Assembly: GCA_965285935.1 (NCBI GenBank)
Contig: OZ260666.1
Span: 37,076,001 to 37,140,000, forward strand
Source: Ophelia neglecta
Taxonomy: Eukaryota
Reading direction: 5' to 3'
Length of the DNA: 64,000 nt
In this document: one piece after another, positions 1 to 64,000 of the stretch
How the letters are laid out: the number at the start of each line of letters is the position of its first letter
Numbering within the stretch: position 1 is the stretch's first letter
Notes under the pieces: generated by a model
What the model was told of the DNA's origin: nothing
The model's input: the letters and a program-made list of their open reading frames with translations, nothing else
Databases searched by the model: none
Program-made: the position numbers and the translations under genes

Positions 1-287
1 AATGTGGTACATTTTAAGAATTCTGGTATTACATTTTATCACAATTTGTTCATGTCAGGATTGCATGGCTTGTTTTCCTGTTTTAATTATTTACTTTATT
101 TAAATGAAGGGATGTTATTATTATATGTTATTAAAGTAGATTTAGTCAGTTTGTTTCTTAGTGTCTGTGCCTAGTGTTCTACCACTTCTCCCTCATATAC
201 CCCACACTGACCTCCTCTCTCTCTTCTCACCCTCTGGCTCTGAGTACACCCTATTTCTGATATCCTGTGTGAACTTTGACCTTTCAG

Positions 288-404
288 ACCTTTGCCTCCA
301 CCTGTACAAGCTCCTGAGCCTTCACCACCTATTTTCACTCCATCCAAGGTGGACTCTCCCATCAAACACGTGGAACCACCCAAGCCATTTGAACATTCAC
401 CAGG
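288..404 (+). CDS. Exon, Pro-rich (PLPPPVQAPEPSPPIFTPSKVDSPIKHVEPPKPFEHSP), phase 2-2
   Basis: ctttcag acceptor, GG|GTTGGT donor, 117 nt, open frame. Confidence 0.7.
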
Positions 405-1096
405 GTTGGTTTGAACATTCAACAACTTTTTCCACACAAACCTTCATTTTCTTTCTCACTCTGATAACCAGTTCAACAAGACTATGCACTGACCCATGTT
501 AATTAACAGGCTTAAGACAATCAGAGTGCTCTAAAGATCTATAAAGCAAACCTGATTTACAGATATCTAGAAGCATCGAAGGAACCATTGAGGTGTTGAT
601 TTTATGTACTTCTGAAACCAAGCCTTCTCATAGTTCCACAATCCCCTTCTTGTTTTCTCCTCTTCTTAGAATATTATAGATATCTTAGATGTTCTTTGTG
701 TTTCTGTTTCATAGAGTGAGGCTATGTAGACTAGACATTCAGGAGGGCATTATGGCAATAATGCAGCATCAACTTTAAAGCTATCCTGGAGTGCACCCCA
801 GTAACATGACATTATAATGCTTTGGACAGGGTTTTCAGGGCATAGTGCCGTAATTTAAAAACCGTAATGTCATGGTTGATTGATGTCATGGTTGTGGGAA
901 TCATTCACAGGACCTTTGAAGATGTTTGGCCCTGCCTTAATGTCCTTACATTGCTGTGATTTTTCTTTCCAATTGCAAGATGTCTTATGAACCTTGACAT
1001 AGGCATTTTTATTCATCATATAGCATTATTCATAGGAGTTCATTCATAAATTGTTAAGCTTTTGACACTGCTCATTTCTGAAACCTTGAATTGCAG

Positions 1097-1129
1097 GACA
1101 CAAGAGATCGGTTCTCCAATGCCGAGAAG
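1097..1129 (+). CDS. 33-nt microexon (TQEIGSPMPR), phase 2-2
   Basis: ttgcag acceptor, AG|GTGCTT donor, in frame with neighbours. Confidence 0.6.
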
Positions 1130-1596
1130 GTGCTTATTACTTCTTATAAGCATGTTGTCAACCCCAGTGCTCTACTGTGTGTGGCTTGTTACGTCTAGTC
1201 ATAAGACAGCTCCCTTTAGTTCTCATTGTTTTTTGATAAATATTCAAATTGTCAATAATTAAGAGGGAAATACTTGTCTTATAAATTAGCTATAGCAGTT
1301 TTGTGTATATCTTATTATTCAAATAGATTTTCTATTTATTTAAACATGGTGTCTTAAGGAATAATGCTTAACTTTTTATATACATACCTACTTGGTAGTT
1401 TGGACTTTATCAAATCCCCATTGTTTTGTTTGTATTTGCTTTTACAATTTGAAATCAAAAAAGTATGAATGAGCATGGAGATGTTTATCACTCTGCAAGA
1501 GCATTAATTTATACAAATGCAATGTGTTGTTTGCCGGATAGAGCAGTATATGATTGTTATCAATGTATAACGGTGTACCTGGTGTTATTCACGCAG

Positions 1597-2004
1597 ACTG
1601 TCATCGGAGCTGGCCCAGCCACAGATGAGTCCCATGCAGTACTCTCCGGCCCAGCCACAGAAACCACCCACTCCCGAGTCGTTCAAGTCTAGGGCAGACA
1701 TCGCCTTGTCTCCAGCTCCCACTCCGGAGCCCAAGACCTCGCCCATGCCCTGGCAGCATGAAGAGCCACCTAAAGCGGCTCCCGTGCAGCCTAGAGCACG
1801 TCCACAGCCACCCATGGCACCGCCATCTCCTGTCCAGGAGCCTATGGCGCCGCCGTCCCCGGTGGCCTTGAGTCACAGGAGGCCTGAACCTCCGACAGTG
1901 CCGACCTCGGTCAAGCCTGTCGAGTTTAAGATTGCCCCACAGCAGCCCAAGCCAGCCCCGAGACAACCGTCTCAGCTGCTGAAATACATTGAGGATGCTG
2001 ATAA
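1597..2004 (+). CDS. Exon, Pro/Gln-rich (PEVK-like), phase 2-2
   Basis: acgcag acceptor, AA|GTGAGC donor; ORF 1625..2008. Confidence 0.85.
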
Positions 2005-2762
2005 GTGAGCCTCCGACCTATCAGCATGAAGTGTGCCTCTAACCTCACCTGTAGTCGTCTTGTGTGTCAGTTCACTGACAAACGGTGTATAGCTTTTAAA
2101 GATTCTAACATTTACCTCTTTTATTTTCCTCCTATAAAAATTGATTAGTTTTGTTCCTATTGATCAATTTATTTGTTCTTTTCCTGATTTCATCACTGCT
2201 TTATGGTATAACATATTTATCAGTTATTTATTAATTTTGACCCTGCTCACAACTTTATCCATTGGATTCATACCATATATGTACATGCATGTTACCGGTG
2301 TACCACTCTATACATAGATGGCCATTCCAGACTAGAATCCTTAGTTGTGTTGTGTCCTGGTCTGCTAGAACTCCCCCCTTATGTTTCAGTTTTTTTCCTA
2401 CAGGTTACCATTTTTCTGTTTACAAGTACAAAAGAAAACAGGTCCTGTTGCACCTATGGTTTTCAAACTTCATTGGGTTTTGTGTGTTTTAACAAGTTTT
2501 CTTTTATACCAGTTATAGATTTTTTCATTAGTGGAACTTCCTTTACTGAGACAACCTCGCACCATAAACATTTTACTAAAATAAACTGGATTTCTAGGAA
2601 AAAGACTAGATTTGGTGGTAAAGATATAATAACAATTTGATACTTAGTTTAATATAAAATAGGTGGCAAAATCTGATGGGTTTAGAGTGGAAGATTAATT
2701 TAATGTAATGCATACATCTCATAATAAGACTGCCATTTAATTCTGAATTATGTGTTTTTCAG

Positions 2763-2789
2763 AGATCAACCAGATCTGAGACACGTACC
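2763..2789 (+). CDS. 27-nt microexon (DQPDLRHVP), phase 2-2
   Basis: tgtgtttttcag acceptor, CC|GTGAGT donor, in frame. Confidence 0.7.
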
Positions 2790-2902
2790 GTGAGTAAAAT
2801 TTTGAAATTAGTTTAACATAAAACACAGAGAGGGATTTTTATGATGAAAAATTTTCCTCACCAAAAGATTTCAGCAGACTGACTCATGTTCTGTTCTTCC
2901 AG

Positions 2903-3144
2903 TTCTCCGACTGATGAACGACCAGCCACTCATATTCTGATCAAGAAAGGCCTAGAGCCTGAGCCGGAGGCCTTCGACATGTACGACAAGGAGAACCCAC
3001 GTCCCCCCAAGTTCAGGGTGCAGCTCAAGCCGCAGCTCCACCTGGTGGAGAATATGCCAGCCCACTTTGAGACGAGGCTGGTTCCTATTGGAGACCCACA
3101 CATGCAAGTGGACTGGTACAAGGATGGCAAGCTGCTCAGTGCTG
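2903..3144 (+). CDS. Exon, N-half of kettin-type Ig domain
   Basis: PPKFRVQLKPQ...AHFETRLVPIGDPHMQVDWYKDG; ttcttccag / G|GTCAGT. Confidence 0.92.
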
Positions 3145-3319
3145 GTCAGTAATCAGCAGGTCAACTGCTCCTCTAATGTGTTATCAAAACTTAACTAGGC
3201 CAACGCTGTCGGGGGGCCGACAGCAAGGGGTATATCCGCGAATGCGTGCAATAATCGAATGGGGAACATGGCATAAGGCGAGGTAGTGAATATGGTAGTT
3301 TTTAGTTGGCACAAAAGAT

Positions 3320-3910
3320 AACGACCTTAATTAATTTTTGTTCAGGTCATTAATAAAGTTAAACTAGTTAACTTATTACACAGTACTAGTTAACTTATTA
3401 CACAGATTGTAGTAGGTTCTATTTGACCTCAATAATAATGCAGGTCATTCTTAAAGTTGGTGTCATATGACCTCAATAATAATGCAAAATGACCCTAACT
3501 AATTCTTTTTCAGGTCATTAATAAAGTGAACTAGTGAACTTATTAGTGGGTTCCATAAACCTCAATAATAATGCAAAATGACCTTAACTAAATTTTTTTC
3601 AGGTCATTAATAAAGTTAACTAATTAACTTATTACACACATGGTAGTAGGTTCCATATGACCTCAATAATAATGAAAAACTGCCTTAACTAATTTTTTTT
3701 CAGGTCATTAATAAAGTTAACTAGTTAACTTATTACACAGTACTAGTTAACTTGTTACACAGATTGTAGTAGCTTCTATATAACCACAATAATAAGGCAG
3801 GTCATTAGTAAAGTTGTTTCCATGTGACCTCAAGAATAATGCAAAACCACCTTAACTAATTATTTTTCAGGTCATTAATAAAGTTAACTAGTTAACTTAT
3901 TACACAGATT
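3320..3910. repeat. Degenerate ~120-bp tandem repeat inside the HINE
   Basis: Recurring ttcaggtcattaataaagttaactagttaacttattacacag and gacctcaataataatgca. Confidence 0.85.
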
Positions 3911-3984
3911 GTATATAGTTATTACATGAATCATGACACAAAACTTCAAGCCAATATCATCTATACTTTGAAATATATGATACA

Positions 3985-4440
3985 AAATGTGTTTTTGACA
4001 TAAATAATTAATTATTTTAACTAATTAATAATTATCAGAAATTCAGCAGAATAAATACAGGTCTTCCTCTCAATAAGGTCTATGGCTGTGTCAAATTAGA
4101 AAAAGATGTATCAAATATTTTTTGTGTTATTGCAGAAAATGCGTTTCTGACGTAATTAATTAATTATTTTAACTAATTAATAATTATCAGAAATTCACCA
4201 GAATAAATACAGGTCTTCCTCTCAATAAGGTCTATGGCTGTGTCAAATAAGAAAAAGATGTATCAAATATTTTTTGTGTTATTGCAGAAAATGCGTTTCT
4301 GACGTAATTAATTAATTATTTTAACTAATTAATAATTATTGGATTTTCACCAGAATCTAATCAGTTCCTCCTCTCAATAAGGTCTATGGCTGTGTTGAAT
4401 TTGAAAAAGATGTACGCAATGGTTTTTGAGTTATCGCGTT
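3985..4440. repeat. ~152-bp tandem repeat, 3 copies, inside the HINE
   Basis: caataaggtctatggctgtgt at 4071, 4223 and 4375. Confidence 0.9.
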
Positions 4441-4454
4441 AACGACTAAAATCT

Positions 4455-4517
<63 letters not shown>
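4455..4517. repeat. (GCG)21 microsatellite
   Basis: Direct reading. Confidence 0.97.
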
Positions 4518-4518
<1 letters not shown>

Positions 4519-4598
4519 TACTGAAAACATAATATCCGCATTTCGCGGATATAATTAATAATGATTCAGACATGGAGTTCACTAATATCTTTGCTGAT

Positions 4599-4763
4599 AC
4601 ACTGGGGCCAAATGATTAAGAAAGGGTTCAGCTGCACTTTCTGTTTGGTGGTAAAAACCTGATAATGCTTCTGTCCAATTTACTTAAGTGAGGATGATGT
4701 CACAGTGACATCATAATTCCCTGAAGAGTTCCCAGGAACCATTTGTTTATTTGGCCCCAGTGT
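4599..4763. mobile_element. Small MITE-like element (unclassified)
   Basis: Perfect 15-bp terminal inverted repeat ACACTGGGGCCAAAT / ATTTGGCCCCAGTGT; no clear TSD. Confidence 0.6.
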
Positions 4764-4930
4764 GGATAATTCACAAATATGATTTTGCTGAGAAAGCAGT
4801 ATACAGCCCTGTGGGTCTTTGGCAAGGTCAGACTACTTCTGATATAGCAACAAGGACATGCACATGTTCTATTATACACTATTAAATGCCTTTATACACA
4901 AGTAATGAGTCTGTTGATGTGTGCTTTCAG

Positions 4931-5139
4931 GCCATCGTTTCAGGACAGTTAATGACTTTGGGTATGTAGCCCTGGACATCCTGTACAGCCTACCTGAAGA
5001 CAATGGTATTTACAGCTGTAAGGCTGTCAACAGGGTAGGACAGGACCAGGTGCAGACCAACCTGGCCTGTGTGGCCAAGGAGTCTGTCATCACTGACAGC
5101 CAACTGCCAGAGGGAGCTAAGTCAATGGGAAAACTAAAC
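4931..5139 (+). CDS. Exon, C-half of kettin-type Ig plus linker
   Basis: GHRFRTVNDFGYVALDILYSLPEDNGIYSCKAVN; tttcag / AAC|GTGAGT. Confidence 0.93.
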
Positions 5140-5215
5140 GTGAGTACATGTCAACCCCCTCAAACCCTCTACTGCCGGATTATATTAAGTTTACTCTCTT
5201 ATAAGTAAAATACTA

Positions 5216-5393
5216 CAGTGAAACCTGCCTTTAAGACCACCTCTATATTTAGACCACCTGTCAATTCAGACCACTAACTTGGAGACCCTACTATACACTT
5301 TTAATGTAAATTAACCTGTCTAAACAGACCACCTCCATAAACAGACCAACATTTTACAGTCCCTTGGGTGGTCTCAATTCACAGGTTTCATTG
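5216..5393. mobile_element. Tc1/mariner-pogo-type MITE
   Basis: TA|CAGTGAAACCTG ... CAGGTTTCATTG|TA: TIRs with one mismatch, TA duplication, internal AGACCAC repeats. Confidence 0.8.
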
Positions 5394-5454
5394 TATAGTT
5401 AAACGGTTACCAGTCTCTATATTTTTAACCTAATGGTTGCATTTCCTTACACAG

Positions 5455-5655
5455 GCAATGGAGGAGTCAATAGAGAGAGAGCGTATTGGCAAGCCGCTCA
5501 AGGAGATGGAGTTAGAGCCAGCGGCGCCCATGTTTGACCTGATGCCAGAGGCTATGCAGGTCGAGGAGGGTGACTCAGCCAAATTCATGGTGAAAATCTC
5601 TGGCCACCCTCGACCCCGCCTCACATGGTGGATCAATGGAGCTATCGTGGTAGAT
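5455..5655 (+). CDS. Exon, linker plus N-half Ig
   Basis: APMFDLMPEAMQVEEGDSAKFMVKISGHPRPRLTWWING; acacag / GAT|GTACGT. Confidence 0.9.
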
Positions 5656-5959
5656 GTACGTTCACCTTGATACATATACAGAGAATATTTAATCTTAATA
5701 TTATTTTTATGTTTGGTTTGCATAATCAACCATTTTTATTTATGTCAATTCATATTTAAAAAAAATACGGGATGATTTTTTTGGTTCAATGGGGAAATTT
5801 AGTAGAAAATGTACTATAAATTTTTATTGATGTATTAAATAAAGGTATGAAAAAAATGTTCTTCAAGTCAACTACTTTAAAGCATGCTCCTAAAACTAGC
5901 ATTTTGTGTAGCATATTGAACCATAGCATGAAATTAAGGTATATTATTACTGTTCACAG

Positions 5960-6146
5960 AGTCCAAGATTCCGCCTTCGCTATGACGGAATGATTCACAT
6001 TCTGGAAATCCCCAAAGTGAGAGACTATGACAACGGCACAATCCGTGCTGTAGCCAAGAACCCGCTGGGAGAGGCCGAGTGTTCTACCACTCTGATGGTC
6101 ATCCCACGCTCCGACTGGAGAAGCCTCCTCAAACAAGCTCCCCGAT
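5960..6146 (+). CDS. Exon, C-half Ig (similar to kettin C-terminal Ig)
   Basis: SPRFRLRYDGMIHILEIPKVRDYDNGTIRAVAKNPLGEAECSTTLMVIPRSDWRSLLKQAPR; tcacag / T|GTAAGT. Confidence 0.9.
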
Positions 6147-7295
6147 GTAAGTAGTATTTACCATATAATGGACTAGTCCTCTAAGCTTGAAGGTCTCAGT
6201 AGGTTTTCCATAAGCCAACATCATAAGATTTTATTTTTTAAGTCATATTCAGAACATTCGTTCAGTACCAAGACATTTATCATTTTGAATGTAAACATCT
6301 GTGTAATTAATGGTTAAAAACACACTATAAATACCAACTCACTTGCTAGCTATAGACAGTTCTCCAACACTACCTTATGTAAACACAACCACATGCGCTT
6401 CACTTTTTACTAGCCCGGTGTCCATGAAAACTATTTAAAAAAGTAGTTTACCAGAAATATGGCAATTCTCAAAGATATAGCCACCATGTGGTCAGCAAAT
6501 GACCAGACTTGTGTCCAGAAGGCTAAAGTTGTCCAGAATAGTCTTGAAATCAGAAATAATCTGTGAAAATATAAGTTAATTAGTTCAGGGACTGGCTTTG
6601 TTGTGCTTGGAGCCAGTGATTGTATGTCTAATGCCCCTTAATACCTCTACACCCAGGTATTATCACAAGACTCAGGCCAACAACTGTAGGTGTTTCAGCA
6701 TGCTACTTCATGTAAGCACTCCCAACTACTACATGTTTCAATACTGCTAGATCTCAGCACTCAGATGGTGTCTAGGATATTGCCATAAAACTTTACATAC
6801 AAATATCTCTTTATCATGGAGACTCAATAAACCAGTGATAGTCTATTCAGCTTGTGTTTTATTAGCTGTAAAATTCTCATCTTATTTATCCTAAGAGGTA
6901 GCTCTTCAAAGTAAATATATTTTCCCTCTTTTGTTAATTTGAAAATTAAGTCAAGTTAGTAGAGGGTTTCTAACAGCAGATAAGACCAGAGATAGACCAC
7001 AGATGCCAGTTGCCAGTATTATTACAATCACCTCAGACTAATCAAATCACAGAACCATGTGGAGTGTATCACATCATGCAATGTAGCTACCTGATACACC
7101 TAACATTAGGAGAAGTCTGGCTGGCCTGCTACCGCTTGGCCTGCAATTCCCCATTTCTTCATGAGCCAGTCTGGCAGCAATGTTGTTCCTTAAAATAGCT
7201 GGGGACGATACCAGAAAAACACTAGGGATAGAGATTTCCATGACTCGGACCATGTGAATTTGTGAGAAATAAGTTGTGTTTTCTGCAAATTCTAG

Positions 7296-7412
7296 CCACA
7301 GTCGAGGTAGAGCTTGAGAAGAGGAAGACGCTGGAAGTCAGGAGTAATGAATTGGACAAAGCACTGAAGAAACCAAAAACTACTGTGGTAGAACTGAGAG
7401 CATTCGAGAGAT
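7296..7412 (+). CDS. Exon, charged linker (TVEVELEKRKTLEVRSNELDKALKKPKTTVVELRAFER), phase 1-1
   Basis: ttctag acceptor (alternative in-frame cag at 7301), T|GTAAGT donor. Confidence 0.82.
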
Positions 7413-7788
7413 GTAAGTATAAAAGACCTTCTTAGTACTGAAGTGACTATCTAGTGGCAGTCAGGGAGCTGATTAATATATATTTTAAAGCATTTAGTTG
7501 ATGGTGGGCCTGGTTTATGTCTGCTTCCTTGAAGAACTTCTTAGCAAATTCAGCTGAAATATGAAACAAATAACAATATTTTTACTAAATGTAAAGAATG
7601 TGATACTCAGTAATCCCTGTACAGGATCTGCTCTCAGTCTGTTTTTGTTAATGAAGATATGACTATGTTAAGCTGGAATGTTTATGGTCTGTATGATTCT
7701 GTAGCCAGAGTATTGATGTCTTTGTTATGGCATATGAGCTGTAGAGTTTTGTAGCTTGATTTTAAGACTTGTCATTTGTGTTGCGTAG

Positions 7789-8086
7789 CTACCCAGGACA
7801 GGGTGCAGCACATCAGGGATGAGGAGGTAAAGCAGGCGTACCTCGACATCAACCTCCAGCACTCCAAGATGGCTCAGACAGGAGGAGCCACCATGGGCGA
7901 GCCCAACGTCCACGTGGAGAACATGGCGCACATTGTCCGCGCCAAGCGTATGATTGACCTAAACACAGCCACCCCCATCGACCACCAGAAACAGACTGTG
8001 GAGAAGACACGACCTACCGCACGTGAACCCCCCATGTTCACGGTGCCCATCGAGAACAAAGAGGTCAAAGAAGGACAGGTCATCAA
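7789..8086 (+). CDS. Exon, linker plus start of Ig
   Basis: ...REPPMFTVPIENKEVKEGQVI; gcgtag / AA|GTATGT. Confidence 0.88.
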
Positions 8087-8417
8087 GTATGTTGTCCTTA
8101 TATTAACACTATTTTAATATATCATCATAGAATTAGATGTATCATCATATAATTAGGGTTACTGAATTCTCACAATATCTTTATGAAGTAAAGGGTTTCA
8201 AATTACCCTTATAATTAGTGTTGATATTTCTTGCTTCCAAACATTGCAATTTTTCATATTTTTATGTATTTTGTGCCTCTATTGTATTAAATGTGATTAT
8301 ACTGTCTAAATTAAGATGTAATTTTGACTTGATTGTGACTTTATGATTATATGGAGTATGCTGTAGAGGCCATAGTTGACATCAGTCAGTATTTTATGAG
8401 CCACCCTTGTGTTTAAG

Positions 8418-8635
8418 GTTTGAGGTTCAGTTCCAAGGCTACCCTACACCAGACATACACTGGTACAGAGAGGGTGTGGAGATCCAGCCATCCCGGGACT
8501 TCCAGATCACCAGCCTCTACCAGAAGTCCTTCCTGGTCATACCAGAAGTCTTCCTGGAGGACTCCGGAACCTTCACCTGTCGCGCTGTCAATGATTTCGG
8601 AATGGCCGAGTGCAGAGCTGTGCTCACCGTACATG
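8418..8635 (+). CDS. Exon, Ig body
   Basis: FEVQFQGYPTPDIHWYREG...EDSGTFTCRAVNDFG; tttaag / G|GTAAGG. Confidence 0.92.
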
Positions 8636-8803
8636 GTAAGGACACATTGTCCCCTTCTCTGTACTATGTACAGTGTCTGTGTAAGGCCAAGCATGGCCGA
8701 GTGCAGAGTTGTGCTCACCGTACATGGTAAGGACACATTGTCCCCTTCTCTGTACATGTACTATGTACAGTGTCTGTGTAAGGCCAAGTGTGGCCCAGTG
8801 CAG
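8602..8803. repeat. 91-bp tandem duplication spanning exon end and 5' splice site
   Basis: atggccgagtgcagag.tgtgctcaccgtacatggtaaggacacattg at 8602 and 8693. Confidence 0.92.
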
Positions 8804-8992
8804 GGTAATTTGGAGGGATAAATTTGTATTTTCTATGATTTTAGAGATGTGCAGAAACCATTCTTTTTGGACTTATTAAAATAAACATAGCATGTTTAGT
8901 TTGTCCAACAATGCCCCTACCTTAATTTGTAAGTCTGTCACATTTATGTTGTCCTTTCAACAAAGGCAACACAAAGTAATCCATTACAATAT

Positions 8993-9515
8993 CAGTACTG
9001 TGTACATGTACATGTATTTATAACAATGCTCATACCCTCACACTAGCCAACATGGAGTCACATAGTAACAATTCATTCTGCTGATTAAAGCAGGTACTTG
9101 GTCTAGAAAAATGCTAAATGTATTATTGATATATGTTGAATTTTTTCAAGATAGAAAGGTGTCACAACAAAAAGTCACAACCCACAAGAGACAATTAGTT
9201 TTGTTATATTCTTATATAAATTGTTCCTCATATTTTGCCTTTGCAGAGGACTTGTCAGTACTGTGTACATGTACTTGTATTAATAACAATGCTCATACCA
9301 TCACACTAGCTAACATGGAGTCGCATAGTAACAATTCATGCTGCTGATAAAAACAGTTACTTCATTTAGAAAAAATGCTAAATGTATTATAGATATAAAT
9401 GTTGAATTTATTCAAAATAGAAAGGTGTCACAACAAAAAGTCACAAGCCACAATAGACCATCAGTTTTGATATCCTTATATAATTTGTTCCTCATATCTT
9501 GCTTTTGCAGAGGAC
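8993..9515. repeat. ~264-bp intronic tandem duplication including the 3' splice site
   Basis: Two diverged copies, each ending ttgcag|aggac (AG at 9246 and 9510). Confidence 0.92.
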
Positions 9516-9647
9516 GTAAACAAAGTGAAGGAATTTCCACCAGAATTCCGAGTGCAGATGCGAGATATCACTATCCGCATTGGAGAGCCTGCAACGTTTG
9601 ACTGTCACATCACAGGACATCCTAAGCCAGAGGCGTACTGGGCTAAG
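9511..9647 (+). CDS. Exon, N-half Ig
   Basis: FPPEFRVQMRDITIRIGEPATFDCHITGHPKPEAYWAK; ttttgcag / AAG|GTACTA. Confidence 0.9.
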
Positions 9648-10176
9648 GTACTACATCACCCATTGCTTTTATCAGAAATACTTTATATCAATGTCAATAG
9701 GATTTTACACTTTATCAGTCGTACATATACATTACCGAAAAATGTCTGGTACAAACTTACAATATTGGTGACATGTATTCAAAGAATTGTTTCCTGTTCC
9801 CAAAGCTATACTTTTCTATTATACCATAATTCCTCTAGTTCTTCACACACTTTGAAGGCCTTAATTCATATGTGGCAGTGTCCATAATTCAAATTGTTTC
9901 CCTCTAAGGATAATTACAATATATACATGATTCCCTATTAAATCCTGTAATCAAAATAGTAATAGTTTTTGTTTTGCCACTAATTATTCATATAGCTGGA
10001 ATTTGACAACTTTTAGGTATCTATAAAATAAGAGAAATTTCAGTACATGAGAATTCCTTACCCACTTGATCCTAGTTTTTTCAGTACCTTCTTACACATT
10101 GAAATGTTCTTCTAAATGACTCTAGACTATGTTCAGTTGGTGTTGCCACCTATAGTTGTCAGTCCTTTGGTTGCAG

Positions 10177-10366
10177 GATGGTCGCCGGCTGACCGAGACT
10201 CCCCGCTGGAAGTTCTTTGTAGAGGAGGACCACTATACTTTCCTGATCTACGAGGTGCGTCGTGAGGACATGGGCCGCTATGAGTGTGTAGCCGTCAACA
10301 AGAGCGGCAAGGCCACCTGCAGCGCCCGCCTCACGGTCGAAGGTGAGCCACAACGCAAGCTGCCAG
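10177..10366 (+). CDS. Exon, C-half Ig; two in-frame donors (after 10342 or 10366)
   Basis: DGRRLTETPRWKF...EDMGRYECVAVNKSG; G|GTGAGC and G|GTAAGC. Confidence 0.9.
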
Positions 10367-11308
10367 GTAAGCAGACATCTGATTGGCTGGTTAGAAGTGA
10401 TGTGTGCCCGTATGCTGTGCTGTGATCAAACCGGTACTGAGTGAAGTATTCAGGTGATGGGCTCGTCCATCCAGGAATCTTTACAAAGTTAGAAGTCAAA
10501 GTTCACATCCTTTCAGGGATCAGTATAATTAAACAGAAAAACAAAATCATATAGTGACCTGAAAGGAAGGAAATTGATTAAAGGGCTTGTTTGGCTTCTT
10601 TTAATTTTCATTTATTGAGTCTCCTTAATTTAGACTTTGAAGCCAATTTAAGCAATTTTGTGAAAACAACAAACTGTTGTATAGTTCCTATATGTTTATT
10701 ATTTTAAAGTAATTGGTAAGTGTGGCTGTCTCATACTGTAGTGTAATGCACACATCTGATCAGCCTGTACCTGCTTGGCAATGTTTATTTGATATCTCAA
10801 CTAAAATGAGACCCTCTAGATAATATTGAACTCCAAAGAATAACTAGACCTTATGTTCCTGTTACCATCTTTTAATATAGATTAGGTTTTGTTTAATTTC
10901 TTCATGTAGGATTTTATCATCCTCATTCTTGGTGTTGGTTTTATCTGTACTCTATCTCATCCTTTAATTGGTCAACAGAATGGTTTCAATTCATCTTTAT
11001 CTCAGCTCTCAATGGACCCAACTTTTACATAGATATTACTATAATTAAGTACAAATAATTGGTTATTACCTTTATTCATTGAATTCCATTTCCATGCCTG
11101 TGATGTGTCTGGATAAATCACTTCAACATTTGAAGAAATCACTTTACTGTTTAGTCATGTCTTTGATCATTTATTTATATCAATCAGAATATTAGTCAAC
11201 AGTTTAAATAGTACAAAAAGAAGAGATACATGGGGTTCAGTAGTAATGCTGGTTATCAATGTGGTCCTGTACTAGTTTGCATATTGAATTTGGACATTTG
11301 TTATTCAG

Positions 11309-11521
11309 GTAAACCAGAACCCCAGGTTCCTGCTGCCCCGGCCCCCGTCGCCCACAGCTCACCACAGCTGATTGAGCCAATGAGGGACCAGCATGTCAAC
11401 GAGGGAGAGCAGGTCCACTTCCAGTGTAAGATCGTAGCCACTCCGGACCCCTTAGTCCAGTGGTACTACAACAACCAAGTCATCAAACCATCCAAGTACT
11501 TCCTGATGAGCTCTGACAGAG
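11309..11521 (+). CDS. Exon, linker plus N-half Ig
   Basis: SPQLIEPMRDQHVNEGEQVHFQCKIVATPDPLVQWYYN; ttattcag / G|GTAAAA. Confidence 0.9.
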
Positions 11522-11984
11522 GTAAAAGATATATCTATACCCACCAATTATCACCATTACTTGTATTCAAGGCGGTATCTTAGAATCACTCCTCTGGGTT
11601 TTGGGGCCAAAATATAGCATGTTGGAAGTAGTATGGCTGTGAACAAATGAACCAATTGATATTAGTGATTGTATCAATCTAATGGTCTGTTTAGTGAGGG
11701 TAGGCCTCCTCAACCCACACAGTCAACAGATTGTTTTGCTAACTGTAGTAATCTGCTTTTGCAGGAAAGTACAAAAGCTGGTATATTGTATCTTTTCAGT
11801 GTTGATTTTTTTGTACCCTCCATTATGATATATATAGAAAAAAATGTCCTTTTTGTGTGACTATTTATATTAAAATGAATTTGGCAATTAGCGTCTTAGA
11901 AATATGATAAATTTAGCACACTTTAAAACACATGTAGGTTAATTGGCCCTAAACACAGAAGAACAATAGATACGGGTCATATTG

Positions 11985-12050
11985 TATACAGGCAATTTAG
12001 AAAATGCTAGCAAATGTACAAGTCTATATATTTTCTAAATTGCCTGTATA
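11985..12050. repeat. Perfect 21-bp intronic inverted repeat with 24-nt spacer
   Basis: TATACAGGCAATTTAGAAAAT / ATTTTCTAAATTGCCTGTATA. Confidence 0.9.
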
Positions 12051-12201
12051 TTTGTGGCGTATGTTGGAGGTGAGATGGTTTTCAGTAGTAGTGTGATTAG
12101 AGACTGATAGTAGTTTTATGACGTTTTTAGGGTCTAGGTATCTCCATCTGGAGTATGTTTAATGCTTTGAAGTTAACCTTGAACCTTTTGACTGGTTCCA
12201 G

Positions 12202-12315
12202 GTGTACATTCTCTCACCATTGCTGGTGCCTTCCCAGAGGATGAGGGCATTTACAAATGTACTGCCAGAAACCAGGCAGGAGAGGTCACATGTATAGCAC
12301 ACCTCAGAGTCAATC
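12202..12315 (+). CDS. Exon, C-half Ig
   Basis: VHSLTIAGAFPEDEGIYKCTARNQAGEVTCIAHLRVN; ttccag / C|GTAAGT. Confidence 0.9.
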
Positions 12316-12575
12316 GTAAGTATACCTTAATCATTAATATCAACTCCTTGAAAAGAAGAAAATTATGATTAAATATCATGAATAAGTTTTTCACTTTATT
12401 TGAACTATGATTTATATCTTTTGTGTCTATATTTAAAAATGAAAATACTTTATGTACGATTAAAAATTAAACAGATAAAACCATGACCGCTATCTTTCCA
12501 TTATATAAGTGTCAGAGGAGAGTAATCTGTACATGTGTGCCCAATATGCTGACACGTGTTTCCCTCCATTGGCAG

Positions 12576-12766
12576 CGCTGTCCAGTGAGCCAGAGATGGA
12601 GCCCCACAAACACATGGAGCCTCCCAAGTTTGCCAAGCCCATATCTGGAGTGCAGGCCAAGGACGGGGAGCAGGCGGTGTTTGAGGCCATCGTGGCCGGA
12701 AGCCCCCTGCCCGAAGTCACCTGGTTCAGAGAGGGTCACCAGATCACTCACAGTGAAGACTTCCAT
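12576..12766 (+). CDS. Exon, N-half Ig
   Basis: EPPKFAKPISGVQAKDGEQAVFEAIVAGSPLPEVTWFREG; tggcag / CAT|GTGAGC. Confidence 0.9.
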
Positions 12767-12937
12767 GTGAGCACAACCTTTTGTTATTAATATCTACAAA
12801 CCTACCACAGTCAGAGATCAGCATTGCTCTGTCAAGAGATAAACTATTAATGTGTTTGTAGATTGGTTTTTCTTGAGAGTATGGACATGTGTGTTTTTAA
12901 TGACATTGTATTGATGTAGGATTCTGCCCTGTTTTAG

Positions 12938-13067
12938 GTGCTGCGTGAGGGTAACAAATGTATCCTAGTCATCAAGGGTGTGTACCCCGAGGACTCCGGC
13001 ATCTTCACCTGCAGGGCTACCAACCCGGCTGGCGTGGCCGAGTGCAGCGCTGAGCTCTTTGTCGAAG
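12938..13067 (+). CDS. Exon, C-half Ig
   Basis: VLREGNKCILVIKGVYPEDSGIFTCRATNPAGVAECSAELFVE; ttttag / G|GTAGGT. Confidence 0.9.
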
Positions 13068-14030
13068 GTAGGTGCTGACTACCCCCCCCCCGCCCCCCCG
13101 GGGGAGCATGGATGTTACATCCCAGGCCTCATAGCCAGCCCGGCTGGGGGATCCTGCATGACCAGAAATGTTACCTTTAATATTCATCTTTAGCTTTGAG
13201 CACTCACTTAGAACAAAGTGTGTTCAAATGAAATATCAGTTTATTTTTAATAACTAATCCAAATATAAACACAACAAAGTGTTAGATACATTTATACACT
13301 ATGTGTTTTTTTAGATATATTTTTTCCCTGCTTGAGTGGTTACAGCTGCATTCAGTTACACCCCCCAATCCCTACCCTAATGTCCTTCACACCCCAGTCC
13401 ATAGCCTTCTGTCCTTCTTCGTGTGTGTGTGCTAGTGTGTTAGATGAGTGAGATCTCTTCTTTTCAGCATGTTTGTTGATTAATGATGATTTTATTGCAG
13501 GCATGTTCAGTTTTGTTTTCAGCTCCTTTTGCCAATTTTGATAATCCATTACTGTTTATGATATTTCAGGCAAATGAAATTTTTGTAATCTATTACTAAT
13601 ATAATCTATGAAGTGACTTTTTCATTTATGTTGTGTACTAACCAGTTTATTAAAGCAGCATGTAGATTATTTAGGTTTGAGTGACAGTGTTCCAATCTGG
13701 CATGTCAGACCTGTGTATACTACTACCCCTGGAGCAGTGTGCCGGAGGGTGAGTGAGACATGTTAATGACTTGGGTGCAACATAGACATTTTTAACATTC
13801 TTAACATACTGAAATCTTATTTGATCATATTATAACTCTGTATTCTCTTATGAGATAAATTTCCATAATTGGATGTATCCATTGATTTCATGTAGATGTA
13901 ATAGTAGGTTATGAGGCAGCTACAGAAGCACATATTCACTGATTCATTAAAGGTATTTTATATATATATGGGGGGGGGGGGGGGGTAGTTATATGGTGAG
14001 GTTTCTGACAGTGTTATTGTTTTTCTATAG

Positions 14031-14154
14031 ATGCTACCAAGGTGTCCACATCTAGGGTAGTGTTTCAACAACCACAGCAGCCACAGAAGATGGCGCCACG
14101 CATCACCAAGGCCCCATCTCCAGCAAGGGAGGTACCAGTCGGTGTGACCACAAA
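14031..14154 (+). CDS. Exon, linker plus start of Ig
   Basis: ATKVSTSRVVFQQPQQPQKMAPRITKAPSPAREVPVGVTT; ttctatag / AA|GTAAGC. Confidence 0.85.
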
Positions 14155-14436
14155 GTAAGCATACAGGATATCTAGTAGTATAATTTTGGTTAAAAGGCAT
14201 TCTTATTTTAGGACATGACTTACATCCACAATCCCAGGAAAGGCAGGGAATATTCTATCCATCCTAAAACATCAGAGGCAAAAGTCAAATATTATCTACT
14301 GTATTTCTCATGATGTGTACTTATAAATATAATTGTCGCCTGGTCCACTTGAATGTTTCTGAAAAGTGTCAATTATTTCTGAGAGTTATTTCTGTATTTC
14401 TGTAACATTTACTGTAAGTTCTGATCTGCCGTCTAG

Positions 14437-14657
14437 GTTGAATGTGGTGGTTCAGGCTCTGCCTCTGCCACGTTTCTCGTGGTACGCCAATGGCAAGCCA
14501 ATCCAGCAGTCACAGAGGTTCAAGGTCACCTACGACGAGACAGGCCTCATCACACTCATCATCTTCAACGCCCAGCCACAGGACTCGGGAGAATACGAGT
14601 TTGTGGCTTCTAATGAATTGGGCGAGATCAGCTGCAAGACTGTTCTCAACATTCAGC
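14437..14657 (+). CDS. Exon, Ig body
   Basis: LNVVVQALPLPRFSWYANG...QDSGEYEFVASNELG; gtctag / C|GTGAGT. Confidence 0.9.
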
Positions 14658-14948
14658 GTGAGTATTAAACCTGTACTCTACATTAGATAAACGCAGGGCT
14701 AGAAGGACAACACCAGAGTGGCATTCGGTCAGTGATCATCAGTACCAGCTACATGTGTATAAGTAGCCACTAAACTGGCTATCAGCATGACATGAATACT
14801 GTTTACCAAGCTCTTGGTTAAACACATTTGTAAGGTTCCTCAAACACCGACCAGTTAGGTGGTTTACTCTGAGCTTGTAGATGATGATAGACATATCTTA
14901 CCATAGATGTAAGGTGTACTTGACAGCAGAATGTTATTTGTCTTGTAG

Positions 14949-15090
14949 CCACTGTCAAGACTGTAGAGCTGCCCACAACAGGGGTTCAGCAACAACAGGT
15001 CACTATGACTACCAGAAAAAGGGAAGTGATCCCTGTGTTCAAAGTGCCACTCAGCCAAGAGGTCAGGGTCAAGGAGAATAGTGTTGCAAG
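14949..15090 (+). CDS. Exon, linker plus start of Ig
   Basis: ...REVIPVFKVPLSQEVRVKENSVA; cttgtag / AG|GTAATG. Confidence 0.87.
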
Positions 15091-15300
15091 GTAATGGTCT
15101 CACTTTTGTATTTTTACAAAGGTAATTTAGTTCTGCAAAACAGTGTTTAGAAAAAAACATTCATAAACCATGTTAATGTAAGACAGTTGAAATGAATTGT
15201 GTTTATGAGTTTTTTTTCCATTGAGTAGTATTCCAGCCTTGGATAGTGATGCAGTGTTTGTCATGTTTAAGTTTCTTATCAGTGGTGTTTTTCATTGCAG

Positions 15301-15518
15301 GCTGGAGTGCCATGTAGAGGCCTATCCTCCTCCTAAGATATCATGGCATGTTAATGGAGTGGAGATCAAGCCATCCACCAAGTACTTCATTGGTCTGGAG
15401 GGCTCTAAGAGTGTGTGTGAGATCCGTAATGTGACCCCTGCAGATATGGGTGTTTACACGTGTAAGGCCTACTCCGACATAGGCGAGGCTGTAACCAGCA
15501 CCACTCTCTATGTCATAG
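15301..15518 (+). CDS. Exon, Ig body
   Basis: LECHVEAYPPPKISWHVNG...ADMGVYTCKAYSDIG; attgcag / G|GTAAGT. Confidence 0.92.
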
Positions 15519-15664
15519 GTAAGTGAGCTCAGTTAGAGAAAGTTGGTCATTTGCATGATAACTGTGAAACTTTAATGTAAAATCATATTTTGCTCATGAA
15601 GTGACATTTCAATTTGAATCCTAAAAACCAGGATTATTGAATGAATCTGATTTAATTCTTTTAG

Positions 15665-16381
15665 TGCCTGAGGTCCCGTCAGAACCTCCCCAATTTGTGC
15701 AGCAACTGAAGAATGTGACAGCTCAAGATGGCAAAGAGGTTGTGCTCACCTGTGTGGTGAAGGGAACACCCATGCCGGAGGTACAGTGGTACCACAACCA
15801 CAGAAACATTGACAAGAGTGAGGACTTTGTCATCAACTATGACCGCAAGACTGGCAAGATTGACCTGGTCATTGTGGACTGTCTGCCTGATGACCATGGC
15901 AGGTTTAAATGTGTGGCCAGCAACCGTTCAGGGCAGGCTATCACAGAGTGTGTCCTTACCGTCCAGACTAAAACAGAGAAAGTCATCGAGGAGAAACATG
16001 AGGTGAGAAAGGAGTCGGTTGAGTCTGTTCACAGCAAGTCCAGCTCGGACACGGAGACCAAGCTGGTCAAGAAGGTGGTAAAGAGGGTGAGCGGTCAGCC
16101 GCCCCGGTTCACCAAGCCCATCCAGCCCTGTGTGGTCAAGGAGGGAGAGTCCTGCCAGTTCCATGCCATCTGCACTGGAGCACCCACACCTGAAATCAGC
16201 TGGCTGAAAGACAAGGTGGAGTACAAGCCGGAGGGCCGTCACGTTCCCGGCTTCAACCCGGAGACCGGGGAGTGTACACTTCTCATCAACAACGCCCGAC
16301 CTGAAGACGTGGGAGTCTACTCCTGCCGGGCCGGCAACGTCGCCGGACGAGCCACCTGCACAGCTAACGTGGTCGTAGTCC
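15665..16381 (+). CDS. Cassette exon A: Ig - short (~45 aa) spacer - Ig, phase 1-1, 717 nt
   Basis: ORF 15637..16512; ttttag / C|GTAAGT. Confidence 0.93.
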
Positions 16382-17348
16382 GTAAGTACCAGACTGCTTT
16401 GTTGCCTGTCTATGTGACTTATCTATTTCTTATATTTGATTTCCAACAATTCCCACTATTTATAAATCAAATACAAATGAATGGTATGAAAACCTTTCTC
16501 TTGAATCAATAATTCAAAACATGTTTATCAATTTGTCTTTTTATACCCTTTTCTGCATGTCTGCTGCAACCTCCCTTGTCTTTCACCCTCTACTTTTTGC
16601 ACCTTGTGTTAATGTGTTGTCTCTTTATGTTTGTGTTTGTATGTGTTGTGTTTTATTCTCAGGTATGGCATAGATATATACCAGTTTATGGCTTTTTGTA
16701 TACACTATTGTAGGGAAGTTTATTTCTTAATTTGAACTCGAAAGCTTTGTTGATATAGTTTCAGAAGTGCAGATTATTTTCATCATGATTTATAAATAAT
16801 TTATCAGTATTCTTGCACTAAATATTGTTGCTGGTAGAAAGTGTGCCTTTTTAAAATAAATAACTCCTAGATGAAGTAGTATTATCAGTATAGTGTAGTA
16901 TGCAGAATGGTCAGACAGTAGTTAATGGTATGGAATAGAACCTAGTCATATCTATATCTGCAGGGTACAGCTAGTGGCTTATTGTACATGTACAATGGTA
17001 CAATGATATATGTGTTATTTTCATTGTAGCTACACATTATATCATATTACATTATTGTAATAACTCGACACAGCCTCATAGGATAGGGTTTAACCTGTGA
17101 AGTAAGGGATGAGGCATTTACATAGTGACTCTGAACTGGAATGCTGTACCAATACTGCATTGTAGTTGTTTGTTTTATTGGATAGACTCATGTTGTATAG
17201 CAGCTACAGTGAGCCTTTGATGCAAGATAATCACACCATTCTTGAAGATGAGATTAGGTTTTCTAGGACTGCTTGGCTGTACATTGGGCTTGCCCTAGTG
17301 CCTGTTCACAAAAGAGACAATTGATGTCTTTTATAATTTTGACTACAG

Positions 17349-19946
17349 AGGCAGACCAGTGCATGGGCGGTTTGGACATGGCAGCTGACTACAATGCCCC
17401 TGTCTTTAGCCTTCCTCTCACACCTAGTCATGTGTTTGATGGAGATGAAGCTTTATTGAGATGCAAACTAACAGGTTTTCCACACCCTGATGTTTTGTGG
17501 TACCACAATGACATAATTGTAGGTGACAGAGATGGGTTTGTTATCAAACATGACAGAGAAACGGGCATTTGTGAACTGATCATACTAGAAGTTTTTCCAG
17601 AAGATCAAGGATATTTTAAATGTGTTGCTTCCAATCCTGCTGGAACAGCCATATCAAGTGCTAAGTTAGTTGTTTGTGGATTTGCAAGCACAAGTGAATT
17701 TGAGTCCTCTGAAACCTCCGAGCTGGAGATGCAAATACAGCCACCAAGGCAGCCACCTCCCTCTCCATCGGAGGAGTACATTGTACCATCTGTCAGGGAA
17801 AATAAATTCCATGATTCTTTGATAGAAAGGACTGATGAAACTTGTGTGGTTGTAGAGGACAACTTCAAAATGGACCAAACATATTACAGTGTCAAGGAAG
17901 CTTGTATGGAAGATGAGAATAGCCAAGAAGACCTGACTAGACAACAGTATCTTATTCAACTACCGTTAGTGAAAGAGGTGGAAGTGACTGAGCTAACAAC
18001 TACCACTGAGGAAACATTCCAAACAACGAGGACAATAAGAGAAACAATGGAAGTGATTAAAGAAAGCCACCCTCAAATGGGTAGGAAACAAATAATAGAT
18101 CAGGCTGCTTCTGTATGTAACAAAGAAACTCAAACAGAGGCTACTAGTGATGTACAAATTGAGAATAAGGTTGTTGAAGAAGAAACAATACGGACTCTTG
18201 TAGAAGAGGAAGTCACTCTCCCCTTTAATATGACTGGCCTATGCTTGACAGAGCCAGCAAGTGCTCAGCCGGCTGATGATGTGATGCCATTCGCTCTGAG
18301 AGAGAAGTTGTTTTTGCCTCCAGTTGAAGAGACCTCACATTCTGACGATGAGAGAGCAAGAGACAATGTGTACCCAGTGCTCACCGACTTCGACATGAAA
18401 GAGGTGGCAGTGCCCAAAGAGATTCCCACCGTCATTGCTCTTGGTGAAGAAAACATGGTTGGATCTATTATGCCTGCATGTACCATGGAGATGCCAGTAG
18501 TAAAGACCTCACAGTATACAACTGTAGTTAAACAAAACAGTATGAATCAACATTCACAGCAACGTGCCATTATTGTGCAGGCAAATCCACAGCTTGTTTT
18601 TCAGGCAGAGGAGAATGTCCAGGAAATTGTTGCTGAGACTGATGCCGAAAATACACTTGATGGCACCGAAATTCAAGAACTGAATGAGGCAAATGCTGTT
18701 ACATTTCTTGTCCAGATGCATACCTCTGAATTGAAATTAGATATACCTGCAGAACAAGTGCAGCAACTGCCTTCAGAGGTCCCAATAAATGTGCCTCTGT
18801 ATATAGAGAGTGTCATATTTGCGATAGAAGAGCATCCCTATTTGACTACTTTGGGTGTGTGTGAGCCTTTTATTGAAATGAACAAAGGGAAGCGCAATGT
18901 ACCTGAGGCCTGTATTTCACATACTATTGAAAAAGTGCAGCTTGTAGAAGACAGTGATATGCTGGACTATAGAGCAAGAGTTAAGATAACCCCTGTCACA
19001 GTGTCTTCAGTCCATCAAGTAGTAGGCAAACCAACAGTTACTGTCATTGGTACTTCAGAACACATACCAGTAAAGACAAGTATGTGTCCTCTTCAACAGC
19101 TACATACTAAAACTACTACAACATTCTCTGAGAAAACAGACGAAGATGCTAAAACAAAAGGCTGCAGTGAAACCAGTCCTGAAACTGTAAATGAAGAAAG
19201 TCCCCTTTCCAGACCTTTAGAAGCAGATATGACAGTAGAAGACCATCCAACTGTGGAGCATATTAAACCCACAGTAAGGGACCAGATTGAGCACCAAAGG
19301 GAAACTGAGGTAGTTCATATAAAGCCTGATGAAATCTACCAGCCACCTGAGATTAAGCTACATATATCTCCAAATCACCCAGAACCATTTGTCTTAGCTG
19401 TTTGTGAACCAAAGGTCATCAATCATAAGTTATTATTGATAGCTGATGAGGTGAACCTGGGGGATAAAATAGAGGATTCTACTATTGTGATGTTTCCTGA
19501 GCATCCACTAGAACCAAACAGGCTCTCTAGCGTCAGTGTACCTACTGAACCAAACACAGAACAGTTCATTACCTCTGCTGTAGAACATGCAGAAGACAAT
19601 GACAGGAACATTCCAGCTCCTTGTGGAGGGATTGTCTTGGTTGAGACACACGAGGCATTGCTTCCCGCCCGGTTTGAACATCCTATCCAGCCTCTTTTAG
19701 TGTCCGGAGGGGACTCGAGTACTTTCAGTGCTAAGGTGTCTGGCTTCCCCCTGCCCGAAATTAGTTGGTACAGAGATGGAATCCTTCTGACAAATTCAGA
19801 CAGGATCTGGGTACAATTAAATACAGAAAATAATCAGGTTGTCCTCACAATTTTGGATTCTAAGCAAGAGGACTCTGGAAATTACGTGTGTCATGCTTCT
19901 AATGAGGCAGGCACATCTGTGTGCTCTGCCAATCTGGTAGTTGTAA
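17349..19946 (+). CDS. Cassette exon B: Ig - ~660 aa unique E/V/T/P-rich spacer - Ig, phase 1-1, 2598 nt
   Basis: ORF 17273..19975; ctacag / A|GTAAGT. Confidence 0.88.
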
Positions 19947-20732
19947 GTAAGTACACAAGCAAATATTTCAGATAGAATATCATAGGTTATTAGGTGTAAT
20001 GCAAAAAGTTCAATGCCCACCTTCGTATACAATTGGTAATTATTTTTTCATAATCTTACTAGAAAATGTACCAGTAATACAGACGTTAATGGATTTGTCA
20101 TATACTGCTACTGTGCTGTCAACTGTCACTGTACATGTCAGTGTGTCTTGATGTGGTATGTTTGGTATTCTTGTCTGTTGTTTATTTTATTAATTGTTGT
20201 TGTTACTAATATTTTATGACTTGCATTCATGTGTACATGTATATGTTATATGCAATGAATTTGGAGTGACTGCTTTGAATTCATACTACATGTATAATCA
20301 AGCTTTTGTGGGCTTTAGCTGATTCCTTGTCAATAACTTGTCATAGCCACTTGTTACTATACAAACTAGGAAGTATTCCTAGTTAAATGTGTTCTGCAAA
20401 CCAGAAATCACACTTGTGATTAATGATTGCAGTTGGATAAAAGCTAGTGTCCTTTTTTGTGATATTCCACTTGGAATATTGTTCCCACTGTACAGAAGCT
20501 TCAGAACATAGACTGTTGCTGAAGGTTGCCTATTACTGCTGGTTAATTGATGTTGTTAACTAGTTGACTGGATAGATATTCCTACTAGGAATATATGTCA
20601 TAGACAGCAGAAGTAAGATGTCAGTGCTTTTGGCTGTCCATCCCTGTAGTAGAGCATGGACATGGTGACAGTACTGGTATGTGTTCACATGCTGGTGGTA
20701 ACCACATTTTTGTCTATCCCTTGTTTATCTAG

Positions 20733-23700
20733 CCCCTGAAGTACCTGAACCACCTTACTTCATCACTGGGCTCCAGCCAATAACAGCCAAGGATGGTGAT
20801 CAGGTGACACTGAGCTGTCAGGTCATTGGTAGGCCAAAGCCATCGGAGATCACATGGTATCATGGCACTAAGTTATTGGATGATAAGTGTGATTTTATCA
20901 CACATTATGACTCAGAGACTGGTGTTTGCCAACTTATCATTGTTGAGTGCATTACAGAGGACACTGGACTTTTTACATGCAGTGCAAAAAGTACTGCTGG
21001 AGAGGCAGTCACATCTGCTAGACTTGTTGTTCAAGAGGAAAATAGAGGGGAAGAAGATGCCATGGAGAGTGAAGTCACATCAGAAACAAGCACAAAGTAT
21101 ATAGAAACTGTTTCTGTGTATTCAACAAAGAAGGAGCTAGATCGCAAAGAAATACAGGACACAATCCCAAAGCACCATCAGATCATTCAGACAATTGCGT
21201 TAGAACCCCAAACCCCTGAGGTAGAAGTGAGTCCTCCAGACGACCAACAGGTCTGTGTTGATCACAGATACAGAACCACATACAAGGAACATCTAATGGG
21301 AGATGGGGAACTTCCAGGCATTGCTTTTACTGTATCTCTGCCAAAACAGCGTTTGAGAGTGAAACAGAGAGCACAAGAGGCATTGCATTCAGAAACTGAG
21401 ACAGAAACTGACATTGACATTGATGAAATAGAAGATCATGGAACAGCAAATCCTCACTACCAAGAATTCATTATGAGATCACATGAGCCCAAGTCTTGGG
21501 CATTCAAAGCAGAACTACCAAAAGAAAAAGAAGTCACTACCATCATGTACAAGGCCTGCATTTCTGCTGATGTTAAGCCAAGAACATTTTCCATACAAGC
21601 CCCTGATGTCCAAGAACTTAAACTGACAGAGCCAGAGAAACTGGCCGCAACTACAGTTGTTCAAAAACCTAAACAAGTTCTGCTTAAAGAACCTATGCTA
21701 ATAGTCAAAGGAGAAACTAAGGAACCTGAGAGTGTTGTTTTGACAGGAGTTGAAGTTGTCACTGTTAAGTCAGTTATTCCAGAAGCTGAAAAGATAGAGC
21801 TTTACAAAACTGAGCAAAGAGTCTCAGCTTCATCAAAATCTCCCCCAAGAGAAGAAATAAATTTCCAGGAATATTCCCCCAGTGAAATTCCAATCACTGT
21901 AACTGAATCTGAATCAGAAGCTGAGATTTTGGATGGATTGACAAGGAGACACTATTATAGGTCACCAGATAAGTTCACCACCACTTATTATGAGGATATA
22001 GTGTCTGAATCAGAGTTACCAGAAGTGGCTATTACTATACCGATTCCTGATGGATCAGTATCAGATTCTGAACTCTATCCTACAAGAAGACTTTATGTTG
22101 GCAAACATCATATGCAAAGACCCAGAAGTCAGGAAGATTTAGTGACAGAAACTGAAACTGAATCTGAAGTAGAAATATCTGATGAGGTCCTTGCTAAGAA
22201 AGAACACAGACGACATGGGCCTGCGTACCAGGAGAGAATCAGGAGGGAAACTAAACTAAAACCTGTTAATGTGGAAATTGAATACCAGCTGTCAGATGAT
22301 TCTGATGTCGAAAAAGAACCTGAAACAATCTCACATTCTATCAAAATACATAAAACAGTTCAGCCAAAAACAGAAAGTGTCTGTAAAACAGTGATTGTAA
22401 AACATCACAAGCCGCTGGTTAACTTGTATAGAATGACACCATTGGCTAGAACTGATGATGGCCACACACTGCAGCAGAGTGACAGTGGAACTCTACCAAC
22501 CAGAAGTCTCCACCCTGTGACAACAACAGCTGAGGAAATGAAGAGAGAGGATTATACAAAACCAGACAGATCCCGAAGACAGAGGGTGATAATCCAACCA
22601 CCCGAGGAGGATGCTGAATATGAGTCTATCATTTCTGAAACTGTAACAAAGAGCAGCCAACACATGAGTTCCGAGTACACCTCCCAATCTTCTTATAAAG
22701 AAACATTTGAGAAAAGCACAACATATGGCTCTGAAACCCTAGATGTCGGTTCTGATTCAGAGCGCATTCTTACGGACAGAACTCCAACTGTGCCAAAAGA
22801 ACCCAAACCAAAATCAAGACGCTCATATCAAACAGCTATCCAGCCTGAAATTATGCTACATATTCCTGTTGAACATCAGACTAGCATAGCAGGCCGCAGA
22901 GGCCACAGAGGCAGGGGCGAAATTGACAGGAAGGGCTGTCCTAAGACTCCAGAAACATTCAAAGACAGAATGCATTCTAGGGAAGTCATTTCTTCTACCT
23001 TATCAGACTCTGAATATATGCACTTTAAAGAGGAGTATCGCCGGAAAACAGAATTAACTAGATGGTCAGATGATGAAGAGGCAAGGAGAAATGTGCCTGT
23101 TAAACACATTACTTCTACTAAAAGAATAAGACCACACAGCAGTGGGCCCATAGACTCAGTACCAATAAGTGTTACATCAACCCAAAGGACCCAAGCTCCA
23201 GCTGGAACGGGAATGCCACGGTTCACTGTTGAAGTAGCATCAGAGCCATGCAAGGTAGTAACTTGTGTTGAGTCCAAAGAAACCACTTCTGAGAAGAAAG
23301 ATTCAAAGAAGACAACTGAGACAGTAACAACTAGATTGAAAAAGGGGAGAAGTAGAGACACTTCTGTTTTTATTCCTCATAGCGAGGACCGAATGAAACA
23401 TGACAATACTCTGAGCCCTTCTAGTCTGATGCCGCCATCTGATTTACCTGACACTCCTCCATACACACGCAAACACAGAGTAATGGAAATCCCACTGGCA
23501 TTAAGCACACCACTAAGTGATACTGAAAATCAAACTTCAACCCGAACAGATGAGTCCTTATCAAGGATGGACCAAACAACGGAGGTAAAAGATACACCAA
23601 AAGATGTGACTCTTGATGAATCTCAGATGGATGTGGAGAAATCATTGACTGGGGCTGAGTCTAAAGGTCAACAAACACCAGTAGTGCTAACAAAGGAAGG

Positions 23701-24140
23701 CCAGGAGGTGATTAACAGGCATATATTAGAACATGGTGGCTACGCCTCCCAAAATGGAGCAACAATCCTCTGTGACGAGAGCATGCAGATGATGCCGCCT
23801 CATTTTATTGTCCCCATTGAACCACAGATTGTACATGAAGGTCAAACATGTACCTTCACTGGCAGGGTGACAGGTGTACCCATGCCAGAGATACGGTGGT
23901 ATAAGGAACTATCAAGAGCCACTCCCATTAAAAGGGCTAGAACATCCATGGATCAGGATGTGAAAACTCTGGCTTTGGAACTTGCAAAAAGTGCCAGGCT
24001 GACCCAGTCATACAACCGAGAGACTGGCGACATTTCTTTGGTGCTCAGAGACTGCACGGTGGAAGATGGTGGCAATATTTCTTGTGTGGCCACTAACTGT
24101 GTTGGTCGGGCTACTTGTACGGCTAACATGATCGTCGTGC
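20733..24140 (+). CDS. Cassette exon C: Ig - ~900 aa unique S/T/E-rich spacer - Ig, phase 1-1, 3408 nt
   Basis: ORF 20804..24148 extended upstream to PEVPEPPYF; tatctag / C|GTAAGT. Confidence 0.9.
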
Positions 24141-24477
24141 GTAAGTAAATCAATACTTTAAGTTTCACATAGCCCACAAAAGCAATTATCTGCAAAAGGT
24201 CATTTGTTTGACTACTGAGTGTTCTGCTGTTACATTCTGACTAATTTCCTGGTGTGATGAGTAATCTTGTTTACAGCTCTGCATACATTCTTTATTTGTT
24301 GACCTTCCCCCTGTCCCTCAAGTCTGAAATGCAACTTCTTTCCTTGCACATCTTACCAGTAAACCTTTGCTTCCTTATTGTATCTCTACCTTTTCATTCA
24401 TCTGTTCACACAAACAATGGGCTCGCCGACCCCTGTAGGAAATGCTTCTTAACGCTAAATTACTTGATTATTTTCAG

Positions 24478-24637
24478 CTCCCGATGCTGAGGTGACAATC
24501 ACAGAAAAGACTGTCTCAGTGAAGAAGGAGAAGGTGACTGTGATTGGAGAACAAGAGACTCGTGTGGTGGAGAGCTCACCCACGTTTGGCCAAACCTTGC
24601 TGCCTGTAACAGAAGTCCATATTGGAGAAAATGTCAA
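24478..24637 (+). CDS. Exon, linker plus start of Ig
   Basis: PDAEVTITEKTVSVKKEKV...SSPTFGQTLLPVTEVHIGENV; ttttcag / AA|GTGAGT. Confidence 0.87.
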
Positions 24638-24790
24638 GTGAGTCAATTTAAACCATACCAGTTGGCTGGAAACAATAGTTTTAATTGTTTAAATCTTAGG
24701 TTAATAAAACCCAGCCCTTTGTGTTTCTTTTGAGATATAAGTCAATGTTTTTTTATTACTTGACTAATGTTGAGTTCCTGTTTATTTCAG

Positions 24791-25011
24791 ACTTCAGTGT
24801 GATGTGACCTCAGAACCTCCTCCAGATATTAAGTGGTATTTGCCCAATGGCACTGAAGCCTTACCCAGTCAGCGTATAACCATCAATGTTAACAAGGGCG
24901 TTACAACCCTGACCATCATCAATGTCACCGTACAAGATGGCGGTGAATACATATGTAAGGCCACAAACCAGCTTGGGGAGGGAAGCACCAGGACCTTCCT
25001 TAGAGTTAGGA
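24791..25011 (+). CDS. Exon, Ig body
   Basis: LQCDVTSEPPPDIKWY...QDGGEYICKATNQLG; atttcag / A|GTGAGT. Confidence 0.9.
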
Positions 25012-25363
25012 GTGAGTATTTACATCCTCAACATAACACAAAGCCATTGATTTAGTACCATGCAATGCAGGGACTGTTATTAAAGGGGTGCTGCAGAGAG
25101 CTTTGAATTTCTATTACTATATATGTTCTTTTTTTTTTCGCCACAAAGATGAGGTTTGTTAAGATGCATGATAACAACTTTCTTTTTTATGACAAACATA
25201 TTTATAATGGTGTACAATTAATGATGGCAAAGATGTTACCAAAAATAATGATGAAATGTTCAATTGTAAATTATTAATACAGTTATGATAGGTGCAGCAT
25301 CTGTTTGCTTCGTTCTTTATCTAAAATATAAATAATTATATTAATTATTAACTATTGCTTCAG

Positions 25364-25627
25364 AACCAGAGCCACGACCAGTAGCTCAGCCAGTGGCCCA
25401 TGCACCTCCGCAGCCAGCTGGAGAGCCCCCGTTAAAGCCGGAGGAGGCTGCGGGTCCCAAGGCCCCTCCTCCACAGCAGGGAGAGCTGCCCACAGCACCC
25501 TTGTCAGAGCCATGTGCTGTCATACCACTAAGACCACCAGAGGATGAACCTCCCAGGTTCCTTATGCCTTTGAGAGACTTCACTGTCACAGATGGAGATC
25601 CAGCTACATTCAGGGTCTTCTTCACAG
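25364..25627 (+). CDS. Exon, Pro-rich linker plus start of Ig
   Basis: ...EDEPPRFLMPLRDFTVTDGDPATFRVFFT; gcttcag / G|GTGAAT. Confidence 0.88.
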
Positions 25628-26067
25628 GTGAATACTAACTGTTATTAGTGAACCGTGTTGGAAATCATTATAAAGTTATATGGAACAATCCATGTATATA
25701 TTGGTTCACAGCCTCTTTAGGTGATGGAATATTTGTAGTTGTGCAGTGGGTTGATGTTAGCTCTTTATTTATACATACCAGCACTCTCATTGTCCACAAC
25801 TTAGCCAGTAGCATAGTATAAATAAGATACTCAAACATCCTCATTAAACTGTTCCCAGAATTTCTGTTTTGAAGTTCATTGGTAATGGGTAGAGTCACCC
25901 ATTCATAGCCTAGCCTTGAGTTCATTTATTAAAAGAGTGAGCTAGATAATAAGTGTTGCAACATGCTTTTAAATACAGATCAGCAAATGTAAGAATTTAC
26001 ATGCTGTACATAGTGCCTAGAAATATGCAATATTATAGTATAAATAATTGCCTTTTTTCCCCCACAG

Positions 26068-26271
26068 GCTATCCATACCCAAGAGTAACTTGGTTCTTCA
26101 ATAGCCAGCCAATTAAGCCAAGTAAGGACTTCCAGATCCACATTGATGTACAGAAGGGGGAAAGCACCCTAGTCATTGTAGAGGTCTTCCCTGAAGATGA
26201 GGGTGAATACATGTGCAAAGCAGAAAATCCATTTGGAGCTGCCATCACACACTGTCACATGTTTGTCAGAA
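26068..26271 (+). CDS. Exon, Ig body
   Basis: YPYPRVTWFFNSQPIKPSKDF...EDEGEYMCKAENPFG; cccacag / A|GTGAGT. Confidence 0.92.
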
Positions 26272-26385
26272 GTGAGTATAATGTCCCAAAGATGTTCATT
26301 AGAAATATGTACAGCTATCATTCCTCCTGATTAGTAAAATATCAATTTATGTATAACAACTTACCAAATTAATTTCCATTGCCAG

Positions 26386-29300
26386 TCCCATCATCATCAG
26401 AAGATGAAGGAGTAGAGAAAATCACAAGCAGGACTGTTGAGGTTGTCAAGACTACAGTGCCTGTCAAGGTGAAAGAGTCCAGACGATTCTCTGAAACCAT
26501 TGCTATTGACCACAAAGAAAGACTGAAAGAAATGGCTGTCCAGTTCAAAATACCGCAACCAAAGAAGGAAAAATCTGAGCTGTATGTGAGGCAAAAAGCA
26601 GCTCCGAAACCAATGAGAATGGAGGTAGAAGTACCAACAACCAAGGTGACCTCCACAACACTGGCACCTAGATCTTTACAAGTAATGGCTACACCCACCA
26701 AGCGTCAACAGCTGCAGGTGGAGGTCACCGAGAAAAGAAGATTCTCAGAGACTGTAGCTATTGACCATAGAAGATTTGAGCCTGTTGAAATGATGATTGA
26801 TGTCCCCAAACCCAAGGTGATTGAAAAATCATCACTTGTGGTGCAACAAAAGCCGGCACTGAAAGGAGTGAGGATGGAGGTGGAAGTGCCAGAAGTTCTC
26901 AGGCAGACTAGCCACGCCCAGTACATCAAACACAAACAGATTCAGGCAATGGAGACCAAGAGACAAGAGTTTATTATGCAGCTGTCTGGCCAGCCTCCAC
27001 GCTTCATATTTGATCTGCAGTCAAGGAAAGTTATGGATGGAGAGGAAGTTAAATTCAAAGCCCATGTGGTTGGCACTCCGACTCCTGAAATTGCATGGTT
27101 CCACAATGGCAAGAGAATTGTTGATAATCCAGACTTCAGAACCTCATATATCCGTGACACCGGAGAATGTGAACTCCTCATTCTGGAGGTGTTCCCTCAA
27201 GACACTGGTACTTATGAATGTGTTGCAATCAACAAATATGGACGTGCAACATCAACAGCCACCCTTAAAGTGGAGGTTTATGAATATGTCCCAGATAGTG
27301 AAGAAGCCACAGCATCCCAGACTGAATCAGTCATCTCTACATCTAGCATGGATGAAGTTGAGTTCCAGAAAAAGACCCAGAAATTCCTTGAGAAGATGCA
27401 GGAATTGCGCAAGGAAGTGCACGATGAGGAGACTACTGTTAAAACAACATATGAGGAAGAAATAGTCGAAGAATTGGATATTGAAGAACAGGGTTATGAG
27501 GAAACTATTCTTATGGCAGATGTCAAGTGGCAGATACCTAAGCATGTTGAGCCTCACACTGAAAGGATCAGTCCTGAGAAAACAGAGGAATTCATGCAGA
27601 CAGTTCCTGTTGAACAGCCCAAGCAGGCTGAGGTTGGTCCTGAAACTACTCAAGCCAAGGTTACACCCAGAAGACTTAGCCATGTCAAACCACTGGAAGG
27701 TCCCAGGGGTGAAACTGCCTCAGAAGATATCATTGCTTCTGGAGCTCAGTTCACTGAACAGACAGACACACAAGTTGAACTAGCACATCACTCTGTGGCT
27801 GCCAGGAGACACAGCCATGTGGAACCAGTTGTTGACACCCAAGCACCTCAAGACACCGAGGAATTTGCTGGTGTTCCAATGCAGGTCACAAAACACAAGG
27901 AGCACCTTGTGGAATATGAAGAATCTACTGTTGCACCAAAACAACCAACCAGAGCACAACCTGTTGTTGAAAAACAAACAGTGGAGTCTGCTGAAAATCT
28001 CATTGGAGAAGCATCCGAGGCCACACAAGAGGAAGAGTACAGCATTGAACTTGCCAAGCCAGCAGCAGTGGCCCCTAAACAGCCAACTAGAACCCAACCA
28101 GTTGAAGAGAAGCAGTCTGTTGAATCTGCTGAAAATCTTATTGGTGAGGCATCAGAAGCTATGCAGGAAGAGGAATACAAGATAGATCTTGCTCATCCTG
28201 CGGCAGTGGCTCCTCAACAGCCAACAAGAACCCAACCAATTGAAGGTAAGTGTGCGGAGGAGTCTGCAGAAAGCCTCGTTGGAGAAACCTCTGAAGCTAT
28301 GCAGGAAGCGGAATACAGGACAGAACTTGTTCAGCCAGCTGCTGTAGCTCCTAAACAGACGACAAGAACCCAACCTGTAGAAGAAAAACAGGCTGTGGAA
28401 ACTGCTGAAAACCTTATTGGGGAAGCATCAGAGGCCATGCAGGAAGATGAATACCATGTTGACTTGACTCAACACACAGGCATCGCTCCTCAGCAGCCTA
28501 CACGAATTCAACCAGTGCAGGAGCAACAAACTGTAGAATCAGCTGAAAACCTCATCGATGAAGCACCAGAAGCAATGCAGGAGAAGGAACACAAGGTTGA
28601 CCTAGCCGAACCTACCAAAGGTGCTGCCAAGCAGCCTACCAGAATTCAGCCAATTGAAGAAAAGCAGACGGTTGAATCTGCTGAAAGCCTTATTGGAGAA
28701 GCCTCTGAAGCTATGCAAGAGGAGGAATATAAAGTGGATCTTTCCCATCCAGCAGCCATTACTCCCAAACAGCCAACAAGAGCACAACCTGTTGAAGAGA
28801 AACAGGCAGAGGAATCTGCTGAAACTCTAATTGGTGAAGCATCTGAGGCTATGCAAGAAGAAGAATATCATGTGGAATTGGCTACACCATCCACAGTCAC
28901 TCCAAAACAACCAACCAGAACCCAACCAGTAGAAGAACAACAGTCAGTTGAATCTGCTGAAAATCTCATTGGCGAAGCATCTGAAGCTATGCAAGAAGAG
29001 GAATATAAAGTAGACCTTTCTCAACCAGCTGAAATTGCTCCCAAACAGCCAACAAGGACTGAACAAGTTAAAGAGCAGCAGGCAGAAGAATCTGCTGAAA
29101 ATCTCATTGGCGAAGCATCTGAAGCTATGCAAGAAGAGGAATATAAGGTAGACCTTTCTCAACCAGCTGAAATTGCTCCCAAGCAGCCAACGAGAACACA
29201 ACCAATAGAAGAGCAACAGGCTATTGAGTCTGCAGAAAATCTCATTGGTGAAGCATCAGAAGCCATGCAGGAGGGAGAATACACTGTCGACATGGCCACA

Positions 29301-32300
29301 CCTACAACAGGTGCTCCCAAGCAACCTACCAGGATTCAGCCAATTGAAGAACAGCAAGCAGTCGAATCTGCTGAAAATCTCATTGGTGAAGCATCAGAAG
29401 CCATGCAGGAGGGAGAATACACTGTCGACATGGCCACACCTACAACAGGTGCTCCCAAGCAACCTACCAGGATTCAGCCAATTGAAGAACAGCAAGCAGT
29501 TGAATCTGCTGAAAATCTCATTGGTGAAGCATCAGAAGCCATGCAGGAGGGAGAATACACTGTCGACATGGCCACACCTACAACAGGTGCTCCCAAGCAA
29601 CCTACCAGGATTCAGCCAATTGAAGAACAGCAGGCAGTTGAATCTGCTGAAAATCTCATTGGTGAAGCATCAGAAGCCATGCAGGAGGGAGAATATACCG
29701 TTGACATGGCCACACCTACAACAGGTACTCCCAAGCAACCTACCAGGATTCAGCCAATTGAAGAGCAGCAAGCAGTTGAATCTGCTGAAAATCTCATTGG
29801 TGAAGCATCAGAAGCCATGCAGGAGGGAGAATATACCGTTGACATGGCCACACCTACAACAGGTACTCCCAAGCAACCTACCAGGATTCAGCCAATTGAA
29901 GAGCAGCAAGCAGTTGAATCTGCTGAAAATCTCATTGGTGAAGAATCAGAAGCCATGAAAGAGGAAGAATGTAAGGTGGATCTTGCTCAACCAGCTGAAG
30001 TTGCTCCTAAACAGCCAACAAGAACAGAACAACTTGAAGAAAAGCAGACAGAAGAATCTGCCGAAACTCTCATTGGTGAAGCATCTGAGGCCATGCAAGA
30101 AGAGGAATATCTTGTAGAAATGGCCGAACCTGCCGCTGTGGGCCCGAAACAACCTTCTCAAACACACCCTGTAGAAGAACAACAGGTTGTAGAATCTGCT
30201 GAGACATTAGTTGGAGAAACGACTGACACTATGCAAGAGGAAGAGATCAAGGTTGAACTAGCTAAACATGGATTTGGTCCAAAGCAGACTACTAGAACAC
30301 AACCAGTAGAAGAACAACATGAAGTGGAATCTGCAGAAACCCTTGTTGGGGAAGCAACAGATACCATGCAGGAGGAGGAATATACAGTAGACCTTGCAAA
30401 CCCTGCTGTTGTTGGTCCCAAACAGGCCACCAGAGCTCAGCCAGTAGAAGAAGAGCAAAATGTAGAATTGGCAGAGAACCTGGTTGGTGAAACTACTGAA
30501 GCCATGGAAGAAAAAGAGTATACCGTGGAAATGTCTCAACATGATGCCAAGACCAAAGCTGAAACCAGAATTGAACCCGTTGTTGAAAAACATCCAGAAG
30601 AAAGTACTCTAGAGGGTGGTGAGGAAATCATCACAGAGACTCCCCAAGGAGTGGAAATTCCTTCAGAGATGGATATTCAATCAGGTGTCCAGGAGAAACT
30701 TGAGTCGTTAGTGCAGCCAACCCATGAGCAACAACCTGAAGAACTGACTGAAGAGGTTAGAGGAAAATCACCAGAATTCACTAAGGAGGAAGAAATAGCT
30801 GTTGAGCTTTCTAAGCATGTTGTAGAGGAAAAGAGGGAAACTCTTGTCCAAATGACAATGGAACAACACTCAGAAGAACTCACAGAAGAGGTTGGCGAAG
30901 TTCCATCAGAACAGCCACAGGAGGAAGAGATAACAGTAGCATTAGCCAAACATGATGTTACTAGTGCCAAGGAGTCCCTTGTTGGACAACAGCTTGAACA
31001 ACTCGCTGAAGAAATAGCTGAAGGCATCATCCATGAGCTCACCTCCCAGTCCCAACCTGGCGAAGACATTAAGCTTCAACTTGACAGACCAGAGGTCAAG
31101 CAACCAGAAGGAGCACTAGCTGCTACACAGGTTGCTCAACTAACAGAAGAAAATATTTCAGAGATCTTGGAACATATGCCATCTCCTGATGTGACAGAAG
31201 GCCAGGAGGTGTTGATGGAATATGGTACCCAAGAGCATCAGCCCAAGCCTGAGACTAGGGCTCCAGAACTTGAAGAGCAAATGTCTGAAGGTTCTATTGA
31301 GGAGAATCTACAAGAAATCCCAACTGAAACAAGTGAGAGTCAGGAAGTGATTGTGGAACTGGCTAAATCTGAAGCACCTGTGAAAGAAACCAGCATGACT
31401 GGCATCGTTGAAGAGACTCACTCCGTGGAGGAAGAAGAGGAAATATTTTATGAGACACCAGAACCTAGTGTTCCTGGTCAGGATGTTGTGGTTGAGCTTT
31501 CTGCCGCAGAACTGAAGCAACGGGAACAAACACTTGTTGGCACTCAAGAAGCAAAAGCTGAAATTGAGATGGCTGACGAAGGAACAATGGAATTCACCAC
31601 TGAGGTGACAAAGGAGGAGGAAATCCAGGTAATTCTGGGTAAAGCTGAGAAGGAATCTCAGAAACCTTCTTTAGTAAGCATGCAGGAGACTGTGGCTGAG
31701 CCTTTACAGACAAAGGAGCTCGTCACCGATGATGTAACAGAAGACATATCCCAAGAATCAAAGGTTGAAGTACCACTGGACACTGCCGCGTCCCAGGCTG
31801 CTAAGCCTTCTCTTGTAGGAACGCAAGAAGAACAGCTAGCACTACAAGAAACAAGAGAGGATATTGGTGAACTGACTGAAGACGTTACGGTACCAGATGA
31901 AATCAAGGCTGACTTCAAGGCAGCCGAAACTGGAGAGAGACCCCATACCCTTGTATCTGAGGTTGCTGAGGCTGTTCCTCCCGAGAAAATTGCGGAGGAA
32001 ATCATAGGTAACATCAAGGAGGTGTATATGATACCATCAGAAGTAAGACCAGAATTTGAACCGTCCGTAGTAGAGAGATATCGTCTCGAAACCCGCATTA
32101 GAGCACAGGAGGGCGTTAGGAACCTGGAGATGGCCGAAATGAGCCAGGTGGATTTCCAGGCTGCTACTGCTCAACAGTCGCAGATGCTGGTTGAACTGTC
32201 TCAAGCTGAGCAAACCGAAGCTGAGGTAAGATCAGTACAGGAAGTGACAGAAGAGAGACAGGTGTTGACTGAAATGTCACAAGAAGAAGTTGAATTCATC

Positions 32301-32643
32301 GAAAAATATGCCACTGAGACGGTCCATGTTACAGAGAAGACTTCGAGAGAAATCAAGGAGTACATGTCCCCAGTGTTTGAGACCCCTCTCTCTGATATCA
32401 CTATAACAGATGGAGAGATGGCAGTTCTGGAGTGCCGTGTGGCTGGAGTACCCCAGCCCAATGTCACATGGTTTGTCTCCGGACAGGAGATCAAGCCTTC
32501 CCCAGACTTCAAGATTACATACGAGGATGGTATCTGCACCCTAGTTATATATGATGTACTTCCAGAGGATGAGGGAGAATATGCCGTCAAGGCTGTGAGT
32601 GAGGCTGGTACATGTGTCACCACTGCCTACCTGACTGTGCTAC
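26386..32643 (+). CDS. Giant exon (6258 nt, phase 1-1): EVPK-rich segment - Ig - 46-aa acidic repeat array - Ig
   Basis: ORF 26379..32699; ttgccag / C|GTAAGA. Confidence 0.93.
27930..30545 (+). repeat. Coding tandem array, 138-bp/46-aa unit, 19 clear copies (EEQQAVESAENLIGEASEAMQEGEYTVDMATPTTGAPKQPTRIQPI)
   Basis: E(N/S/T)L(I/V)GE-type motif at 27993, 28131, ... 30201 every 138 nt, then 30336 and 30474. Confidence 0.95.
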
Positions 32644-32890
32644 GTAAGAATTTTATTATAATCCCTTATCATTTGTCTTTAAAGAGAAAATTGATTTAAA
32701 TCATGAATTGAATGGTGGGTATACTGCTGATACGAAAGTCCATTGACTGGCAGTGCTGTATGCTTATAGAAATGTTTATGAACTTTAACTTGATGCCTAA
32801 GATAGATTGCTGATTTTGCCTTTTACATGGGAGAAACATTAAGGTGCTTTAGTCTCTTTTCCCTTTAGTGAGTTATATTTGTTATCTTAG

Positions 32891-33061
32891 CTGCTGAAGG
32901 GTCTGAGTCAGAACCTCAGTCTCCTGTTGAGGAGACTCTCACTATGGAGAAGCAGGTTGGTGTGAAGACCAGACGTCATGAACAAGTTAGTGAGGAGTAC
33001 AAGAAGGTAGAGGTAGACATCAATGTACAGAGCAAGAAAACCGTACTTGCTGTCAGGGAAG
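32891..33061 (+). CDS. Exon, linker, phase 1-1
   Basis: AEGSESEPQSPVEETLTMEKQ...KTVLAVRE; tcttag / G|GTAAGA. Confidence 0.87.
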
Positions 33062-33766
33062 GTAAGAAATTTGACAAATACAGTAATTTTTTTTCGGGGT
33101 GATTTTTCTAGGATAGCTGAATTAATTCATATTTCACCATGAACTGCAATGGTTTTCTTTTAAGCCCCAGAGAGGCACAAACCCGAAAACTGAATGGTAA
33201 GGTGCTGCCAGAGCTGCCAAAACCCTACCCTTCATTTTAAGGACAAATTTTAAAGGGCAGATATTTTCCTAAATTGGCAATATTGCCTTTAATACTGTTG
33301 GAAGAGGCAGGTTTGACTTGTATTAAATAGGGGGCATACATGATGAAGAACTTAATTACTGCATAAAAATATCCTTTTTTTCAATGAAGTGGTGAAAGTG
33401 ACAAGGTAGCCTTATTTAAGGTCTTTTTCTCTGAAAGCCGTCCATTAGCTAGGGAATGTCTCAAAAAATGAAACTTTCAAGCAGCATGTACCTCAGAAAT
33501 GGAAGTGTCCCCCCTCCCCCCTCCCCCCCAGGCTTTAAGCATAGCAGAACTAAATAAGAAAAATGTGGTTGTGTACAGTTTGAAAGTCAGAAAAATCAAT
33601 GCTGATCTGTTTTATTCAACCAAATGTGGTTATTTATGTGTTCTGACAGCCATATTATAGTGAATTTTGGCAAAGTAAATAAGGACATTCAAACCTAAAG
33701 TGTAGTATATGTACCAAAGACCTGTGAGTTGTTTATGGTTTTCAAATGTCAACACTTCTTCTTCAG

Positions 33767-33900
33767 TACCCATTCCCAGCCAGCCTGAGGCTCCCAAATT
33801 CATCAAGAAACTGGAACCCAAAGAGATATTTGAGACAATGCCTGTTAAACTTGAGTGTGCAGTCACTGGCTACCCAGAGCCAGAGATCTGCTGGTATATG
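33767..33900 (+). CDS. Exon, N-half Ig
   Basis: EAPKFIKKLEPKEIFETMPVKLECAVTGYPEPEICWYM; cttcag / ATG|GTAAGC. Confidence 0.9.
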
Positions 33901-34173
33901 GTAAGCTGCCCACAGGAATCATTGGTTTACTATATTTTTGATATGGCCAAGAACATGTTTTATTTATTTGTTTGAATTTATTCAGTGCAAAGATGTAATA
34001 ATTGGTCCAAAAGCAATGATATCAACAAAAGTTAGACTATAGGTGCTACTTTTTCTTATATATTTGTCTTTTATGTAGAAATATCAGCACTATAGTTCAT
34101 AATTCTTTGCTGTATCTAATTGATACAGTATGCTTGAATTCAGTTCATTGAACAAGCCATCTTGCCTTCATAG

Positions 34174-34339
34174 GATGGTCAGAAAGTGACTACCTCCAAC
34201 CACATGTGGATGGAGTACCGCCGAGGACACTGCACTCTCGTCATTGACAAGGTCACCATCGAAGATGAAGCGGAATACATGTGTGAGGCTCGTAATGAGC
34301 TCGGAATGGCCAGCACCATGGCCGAACTTCTGGTTGAAA
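34174..34339 (+). CDS. Exon, C-half Ig
   Basis: DGQKVTTSNHMW...EDEAEYMCEARNELG; ttcatag / A|GTAAGC. Confidence 0.9.
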
Positions 34340-35493
34340 GTAAGCACAAACTCCCCTGCAAACAACACCCAATGTCTAAATATGCTAATGCCCACACTAT
34401 GCATGTCTATAACTACATCCAGTTGCGTAGTGTTAACATCAGCTTGTAGATGTGACATATTCCAGCCCCTGGGCTGCAGGGTAGTGTTCTGAACTGGTAA
34501 GGAGTAGATGTCAGCTGTAGTAATTGGCTGCAATTGTCCCTTGAACGATTTCTTAGCAATCTGATTTGATAAAGAAAATAGGTCAAATATGTTTGAAATT
34601 GGTCCAGAAAATCACAAGGGATCAAATTCAAGAAACATTTTCTATAAAGCAGTTTAGTTAGAGTATTTTAGCAATAAGTATGTTAATTGCCTAGTTGGCA
34701 GAGCTTAGCATGTCCATGTTGCACAAGAGGTATGGTCGGATGCAGTTAGGATTTTGACAATATTTACAACAACACACGCATGACACTCTTCTTTGTAAAG
34801 ATAAAATTCCAGTGATTTGCAACCAGACCAAATCTCGCCTATGTGCTTGCATGGACCATGCAGCCTGGCTACTCTCGATGTTGTAGTATCCTTGCAACAA
34901 TGTGCTGTGTTTATTAACTATTGTGTGTAAGTGTACATTATTGGGTATAGCACATCCACCCTTTACGAAGCAATATCCAACCTTGTCCTATGCGGACCAA
35001 AAGTAATCTAAACACTCGTATTTAATTCAATTTACTCTTTCATGTTTTCTGGGCTATATAATCTCCTTTTAACTAGAAGGGCCTTTTTCATGTGTTTAGG
35101 TTTGACCACTTAAGTGTTTTAACTGATTTATGGTTGTTTGATGCTGTTTTACTGGTTAACTATACATATATACACATTACATATTCAGGTAGTCACTGGT
35201 TTTTGTGGCTTCACATGTGTTAAGTAGTGAGTAAGCTTCAAGATCAGGGCATTACAAGTGACATTATTTGCCGTTGTTATGTAGTTGTATTTTTTTCTGT
35301 AAACTTGAGTCTTTCATTCTTGGCAGTGCAGTTTGAGGTTGGATGGCTGATGTAAAGTTACACTGTTCAGCAGTTATTTACACAGATATCTGGCTGCAAA
35401 TGTAGTATTGTGTCTGTTGGGTATCTTTCTAGGACTGCTACTAAACATCATCTGAACTGTCATGTTAAATATGCCCTTTTTGTAATCATTCAG

Positions 35494-35636
35494 AACTGAT
35501 AGAAGCTGTAGAACAGATTATTCTGGAAGAATACTATGAGGTTGAGATAGAGATGCTCTTTAAATGGAGGGCTCCTCCCTTCGCTAATGCCTTAAAGCCT
35601 GCCCCCGAGGGACAACAGCTTGAATGTGATGATTAA
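35494..35636 (+). CDS. Candidate alternative terminal exon (KLIEAVEQIILEEYYEVEIEMLFKWRAPPFANALKPAPEGQQLECDD*)
   Basis: cattcag acceptor in phase 1 with the upstream exon; coding-like composition; TAA followed by ATTAAA (35644) and AATAAA (35661). Confidence 0.55.
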
Positions 35637-38600
35637 ATAGAAAATTAAAAAAATATTAAAAATAAAATAACTCAAAAAAATGGCGCCACTATCAGTAATG
35701 TTAATCATCTACTCAGATGCAGACTGAGGCTTGGTTTATGTGTTGAAGTTGATTTTCTTTACAAATATTCATTTCCTGCTTTTTCTTGGCAGGTTGTATT
35801 TGTACATTGTTTACAACACTTAGTGATCTCACGTGCCAAAATATGTACAGATTCATTGACTTGCTGTGACCCCCTTTAGATGCACAATCACTACTCGTTT
35901 GAGTATCAGTTCTGTTCTTGAGGTCCCAATCATCACCGTCCATGTAGTAGTTGGAAGTGCTTATCATAGGAAAACCCCATATATATTATTGCAGTTATTT
36001 ATTCTTATTATTATTATTGTAGTTAGGTATGAGAGAGAAAAGTAATGTAACTAAAAGATATCTAAGCAAGGAAATTTGTAATGTTGACCAATAATGGTGA
36101 TACAAGGGACCAAATACATACCATCGGATTAAATTTGGAAGCTGCAACCCTCAAAGCTGGTCCATGTCTAACCTGCGGTCACAGAACCAAATTTTCACGA
36201 AATTATTACATCAGTGCCACATGGTTTGCTGTATATTAATTGCAAAGTGGTTATGAACAACTGTGAGACCAGATAAAACAACGCACACACTTTCACCTGC
36301 AATTTGCACATTTCGACATTTTCGACCCTGTCTGAAGACAGCCTGTGTTAGTTACTAGTAACTGCTGTGTAATTAAGTGTTCTGCTGGCGCTGCCCTAGC
36401 CTCGTTTATATTGTATACTGTATTGTACCTAGCTCAGTCTGCATTTGACAGTGATGGGATGTAGAGTAGTGATCTGCTTTGAGTGATTTCCTTTTACTGC
36501 ACTGTAGCAAAGCCTCATGGGAAACTGGCATAGCACATAAATTTTATGTATTTTTTACATCTGATTTTTTACATCTATTTCTGCTAAGTCAACTTGAATT
36601 GCTACTAATTATAAATAATTATTTATTGGTTGAAATATTTATCAATTGCACTCATCAATTGCAAATTTTTCCTAAATGGGTTGCAATGCCCTAACTCATC
36701 ACTTGCTGTTTGAAATTTCTTCAATCTTGCACAGTTAGCACTAAGCGTGTTTTACGCATGAAAAGAATTACTTATTATATATTCTGATTGTGAAATGGCA
36801 CATTTTCTATTTGAAGAAGATTAAGTGATTCCTGTTGGTAGTGTTGCTGTCGGTTAAAGAAGCCTTTCCCATGATGCTTTGCATTGGACTTTGTACCTTT
36901 CCAATGTTTGAGATGTGACCTGGGTTTGGTTCGCTTCCCCAAGTTAACTATACATTCTTTCTGGCCCTTTCGAGATTGTTTGTTATATGATATGTTAGAA
37001 AAACTGTTTTTGACACAGTTTTTTCTTTTTAATGAAATGGGTTCAATGTGCTTTTTGACTGAGTTAACTAGGTCAGAAGGTCCATAAAACTAGTGAAGTG
37101 AATCATCCCAGGACAAATTTGCCTTGACCTTGAAGTCACACAACCAAGTGAAGAGATGATAGAGAGATTAGTTATTGAGATGCCAACTCAGCCAAGTGTA
37201 TGTGTATGTAGTTATGCAGAGAGCCCATCATGGTGTAATGTAGCAAGTGTAGATGAAGAATTTATATGGGAGTGGTTGCCAATGCAGCTGACCTATGCTA
37301 CTATGGTAATATGATATCCAAGATGGCCGGCATAGCCTGGCTCAGTCAGTTCGTTATACACCCGGTTCTTCCCTGCTAGTCATCCTCGATGTACGTTGTT
37401 CACCCAAGCAAATTTAATGTAAAGGTTGGATGGTGCTTTGTTACATATATACAAAATACTCAGTGTATACAAACTTCTGTGATATACTTTGTATTGATTT
37501 ATTGTTATTTCGTTACCTCATTATTGTTTATAAGTGTTTTAATTACTGTGCCATGTTCGCCATATTTACTCAAGTTGACTCTTTAACTTTTGAGTTGAGA
37601 TTAATATCCACATTTTCGGCATGGCTATCCTGACCCTCTACAAAAGGATGCTTGTATCTGGCTCATACAACTCTGGGCATTTTAGGCAGTCCAAAAGGTT
37701 AAAAGGTCATTGAGTAAGTATGGTATCTAACAAGTCATGTAAGTTGGCAGGTGAGCTAGGCAACAAAGCCAATGTACCATGTAGAGCGCTTTCTTCCCCG
37801 GTATCTAATTTTATTGCGATATTTATGCCAATTGACTATCTTGTAGCTGTGGCATGTACCAATTTCTTGCTAAGTTGATGGGAAACACTGGCTGTGTGAC
37901 TTCAAAATGGCAGAATGTAAGAGAGGGACTTTTACCCAGAATAAAGTGGAGTGAATCAGAATTTTTCTACTGTTGTATTTGACAAATTGAGGCATTATTT
38001 TGTCCCTTCTGCATAAACCCACATCTATTTCTCTGAACTTTCTGTACTATATCCTAACTATTACTAAACTGAGAAGTATCTAAGCACTTGTTTGCCATCT
38101 ACTATTTAGGTTTGGACTTGGCATAATACCACCTTTGTTGCCCATACCTGCCAACTTATAGGCAGCTAGAACATGACACATCTGGCAGAAATAAACACTT
38201 TTTAGTCTAGAACGTTTTATACATATTTATATGTAAATGTATAGGTTGATATCTGAGGAACACCAAATTTGTACACTTTCACTGTTAGGCTGAAGACTTT
38301 GAAGTTTTCTGAAAAATCGTCTTTAGGCTGAAACTGGGATAACTCGAGAGCACTTGCTTAAGTGATACCATAGAAGCAGTGCCTTATTGTTAGCTTTTGT
38401 TGCCATGGCAGCCATCACTGGTTGTCATGGCAATACCACCATGCCTTGTAGTATGAAATACAAAAACATTTCTTTCTGCCAGAACCACTGATGCATGTAT
38501 TGTATTTATATCCTCTGTTCACAGTCATTGTAAACTATAATGGCATGCTTTTATCCTGGCTTACCTATTGTTGAATTCTCATTTTGATTGTATTTCATTG

Positions 38601-39564
38601 TATTTTTTTATGTTAAATTTGACATCATTTATTTACATTCTGTTATTTTTATTTTGAGCACTGTTTAATAATTGACTGATACCTTTATAGATTTGAATAT
38701 TTTCAGTGCATGGATTGTAGCTCCTTTTGCTGGATTCCAACAAGTTTGCATGGAAAGGGTGACCAAAGAATGTATATACTATGAATCAAAATATTATATC
38801 ATCTTAAAAGTAAAGAAAAATGGCTGCTTGGAAGAAATTAAACCTTCTATTTAAATTTATGAAGACAAATATGTTGCATGTGTGTAAATGTGTAAGTGAG
38901 CAAGTCTTGACTGTGTGTTCCTTCTGCCTTCCTTCCTTCATTCCTTGCCCTTTTTTCCCCCATTCAGCCCCTGTAAGTGGAAATAAATAAAAACAATAAA
39001 AAATAGTAAATTCAGTCCTAACAAGTTTTGACCATAAAATACTGCCACCCTGGGTTCATTAGCTTGTGCCAGCTATTCTAAGTCAAGTTAATGTGTTCAT
39101 GGTTGTAGGGTTATGGTCAAACTTTTAAAAACACATCATATAGTTATTATGCTGCTATTTCATTATTGTCCACCTCTTTTCATGAAGTGGTAGATATTAA
39201 AATAGCCTCCAATATGATATTGTTAGGTCAATTACTGTTATAATAGACTGCTATATAAACGAAATAAAAAAATAAAATAAATAGTGTCGAAAAACAAATC
39301 ATCATCTATCAGGTAAGATATCATTTGTTATTCTCTAGAATATTAAATAGTGTGACACAATTTTAGTAATTTCCTATAGGAAAGTAAACATTCATTATAT
39401 ATCACATCCTAATCATCATTCTTATACAAGAGTAGACTAGTGATGACATCTCTTGTTGTTCCTATTACTTATCCACCCATTCCCTCCACGACATGCAGCT
39501 GTACCACTTGCAGGAATGCTATACATCTGGCTGGTTCTATACGTAAGTTTCTGACTTTTTCTAG

Positions 39565-40068
39565 GTGAGGTAACAACACATCGCACAGAGCGCCACATCC
39601 AGCTGGTCCAGAATGTGCAGCGCCGCACTCAGAAGATGCAGGTCCAAGTTACTCGCCTGCAAGAATCAGGTGAGCTGCTGCACAGTAATGTAGTGCTTGA
39701 ATCCAGTGAGTCTAAAGCCACCTCCTCTCCTGCCCTCTCCCTGTGGGAGGAGCGGGCTAAGGCCCTGCAGAGCAGGAGGGTGGAAGACTCCCCCTGCTTC
39801 GTGCTGCCACTGCGCCGCACCGTTGTCACTGAGGGTGAACCAGTACTGATGGAGGTGAAGGTGACGGGGAATCCTGCTCCACAGGTGTCGTGGTTTCTAG
39901 ACGCGGAGCATCTCACCGACACTGCCCTTTATTTGTTCGATAGCACGCCTGATGGTATATATACGCTTACTGTCAAAGAAGCATTTCCTGAAGATGAAGG
40001 AGAATATGTGTGCTGTGCCACTAACAAACATGGAACTGCTACCAGTGTTGCATGTCTTGTTGTAAAAG
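39565..40068 (+). CDS. Exon, linker plus Ig, phase 1-1
   Basis: SPCFVLPLRRTVVTEGEPVLMEVKVTGNPAPQVSWF...EDEGEYVCCATNKHG; tttctag / G|GTGTGT. Confidence 0.88.
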
Positions 40069-40357
40069 GTGTGTGCTCTTTTGAATATACATTTTAACCC
40101 TGATAATAGCATAGAAAAAGTGTCTGTAACTTTGACATTACTTGAATATGTAGTGTGAGATTTATTTTACATTTAGTGCTAAATTATCTAGCATGTTCCT
40201 GCTTTAATCATGTTAGCTTGTTATTTGTTGAAAACAGTAAAATATTTTAAAGCATGTTTTATCAGTAGTCGTTCATCAGTTTTGAAAATGATATTAAAGT
40301 TTGTGCAGATTACTTTTGACTAAAAACATATGTTTGAGGTTGGTCAGGCATCTCCCC

Positions 40358-40402
40358 TTTTTATGCCTCCGCCCCGAAGGGTCCGGAGGCATTATGTTTT
40401 TT
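40358..40402 (+). mobile_element. Truncated 5' end of a second HINE/DINE-like family
   Basis: TTTTTATGCCTCCG-CCCCGAAGGGTC-CGGAGGCATTATGTTTT: same subTIR/IR layout as the end of the 3191-4556 element but a different sequence. Confidence 0.55.
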
Positions 40403-43400
40403 TCTACCTCATTATCTTATTTAATATTAGAATAAAAAATCTGGGCTGGCAAAATATATAGAAGTAAGAAAAAACAGTAGTAGAATGGGATCTAATATAA
40501 AAGTGCTTGAAAATCTCCAGATTAAGATCAGTTTTATATGATCTTAATAATTTTGTGCAAGTATTGTATTGAATGTCTTTTTATGTTTTTGTTTTTTGTA
40601 CAAATGCATGTACTTTCAACAGTTACTACAATAACACAGAAACTTATCCAATAACAAAGCATCCCCACCCAAACACAAGACCAAAGAGAAAAAAAACATT
40701 TCGTCGCGCATGACAGTGATGTGAATTAAGTGATACTCAACCTTTAATTCTCCTTCATTTTACCAATGAAAAAACATATGCTAAAATATGGACCCTCGGC
40801 AATTTAGCTGCACCTGGTTTGCCCTCGTGACGACAACGGAAACGAGTTATTTGATGTTTTCAAGGGCACTGAGTATACATGTAAGTAAGTTATTTATTAG
40901 AATATGTCTTCCAATATCGAGACTTATTAAGTGTTACCCCCCATGTAACTGTGGCACAGTCTGTTTTAAATTAATGGTAATTGTAGCAGCAAGTCTTTAG
41001 GTCTTGCAGGTGAAATGCATACTCAGAGCATACCAGTTTAGAATCTCCTAATTTCTGATAAGGATTCTGGTCAAGGATAAGCAAAACATTAAGTGCAAAA
41101 AGTGAGTAATGTTTACTCATAATGTCTTAAGGTATAAAAGTTATTAACAGGAAAAACATTGGTAGACTCTGTGGAAACATTTCTTCTTAACAAACATATT
41201 TTCCAATTTTTACAACTTTCGCCACAACACCTGGGTGGTTTCCATTGAAAAGCAGTGGTATGTGTCATCGTCCACTTTTATAGCAAATCATAGTGTAGTA
41301 ATGTATTAGCCATGTACATGTATACCTTGTGGTGCCCTACAGGAAATTCTTCCCATGGTAGTAAATTGCTACTCACATTATATGTGTATTTAAAATTGTA
41401 CATTGCTTGTACCTCTGTAAAGCTGTGTATCCTCCAATACCCCCCTCTCTAGTCCTAATGCATTCTTTGTTTTATCAATGTTTTATTCTTTCAGGGTTAC
41501 CAGGGTTTTTCAGATTTCCTCGCCGATCGGATAATTTGTTTTCTATTTGTTTTCTTTTTTTCCGCTCATGTTCATTTTCATTTTTCTATTTGGTCATTTT
41601 CAGGGATGGTCATTTCATGAGAATATTCCTTCATTTCTTCCTTCTTATCTTTTCTTGTTGTTTGTCCTATACATTAATCACATTTTCAGGTATTTACCTC
41701 TTTTCATTCCTCATCATCTTAGATGAACCTTTCAAGGTCAACCATATATATGAATCTAATTTGCTTATTGTTATTTATTGGGAGATTTTTTCTTTAAAGT
41801 ATTAATGAACAACTGTGTCTTACATAATTTGATTTACAATTCTTTAAAACTGTTTTATTGCCATAGCCTTGAAGTATGCGTGTTTAGCCCACAAATTATT
41901 TCTCTTTTTAATTTTTGGGTTAACAGACATCTGCAATAGGTCCTCATTGGGCCAATAATTTTCGATTCTTTTAATTATGCGGTTTTGACCCTACTTGCGA
42001 AATTTGCAAAATATTGGGCTTGTCAAATATAAGCATTTTAGACTAATATGATATTGGGCCATTTTCTATAAGAGGGTTGCTCAAGCTAGTGCACTATTTG
42101 TTTAATTCAAATAAATAATGCCTGTATGCCTTAGATTACAATCAAATAAAACTGACCAATTAAACACATAACTACCCTCCCTCAAGTTAATATTTTAACC
42201 AAAACAGGGCCAAAGAAATGATAAAAAGGCAGTTGAAAAAAATAGCCCTATATAATGTCCTGCTTTGACAAAAAAATGTATGAGAAATGAAAGGAAAAAT
42301 TTTGTTTTGGTTTGAAACCACCAGTCATGCTTTTTATTATTGGAAAGATGCAAAGCTGCTTAAACTATATGAAGATAATGAAGATAAGTTAAGATAGTTA
42401 TGAATATACGAAGGCCTAAAAACATTTTGAAAACTCTCAATAAACTTACAATTTTTTTATTGGCTTTGATGAGATAAAATACCTTTGGAAAATCATGCAT
42501 TATGCAAAATATTGTAGTTTTGAATTTTAAAGACTAAACTAGCAACATAATGTTTACTGAGCAATATACACAATAAACTTTTAATAAAATAATGTATAAT
42601 TGATTAAGATGAACATGGAAGCAAAATGTGTTGCAAGTAATGTAGTGGATAGTGAATATTAAAACACATACATGGCTAAAAATGGAGTCATTGATACACA
42701 CATGGACCAAATCTCCAAAAGTATTCCAAACTCTTTCAGGAAAGAGGCGCTTTTCATCATCTCACTTCAGATTTTATGGGTGATTTTTATGATGCCACAA
42801 AGAAAAATTGCACACCATGTTTGTGACATCATGATCCCAATCACTACTACTTGCGTACACAAATAACCTTATTTGGTTAATGTCATCGGAGGTAACTAGT
42901 TAACAGGGATCAAAAATTGAATTACGCAGTACAAACTTGGGTTAGAAAATTTGCTACAATCAACAATGAGAACTGTTGCTAATGGCTTTTTTTATAACAA
43001 AGATTAGAAAAATTGTTGGTGATAGCATTTGATATACATGTAAAGAACCATTGGTTTAAGTGAAAAAGTTGACAGCTGCAGAAAGGTTAACACCATGAAG
43101 CAGTTTAATCCAAATCGATTTGACCTAAGGTGGGTAATATGCTTGTTAATAATAACTAATATGATAGATAGCTGCTATTCTAATGACAACTGTATCAGAG
43201 AACTGAGCAATTATGTAAAAATAACCCAATCATCAATGAGACATGTTGTGATAAATGTTCTCCTGCATTGGTATTAAAGTTAACATCTAAGGCAGAAAAA
43301 AGTTGTTAAAGTAATGCTCTGGTTCTTCACTCTCCTTTCTCTAATACAACCCAGACTGTTTTTGAATAAATTTGTGAATTGCTACCCCTGTCAATCTTTA

Positions 43401-45323
43401 AAAAAAATGTCACCTAGCTGCCTTATGATCCACCAAATATAGAATAAAAAACTGACAAAATAGGACCTCCTCAACTTATTGACTAGGTAGCTGATGTTAA
43501 ATGTGAGCTGTGTCGGTTTCTAATTTCTGTTAACAGTAATGACCACTAACCCTCTACGTCAATTTTTATGTATATAACACAAAAGGAGTTTTGTTTCATT
43601 CAGTCTAGTTTTATTTTTACCCATATCCACACCTATACATAATAGCTTTCAAAGGAAGATTGCATAACTGATCATCTCTAGTGTTTCAATATGATGCTGG
43701 GCACTGCAAGAACCATCCATAGGGATCAACAGTGATGCCCAAAAATATTCTCCAGATAATGTACAAAACAGGCTGTTAAAACAATAAACAATACCCAGAC
43801 TATTTGAATATGAAAATCCAAATTGGGCCAAATTTAGCTGATTTTAGATTGGTGACTAGGGTAAGCATATCAACAGGTATAATTTGGAACATCTGGTGTA
43901 GCTTTCTAGAAAATAATGTCCAGGAGAGAATATGTAAAATAATAACAAATTATTATAGTGAACATTTTATGTAATATGATGAAAATGTTATAAATACAAA
44001 TCCCAATAAGATTGACAATAAAACTAAAAAATTTATCATAAAGACTGTAATGAATAATGATGCAAGTGAAAATATATTAAGATAAGATAATCAAACTGTC
44101 CTAGTGAAGAGCTGTATCCATTATAAGCACAGCTTATTTAAGACAAGAACAAACTAAGTAGCATAGATATTCCAAGCAATTTATCTCTTTAGAAAAACAC
44201 ATATAATTCATTGAAAAATAAAACAGTGAAACACCTGGCAAAAGACCATGAAACCATGAAAAGACCATGAGACCATGAAAAGAAATGAGTTCTTTTAAAT
44301 GGGTAAGGAGGGGAGGGGGAGGGGGGGGGGGGGGGTAGAGAGGATACCAATTTGTGGGACAAAATTGAATCCTTGGTCTTGACTAGGTTTCATTTTAATT
44401 AGCAGTATTTTGTTTATACAAAATGAAAGAGTACGGTTGTGGTGGACATATCTCACTGAGATACAATACCATAGACATTGAAGTTGTTCACCAGATGATA
44501 CTGTAAAACATATAGCTCCTCTTAAATTGTTGAAACCCAACCTTGATTACTTAATGTCAACTTGAATACACATACAGAGAAAACATGGATGAATTATGCT
44601 GTTTCACTTCAAGTTAATCACATAGATTAACACACATTCAAATTTTCTGTACAACACTCATTTATTATATATAGACTCCTAGCCATTAAATTCAGGCTCA
44701 ATCCCATTGTATATTTTTTCTTTTTGTCATTCAAATCATTCATTCCACTTAATCCAAGGTATGGTAGAATTTGAGAATAGAATGTTTTAACAAAATATGG
44801 GTGCCACAGAATAATTTTATTATTCAACATGTTTAGGCTTAAACTAATTGCTTTATGAGAGAATTGCAAAATGAAAAAGATTGGCACTATTCCATCTTTG
44901 GAAGTATGGAATAGAAGTTAATTTGCTATATTTAGTTTAGAAAAGGGCAATTAATGTCAAACTTAGCCAGATCTGTGTGCTGGTGCATGCACCAGCATGC
45001 TCCATCTGTAAAAGTGTAGTCTTAGGTTATTTAACAATTAATGCAAGACCCATTCGGGAGGTAGTTAAGCCTTTTTATATCAAGTTAATGTGGTATCTAT
45101 TCTTATTTAGCACACACAATCAGGAATGTTTAAGGATATGAACATTTTATGTTTGTTTGAACATATCTGCAATATTTACAGGATATAGGAGGCCAATACT
45201 ACTAGTCTCGTTGTACAATAACTACTAGCAGGATTAGTTCTGTGAGTAGTTTTTGAGCAACTAGGAAAGAGCAGTATTCAATTCTTGATAATTGTTCACA
45301 ATATGTCTTGTTTTCCCTACCAG

Positions 45324-47276
45324 ACAAACCCCAACCTGAACCTATAGAGGAGACCCTTACCACCACGGACTTGTTTCCTGCAAAGCCAATACAACCTGTC
45401 ACCACTGATACTGTCCCTCATACATTAGAAAAACCTGTTATTCCACAACAGCAGGTATTGACAGTTATTGGAGAACAAGCTTTTGTATTGACAACTGATG
45501 AAACAGACCTGTCTAAACCCACAATTGCAGACTTATCCAAGACTACCATAACAAGTAGCGAGTTAGAGAAGGTCACTCAAGATCAACCAGATAGTCAGGC
45601 TCAGCCAATAATAACAGAGTCTGTCACAGAAACTGTTCAAGATGAAATTTTATCAGACAAGCCTGAAACTATGGCTGTATCTGAAGTAACATCTGATTTT
45701 GAAATGCCAGTGAGGGAAAAAATGGAGGAAATGCATTTGATATCAAAAGAAATTCCTGCTTCAAAAGAGCAGTTTATTGGTATTTTGCCCGAAGAAATTG
45801 AATCAATTATACCATCTGTTTCTGAATTACCAGTTCACGAAGCCACATTGGAAATGCCTATTGAGTCCAGTGTGAAACCAGAGGAACTAGAAATTAAGTT
45901 TGAAAAAAGTCCTGAAGGAATTGATCAAACAAAAACAGAGTTGGTCTCTCCTGAAGTCATAGATGTTCAAATTTTAGAGACATCTACTGAAGAGCCAGAA
46001 ACAGTACCACAGCAGTTCCGTAAAATAGATAGTGTTGAACCAGAGGAACTGTCCACTGAACAAGTGATTTTTGAAGTTAAAGATAAATCCAGACAAAGAG
46101 AAACAACAGAAACAGATTTTGAAATAATTCCAGAAACATTTTCTTCTGAAACCTATGTTGTCACAAAAGAGGACAAAAAAGTTCCAAAAGAAATAGCCGA
46201 AGTGGTTTTTGATGTGTCACCTGATCAACAAGTGACATCCTTAGCCATTCAGCCTGAAAAACCAATTGAGCCTGTTATGATTGAGGTAGAACAGAGAGAG
46301 ACATCACTATTTACATTCGATGTAGAACCCACAAAGCCAGAGCCTCTAAAATTTATTGAGCCTGACGAAGTTATCAGTGAGAAACTGGTTGATCTTGAAG
46401 AGCAACTGATGATTGTTGTCGATGAAGAAGAAGAGTCCATTAAAGAAGAACAATTAGTAGAGGAGGAAAAAGAAATAGCCAGGACAGAAACAGAAAAAAA
46501 AGACGTAACTAAGAAAACATTCACTGAACAATTGGTGGTTGAACCAATAGAGAAATCAAAAACAAAAGAATTAACAGAAATTGGTTTTGAAATAATTCCG
46601 GAAACATTTTCTTCTGAAACATTTGTTGTGGTCCCAAAAGAGGATTCAGAAGATACAAAAGAAACAGCTGAAATGGTGTTTGATGTGACAACTGAACAAC
46701 ATGTAACATCTTTAACCATTCAGCCAGAAAAGCCAATTCAGACAGTTATGGTTGAGGTAGAAAAGAAAGAGACATCACAATTTACATTTGATATAGAACC
46801 CACAATGCAAGAGCCTATAAAAATGACAGAGCCTGTTGGGGTTATCACTGAGAAATTGGATGACAGTGAAGAGCAAAAATATACTGTTGTTGAGGAAGAT
46901 AAGTCTATTAAAGAGGAAATGATAGTAAAAGAGGAAAAAGAAGTAGTGACGGAAGAAAAAGAAATCATAACTATAGATGAAGAAATGGTTAAAGTTGAAG
47001 AAGAGGTGATTGAAAGGGGAGAAGAGGTAATTGTAGAGGTTGAAAAGACAGTTATCGAAGAAGACAGTGAGGTGAAAATAGTTATGAAAGAGGAAGAGAT
47101 AACAAAGGAAGATAATGAGTTAGTTAGGATAGAGAAAGATGATACATTTGAAAGAAAAGAAGTTGTATTGGAAAAAGAGGAAACCAAGGAAGTGGTGGAG
47201 AGGGTTGAATCTGAACAGAAAGTGGAACATGAAAGACAAGTTTCTGAGACAGTCACTGTCCAGGTTAAGGATAGAG
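45324..47276 (+). CDS. Exon, E/V/K/T/I-rich PEVK-like segment, phase 1-1, 1953 nt
   Basis: ORF 45308..47299; ctaccag / G|GTATAT. Confidence 0.87.
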
Positions 47277-48856
47277 GTATATTCAGCATCACAGCATGAA
47301 CACATTTTACTATATGAAAGCTCTATCGGCATGACTGTTAGGTTTAATTTCCTTTTCTAAAGTAAAACCATTTTTTTCAGTTTAGCTAGGTGTATGACTA
47401 TTATCTATTTATTTGAAATTGTTGTGATAATTTGAAATATTTTTATACAGTTTGCTAAAGATGTGATGGCTAACAATATAGTTGTGTAACCTCTATCACT
47501 TCATCCAGATATACATCTTGTCAAATGAGTGATATGATTATTATGAACAATGGCGATGAGTTGTGTTTTTTCCGATGATTCGCATTTTAATTCTGGTTCA
47601 TAATACATTGATTACTGCTCACTTCATGGCTATCGAATGAGGCTATTTGGAACCACTGGTATTCATTTTATATTTTATAAGTACCCACGTAGTTCACATA
47701 CAATTAAGTATTTTTCCCATTATTGAACTTGATCTTACAATCGGAATCCACAGTAAAATCACCTACTTTTACACACGTTACCTTTAACAGTTGACTGAAA
47801 ACATTGTGGGCAGCATAATGCTGCATTGCTAATATAATGATATCTATGATCTAGCAATAAAATAATCTCTTAAGACAATTGTAAATAATAAGAAATAGTA
47901 TAAGCATGAATCTCCTAAGTAGGAAGTTCGATGCAAAGTTGTAAGACCATTGCACTTATTTTTATATCAACTGGGCGGCAGTTTTTATATTAAATTATGA
48001 AATATTATTTAAATTGGTGTTCACATATTTAATTGTCAGGGGGGTCAAATCTTGGTCTAGATTTTAACATCGTTTAAATCTATTTTACAACATTAAAACC
48101 CAATACTTGTGGGAAATGAATACTACACCAATGATATCAATATTAAGATAGTGTCACTGATTTTATGACATTGTGTACATGCATTTTGAATGCTTGTGGT
48201 TATAGTATTGGATAAACATAATTTTATATGATAGCCATTGATGAGCAGCAATCGTGGTACTTGTCACCAGAAATTACCATTGTTAAACAGAGAGAAGTAT
48301 GATAAAATCATTTCTACTCTATGAACTTAATATGTCACTCATTTGGCGACTCCTGTATGCAAGTGAAGCAATGGTGATTACGCACATTGAATATATTTTA
48401 TGTCAAATATTTTGATACATTATTTTTTGTTTTAGACTGATTCTTGGTTATATTTTTAAAAGTATAGTTTCATTCTCATTCGATTGTGTTGTATTGTTTT
48501 GTGCTTTTTGTTCCGTGAGAACACTTGAATGTTGTTGAGATGCAATTATTTCTTCATGCTATTTTGAAATATATTCCTCCCAGATATAATAAATTGCGAT
48601 ATTCTGCAAATGAAAAAAACCTATTATTAAATGGGGTTTAGAAAATCCCTTAAACATCAGACTGATCCCTTTAGCCCTTCCCATGATTGTTGGGTCTTAT
48701 TGGGGTTTCTTTCTATACAGTACAGTTCTTTCATCATTCATTACATGTACGATTTATTATTCATAACCGTCATCTTTGATTTAACACAATTGATTTATCA
48801 TTCACAACCATCTAGACAACTCTTTTCGATTCACATATTTATGTACTTAATTTCAG

Positions 48857-51517
48857 TTCCAGAAAGGCAGGTCACAGAAATGGCGATACCTATTGAGGAT
48901 CAGCCGGAAGGTGTATTTAGGGAAGTGACATCTGCTTCTTTTGTGACACCAAAAGAACTAACCTATTACCAAACCCAAGAACCAGAAAAGTTCACACAAA
49001 CGCTTTCCATTGAAACTACTGAGTCAGAGACACCAAAACCTGAAGAAATTGCAGTTCACATAGCTCAAGCAGGCATTGTAAAACAGCCAATCACTAAAGA
49101 AACTACTTCAACTGAAACACGTATTGCATCTCAAACAATTACAATACAGCCACAGCAACCTGATATTACAAGGGATGTCATAACAAAGGTAACAAAAAGT
49201 GACATTGAGATGACCCAACAAGGGGTACAAATGGACGAGGAAACTCATATGGAAATTGTAATGGAAGGAATCGATATCCAACCGACAGAGGCAATAATCC
49301 ACGAGGAAATTATTATGGACAGACCCAAAGCGGGTACTATGCCAGTAGAGAAGCGTATCAAACCTGATCAAGGGACTGAAATATTTACTAGTGAAACTGT
49401 GAGCGAGTATTTGGATGATCAAGCCAAAGAAATAGTCACCTCACAGGAAGTTGTACGTGAAGTAGTAACTGCTGGTGTAACACTTCCAGATCAACCAAGA
49501 ATCCGACCGGAACAAGGAGACATACCAATGGAATCTGTCACAGAAGGCATTATCTTCCAACCTGCAGATTTCCTCAGCCCACAAGAAGTTGTCCTAGAAA
49601 TATCCAAGGCAGGCATATTACCACAGACGGAAACACAAGTTGTTCCGCAAGAGACCTGTCCTGAGACTACTGTTGAAGGTATTCAGCCAGCTGAGCAGCT
49701 TTCAACCAAACGAGATGAGATACCCAAAGAGGTTTCTCATGCCCAGGTTGAAATACCTGAAGAGACTAGGGTTAAGGAACAACTAGGACAGGTTTTATTG
49801 GAACTTACAGCTGAAGGCGTATTGATTGAAGAACAAGTAAGACCCCAAGAAAAAGAGGTCATTGTGGAAATCGCCAAAGCAGGTAAAGATATGCCAAAGG
49901 AAAGTCACGTTCTTGAACAAGTTGCTGATCTTAAACAAGAGTCTTTTACTGAGGGAATCAAGGTGGTGCCTGGCACTGCAAGCGAAGAGACCACCGAAGT
50001 AATCCACCTGGCTACTGTGGTCCCTTCAGGAAAGCAGGTATCCCAGACCCAACCAATACAAGAGAGAGTAAGCCCAGAGAAAGTTGATGGTGTGGTCGAC
50101 CTTCCTCATGAGGATACAACGAATATCATAGAAATTGAATCAGAGATTTTGAGAGCTCAGAAAGAGAAACCCAAAGAAACATTAACCCTTGAGCAAAGTG
50201 CGGTGGAGAAGCCAGAAGATATATCTCCGTGCCAGGAAATTTCTGAAGCGATGGCAGGAACTACCGACGTATCAAGCGATGCTGCAGAGGTCGTAAAACA
50301 TCAGCCCACTGAAACACATACCGAGGAACAACTTGACAGAATTTCTCCAGATAAACTAGCTGAGTTCCCGACTGCACCAGACTCGGACCAAGTACAATCA
50401 GAAGAAACCACAATTACCACTGAAAAAGCCACCATACAAACAAAGGAAGAGTACCTTACTACTGAACAAGAGGCCAGAGTGTCGCCGGAAAAAACTAAAG
50501 AGGACTCTCATGTGATTGTGGATGAATTTATCACTCCTGAAGAAATTATCGAAGACACACTTAAAGCTGACAAAGAAAAACAGCCTGAGACTATGACATC
50601 AGAACAGCTGTCTTTGCTCGAGATTGAAACCACTGCAGAATATGCTGATATCCCAAAAATGGACACTGCCCCTGAAGAGATAGTCATTGAGATTGCCAAG
50701 GCCGATATTAAAAGCCCGGAAGCAAGCAATGTTTCAGAGCAACAGCACGAATTAGCAGTAGAGAAAATTGATAATGTGCCAGATATTCCTGATGAAACAC
50801 TCTCAGGAGAAGAAGAAATACACCAGGAATTGATTTCTGTTGAGATCAACAAACCCAAACCCACCAATGTGGAAACTCAACGCGCAGAACTGGTCCAAGA
50901 AATGATCACAAATGTTATCGAGATACCTACAGTTGATAAAAGCAAAACATCTCGGCAGGAGGTATCGATGGAGAAGGTTGGTCCTGGAAAACGCCGGCCT
51001 TCAATTGTGGGTATACAAACTGTTCGAACACAAGATGAAGAAGTGGCTGGCGAGATTGTTTTGATTAAAGAAGTGCTAGCGCATCCTAGTAATGTGGAAG
51101 GTATAGAATCTGGAAGCATGGTAATTGAAAAGCCTCTTGAAACAGGTGAAATCTTTAGATCAGGTCTTGAAATCATTCAGAAAGTCGAGAGTGGAAGAAC
51201 TGAAAAAACGGAAACACAAATGGAAGTGATAGATTCACAAGTAGTGGAAACTCGTCAGGATATGAGTCACGTCACTATGGAAATACAAAAAGACACCACA
51301 GTTGAAGAAAAACACAAACATGAGATACAACTTGAAGTAGCTCAGACACACATAGAAAGCATTAAATATGACTTTCCAATAGAAGCTTTAGACCAGGAAA
51401 AGGAGGGAACCACAATGCAGCTACATCCGTCTAAAACAACCGACACAGATATATCACCAAAGACAACAGAAAAGGTAGTCCAGCTGGCTAAGAGAGTCCA
51501 GCCCCAAGATATAACAG
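48857..51517 (+). CDS. Exon with degenerate ~46-aa E/V/I/T/P repeats, phase 1-1, 2661 nt
   Basis: ORF 48631..51723; atttcag / G|GTATTA. Confidence 0.87.
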
Positions 51518-52465
51518 GTATTAATGAAACACTAGGATGTCTGAGGCATGTTTGCACGACTATCAGTTCATATGAAGCAGATTTTTATTTCATGTATTCT
51601 TATTTTACATTTGTATCAGAACATATATTTTCGTTATATTTATTTTCCTTTTTAATCATTTATTCATTTGTTTCAGGTGGAACTTGGCTGAATGCTTTTA
51701 TTTTTCAATTTATGACATTGTAGATGTTCAATGTTTCTGAATGGCTATATTATTTATTTATTTATACATTTTCAGTTTTAAGTTCACATGCGGGTACATT
51801 TGGTTTGCTCAAGGTTGCACCTTAGACATTTATCAAATTTTGTTCTTTTTTGGACAATTATACCTAAGCCTTAATTATATTCAAATGCTTTATGATTCTA
51901 AATAAGCTTTGGCGTTTCTTTCGAAATAGGTGCAATCTTTGGAACCATTGATATTCTTTGCATATTTTAAATTTCAGCTTTTATTTCTACTATGAATCAT
52001 ATTATTTCATTATTACATTATTTCCTTTTCTGAATTCCTGTTTTTCTTACAATGGCAGCTTCCAGTGATTATTTCTACGTTTACTTTTGTACGTTTCTTT
52101 TTTGTCTTGATTGTTACAATTTACTCTAATGTGAGTTCCTTGATATATTTTGGTTAGTTCTATATACTTTTACATATATGATGAAGTGTGTGTTTTTACT
52201 GTATCCTATTTCTTTTTTTTATTGCCCAGGTTTCAGAGACTAAGAATATTTTTGTTCTTGTTTCTTCTTTTTGTAAAAATGTTCTAAATCTTCTTATAAT
52301 TCTCAATAATTAATATTACTTTTTGCACACTCCCTTCAGTGTAGCACACAATGTACAAACTATCTTTTCCAAATATCTATCACAATGTGATAATAATTTG
52401 AAACATATCATTAATGCCGTATCAGTGTTCCTATTGTTTTATAATAGAATCGTTTCCTATTTCAG

Positions 52466-55400
52466 ATGGCCAGTACGAAACTACTAAAAATGTGGTTACA
52501 ACTGTCGCTGAAACAGTTGTTCGACCGAGGGAGGTCAGAATGGAAGTGTCTACTGCCATTGTTGGACAGCGTAGAGCTTCAAGGGTCAGCCTGCATGAAG
52601 AACAGGTTCGTCCTGAAGTTATCACATCAGGAATCGGTCCACTGGAGGTTAAAACAGACATTGCAAGGATGGAGGACTTTGAAGGAGAAGAAGTAGGGGT
52701 AGCTGATGTCAGAGATCGAAGTGGGTTCCTAGTCTTGGAACAAGCGACCACTGCACAACTTGAGACAATAACTGGTGAGCTTCTGATGGCGTCTGTTGAG
52801 AAGGCCTCAAAAGAAGATATCCCAGCCTCCATGGTTTCTGCTACCAAGGAGGTGCCAAAGCCCCAACGAGTACAGATGCAACGGGCTGAATTGCAGATTG
52901 ACAGTTGTGTTGAAGGCATTGATACCGCCCCGTCTGAGATAGTATCCCCAGAAGATGTTGCATTTGATGCTGAGAAAGCATCTGTTAAAGCTCCGAAACC
53001 AACGCGAGCCCATATTCAAGTAGAAAAGGTTATGCCCGACACCTTTGCCGAGGGTGTTGACAAAGCTAAGGAAGAAATGCTTGTACCTGAAGATATACAC
53101 TTCCGAGCTGAGCAAGCTGCTGTAAAGATCCCAAAGCAACCAACAAGAACTGTTGTCCAAGCCACCGAATTGAAACCGGAACAACTCCAAGAGGGCATAC
53201 AAGTGCCAACCGAACTGATGGCAACAGAATCAGTGGAAATGGTTGACAAAGCGACTGCTGAAAAAACAGCAAAATTGCCTTCCCAGATAAAAGAGCAAGC
53301 AACTGCCTTAAACCTAGAAACTGTCCATGGCAAACTCATTTCAAAGGAAGGAGAAAATATCCAACCTATTGAAATAACTGTTGACATTGGTACTGCTGAA
53401 GTAACAAGTCGAAAGGAAACACAAGTTACTGCTCAAGCAGAAAGAGAACCTAGTCCAGAAGAAGTTAGACAGGAACCTTTAGCTCCAAGTGGCGAATCCG
53501 TCACCCCTGCTGATATTGGAGAAGTTGAAATGGGTTCAGCAGATCTACAGCTCCCTCAACCCGCCCAAGTAGGAATACAGCAAGCAGAGGTACAACCAGA
53601 ATCCATTCAAGATGAGCTTGTTATTCAGACGGGAGAATCTATTGAGCCTACTGAAATTACAGTGGATGTTGGCAAAGCTCAAATCAAAGGTAAAAAGCCA
53701 ACAAGAGTCACAACACAAACTGAAGGACAGCTGCCAACCGAGAAATTGTCCGAAAGACTTGAGACGCAGAAAAGTGAGAATATTCTACCAGTTATCACAC
53801 CAGTGACCGATATGGAAAAGGTGCAGATTGCTGCCAGAGAAACCGTTCTCACAATGCTTCAGCAAGGGAAATTTCTTCCAGAAGAGTTAACAGAGGGTAT
53901 ACTACAACAAACTGGAGTGTCAATTAGTCCCCAGGAAATAGGACAGTTCTTGTTAGAGACAGCTAGTATTCAAGCCCGACATGAAGTCTTAATTGCACTG
54001 CAATCGGGACAACACTCGCCTGAAATGGTGGCTGAAGGTCTCATGTCACCTCAACCCGGGCAGGTCATTGAGCCAGAGGAAATTGTGCAGGCAATTATGA
54101 AGGCCACTATGCATGCCCAGCAACAAGTACAAGTAGCTCTTCAGCAAGGTCAAATGGTGCAAGAGCAAATATATGAAGGGATACAACCGGAGACAGGCCA
54201 CATTGTTGAGCCAACTGAGATACAATATCAGATTCAACAGGCGCAGGTTACTGGTAAAAAGACCACTCAAGTGAAGATTCAGCAGTCGCAGATTACACCA
54301 GAAGTTTTCTCTGAAGGGATAGAGATTCAAACGGGTAAAAAGGTGGAGCCAACCGAAATCACTGTCCAAATTGGCCAGGCTGAGGTAACACAGCAAGCAC
54401 CTTCCCAGGTGGTTCCACAGGCCACAGAGTCGAAACCTGAAACTGTGATTCATGAAGTTATTAAGCAAGTTGGTGAGACAATAACCCCATCGGAGACAAT
54501 GCTGACCGAAGTTGTCCACGTAGAAACCAAAAAACCCACAGAGACCCAAGTGGTAATCCAAAAGACTGAAATACAGCCAGAGACATTTTCTGAAGGGTTG
54601 GAAATACAACTTGGCCAAACTCTCCTTCCCAAGGAAATTCAGCTACAGATTGGACAAGCTGAAGTTCAAATGCAGAAGGAAACGAAAGTTGCACTGCAAA
54701 CCACAGAAACAAAACCTGAAACTGTAGCCCATGAGATAATTATTCAGCCAGGACAAACATTAACTCCAATGATCACTCCTGTCACTGAGCTGGAGAAAGC
54801 ACAAATCACAGCTAGAGAAACTGCACTGGCATTGATTCACCAGGGTAAATTCCTCCCAGAAGAGATAACAGAAGGAATTTTGCAACAGACTGGAATCTCA
54901 GTGAAACCGCAAGAAATAGGTCATTTCTTGATGGAGACCGCCAGTATTCAAGCTCGACATGAGGTATATGTCGCCTTAGTGTCTGGCCAGCGCACCCCAG
55001 AGATGGTCTCAGAGGGAATCCTTTCCCCAAAACTTGGCAAACCTATCCAGCCGAAAGAAATTGTTGAAGCGATCATGAAAGCGACAATATTAGCCAAGGA
55101 GCAGGTGCAAGTTGCCCTGCAGCAAGGACATTTGGTACAGGAACAGGTCACCGAAGGAATTCAAATGGCACCCAGCTACACTGTTCAGCCCAGTGAAATA
55201 GAATTGCAGATCCAAAAGGCACATGTCTCTGGGAAGGTCTCAACTGAAGTCATCCCTCAACTAGCTGAAATGAGATCTGAACTTCTAACAGAAGGCATTC
55301 ACATACAGGAAGGCCAGTCAATAGAGCCAGCTGAAATCACCGTTCAGATTGGCCAAGCAGATGTAACTTCACCTCAGCAAACCCAAGTGGCAGAGCAGAA

Positions 55401-58400
55401 GACTAGAATGATCCATGAAATTGTTACTGAGGAAGTGGTCATCCAAGCAGGAGAAAGCATCAAATCTCAAGAGATCACAATGCAGGTTGTAGAAGCTGAT
55501 GTCACCACACCTCAGGAGGCCCAGGTAGCAGAACAGAAGGAAAGGATCAGCCCTGAGACCGTCATGGAGGAGGTAGTAATACAGACTGGGGAGACTATTG
55601 AACCTCACGAAATTGAGTTCCAGGTATCAGAGGCCCAGGTAGAGGAGAAAATGACCACCCAAGTCATCACACAACAGGTGGAGCCAAGAAGGGAATCAGT
55701 CACTCAAGAAATTTTCCTTCAGATAGGTGAGACAGTTAAACCAGAAGAAACCATTACGGAAATTTCTCAGGCTTCATTTGATGTTAAACCCGAGACACAG
55801 ATTTTAGAACAGGTAACTGAAGTCGCGCCTGAAACTGTGACCCAGGAACTAGTCATCCAGACAGGAGAATCTATTAAACCTGAGGAGATCCAGTTTGATA
55901 TTTCCCAAGCTTCACTTGAAATGAAGCCAGAAACCCAGATCTCAGAACAGATAACAGAACTGAAACCAGAAACTGTTTCGCAAGAATTAGTTATCCAAGT
56001 GGGAGAAACAGTTAAGCCTAAAGAAATCCAGTTTGAGGTTGCTGAGGCTGGCATTGAGCTTAAGCCTGAAACCCAAACTGCCATCCAAGAGGCAGAAATG
56101 CAACCAGAAACTGTAACTGAAGAGGTGATCATCCAAACTGGCGAAAGCGTCCAACCTCAAGAGATCACAATGCAGGTTGTAGAAGCTGATGTCACCACAC
56201 CTCAGGAGGCCCAGGTAGCAGAACAGAAGGAAAGGATCAGTCCTGAGACCGTCACGGAGCAGGTAGTAATACAGACTGGGGAGACTATTGAACCTCACGA
56301 AATTGAGTTCCAAGTATCAGAGGCCCAGGTAGAGGAGAAAATGACCACCCAAGTCATCACACAACAGGTGGAGCCGAGGAGGGAATCAGTCACTCAAGAA
56401 ATTTTCCTTCAGATAGGTGAGACAGTTAAACCAGAAGAAACCATTACGGAAATTTCTCAGGCTTCATTTGATGTTAAACCCGAGACACAAATTTTAGAAC
56501 AGGTAACTGAAGTCGCGCCTGAAACTGTGACCCAGGAAATAGTCATCCAGACAGGAGAATCTATTAAACCTGAGGAGATCCAGTTTGATATTTCCCAAGC
56601 TTCACTTGAAATGAAGCCAGAAACCCAGATCTCAGAACAGATAACAGAACTGAAACCAGAAACTGTTTCGCAAGAATTAGTTATCCAAGTGGGAGAAACA
56701 GTTAAGCCTAAAGAAATCCAGTTTGAGGTTGCTGAGGCTGGCATTGAGCTTAAGCCTGAAACCCAAACTACCATCCAAGAGGCAGAAATGCAACCAGAAA
56801 CTGTAACTGAAGAGGTGATCATCCAAACTGGCGAAAGCGTCCAACCTCAAGAGATCACAATGCAGGTTGTAGAAGCTGATGTCACCACACCTCAGGAGGC
56901 CCAAGTAGAAGAACAGAAGGAAAGGATCAGTCCTGAGACCGTCACGGAGGAGGTTGTAATACAGACTGGGGAGACTATTGAACCTCACGAAATTGAGTTC
57001 CAGGTATCAGAGGCCCAGGTAGAGGAGAAAATGACCACCCAAGTCATCACACAACAGGTGGAGCCGAGGAGGGAATCAGTCACTCAAGAAATTTTCCTTC
57101 AGATAGGTGAGACAGTTAAACCAGAAGAAACAATTACGGAAATTTCTCAGGCTTCATTTGATGTTAAACCCGAGACACAAATTTTAGAACAGGTAACTGA
57201 AGTCGCGCCTGAAACTGTGACCCAGGAAATAGTCATCCAGACAGGAGAATCTATTAAACCTGAGGAGATCCAGTTTGATATTTCCCAAGCTTCACTTGAA
57301 ATGAAGCCAGAAACCCAGATCTCACAACAGATAACAGAACTGAAACCAGAAACTGTTTCGCAAGAATTAGTTATCCAAGTGGGAGAAACAGTTAAGCCTG
57401 AAGAAATCCAGTTTGAGGTTGCTGAGGCTGGCATTGAGCTTAAGCCTGAAACCCAAACTACCATCCAAGAGGCAGAAATGCAACCAGAAACTGTAACTGA
57501 AGAGGTGATCATCCAAACTGGCGAAAGCGTCCAACCTCAAGAGATCACAATGCAGGTTGTAGAAGCTGATGTCACCACACCTCAGGAGGCCCAAGTAGAA
57601 GAACAGAAGGAAAGGATCAGTCCTGAGACCGTCACGGAGGAGGTAGTAATACAGACTGGGGAGACTATTGAACCTCAAGAAATTGAGTTCCAGGTATCAG
57701 AGGCCCAGGTAGAGGAGAAAATGACCACCCAAGTCATCACACAACAGGTGGAGCCGAGAAGGGAATCAATCACTCAAGAAATTGTGCTTCAAACAGGTGA
57801 GAAGGTAGAACCAGAGGAAACAGTTTTTGAAATATCTACGGCTTCAATTGACGTTAAACCTGAGACTCAAATTTTAGAACAGGTAACTGAAGTCGCGCCT
57901 GAAACTGTGACGCAGGAAATAGTCATCCAGACAGGAGAATCTATTAAACCTGAGGAGATCCAGTTTGATATTTCCCAAGCTTCAGTAGAAATAAAAACAG
58001 AAACTCAGATCTCTGAACAGATAACTGAACTGAAACCAGAAACTGTTTCGCAAGAATTAGTTATCCAAGTGGGAGAAACAGTTAAGCCTGAAGAAATCCA
58101 GTTTGAGGTTGCTGAGGCTGGCATTGAGCTTAAGCCTGAAACCCAAACTACCATCCAAGAGGCAGAAATGCAACCAGAAACTGTAACTGAAGAGGTGATC
58201 ATCCAAACTGGCGAAAGCGTCCAACCTCAAGAGATCACAAAGCAGGTTGTAGAAGCTGATGTCACCACACCTCAGGAGGCCCAGGTAGCAGAACAGAAGG
58301 AAAGGATCAGTCCTGAGACCGTCACGGAGGAGGTTGTAATACAGACTGGGGAGACTATTGAACCTCAAGAAATTGAGTTCCAGGTATCAGAGGCCCAGGT

Positions 58401-61400
58401 AGAGGAGAAAATGACCACGCAAGTCATCACACAACAGGTGGAGCCGAGGAGGGAATCAGTCACTCAAGAAATTTTCCTTCAGATAGGTGAGACAGTTAAA
58501 CCAGAAGAAACAATTACAGAAATTGCTCAGGCTTCATTTGATGTTAAGCCCGAGACTCAAATTTTAGAACAGGTAACTGAAGTCACGCCTGAAACTGTGA
58601 CCCAGGAAATAGTCATCCAGACAGGAGAATCTATTAAACCTGAGGAAATCCAGTTAGATATTTCCCAAGCTTCACTTGAAATGAAGCCAGAAACCCAGAT
58701 CTCAGAACAGATAGCAGAACTAAAACCTGAAACAGTTTCCCAAGAACTGATAATCCAAGTGGGAGAAACAGTTAAGCCTGAAGAAATCCAGTTTGAGGTT
58801 GCTGAGGCTGGCATTGAGCTTAAGCCTGAAACCCAAACTACCATCCAAGAGGCAGAAATGCAACCAGAAACTGTAACTGAAGAGGTGATCATCCAAACTG
58901 GCGAAAGCGTCCAACCTCAAGAGATCACAATGCAGGTTGTAGAAGCTGATGTCACCACACCTCAGGAGGCCCAGGTAGCAGAACAGAAGGAAAGGATCAG
59001 CCCTGAGACCGTCACGGAGGAGGTTGTGATCCCGTCTGGGGAGACTATTGAACCTCAAGAAATTGAGTTCCAGGTATCAGAGGCCCAGGTAGAGGAGAAA
59101 ATGACCACCGAAGTCATCACACAACAGGTGGAGCCGAGAAGGGAATCAGTCACTCAAGAAATTGTGCTTCAAACAGGTGAGAAGGTAGAACCAGAGGAAA
59201 CAGTTTTTGAAATATCTACGGCTTCAATTGACGTTAAACCCGAGACTCAAATTTTAGAACAGGTAACTGAAGTCGCGCCTGAAACTGTGACCCAGGAAAT
59301 AGTCATCCAGACAGGAGAATCTATTAAACCTGAGGAAATCCAGTTAGATATTTCCCAAGCTTCACTTGAAATGAAGCCAGAAACCCAGATCTCAGAACAG
59401 ATAGCAGAACTAAAACCTGAAACAGTTTCCCAAGAACTGGTAATCCAAGTGGGAGAAACAGTTAAGCCTGAAGAAATCCAGTTTGAGGTTGCTGAGGCTG
59501 GCATTGAGCTTAAGCCTGAAACCCAAACTACCATCCAAGAGGCAGAAATGCAACCAGAAACTGTAACTGAAGAGGTGATCATCCAAACTGGCGAAAGCGT
59601 CCAACCTCAAGAGATCACAATGCAGGTTGTAGAAGCTGATGTCACCACACCTCAGGAGGCCCAGGTAGCAGAACAGAAGGAAAGGATCAGTCCTGAGACC
59701 GTCACGGAGGAGGTTGTAATACAGACTGGGGAGACTATTGAACCTCAAGAAATTGAGTTCCAGGTATCAGAGGCCCAGGTAGAGGAGAAAATGACCACGC
59801 AAGTCATCACACAACAGGTGGAGCCGAGGAGGGAATCAGTCACTCAAGAAATTTTCCTTCAGATAGGTGAGACAGTTAAACCAGAAGAAACAATTACAGA
59901 AATTGCTCAGGCTTCATTTGATGTTAAGCCCGAGACTCAAATTTTAGAACAGGTAACTGAAGTCGCGCCTGAAACTGTGACCCAGGAAATAGTCATCCAG
60001 ACAGGAGAATCTATTAAACCTGAGGAAATCCAGTTAGATATTTCCCAAGCTTCACTTGAAATGAAGCCAGAAACCCAGATCTCAGAACAGATAGCAGAAC
60101 TAAAACCTGAAACAGTTTCTCAAGAACTGGAAATCCAAGTGGGAGAAACAGTTAAGCCTGAAGAAATCCAGTTTAAAATTGCTGAGGCTGGCATTGAGCT
60201 TAAGCCTGAAACCCAAACTACCATCCAAGAGGCAGAAATGCAACCAGAAACTGTAACTGAAGAGGTGATCATCCAAACTGGCGAAAGCGTCCAACCTCAA
60301 GAGATCACAATGCAGGTTGTAGAAGCTGATGTCACCACACCTCAGGAGGCCCAGGTAGCAGAACAGAAGGAAAGGATCAGCCCTGAGACCGTCACGGAGG
60401 AGGTTGTGATCCCGTCTGGGGAGACTATTGAACCTCAAGAAATTGAGTTCCAGGTATCAGAGGCCCAGGTAGAGGGGAAAATGACCACCGAAGTCATCAC
60501 ACAACAGGTGGAGCCGAGAAGGGAATCAGTCACTCAAGAAATTGTGCTTCAAACAGGTGAGAAGGTAGAACCAGAGGAAACAGTTTTTGAAATATCTACG
60601 GCTTCAATTGACGTTAAACCCGAGACTCAAATTTTAGAACAGGTAACTGAAGTCGCGCCTGAAACTGTGACGCAGGAAATAGTCATCCAGACAGATGAAT
60701 CTATTAAACCTGAGGAGATCCAGTTTGATATTTCCCAAGCTTCAGTTGAATTAAAACCAGAAACTCAGATCTCTGAACAGATAACAGAACTAAAACCAGA
60801 AACTGTTTCACAAGAATTAGTTATCCAAGTGGGAGAAACAGTTAAGCCTGAAGAAATCCAGTTTGAGGTTGCTGAGGCTGGCATTGAGCTTAAGCCTGAA
60901 ACCCAAACTACCATCCAAGAGGCAGAAATGCAACCAGAAACTGTAACTGAAGAAGTGATCATCCAAACTGGCGAAAGCGTCCAACCTCAAGAGATCACAA
61001 TGCAGGTTGTAGAAGCTGATGTCACCACACCTCAGGAGGCCCAGGTAGCAGAACAGAAGGAAAGGATCAGTCCTGAGACCGTCACGGAGGAGGTTGTAAT
61101 ACAGACTGGGGAGACTATTGAACCTCAAGAAATTGAGTTCCAGGTATCAGAGGCCCAGGTAGAGGAGAAAATGACCACGCAAGTCATCACACAACAGGTG
61201 GAGCCGAGGAGGGAATCAGTCACTCAAGAAATTTTCCTTCAGATAGGTGAGACAGTTAAACCAAAAGAAACAATTACAGAAATTGCTCAGGCTTCATTTC
61301 ATGTAAAGCCCGAGACTCAAATTTTAGAACAGGTAACTGAAGTCGCGCCTGAAACTGTGACCCAAGAAATAGTTATTGAGACAGGAGAATCTATCAAACC

Positions 61401-64000
61401 TGAGGAAATCCAGTTAGATATTTCCCAAGCTTCACTTGAAATAAAACCAGAAACTCAGATCTCTGAACAGATAACAGAACTAAAACCAGAAACTGTTTCA
61501 CAAGAATTAGTTATCCAAGTGGGAGAAACAGTTAAGCCTGAAGAAATCCAGTTTGAGGTTGCTGAGGCTGGAATTGAGCTTAAGCCTGAAACCCAAACTA
61601 CCGTCCAAGAGGCAGAAATGCAACCAGAAACTGTAACTGAAGAAGTGATCATCCAAACTGGCGAAAGCGTCCAACCTCAAGAGATCACAATGCAGGTTGT
61701 AGAAGCTGATGTCACCACACCTCAGGAGGCCCAGGTAGCAGAACAGAAGGAAAGGATCAGCCCTGAGACCGTCACGGAGGAGGTTGTGATCCCGTCTGGG
61801 GAAACTATTGAACCTCAAGAAATTGAGTTCCAGGTATCAGAGGCCCAGGTAGAGGAGAAAATGACCACCGAAGTCATCACACAACAGGTGGAGCCAAGGA
61901 GGGAATCAGTCACTCAAGAAATTGTGCTTCAAACAGGTGAGAAGGTAGAACCTGAAGAAACAGTTTTTGAAATATCTACGGCTTCAATTGACGTTAAACC
62001 TGAGACTCAAATTTTAGCACAGGTTACTGAAGTCGCGCCTGAAACTGTGACGCAGGAAATAGTCATCCAGACAGGAGAATCTATTAAACCTGAGGAGATC
62101 CAGTTAGATATTTCCCAAGCTTCAGTTGAAATAAAACCAGAAACTCAGATCTCTGAACAGATAACAGAACTAAAACCAGAAACTGTTTCACAAGAATTAG
62201 TTATCCAAGTGGGAGAAACAGTTAAGCCTGAAGAAATCCAGTTTGAGGTTGCTGAGGCTGGCATTGAGCTTAAGCCTGAAACCCAAACTACCATCCAAGA
62301 GGCAGAAATGCAACCAGAAACTGTAACTGAAGAGGTGATCATCCAAACCGGCGAAAGCGTCCAACCTCAAGAGATCACAATGCAGGTTGTAGAAGCTGAT
62401 GTCACCACACCTCAGGAGGCCCAGGTAGCAGAACAAAAGGAAAGGATCAGCCCTGAGACCATCACGGAGGAGGTTGTGATCCCGTCTGGGGAGACTATTG
62501 AACCTCAAGAAATTGAGTTCCAGGTATCAGAGGCCCAGGTAGAGGAGAAAATGACCACCGAAGTCATCACACAACAGGTGGAGCCGAGGAGGGAATCAGT
62601 CACTCAAGAAATTGTGCTTCAAACAGGTGAGAAGGTAGAACCAGAGGAAACAGTTTTTGACATATCGACGGCTTCAATTGACGTTAAACCCGAGACTCAA
62701 ATTTTAGAACAGGTAACAGACATTGTCCCCGAAACTGTGACCCAGGAAATAGTTATTGAGACAGGAGAATCTATTAAACCTGAGGAAATCCAGTTAGATA
62801 TTTCCCAAGCTTCAGTTGAAATAAAACCAGAAACTCAGATCTCTGAACAGATAACAGAACTGAAACCAGAAACTGTTTCGCAAGAATTAGTTATCCAAGT
62901 GGGAGAAACAGTTAAGCCTGATGAAATCCAGTTTGAGGTTGCTGAGGCTGGCATTGAGCTTAAGCCTGAAACCCAAACTACCATCCAAGAGGCAGAAATG
63001 CAACCAGAAACTGTAACTGAAGAGGTGATCATCCAAACTGGCGAAAGCGTCCAACCTCAAGAGATCACAATGCAGGTTGTAGAAGCTGATGTCACCACAC
63101 CTCAGGAGGCCCAGGTAGCAGAACAGAAGGAAAGGATCAGCCCTGAGACCGTCACGGAGGAGGTTGTGATCCCGTCTGGGGAGACTATTGAACCTAAAGA
63201 AATTGAGTTCCAGGTATCAGAGGGACAGGTAGAGGAGAAAATGACCACCGAAGTCATCACACAACAGGTGGAGCCGAGGAGGGAATCATTCACTCAAGAA
63301 ATTGTGCTTCAAACAGGTGAGAAGGTAGAACCAGAGGAAATAGTTTTTGACATATCTACGGCTTCAATTGACGTTAAACCCGAGACTCAAATTTTAGAAC
63401 AGGTAACAGACATTGTCCCCGAAACTGTGACCCAAGAAATAGTTATTGAGACAGGAGAATCTATCAAACCTGAGGAAATCCAGTTAGATATTTCCCAAGC
63501 TTCAGTAGAAATAAAACCAGAAACTCAGATCTCTGAACAGATAACAGAACTGAAACCAGAAACCGTTTCGCAAGAATTAGTTATCCAAGTGGGAGAAACA
63601 GTTAAGCCTGATGAAATCCAGTTTGAGATTGCTGAGGCCGGCATTGAGCTTAAGCCTGAAATCCAAACTACCATCCAAGAGGCAGAAATGCAACCAGAAA
63701 CTGTAACTGAAGAGGTTATCCTCCAAACTGGCGAAAGCGTCCAACCTCAAGAGATCACAATGCAGGTTGTAGAAGCTGATGTCACCACACCTCAGGAGGC
63801 CCAGGTAGCAGAACAGAAGGAAAGGATCAGCCCTGAGACCGTCACGGAGGAGGTTGTAATACAGACTGGGGAGACTATTGAACCTCAAGAAATTGAGTTC
63901 CAGGTATCAGAGGCCCAGGTAGAGGAGAAAATGACCACCCAAGTCATCACACAACAGGTGGAGCCGAGGAGGGAATCAGTCACTCAAGAAATTGTGCTTC
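52466..64000 (+). CDS. Giant exon (>11.5 kb, >3840 codons, runs off the window): 46-aa-unit repeats organised in higher-order repeats
   Basis: atttcag acceptor, phase 1; frame from 52468 (GQYETTKNVVTT...). I saw no stop in the parts I translated, and the ORF track lists no terminated ORF in this frame. Confidence 0.9.
55465..64000 (+). repeat. Coding 690-bp (230-aa = 5 x 46-aa) higher-order tandem repeat, >12 near-identical copies
   Basis: gagatcacaatgcaggttgtagaagctgat at 55471, 56161, 56851 ... 63751 (exact 690 spacing). Confidence 0.97.

Follow-up and report, generated by a model that had tools for sequence, protein, structure and literature searches.

An old tandem triplication of an Ig-linker-Ig exon in a putative titin-like gene: a conserved core exon and two fast-evolving, possibly skippable spacer cassettes

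In vertebrate titin, stiffness is tuned through the inclusion or skipping of exons that encode disordered sequence between immunoglobulin (Ig) domains. The N2B element, encoded by exon 49, places Ig domains around a long unique disordered sequence in the extensible I-band, and it is included or skipped as a whole depending on the tissue. Another form of exon choice is known from mutually exclusive exon clusters such as those of Dscam, which consist of tandem paralogous exons of identical phase. To our knowledge, the tuning of passive elasticity is poorly understood in invertebrates, whose muscles differ widely in type (catch, obliquely striated and cross-striated).

Across vertebrates the N2B exon measures 2.5-3.8 kb (PMC5852582). 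Vertebrate titin also carries novex-1 and novex-2 (exons 45 and 46), which are adjacent, in-frame and optional and lie shortly upstream of a giant exon of ~6 kb (PMC5852582). In kettin/sallimus, the form of the invertebrate titin family found in insects and nematodes, the Ig domains are separated by spacers of ~40 amino acids (aa) (PMC3207145).

The locus described here lies in a window of 64,000 nucleotides (nt), the whole stretch of DNA that was analysed. The window encodes ~20 I-set Ig domains in split and single exons, in addition to giant Ig-flanked exons, and the best solved-structure matches for these Igs are titin Ig tandems. A sequence-only reading had proposed that three consecutive exons, here called A, B and C, are all of phase 1-1 and of lengths divisible by three; their coordinates proved exact and all three are open in the claimed frame (Table 1). 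Pfam places an I-set domain at either end of each. The giant exon G further downstream follows the same Ig-spacer-Ig plan.

Table 1 Exons, introns and conserved spacer motifs of the locus, in window positions.
Feature	Positions	Strand	Description
Upstream exon	15301..15518	+	Second half of an Ig domain; ends in phase 1; splice sites and frame read
Exon A	15665..16381	+	717 nt, phase 1-1; Ig A1 (15676-15966), 41-aa linker, Ig A2 (16090-16380)
A-B intron	16382..17348	+	967 nt
Exon B	17349..19946	+	2598 nt, phase 1-1; Ig B1 (17387-17677), 659-aa spacer, Ig B2 (19655-19945)
B-C intron	19947..20732	+	786 nt
Exon C	20733..24140	+	3408 nt, phase 1-1; Ig C1 (20741-21034), 917-aa spacer, Ig C2 (23786-24139)
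Acidic TETETE...YQE.I.R motif, two copies	21368-21493 and 22118-22288	+	Conserved short motifs in the C spacer
PPxY-bearing conserved motif	23414-23473	+	In the C spacer
Conserved motif directly before Ig C2	23678-23734	+	In the C spacer
Downstream exon	24478..24637	+	First half of the next Ig; begins in phase 1
Giant exon G	26386..32643	+	6258 nt, phase 1-1; 200-aa lead, Ig G1, 1694-aa E-rich spacer, Ig G2

No stop codon arises when the donor of the upstream exon (15518) is joined to A, to B, to C or to the exon at 24478, and the latter is frame-compatible with the donor of A, B or C as well as with that of the exon ending at 15518. Since A, B, C and their neighbours all share phase 1-1, any combination of the three keeps the reading frame, whichever of them are included or skipped. 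All three are flanked by an AG acceptor and a GTAAGT donor, and every site is GT-AG and U2-type. The donors are perfect GTAAGT and the pyrimidine tracts of the acceptors are fair; as judged from their sequence, these are strong splice sites such as one would expect of constitutive exons. The two flanking exons are well conserved in the related locus L001, at 84% (upstream) and 85% (downstream) aa identity.

The ends of the three exons are homologous. The opening PEVP(S)EPP.F is indeed common to A and C, and the last Igs, described earlier as homologous and as ending at the same codon position, all finish with C[TS]AN..VV and one base before the donor, a combination with no other occurrence within the window. 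If the exons arose by duplication, their first and their last Igs should form two clades. In trees built from the window Igs and their orthologues from up to eight other species, this is what we found, with support of 95/90 for the first-Ig clade and 90/96 for the last-Ig clade (98/95 in a larger tree). In one tree, G1 was placed close to the first Igs, a position that was weakly supported. Cross-species groups of orthologues were supported for A1 (99/95), A2 (94/94) and C2 (99/94). Sequence comparison thus identifies A, B and C as paralogues that arose by tandem exon triplication and, because each exon clusters with its counterparts from other species, the triplication is old. Ig C2 holds an insertion of ~30 aa (23909-24001), an inserted loop whose position is shared by all C orthologues.

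What lies between the Igs differs from exon to exon. Spacers first estimated at ~45, 660 and 900 aa measure 41, 659 and 917 aa by Ig-HMM limits, and they are unrelated, the best mutual BLASTP E value being 0.01 and not significant. The linker of A is basic and Ser-rich and ends with KKVVKRVSGQPPRF. Its length recalls the spacing in kettin; across orthologues, however, it ranges from ~40 to 140 aa, and the two kettin spacer motifs, as given in PMC3207145, are absent from every + strand frame of the window. The B spacer is acidic and rich in E, V, T and P, and the C spacer is rich in E, T, S, K and P and contains conserved motif islands common to five species. Pfam detected only Ig domains in the spacers and the other giant exons, with any further matches being sub-threshold or repeat-driven noise. 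An OPA3 match in exon G contained no significant stretch and was dismissed as noise.

The spacers had been suggested to act like springs. For C, this agrees with the AlphaFold2 model, in which the Igs reach a pLDDT of 76-91 while residues 105-1017, predicted to be disordered, stay below 50 and are almost without secondary structure apart from two short low-confidence helices at 483-505. Exon B, modelled from its single sequence with no alignment, yielded low confidence even in the Ig domains, and here it is the composition alone that would speak for disorder of the spacer. Homology searches took one exon at a time. Searched against 1.84 billion representatives, exon C found a spacer match solely in one close relative. 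A length-limited search with exon B returned one orthologue, L001, with 32% identity in the spacer, the other matches being generic Ig hits such as fish palladins.

Exons B and C resemble N2B in size and in that I-set Igs flank a long unique sequence within one exon. N2B, however, is a single exon of vertebrates, whereas B and C are two of three paralogous exons of an invertebrate, known here from genomic sequence. Neither the C spacer (among the 1.84 billion representatives) nor the B spacer (in the length-limited search) revealed homology to the N2B unique sequence. By analogy, B and C would work like N2B, but they are not members of it. The 6258-nt exon G follows downstream of A, B and C, an arrangement reminiscent of novex-1 and novex-2, although these measure 375 and ~573 nt as opposed to 717-3408 nt here, and whereas novex-3 has a stop codon, exon G is open and has a donor.

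Orthologues of exon A occur on more than 50 contigs with 44-91% identity, all ending ...CTAN.VVV directly before GT. All 54 relatives of the exon run on into the intron (...VVVR[K/E]...) and are thus genomic sequences, not transcripts. Contig L002, in which the upstream exon is fused to A, was considered as a transcript and rejected, as it is genomic sequence that has lost the intron in question. Long proteins among the 150 best representatives included no true A orthologue. The gene order of A, B, C, two split Igs and a giant exon is kept in L001, L006 and L007, and in L005 from B onward; the gene list of contig P0167 has the same order. Exon C shares 44-50% aa identity with its L001 orthologue, depending on whether BLASTP or an alignment is used. 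The codon position of the donor is identical in all orthologues, and exon lengths are multiples of three in well-covered assemblies. In L004, a B-like exon is followed by C, and the last Ig of this B-like exon was not found.

Copy number differs between relatives. In L008, A is followed directly by the downstream exons, with neither B nor C, and L009 has A and one B-like exon only, with no C. The L008 A domains nest within those of the other species, which favors a later loss. Every species examined has exon A, whose sequence is far better conserved than that of B or C. The latter two vary several-fold in length between species, and one or both are missing in at least two related lineages. The copy-number differences show that evolution can dispense with the exons, which is not proof of alternative splicing within one animal.

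The sequence-only reading had interpreted A, B and C as a switch in which exactly one exon enters each transcript, swapping spring length and binding surface between muscles. The arrangement invites this idea, as tandem paralogues of identical phase with homologous ends, here with the phase conserved in orthologues, are the usual origin of mutually exclusive exons. Moreover, exons 45, 46 and 48 of vertebrate titin, the novex exons, have been described as mutually exclusive (PMC5852582). Nevertheless, we found no mechanism that would enforce exclusion. The introns of 967 and 786 nt are not too short for splicing, so a steric block is absent, every A, B and C site is AG...GTAAGT, leaving no U2/U12 incompatibility, and lengths divisible by three mean that joint inclusion causes no frameshift. 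An inverted-repeat scan for docking/selector pairing (15400-24600) detected only chance-like pairs, with no intron site paired with several others, although weak or gapped pairings could escape such a scan. In contrast to Dscam-type clusters, with their near-equal exon lengths and defined exclusion mechanism, A, B and C (717, 2598 and 3408 nt) span a five-fold range and, with their unrelated spacers, are not homologous as whole exons. Furthermore, A is the only one of the three found in all species and, being far more conserved, behaves as a core exon and not as one of three equal alternatives. Even novex-1 and novex-2 are not strictly exclusive, since they are co-expressed in chicken and frog (PMC5852582). 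We consider a one-of-three switch very improbable, and this part of the earlier interpretation is not supported.

Codon use sets B and C apart from A. The A/T-ending codons noticed by eye in B and C were borne out by GC content at third codon positions (GC3), which is 0.69 in A and 0.56-0.75 in the upstream exons versus 0.36 in B and 0.35 in C. The GC3 of exon B equals intron GC. The difference extends to the Ig parts, with 0.27 in B1 and 0.37 in C1 compared with 0.61 in A1 and 0.74 in A2. A similar drop is seen in L003 and L006, while L001 and L005 show little or no such drop; we therefore rejected it as a trait of B and C in general and regard it as lineage-specific. Exon A has a dN/dS of 0.077 against L003; the value for the start of B is 0.30, so that B evolves about four times faster. 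The terminal branches of B1 and B2 from the window are very long (1.1-1.25 and 0.9-1.1) compared with those of L001 B1 (0.02-0.03). Of the proposal that B and C belong to minor isoforms, what stands is the weaker codon bias of both and the faster evolution of B, the sole one of the two that could be measured; both features are as expected of less-used exons, to which they may therefore point.

The same data can be read differently. All three exons may be constitutive and always spliced in series, forming three fixed Ig-spacer-Ig units in the extensible region, with the differences in codon bias and rate due to weakly constrained disordered sequence. The strong canonical splice sites at all three exons are consistent with this, as is the fact that all three are open and in phase in several species. 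The other giant exons of the gene have low GC3 too, and in L001 and L005 there is little or no GC3 drop to explain; the low GC3 of B and C may thus stem from the fast evolution of disordered sequence rather than from low inclusion. However, low GC3 reaches the folded Igs of B and C, which counts against constitutive use because the codons of one mRNA are translated equally often. Fixed units in series also sit poorly with L008, which is without B and C, and with L009, which is without C. A further argument comes from the A-B intron. Compared with a close relative, its first 60 nt and last 134 nt are 71-78% identical and its middle is unalignable; at third codon positions, the identity amounts to 69% for A and 59% for B. 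The intron flanks at the A donor and the B acceptor are thus conserved beyond the synonymous-site level, which speaks against constitutive splicing. Constitutive use of all three exons is possible, but we think it rather doubtful.

The long B1 and B2 branches, the intron-like GC3 of B and the loss of B in L008 would also fit a decaying relic: in this lineage B, possibly together with C, would seldom or never enter the mRNA and would be open only because relaxation was recent. Against this, at 43% GC a frame of 865 codons would not be expected to stay free of stops by chance, and a dN/dS of 0.30 indicates purifying selection on B. In addition, the splice sites of B are intact, its Igs retain the hallmark residues and its acceptor flank is conserved. 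We consider decay highly unlikely.

Overall, we favor, at roughly even odds, a reading in which A is a conserved core, whereas B and C evolve fast and would serve as spring or scaffold cassettes that can probably be skipped and are not mutually exclusive, all three going back to an old triplication in a putative titin-like gene. A single Ig-linker-Ig exon was tandemly triplicated long ago; the comparisons above demonstrate both the paralogy of the exons and the age of the event. The gene concerned, from a lophotrochozoan, would be a giant titin/connectin-like muscle gene with the three exons in its I-band-like part. Exon A kept a short, conserved, basic linker and behaves as the core module, and the linkers of B and C grew into long, acidic, rapidly changing sequence. 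Situated between folded Ig anchors, B and C may serve as entropic-spring and docking segments, much like the N2B unique sequence. We infer that they are optional cassettes, omitted from the most abundant isoforms in this lineage, because of their weak codon bias, the relaxed constraint on B, their several-fold length variation and their absence in at least two lineages. More tentatively, different muscles might combine A alone, A+B, A+C or A+B+C, thereby determining how long the disordered spring is and which docking motifs lie between the fixed Ig anchors. This would be an N2B/novex-type system that arose independently of vertebrates by exon triplication, with the number of cassettes, from one to three, adjusted between lineages.

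The locus is a clear and datable case of the origin of spring segments: copies of a single Ig-linker-Ig exon retained their Ig ends, the linker could expand and change freely, and some lineages later lost cassette copies. Should B and C prove to be constitutive, it would still be a good case of rapid disordered-linker evolution inside a conserved frame. If they are used in a tissue-specific manner, it would be a convergent counterpart of vertebrate N2B/novex and a tractable model with three cassettes.

Around 20 I-set Ig domains are encoded on the + strand of the window, many of them split across two exons, and of the solved structures, tandem Ig segments of titin match best. Within this putative giant titin-like muscle gene, the neighbouring exons A, B and C form a locus that is single copy in the genome. 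Translated two bases in (phase 1), they contain uninterrupted open frames of 238, 865 and 1135 codons. At ~43% G+C we estimate that a stop occurs by chance about once in 17 codons, thus chance does not account for such long frames. A pyrimidine-rich tract closing with AG lies in front of each exon, and GTAAGT comes after it. Pfam places an I-set Ig domain at both ends of all three (A1, B1 and C1 at the start, A2, B2 and C2 at the end), the limits of which were set with an Ig profile built from the window's own A, B and C domains. The spacers in between span 41, 659 and 917 aa; E, T, S, V, P and K are abundant in them, and comparison with each other revealed no significant similarity. The end motif C[TS]AN..V, searched for across the whole window, is confined to the ends of these three exons. 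The sequence-only reading had described the frames, lengths, splice sites, Igs and spacers of these exons and was correct in every checkable detail.

Positions of the Ig-spacer-Ig exons and their Ig domains in the window
Feature	Position	Strand	Basis or remarks
Exon A	15665-16381	+	717 nt
Ig A1	15676-15966	+	Ig profile
Ig A2	16090-16380	+	Ig profile
Exon B	17349-19946	+	2598 nt
Ig B1	17387-17677	+	Ig profile
Ig B2	19655-19945	+	Ig profile
Exon C	20733-24140	+	3408 nt
Ig C1	20741-21034	+	Ig profile
Ig C2	23786-24139	+	Ig profile
Giant exon G	26386-32643	+	6258 nt, open throughout, phase 1-1 like A, B and C, GTAAGA donor

Maximum likelihood trees of 39 Ig domains and of a larger set of 71 bore out the expectation that first and last Igs form two clades. 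In the smaller tree the first Igs of A, B and C are united in a single clade (support 95/90) and the last Igs in a second (90/96), and inside both the domains cluster by exon across species. The larger tree recovers the last-Ig clade with 98/95 and the first-Ig clade with 80/80, together with orthologue groups for A1 (99/95), A2 (94/94) and C2 (99/94). This double grouping, by position and then by exon across species, gives good support to the tandem triplication: A, B and C descend from one Ig-linker-Ig unit duplicated before these species split.

The arrangement was compared with genomic contigs of eight other species (L001–L009) and the gene lists of three further contigs. The order A, B, C, two split Igs and giant exon is found in L001, L006, L007 (whose C is without the first Ig) and the contig of protein P0167; L005 begins at B and then follows the order of the window, and L004 has a B-like exon, its last Ig not found, and then C. 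Orthologues of A are present on more than 50 contigs with 44–91% identity, and their proteins all continue into intron sequence past ...VVV, which marks them as genomic, not transcript-derived. Every orthologue has its donor after the last Ig, at an unchanged codon position. Exon lengths are multiples of three in well-covered assemblies, the exceptions being long-read contigs of 3x and 4x coverage in which indel errors are evident. Between window and L001, identity is 76–93% for the flanking Ig exons, about 75–79% for A, 44–50% for C and 32% over the aligning part of B. In a more distant species (L002:1977-3107, a genomic contig) no intron separates the upstream exon from A, and the two share one open frame. 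The A orthologues include the leech model P0118, a 306-aa hypothetical protein of Helobdella robusta. It joins Igs of three types: upstream, A2 (66% identity with a mollusc-side A2) and, directly after the A2 type, G1, resembling the first Ig of exon G; no sequence like A1, B or C lies between these domains. This layout may reflect a real leech gene or a gene-prediction artefact.

The number of cassettes varies between related species. In L008 (8834-13710) A is followed by the downstream exons within 1.4 kb and neither B nor C was found. L009 (9998-16811) carries A and a single B-like exon, whose spacer is 139 aa long, and C was not found there; this second exon is without the C2-type insertion and its nearest tree rows are B domains, without support. 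As the A domains of L008 nest within the A clades, among species having all three exons, their position points to a later loss of B and C; alternatively, long B and C branches may be attracted to the base of the tree. The terminal branches of B1 and B2 from the window measure ~1 change per site, compared with 0.02–0.03 for B1 of L001.

Comparison with the close relative L003 (dS about 0.7–1.0) gives a dN/dS of 0.077 in A and of 0.30 over the opening 92 codons of B. GC3 is 0.56–0.75 in the upstream exons, 0.69 in A, 0.36 in B and 0.35 in C, the latter two being near the intron G+C (0.30–0.38), with the Ig parts of B and C also low. The drop recurs in L003 and L006 and hardly in L001 or L005, and low GC3 is also seen in other giant exons of the gene. 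Since every codon of an mRNA is read as often as any other, lower GC3 in some exons may hint that B and C are translated less frequently. Window and L003 share 71–78% identity over the 60 nt past the A donor (16382-16441) and the 134 nt before the B acceptor (17215-17348), above the 59% at third codon positions of B; the sample is small and was picked out by the alignment. The middle of the A–B intron does not align, and of the intron before A only the last 13 nt do. Conserved intron flanks are common beside regulated exons.

Any combination of A, B and C keeps the frame, and by reading, none of the junction codons creates a stop. Strict mutual exclusion, the three-way switch of the sequence-only reading, is unsupported and highly improbable: the introns have sufficient length for splicing, every site is U2-type, the frame survives double inclusion and only chance-like pairs came out of an inverted-repeat scan of the region, thus nothing in the sequence appears to enforce a choice of one in three. 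Constitutive splicing of A, B and C in series, which the strong splice sites and the preserved frame would permit, seems rather unlikely. For use of the exons as optional cassettes we judge the case, made from genomic sequence, to be evenly balanced.

AlphaFold2 modelling of exon C from a five-species alignment yielded confident Ig folds (pLDDT 76–91) and a region of pLDDT below 50 with almost no secondary structure at residues 105–1017, except for two short low-confidence helices at 483–505. The C2 insertion of ~30 aa (23909-24001; LSRATPIKRAR...) follows the conserved Trp strand and in the model forms a loose loop between strands; all C orthologues have 20–30 aa at this site, with differing sequence save in the closest species. 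In the same alignment the C spacer shows short conserved islands, one of them directly ahead of C2. An acidic TETETE...YQE.I.R motif occurs in two copies (21368-21493 and 22118-22288), each with a Ser/Thr run SQEDL.TETETESE and, ~25 aa on, GP.YQE.I.RETK. Traces of this motif appear in all five species, and it may serve for docking or phosphorylation. The stretch SPSSLMPPSDLPDTPPYTRK (23414-23473), which has a PPxY core and is conserved in the two closest species, is near-identical between window and L001 in a spacer of only ~40% identity. For B, modelling from a single sequence was uninformative, and a motif immediately after B1 is common to B and its L001 orthologue. KK.VKR.SGQPPRF, a conserved basic motif kept even in leech, closes the A linker.

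Several giant open exons lie downstream, among them G, which repeats the Ig-spacer-Ig design after a lead, with a spacer of 1694 aa (21% Glu). Its L001 orthologue measures only ~3.6 kb, a sign that the length of this spacer, too, shifts quickly. The G lead (26386-26984, 200 aa) consists of two copies of an ~85-aa unit, each containing RRFSET.AIDH and ending in ...RMEVEVP. Further downstream, one open frame of more than 3866 codons (52402-63999) reaches the window end and has a period of ~690 nt that shows up even among the minus-strand ORFs. A 145-aa proline-rich open frame with PxxP-type runs (1571-2005, + strand), located before the first Ig exons, has no Pfam match.

The closest functional analogue of A, B and C is the vertebrate titin N2B element, one exon with Igs around a long disordered sequence that is included or skipped whole. 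With single exons as queries throughout, a search with exon C against 1.84 billion representative proteins returned one protein, P0001, matching the whole spacer (37% identity over it), and several further open frames of 650–870 aa with the Ig-spacer-Ig layout. No relative beyond close kin was found for the C spacer, searched exhaustively, or for the B spacer, searched among proteins of similar length, which suggests that, as far as seen, the likeness to N2B is one of design and not of descent. Vertebrate novex-1 and novex-2 are optional exons that lie side by side, with a 6-kb exon downstream; they are much smaller than A, B and C and themselves not strictly exclusive (PMC5852582). Kettin modules have only the layout of an Ig and a roughly 40-aa spacer in common with A (PMC3207145), and kettin spacer motifs are absent from the A linker. 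Overall, A, B and C would belong to a known class, the modular titin spring element, in a new form.

What the first reader, a model, noticed from the sequence alone, without database searches (positions are those of the whole stretch)
16395..24196. Candidate docking-site/selector RNA pairings around the three cassette exons
Seen: GCTTTTGTGGGCT (20302-20314, intron after exon B) is the exact reverse complement of AGCCCACAAAAGC (24171-24183, 30 nt after the exon C donor). The pairing extends by ATAAT/ATTAT across a small bulge. A rough equal-base estimate for a chance 13-mer between these two introns is about 0.004, uncorrected for my search. The same downstream patch has weaker overlapping partners: TGCTTTGT...CTATGTGACTTA just after exon A (16395-16421; CTATGTGA pairs with 24165-24172) and TGTGAAACTT before exon A (15563-15572, pairs with 24160-24169). 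Established: competing pairings with a downstream docking site drive mutually exclusive splicing in insect 14-3-3zeta and Mhc. Inference: pairing of the B selector loops out C, pairing of the A selector loops out B and C, and no pairing allows C.
Basis: partly seen in the sequence, partly recalled or inferred. Interest (0 to 1): 0.8.

Follow-up and report, generated by a model that had tools for sequence, protein, structure and literature searches.

The report
Conserved RNA bridge around titin exon
Two short intron segments on either side of a 3.4-kb exon of an invertebrate titin-like muscle gene can base-pair, and both are kept letter for letter in a distant relative whose introns are otherwise unrecognisable. 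They are therefore very probably a real RNA bridge that helps decide whether that exon is used, but the proposed three-way switch is not supported.

Summary
The 13-nt inverted match (20302-20314 / 24171-24183) is real. In this genome alone it is only mildly unusual. P is 0.007 for that intron pair, 0.016 against the three upstream introns and 0.057 over all six pairs. The whole-intron duplex energy is z = -1, and a longer perfect 15-mer nearby is plainly chance.

Comparison with a relative settles it. In the colinear orthologous locus L005, four-fold codon sites are only 38% identical and the introns cannot be aligned. Yet the selector core sits in the same B-C intron and the dock core in the same C-D intron, both exact. 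They form a 16-bp perfect helix plus one G.U pair (-32.6 kcal/mol, z = -4.3). The flanks differ between species but stay complementary within each. It is the only conserved inter-intron complementary pair among five introns.

The weaker "A selectors" are at chance level and are not conserved. My best reading is a single bridge that loops out exon C and favours its skipping (B joined to D). This is a new member of the known class of long-range RNA structures that control splicing.

No RNA data could be obtained, so whether the exons are alternative or mutually exclusive remains untested. The scan's own follow-up on this stretch was withheld. I saw no note of this pairing on other DNA.

The parts
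15665..16381 (+). Exon A (717 nt, Ig-linker-Ig, phase 1-1)
   Evidence: Splice sites read. Orthologues reach 91% aa identity.
17349..19946 (+). Exon B (2598 nt, Ig-long spacer-Ig, phase 1-1). It ends at the second of two tandem GTAAGT donors (19943 and 19947), and only the second keeps the frame.
   Evidence: The orthologous exon is in L005, L003, L002 and L105.
19947..20732 (+). B-C intron (786 nt), which carries the selector
20294..20314 (+). Selector arm: the 13-nt core 20302-20314 plus the ATAAT extension 20294-20298. It lies 356 nt into the intron, 418 nt before the exon C acceptor.
   Evidence: The core is exact in L005 at 9554-9566, in the same intron.
20733..24140 (+). Exon C (3408 nt, Ig-long spacer-Ig, phase 1-1), the exon enclosed by the pairing
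   Evidence: The orthologue P0058/L005 is 45-50% identical over the whole length.
24141..24477 (+). C-D intron (337 nt), which carries the dock
24171..24189 (+). Dock arm: the 13-nt core 24171-24183 plus the ATTAT extension 24185-24189. It starts at intron base 31 after the exon C donor.
   Evidence: The 14-mer 24172-24185 is exact in L005 at 13731-13744, in the same intron.
24478..24638 (+). Exon D, a short and strongly conserved exon that follows the cluster (75-85% aa identity across many species)

Best explanation
In the pre-mRNA, the selector (20294-20314) in the intron between exons B and C base-pairs with the dock (24171-24189), which lies 30 nt downstream of the exon C donor. The duplex closes a loop of about 3.9 kb that holds the last 418 nt of the B-C intron, all of exon C and its donor. 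It brings the exon B donor region close to the exon D acceptor.

The most likely consequence is that exon C is skipped and B is joined to D, giving a titin-like protein that lacks the roughly 1,136-residue Ig-spacer-Ig module. If the B-C intron is removed before the dock is transcribed, or if the duplex is prevented, exon C is included.

Shown: both arms exist, they are complementary, they are conserved in position and sequence, and their flanks co-vary. Inferred: the duplex forms in vivo, it acts on splicing, and it acts in the direction of skipping.
For: (1) The exact 13-bp complement is at the stated places. The 40-nt segments co-fold at -25.6 kcal/mol, with weak local self-structure of -4.9 and -2.1.

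(2) L005 is a colinear orthologue (up-A-B-C-D). Four-fold sites are 38% identical. blastn and MAFFT cannot align the introns.

(3) The selector 13-mer is exact in the L005 B-C intron, and the dock 14-mer is the only shared word of 10 nt or more in the C-D introns.

(4) In L005 the helix is 16 perfect bp plus a G.U pair, -32.6 kcal/mol. It is the best partner within 10 kb by 11 kcal/mol. It scores z = -4.27, with 0 of 40 shuffles reaching it, in a whole-intron search.

(5) The flanks co-vary. L005 extends the helix by GCTT/AAGC on one side. The window extends it by U-A on the other side and by ATAAT/ATTAT across a loop. The A opposite the selector U in the window is G (wobble) in L005.

(6) An IRBIS-style search over five introns of both species finds this as the only inter-intron conserved complementary pair. 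The null expectation is 0.7 hits at k=8, and the observed pair runs to 12 nt.

(7) The 13-mer is not a repeat. It occurs 15 times in 762 Mb against about 23 expected.

(8) There is no Rfam family here.

(9) All exons are phase 1-1, so skipping keeps the frame. In two other species exon A is followed directly by exon D, so a protein without B and C is viable.

(10) Looped-out exons have lower inclusion, and stems of 9 nt or more change splicing in minigenes (PMC8052449, PMC2724269).
Against: No RNA evidence of any kind is available. Exon C could be constitutive.

Only two species carry the pair. Six more distant loci (L002, L003/L004, L009, L105, L106, L107) lack it or lack the exons.

In the window itself the duplex energy is not better than shuffled sequence once the whole introns are searched.

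With two species, the covariation rests on a few flank positions.

The selector lies 356-461 nt from the exon B donor, so any bridging of B to D is loose.

The direction of the effect (skipping, inclusion or circularisation) is inferred from other systems.
Confidence: 0.55

Rival explanations
1. The full docking-site/selector system. One dock after exon C is contested by a selector after exon B and by one or two selectors around exon A, so that exactly one of A, B and C is chosen.
For: The B selector-dock pair is real and conserved. The layout with a downstream dock matches 14-3-3xi (PMC4691838). A, B and C are ancient paralogues with the same Ig-spacer-Ig plan and the same phase.
Against: The A-B and up-A partners have z = +0.1 and -0.4. 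CTATGTGA and TGTGAAACTT are changed in the close relative L001. The dock portion they need (24160-24172) is not conserved in L005. None of the eight best partners of the L005 dock lies in its A-B intron; the one in the up-A intron, at -19.8 kcal/mol, is at background level. No conserved complementary 8-mer links those introns to the C-D intron.
Confidence: 0.08
2. The flanking inverted repeat promotes back-splicing of exon C into a 3.4-kb single-exon circular RNA. Skipping in the linear mRNA would be a by-product or would not occur.
For: The arms flank one exon, and the dock is only 30 nt from its donor. Conserved complementary regions surround circRNAs in human (PMC8052449), and vertebrate titin yields many circRNAs (PMC5959250).
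Against: From my own knowledge, not tested here: repeats that drive circularisation are usually 30-40 nt or longer, whereas this helix is 13-17 bp. The selector is 418-480 nt from the acceptor. No RNA data are available.
Confidence: 0.12
3. The duplex promotes inclusion of exon C, not skipping. It would draw the two ends of a 3.4-kb exon together, or present or hide a nearby regulatory site (an RNA bridge).
For: The conservation evidence is the same. Other conserved islands lie nearby and could be factor sites: the 18-nt inverted repeat at 20462-20479, AGCATGGACA at 20653-20662 and TGGTGTGATGAGTAAT at 24250-24265. RNA bridges that bring factor sites to exons are known (PMC8052449).
Against: Across known cases, exons enclosed by a stem are on average less included (PMC8052449). 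No factor site has been identified here.
Confidence: 0.12
4. The two islands are not an RNA helix. They are two copies, in opposite orientation, of a double-stranded DNA site for a protein (an enhancer or insulator type element), or two unrelated RNA protein-binding sites.
For: A 12-bp core identical in four instances would also fit a sequence-specific DNA-binding protein. Part of the conserved dock (the AA at 24184-24185) is unpaired in the window.
Against: In each species the flanks outside the core agree between the two arms but differ between species, and one position is kept as a G.U pair, which only makes sense in RNA. The motif is not enriched in the genome. Two unrelated RNA sites being exact complements over 12 nt is very unlikely.
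Confidence: 0.1
5. A chance match with no function.
For: Within the window the match is only P = 0.016-0.057 after correcting for the search. The whole-intron energy is z = -1. A longer 15-mer nearby is chance.
Against: By simple word-frequency arithmetic, the chance that both specific 12-mers recur in the two orthologous introns of L005 is of the order of 1e-9 (953/4^12 x 245/4^12), at saturated neutral divergence.
Confidence: 0.02

Closest known systems
[quoted passage not shown] 2011, as summarised in PMC4691838)
   Same: The dock lies in the intron that follows the last variable exon and precedes a conserved exon. The selector lies in the intron downstream of an upstream variable exon. Pairing would loop out the exon in between. 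The arms are conserved islands in otherwise diverged introns.
   Different: Only one selector was found, not one per variable exon, so no competition is shown. Mutual exclusivity is untested. The exons are 0.7-3.4 kb Ig-spacer-Ig modules rather than short isofunctional exons. The organism is a lophotrochozoan, not an arthropod.
Conserved long-range complementary regions that loop out exons or introns (Drosophila boxes, PMC2724269; IRBIS, PMC4174434; human PCCRs, PMC8052449)
   Same: It is defined in the same way: two intronic words of 9 nt or more, complementary, conserved in orthologous introns that need not align, surrounding a splicing unit. The length (13-17 bp) and span (3.9-4.2 kb) are within the described range.
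   Different: No splicing read-out is available here. The gene (titin-like) and the animal group are new for this class, as far as the papers I searched show.
Competing intronic pairings that control the two mutually exclusive exons of mammalian ATE1 (PMC7797038)
   Same: Short conserved intronic elements whose pairing decides which of two neighbouring paralogous exons is used.
   Different: ATE1 has two elements that compete for a third, plus an ultra-long-range helix. Here a single pair is seen and no competitor was found.
Inverted repeats flanking circularised exons
   Same: Complementary arms lie in the two introns that flank a single exon.
   Different: The arms here are much shorter than typical circRNA-promoting repeats (my own knowledge). 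They are unique sequence, not transposon-derived.

Membership tests
Docking-site/selector competing RNA pairing (Dscam exon 6, 14-3-3xi type) | A cluster of exons of which exactly one is included (mutually exclusive splicing) | not testable with these tools
All database proteins that cover exon A read on into the intron, so they are genomic ORFs and not transcripts.
Docking-site/selector competing RNA pairing (Dscam exon 6, 14-3-3xi type) | One docking site in the intron next to the flanking constant exon | tested here: met
   The dock at 24171-24189 lies in the intron before exon D, which is 75-85% identical in protein across many species. The dock is conserved in L005.
Docking-site/selector competing RNA pairing (Dscam exon 6, 14-3-3xi type) | A selector for each variable exon, all complementary to overlapping parts of the dock so that they compete | tested here: not met
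   Only the B-C intron selector is supported. The candidates around exon A are at chance energy, are changed in L001, and have no conserved complementary word and no counterpart in L005.
Docking-site/selector competing RNA pairing (Dscam exon 6, 14-3-3xi type) | Evolutionary conservation of the arms, with pairing kept through changes | tested here: met
   Met for the single pair. The cores are exact in two species at saturated neutral divergence, and the flanks co-vary. Only two species are available.
Docking-site/selector competing RNA pairing (Dscam exon 6, 14-3-3xi type) | Disruptive and compensatory mutations change and then restore exon choice | not testable with these tools
   This needs a minigene or an edited animal.
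Conserved long-range complementary regions that modulate splicing (Raker 2009 boxes, IRBIS, PCCR) | Two intronic segments of at least about 9-10 nt able to form a stable stem | tested here: met
   13 bp (-25.6 kcal/mol) in the window; 16 bp plus a G.U pair (-32.6 kcal/mol) in L005.
Conserved long-range complementary regions that modulate splicing (Raker 2009 boxes, IRBIS, PCCR) | Both segments conserved together in orthologous introns of other species | tested here: met
   It is the only such inter-intron pair among five introns.
Conserved long-range complementary regions that modulate splicing (Raker 2009 boxes, IRBIS, PCCR) | A measurable effect on splice-site choice | not testable with these tools
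   No RNA data.
circRNA-promoting flanking inverted repeats | Reverse-complementary sequences in the introns on both sides of the circularised exon(s) | tested here: met
   The arms flank exon C.
circRNA-promoting flanking inverted repeats | A back-splice junction detectable in RNA | not testable with these tools
   No RNA data.

The most novel reading that the evidence does not exclude
The pair is the visible part of a true docking-type switch that sets the length of the molecular spring in a lophotrochozoan titin. Pairing would select the B module and exclude the C module. Exon A, or A joined directly to D, would be chosen by partners too weak or too fast-evolving to detect with two species. 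This would be the first docking/selector control of mutually exclusive giant exons outside arthropods and vertebrates, and the first RNA-structure control of titin elasticity.
Probability: 0.1. Interest if true: 0.8.

Novelty: new member of a known kind. Interest (0 to 1): 0.55.

Why it matters
Titin-family proteins set muscle stiffness by including or omitting spring modules. In vertebrates this choice is made by protein factors such as RBM20. Here a short RNA helix that has survived saturating divergence brackets one 1,136-residue Ig-spacer-Ig module of an invertebrate titin-like gene.

If it controls that module, then RNA structure is a means of tuning a giant muscle protein, in an animal group where no such splicing switch has been described. 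It also gives a clean target of two 13-nt arms for disruption-and-rescue experiments.

There is a methodological lesson too. One distant orthologue decided it.

Tried and rejected
I did not try further, so read laying was never used.
All searches were exon by exon, by reference.
- Transcript-derived proteins: every database protein covering exon A runs on into the intron (…VVVVRKY/REY…), so all are genomic ORFs.
- Word search with the last 640 aa of exon C found nothing. The orthologue's ORF (1234 aa) lies above the length limit. It was recovered by the representative search.
- Close relative L001 (91% aa in exon A): only a 2-kb contig could be reached. It covers the up-A and A-B introns but not the B-C or C-D introns.
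- Exon D search and six extra loci (L006-L009, L106, L107). In L006-L008 the contigs end before the exon C donor, so they say nothing. L009 has an 88-nt C-D intron without the motif. L106 and L107 have no B or C exon between A and D.
- L105, L002 and L003/L004 keep the B-C-D plan (L002 and L003/L004 also show exon A) but have no such motif (2 mismatches or fewer) and no outstanding B-C x C-D match. A 13-mer A-B x C-D match in L002 (P = 0.014) was not followed up.
- P0116: no DNA was available.
- Two scans of metagenome contigs. The first found nothing. The second (the 18-mer alone) gave 95 unrelated hits, none with the selector in the right place. Two of these carry 'human gut metagenome' in their names. 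I do not take them for human DNA and did nothing with them beyond that motif count.
- A second candidate pair was rejected. Island 24250-24265 pairs with 17230-17238 in the A-B intron at -23.2 kcal/mol. The partner is changed in L001, several equally good sites exist in L005, and no conserved complementary word was found.
- A second weak site for the dock in the B-C intron (20615-20638, -17.8 kcal/mol) is at background level.
- Local folding around the exon C donor, the dock and the selector shows no structure shared by the two species.
Full report
**The locus.** The window carries a titin/connectin-like gene on the + strand, in a 762-Mb invertebrate genome. Earlier notes of the scan guess annelid or mollusc. 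I could not name the species.

Reading the splice sites directly gives these exons:
- an upstream Ig exon ending at 15518
- exon A, 15665-16381
- exon B, 17349-19946
- exon C, 20733-24140
- exon D, 24478-24638

The introns are up-A 146 nt, A-B 967 nt, B-C 786 nt and C-D 337 nt. All exons begin and end in phase 1, so any of them can be left out without breaking the frame. A, B and C share one plan, Ig-spacer-Ig, with spacers of very different length. All protein searches were made exon by exon, by reference. I built and searched no joined (spliced) sequence.

The chance estimate of 0.004 is correct for that one intron pair. Dinucleotide-preserving shuffles give 0.0067 for the pair, 0.016 when the C-D intron is compared with all three upstream introns, and 0.057 for any of the six intron pairs.

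With a fixed 36-nt dock patch, the B-C partner is exceptional (-25.6 kcal/mol, z = -3.8). The two partners around exon A are at the shuffle mean (z = +0.1 and -0.4). When the whole C-D intron may choose its best site on the whole B-C intron, the observed optimum (-25.3) is ordinary (z = -0.98).

The same 9.7 kb holds 71 inverted pairs, among them a perfect 15-mer between exon B and the region before the exon C acceptor. That 15-mer has no counterpart in the relative. Taken alone, the window does not prove anything.

**Relatives.** Exon A finds a close relative, L001 (91% aa, 64% identity at four-fold sites). Its contig covers only the up-A and A-B introns.

A search of exon C against cluster representatives found P0058 (1234 aa, 50% identity over 970 residues). 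Its contig L005 is colinear with the window from the upstream exon to beyond exon D. Between the window and L005, four-fold degenerate sites are 38% identical, close to saturation. blastn alignments stop at the exon ends. MAFFT alignments of the introns are at noise level.

**The decisive result.** In L005 the selector 13-mer is present, exact, in the B-C intron (9554-9566). The dock 14-mer GCCCACAAAAGCAA is present, exact, in the C-D intron (13731-13744), and it is the only word of 10 nt or more shared by the two C-D introns.

The positions are similar but not identical:
- selector: 356 nt (window) versus 461 nt (L005) into the intron
- dock: intron base 31 (window) versus base 52 (L005)

By simple word-frequency arithmetic, the chance of both specific 12-mers recurring in these two introns is of the order of 1e-9.

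In L005 the helix is longer: 16 perfect pairs plus one G.U pair, -32.6 kcal/mol. This is 11 kcal/mol better than any other partner within 10 kb. It is far beyond shuffles in the whole-intron search (z = -4.27, 0 of 40).

Outside the shared 12-nt core the two species differ, but within each species the arms still match. L005 adds GCTT/AAGC on one side. The window adds a U-A pair on the other side and ATAAT/ATTAT across a 3x1 loop. Where the window has A opposite the selector U, L005 has G. Agreement within a species combined with difference between species is what selection on pairing predicts. It is not what two copies of a protein-binding DNA site would predict.

Three controls support this:
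- An IRBIS-style search for words that are conserved in an intron of both species, and whose complement is conserved in another intron of both species, finds only this pair among five introns (null 0.7 hits at k=8).
- The 13-mer is not repetitive in the genome (15 copies against about 23 expected).
- Nothing in Rfam matches the region.

**What is not supported.**
- Their energies are at chance level.
- In L001, CTATGTGA has become GATTGTGG, and the up-A 10-mer lies in unalignable sequence.
- The part of the dock they would use (24160-24172) is not conserved in L005.
- None of the eight best partners of the L005 dock lies in its A-B intron. One lies in the up-A intron (3655-3673, -19.8 kcal/mol), at background level and 13 kcal/mol weaker than the selector.
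- No conserved complementary word links those introns with the C-D intron.

A second possible pair, 24250-24265 with 17230-17238, was also examined and dropped. What exists is one bridge around exon C, not a three-way competition.

**Phylogenetic range.**
- The up-A-B-C-D plan is old. It is present, with 1:1 orthology of the exons and spacers of quite different length, in L002 and L003/L004. L105, whose contig starts at exon B, shows B-C-D.
- None of these has the motif or an outstanding B-C x C-D match.
- L009 has an 88-nt C-D intron.
- In L106 and L107, exon A is followed directly by exon D with no B or C between. A protein with A joined to D is therefore a natural form somewhere in this group.
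- The bridge is thus specific to the clade that holds the window species and L005.

**Mechanism.** The duplex encloses the 3' part of the B-C intron, exon C and its donor. It leaves the exon B donor and the exon D acceptor outside, brought nearer to each other.

In the systems where this has been tested, such loops lower the use of the enclosed exon (PMC8052449, PMC2724269). The layout is that of a downstream docking site (PMC4691838). I therefore take promotion of exon C skipping (B joined to D) as the most likely effect.

My own inference is that there is a kinetic element. The selector is made about 3.9 kb before the dock, so fast removal of the B-C intron would pre-empt pairing and give inclusion.

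The rivals that keep the helix but change its effect are circularisation of exon C, help for inclusion of a very long exon, and presentation of a factor site. None of these can be excluded without RNA. A DNA-level site is less likely because of the flank covariation and the wobble pair.

**Limits.**
- Only two species carry the pair.
- The close relative's relevant introns could not be reached.

**Verdict.** This is a new member of the known class of conserved long-range RNA pairings that act on splicing.

Noticed in passing
window 20462-20479; L005 9736-9753: An 18-nt island, ATATTCCACTTGGAATAT, is identical in both species in the otherwise unalignable B-C intron, 148-170 nt downstream of the selector. 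It is an 8+8 inverted repeat around CT, so it could be a small hairpin or a palindromic protein site containing an E-box-like CACTTG. It is the longest conserved word in that intron.
   Followed up: partly
window 20653-20662 (and 20636-20675); L005 9969-9978: AGCATGGACA and its neighbours are conserved at the same distance (77-79 nt) upstream of the exon C acceptor in both species. This may be a branch-region or regulatory element of exon C.
   Followed up: no
window 24250-24265; L005 13776-13791: A second semi-conserved island lies in the C-D intron (TGGTGTGATGAGTAAT in the window against TGGTGTGCTGTGTAAT in L005, 14 of 16), about 100 nt after the exon C donor. Its function is unknown. A possible partner in the A-B intron was not confirmed.
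   Followed up: partly
window 17003-17046; L001 1466-1499: A hairpin in the A-B intron has both stem arms (13 and 14 nt) conserved between the window and the close relative, while the loop differs in length (16 versus 6 nt). It folds at about -12.4 kcal/mol in both. It is absent from L005.
   Followed up: partly
The acceptor reading is therefore weakened.
   Followed up: partly
window 19943-19952: Exon B ends in two tandem GTAAGT donors 4 nt apart (GT at 19943 and at 19947). Only the second keeps phase 1, and use of the first would shift the frame. L005 has a single donor there.
   Followed up: no
L106 1-780; L107 1-1810: In two other species (Logan runs SRR27386403 and SRR24442795) the orthologue of exon A is followed directly by exon D, after an intron of about 150-280 nt, with no B or C exon. 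The B and C modules are therefore absent from, or were lost in, some lineages.
   Followed up: partly
L002, L003/L004, L105, L005 against window 15665-24140: The A, B and C modules are 1:1 orthologous across distant species, but their spacers vary several-fold: exon B is about 315-1150 aa and exon C about 340-1230 aa. In L002, exon C appears to lack its first Ig domain. The second Ig of exon C carries an insertion of about 25 residues in the window and in L002.
   Followed up: partly
L005 5630-9146: The exon B orthologue in L005 is called as two ORFs (5630-7348 and 7362-9146). There is therefore a stop or frame change, or a small intron, inside the exon in that assembly.
   Followed up: no
window 19058-19072 / 20672-20686: A perfect 15-nt inverted match links the inside of exon B with the region 46-60 nt upstream of the exon C acceptor.
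   Followed up: yes
L002 9339-9351 / 13437-13449: In the distant orthologue L002 a 13-nt exact inverted match links the A-B intron with the C-D intron (P = 0.014 by shuffles). It is unrelated in sequence to the pair described here and was not examined further.
   Followed up: no
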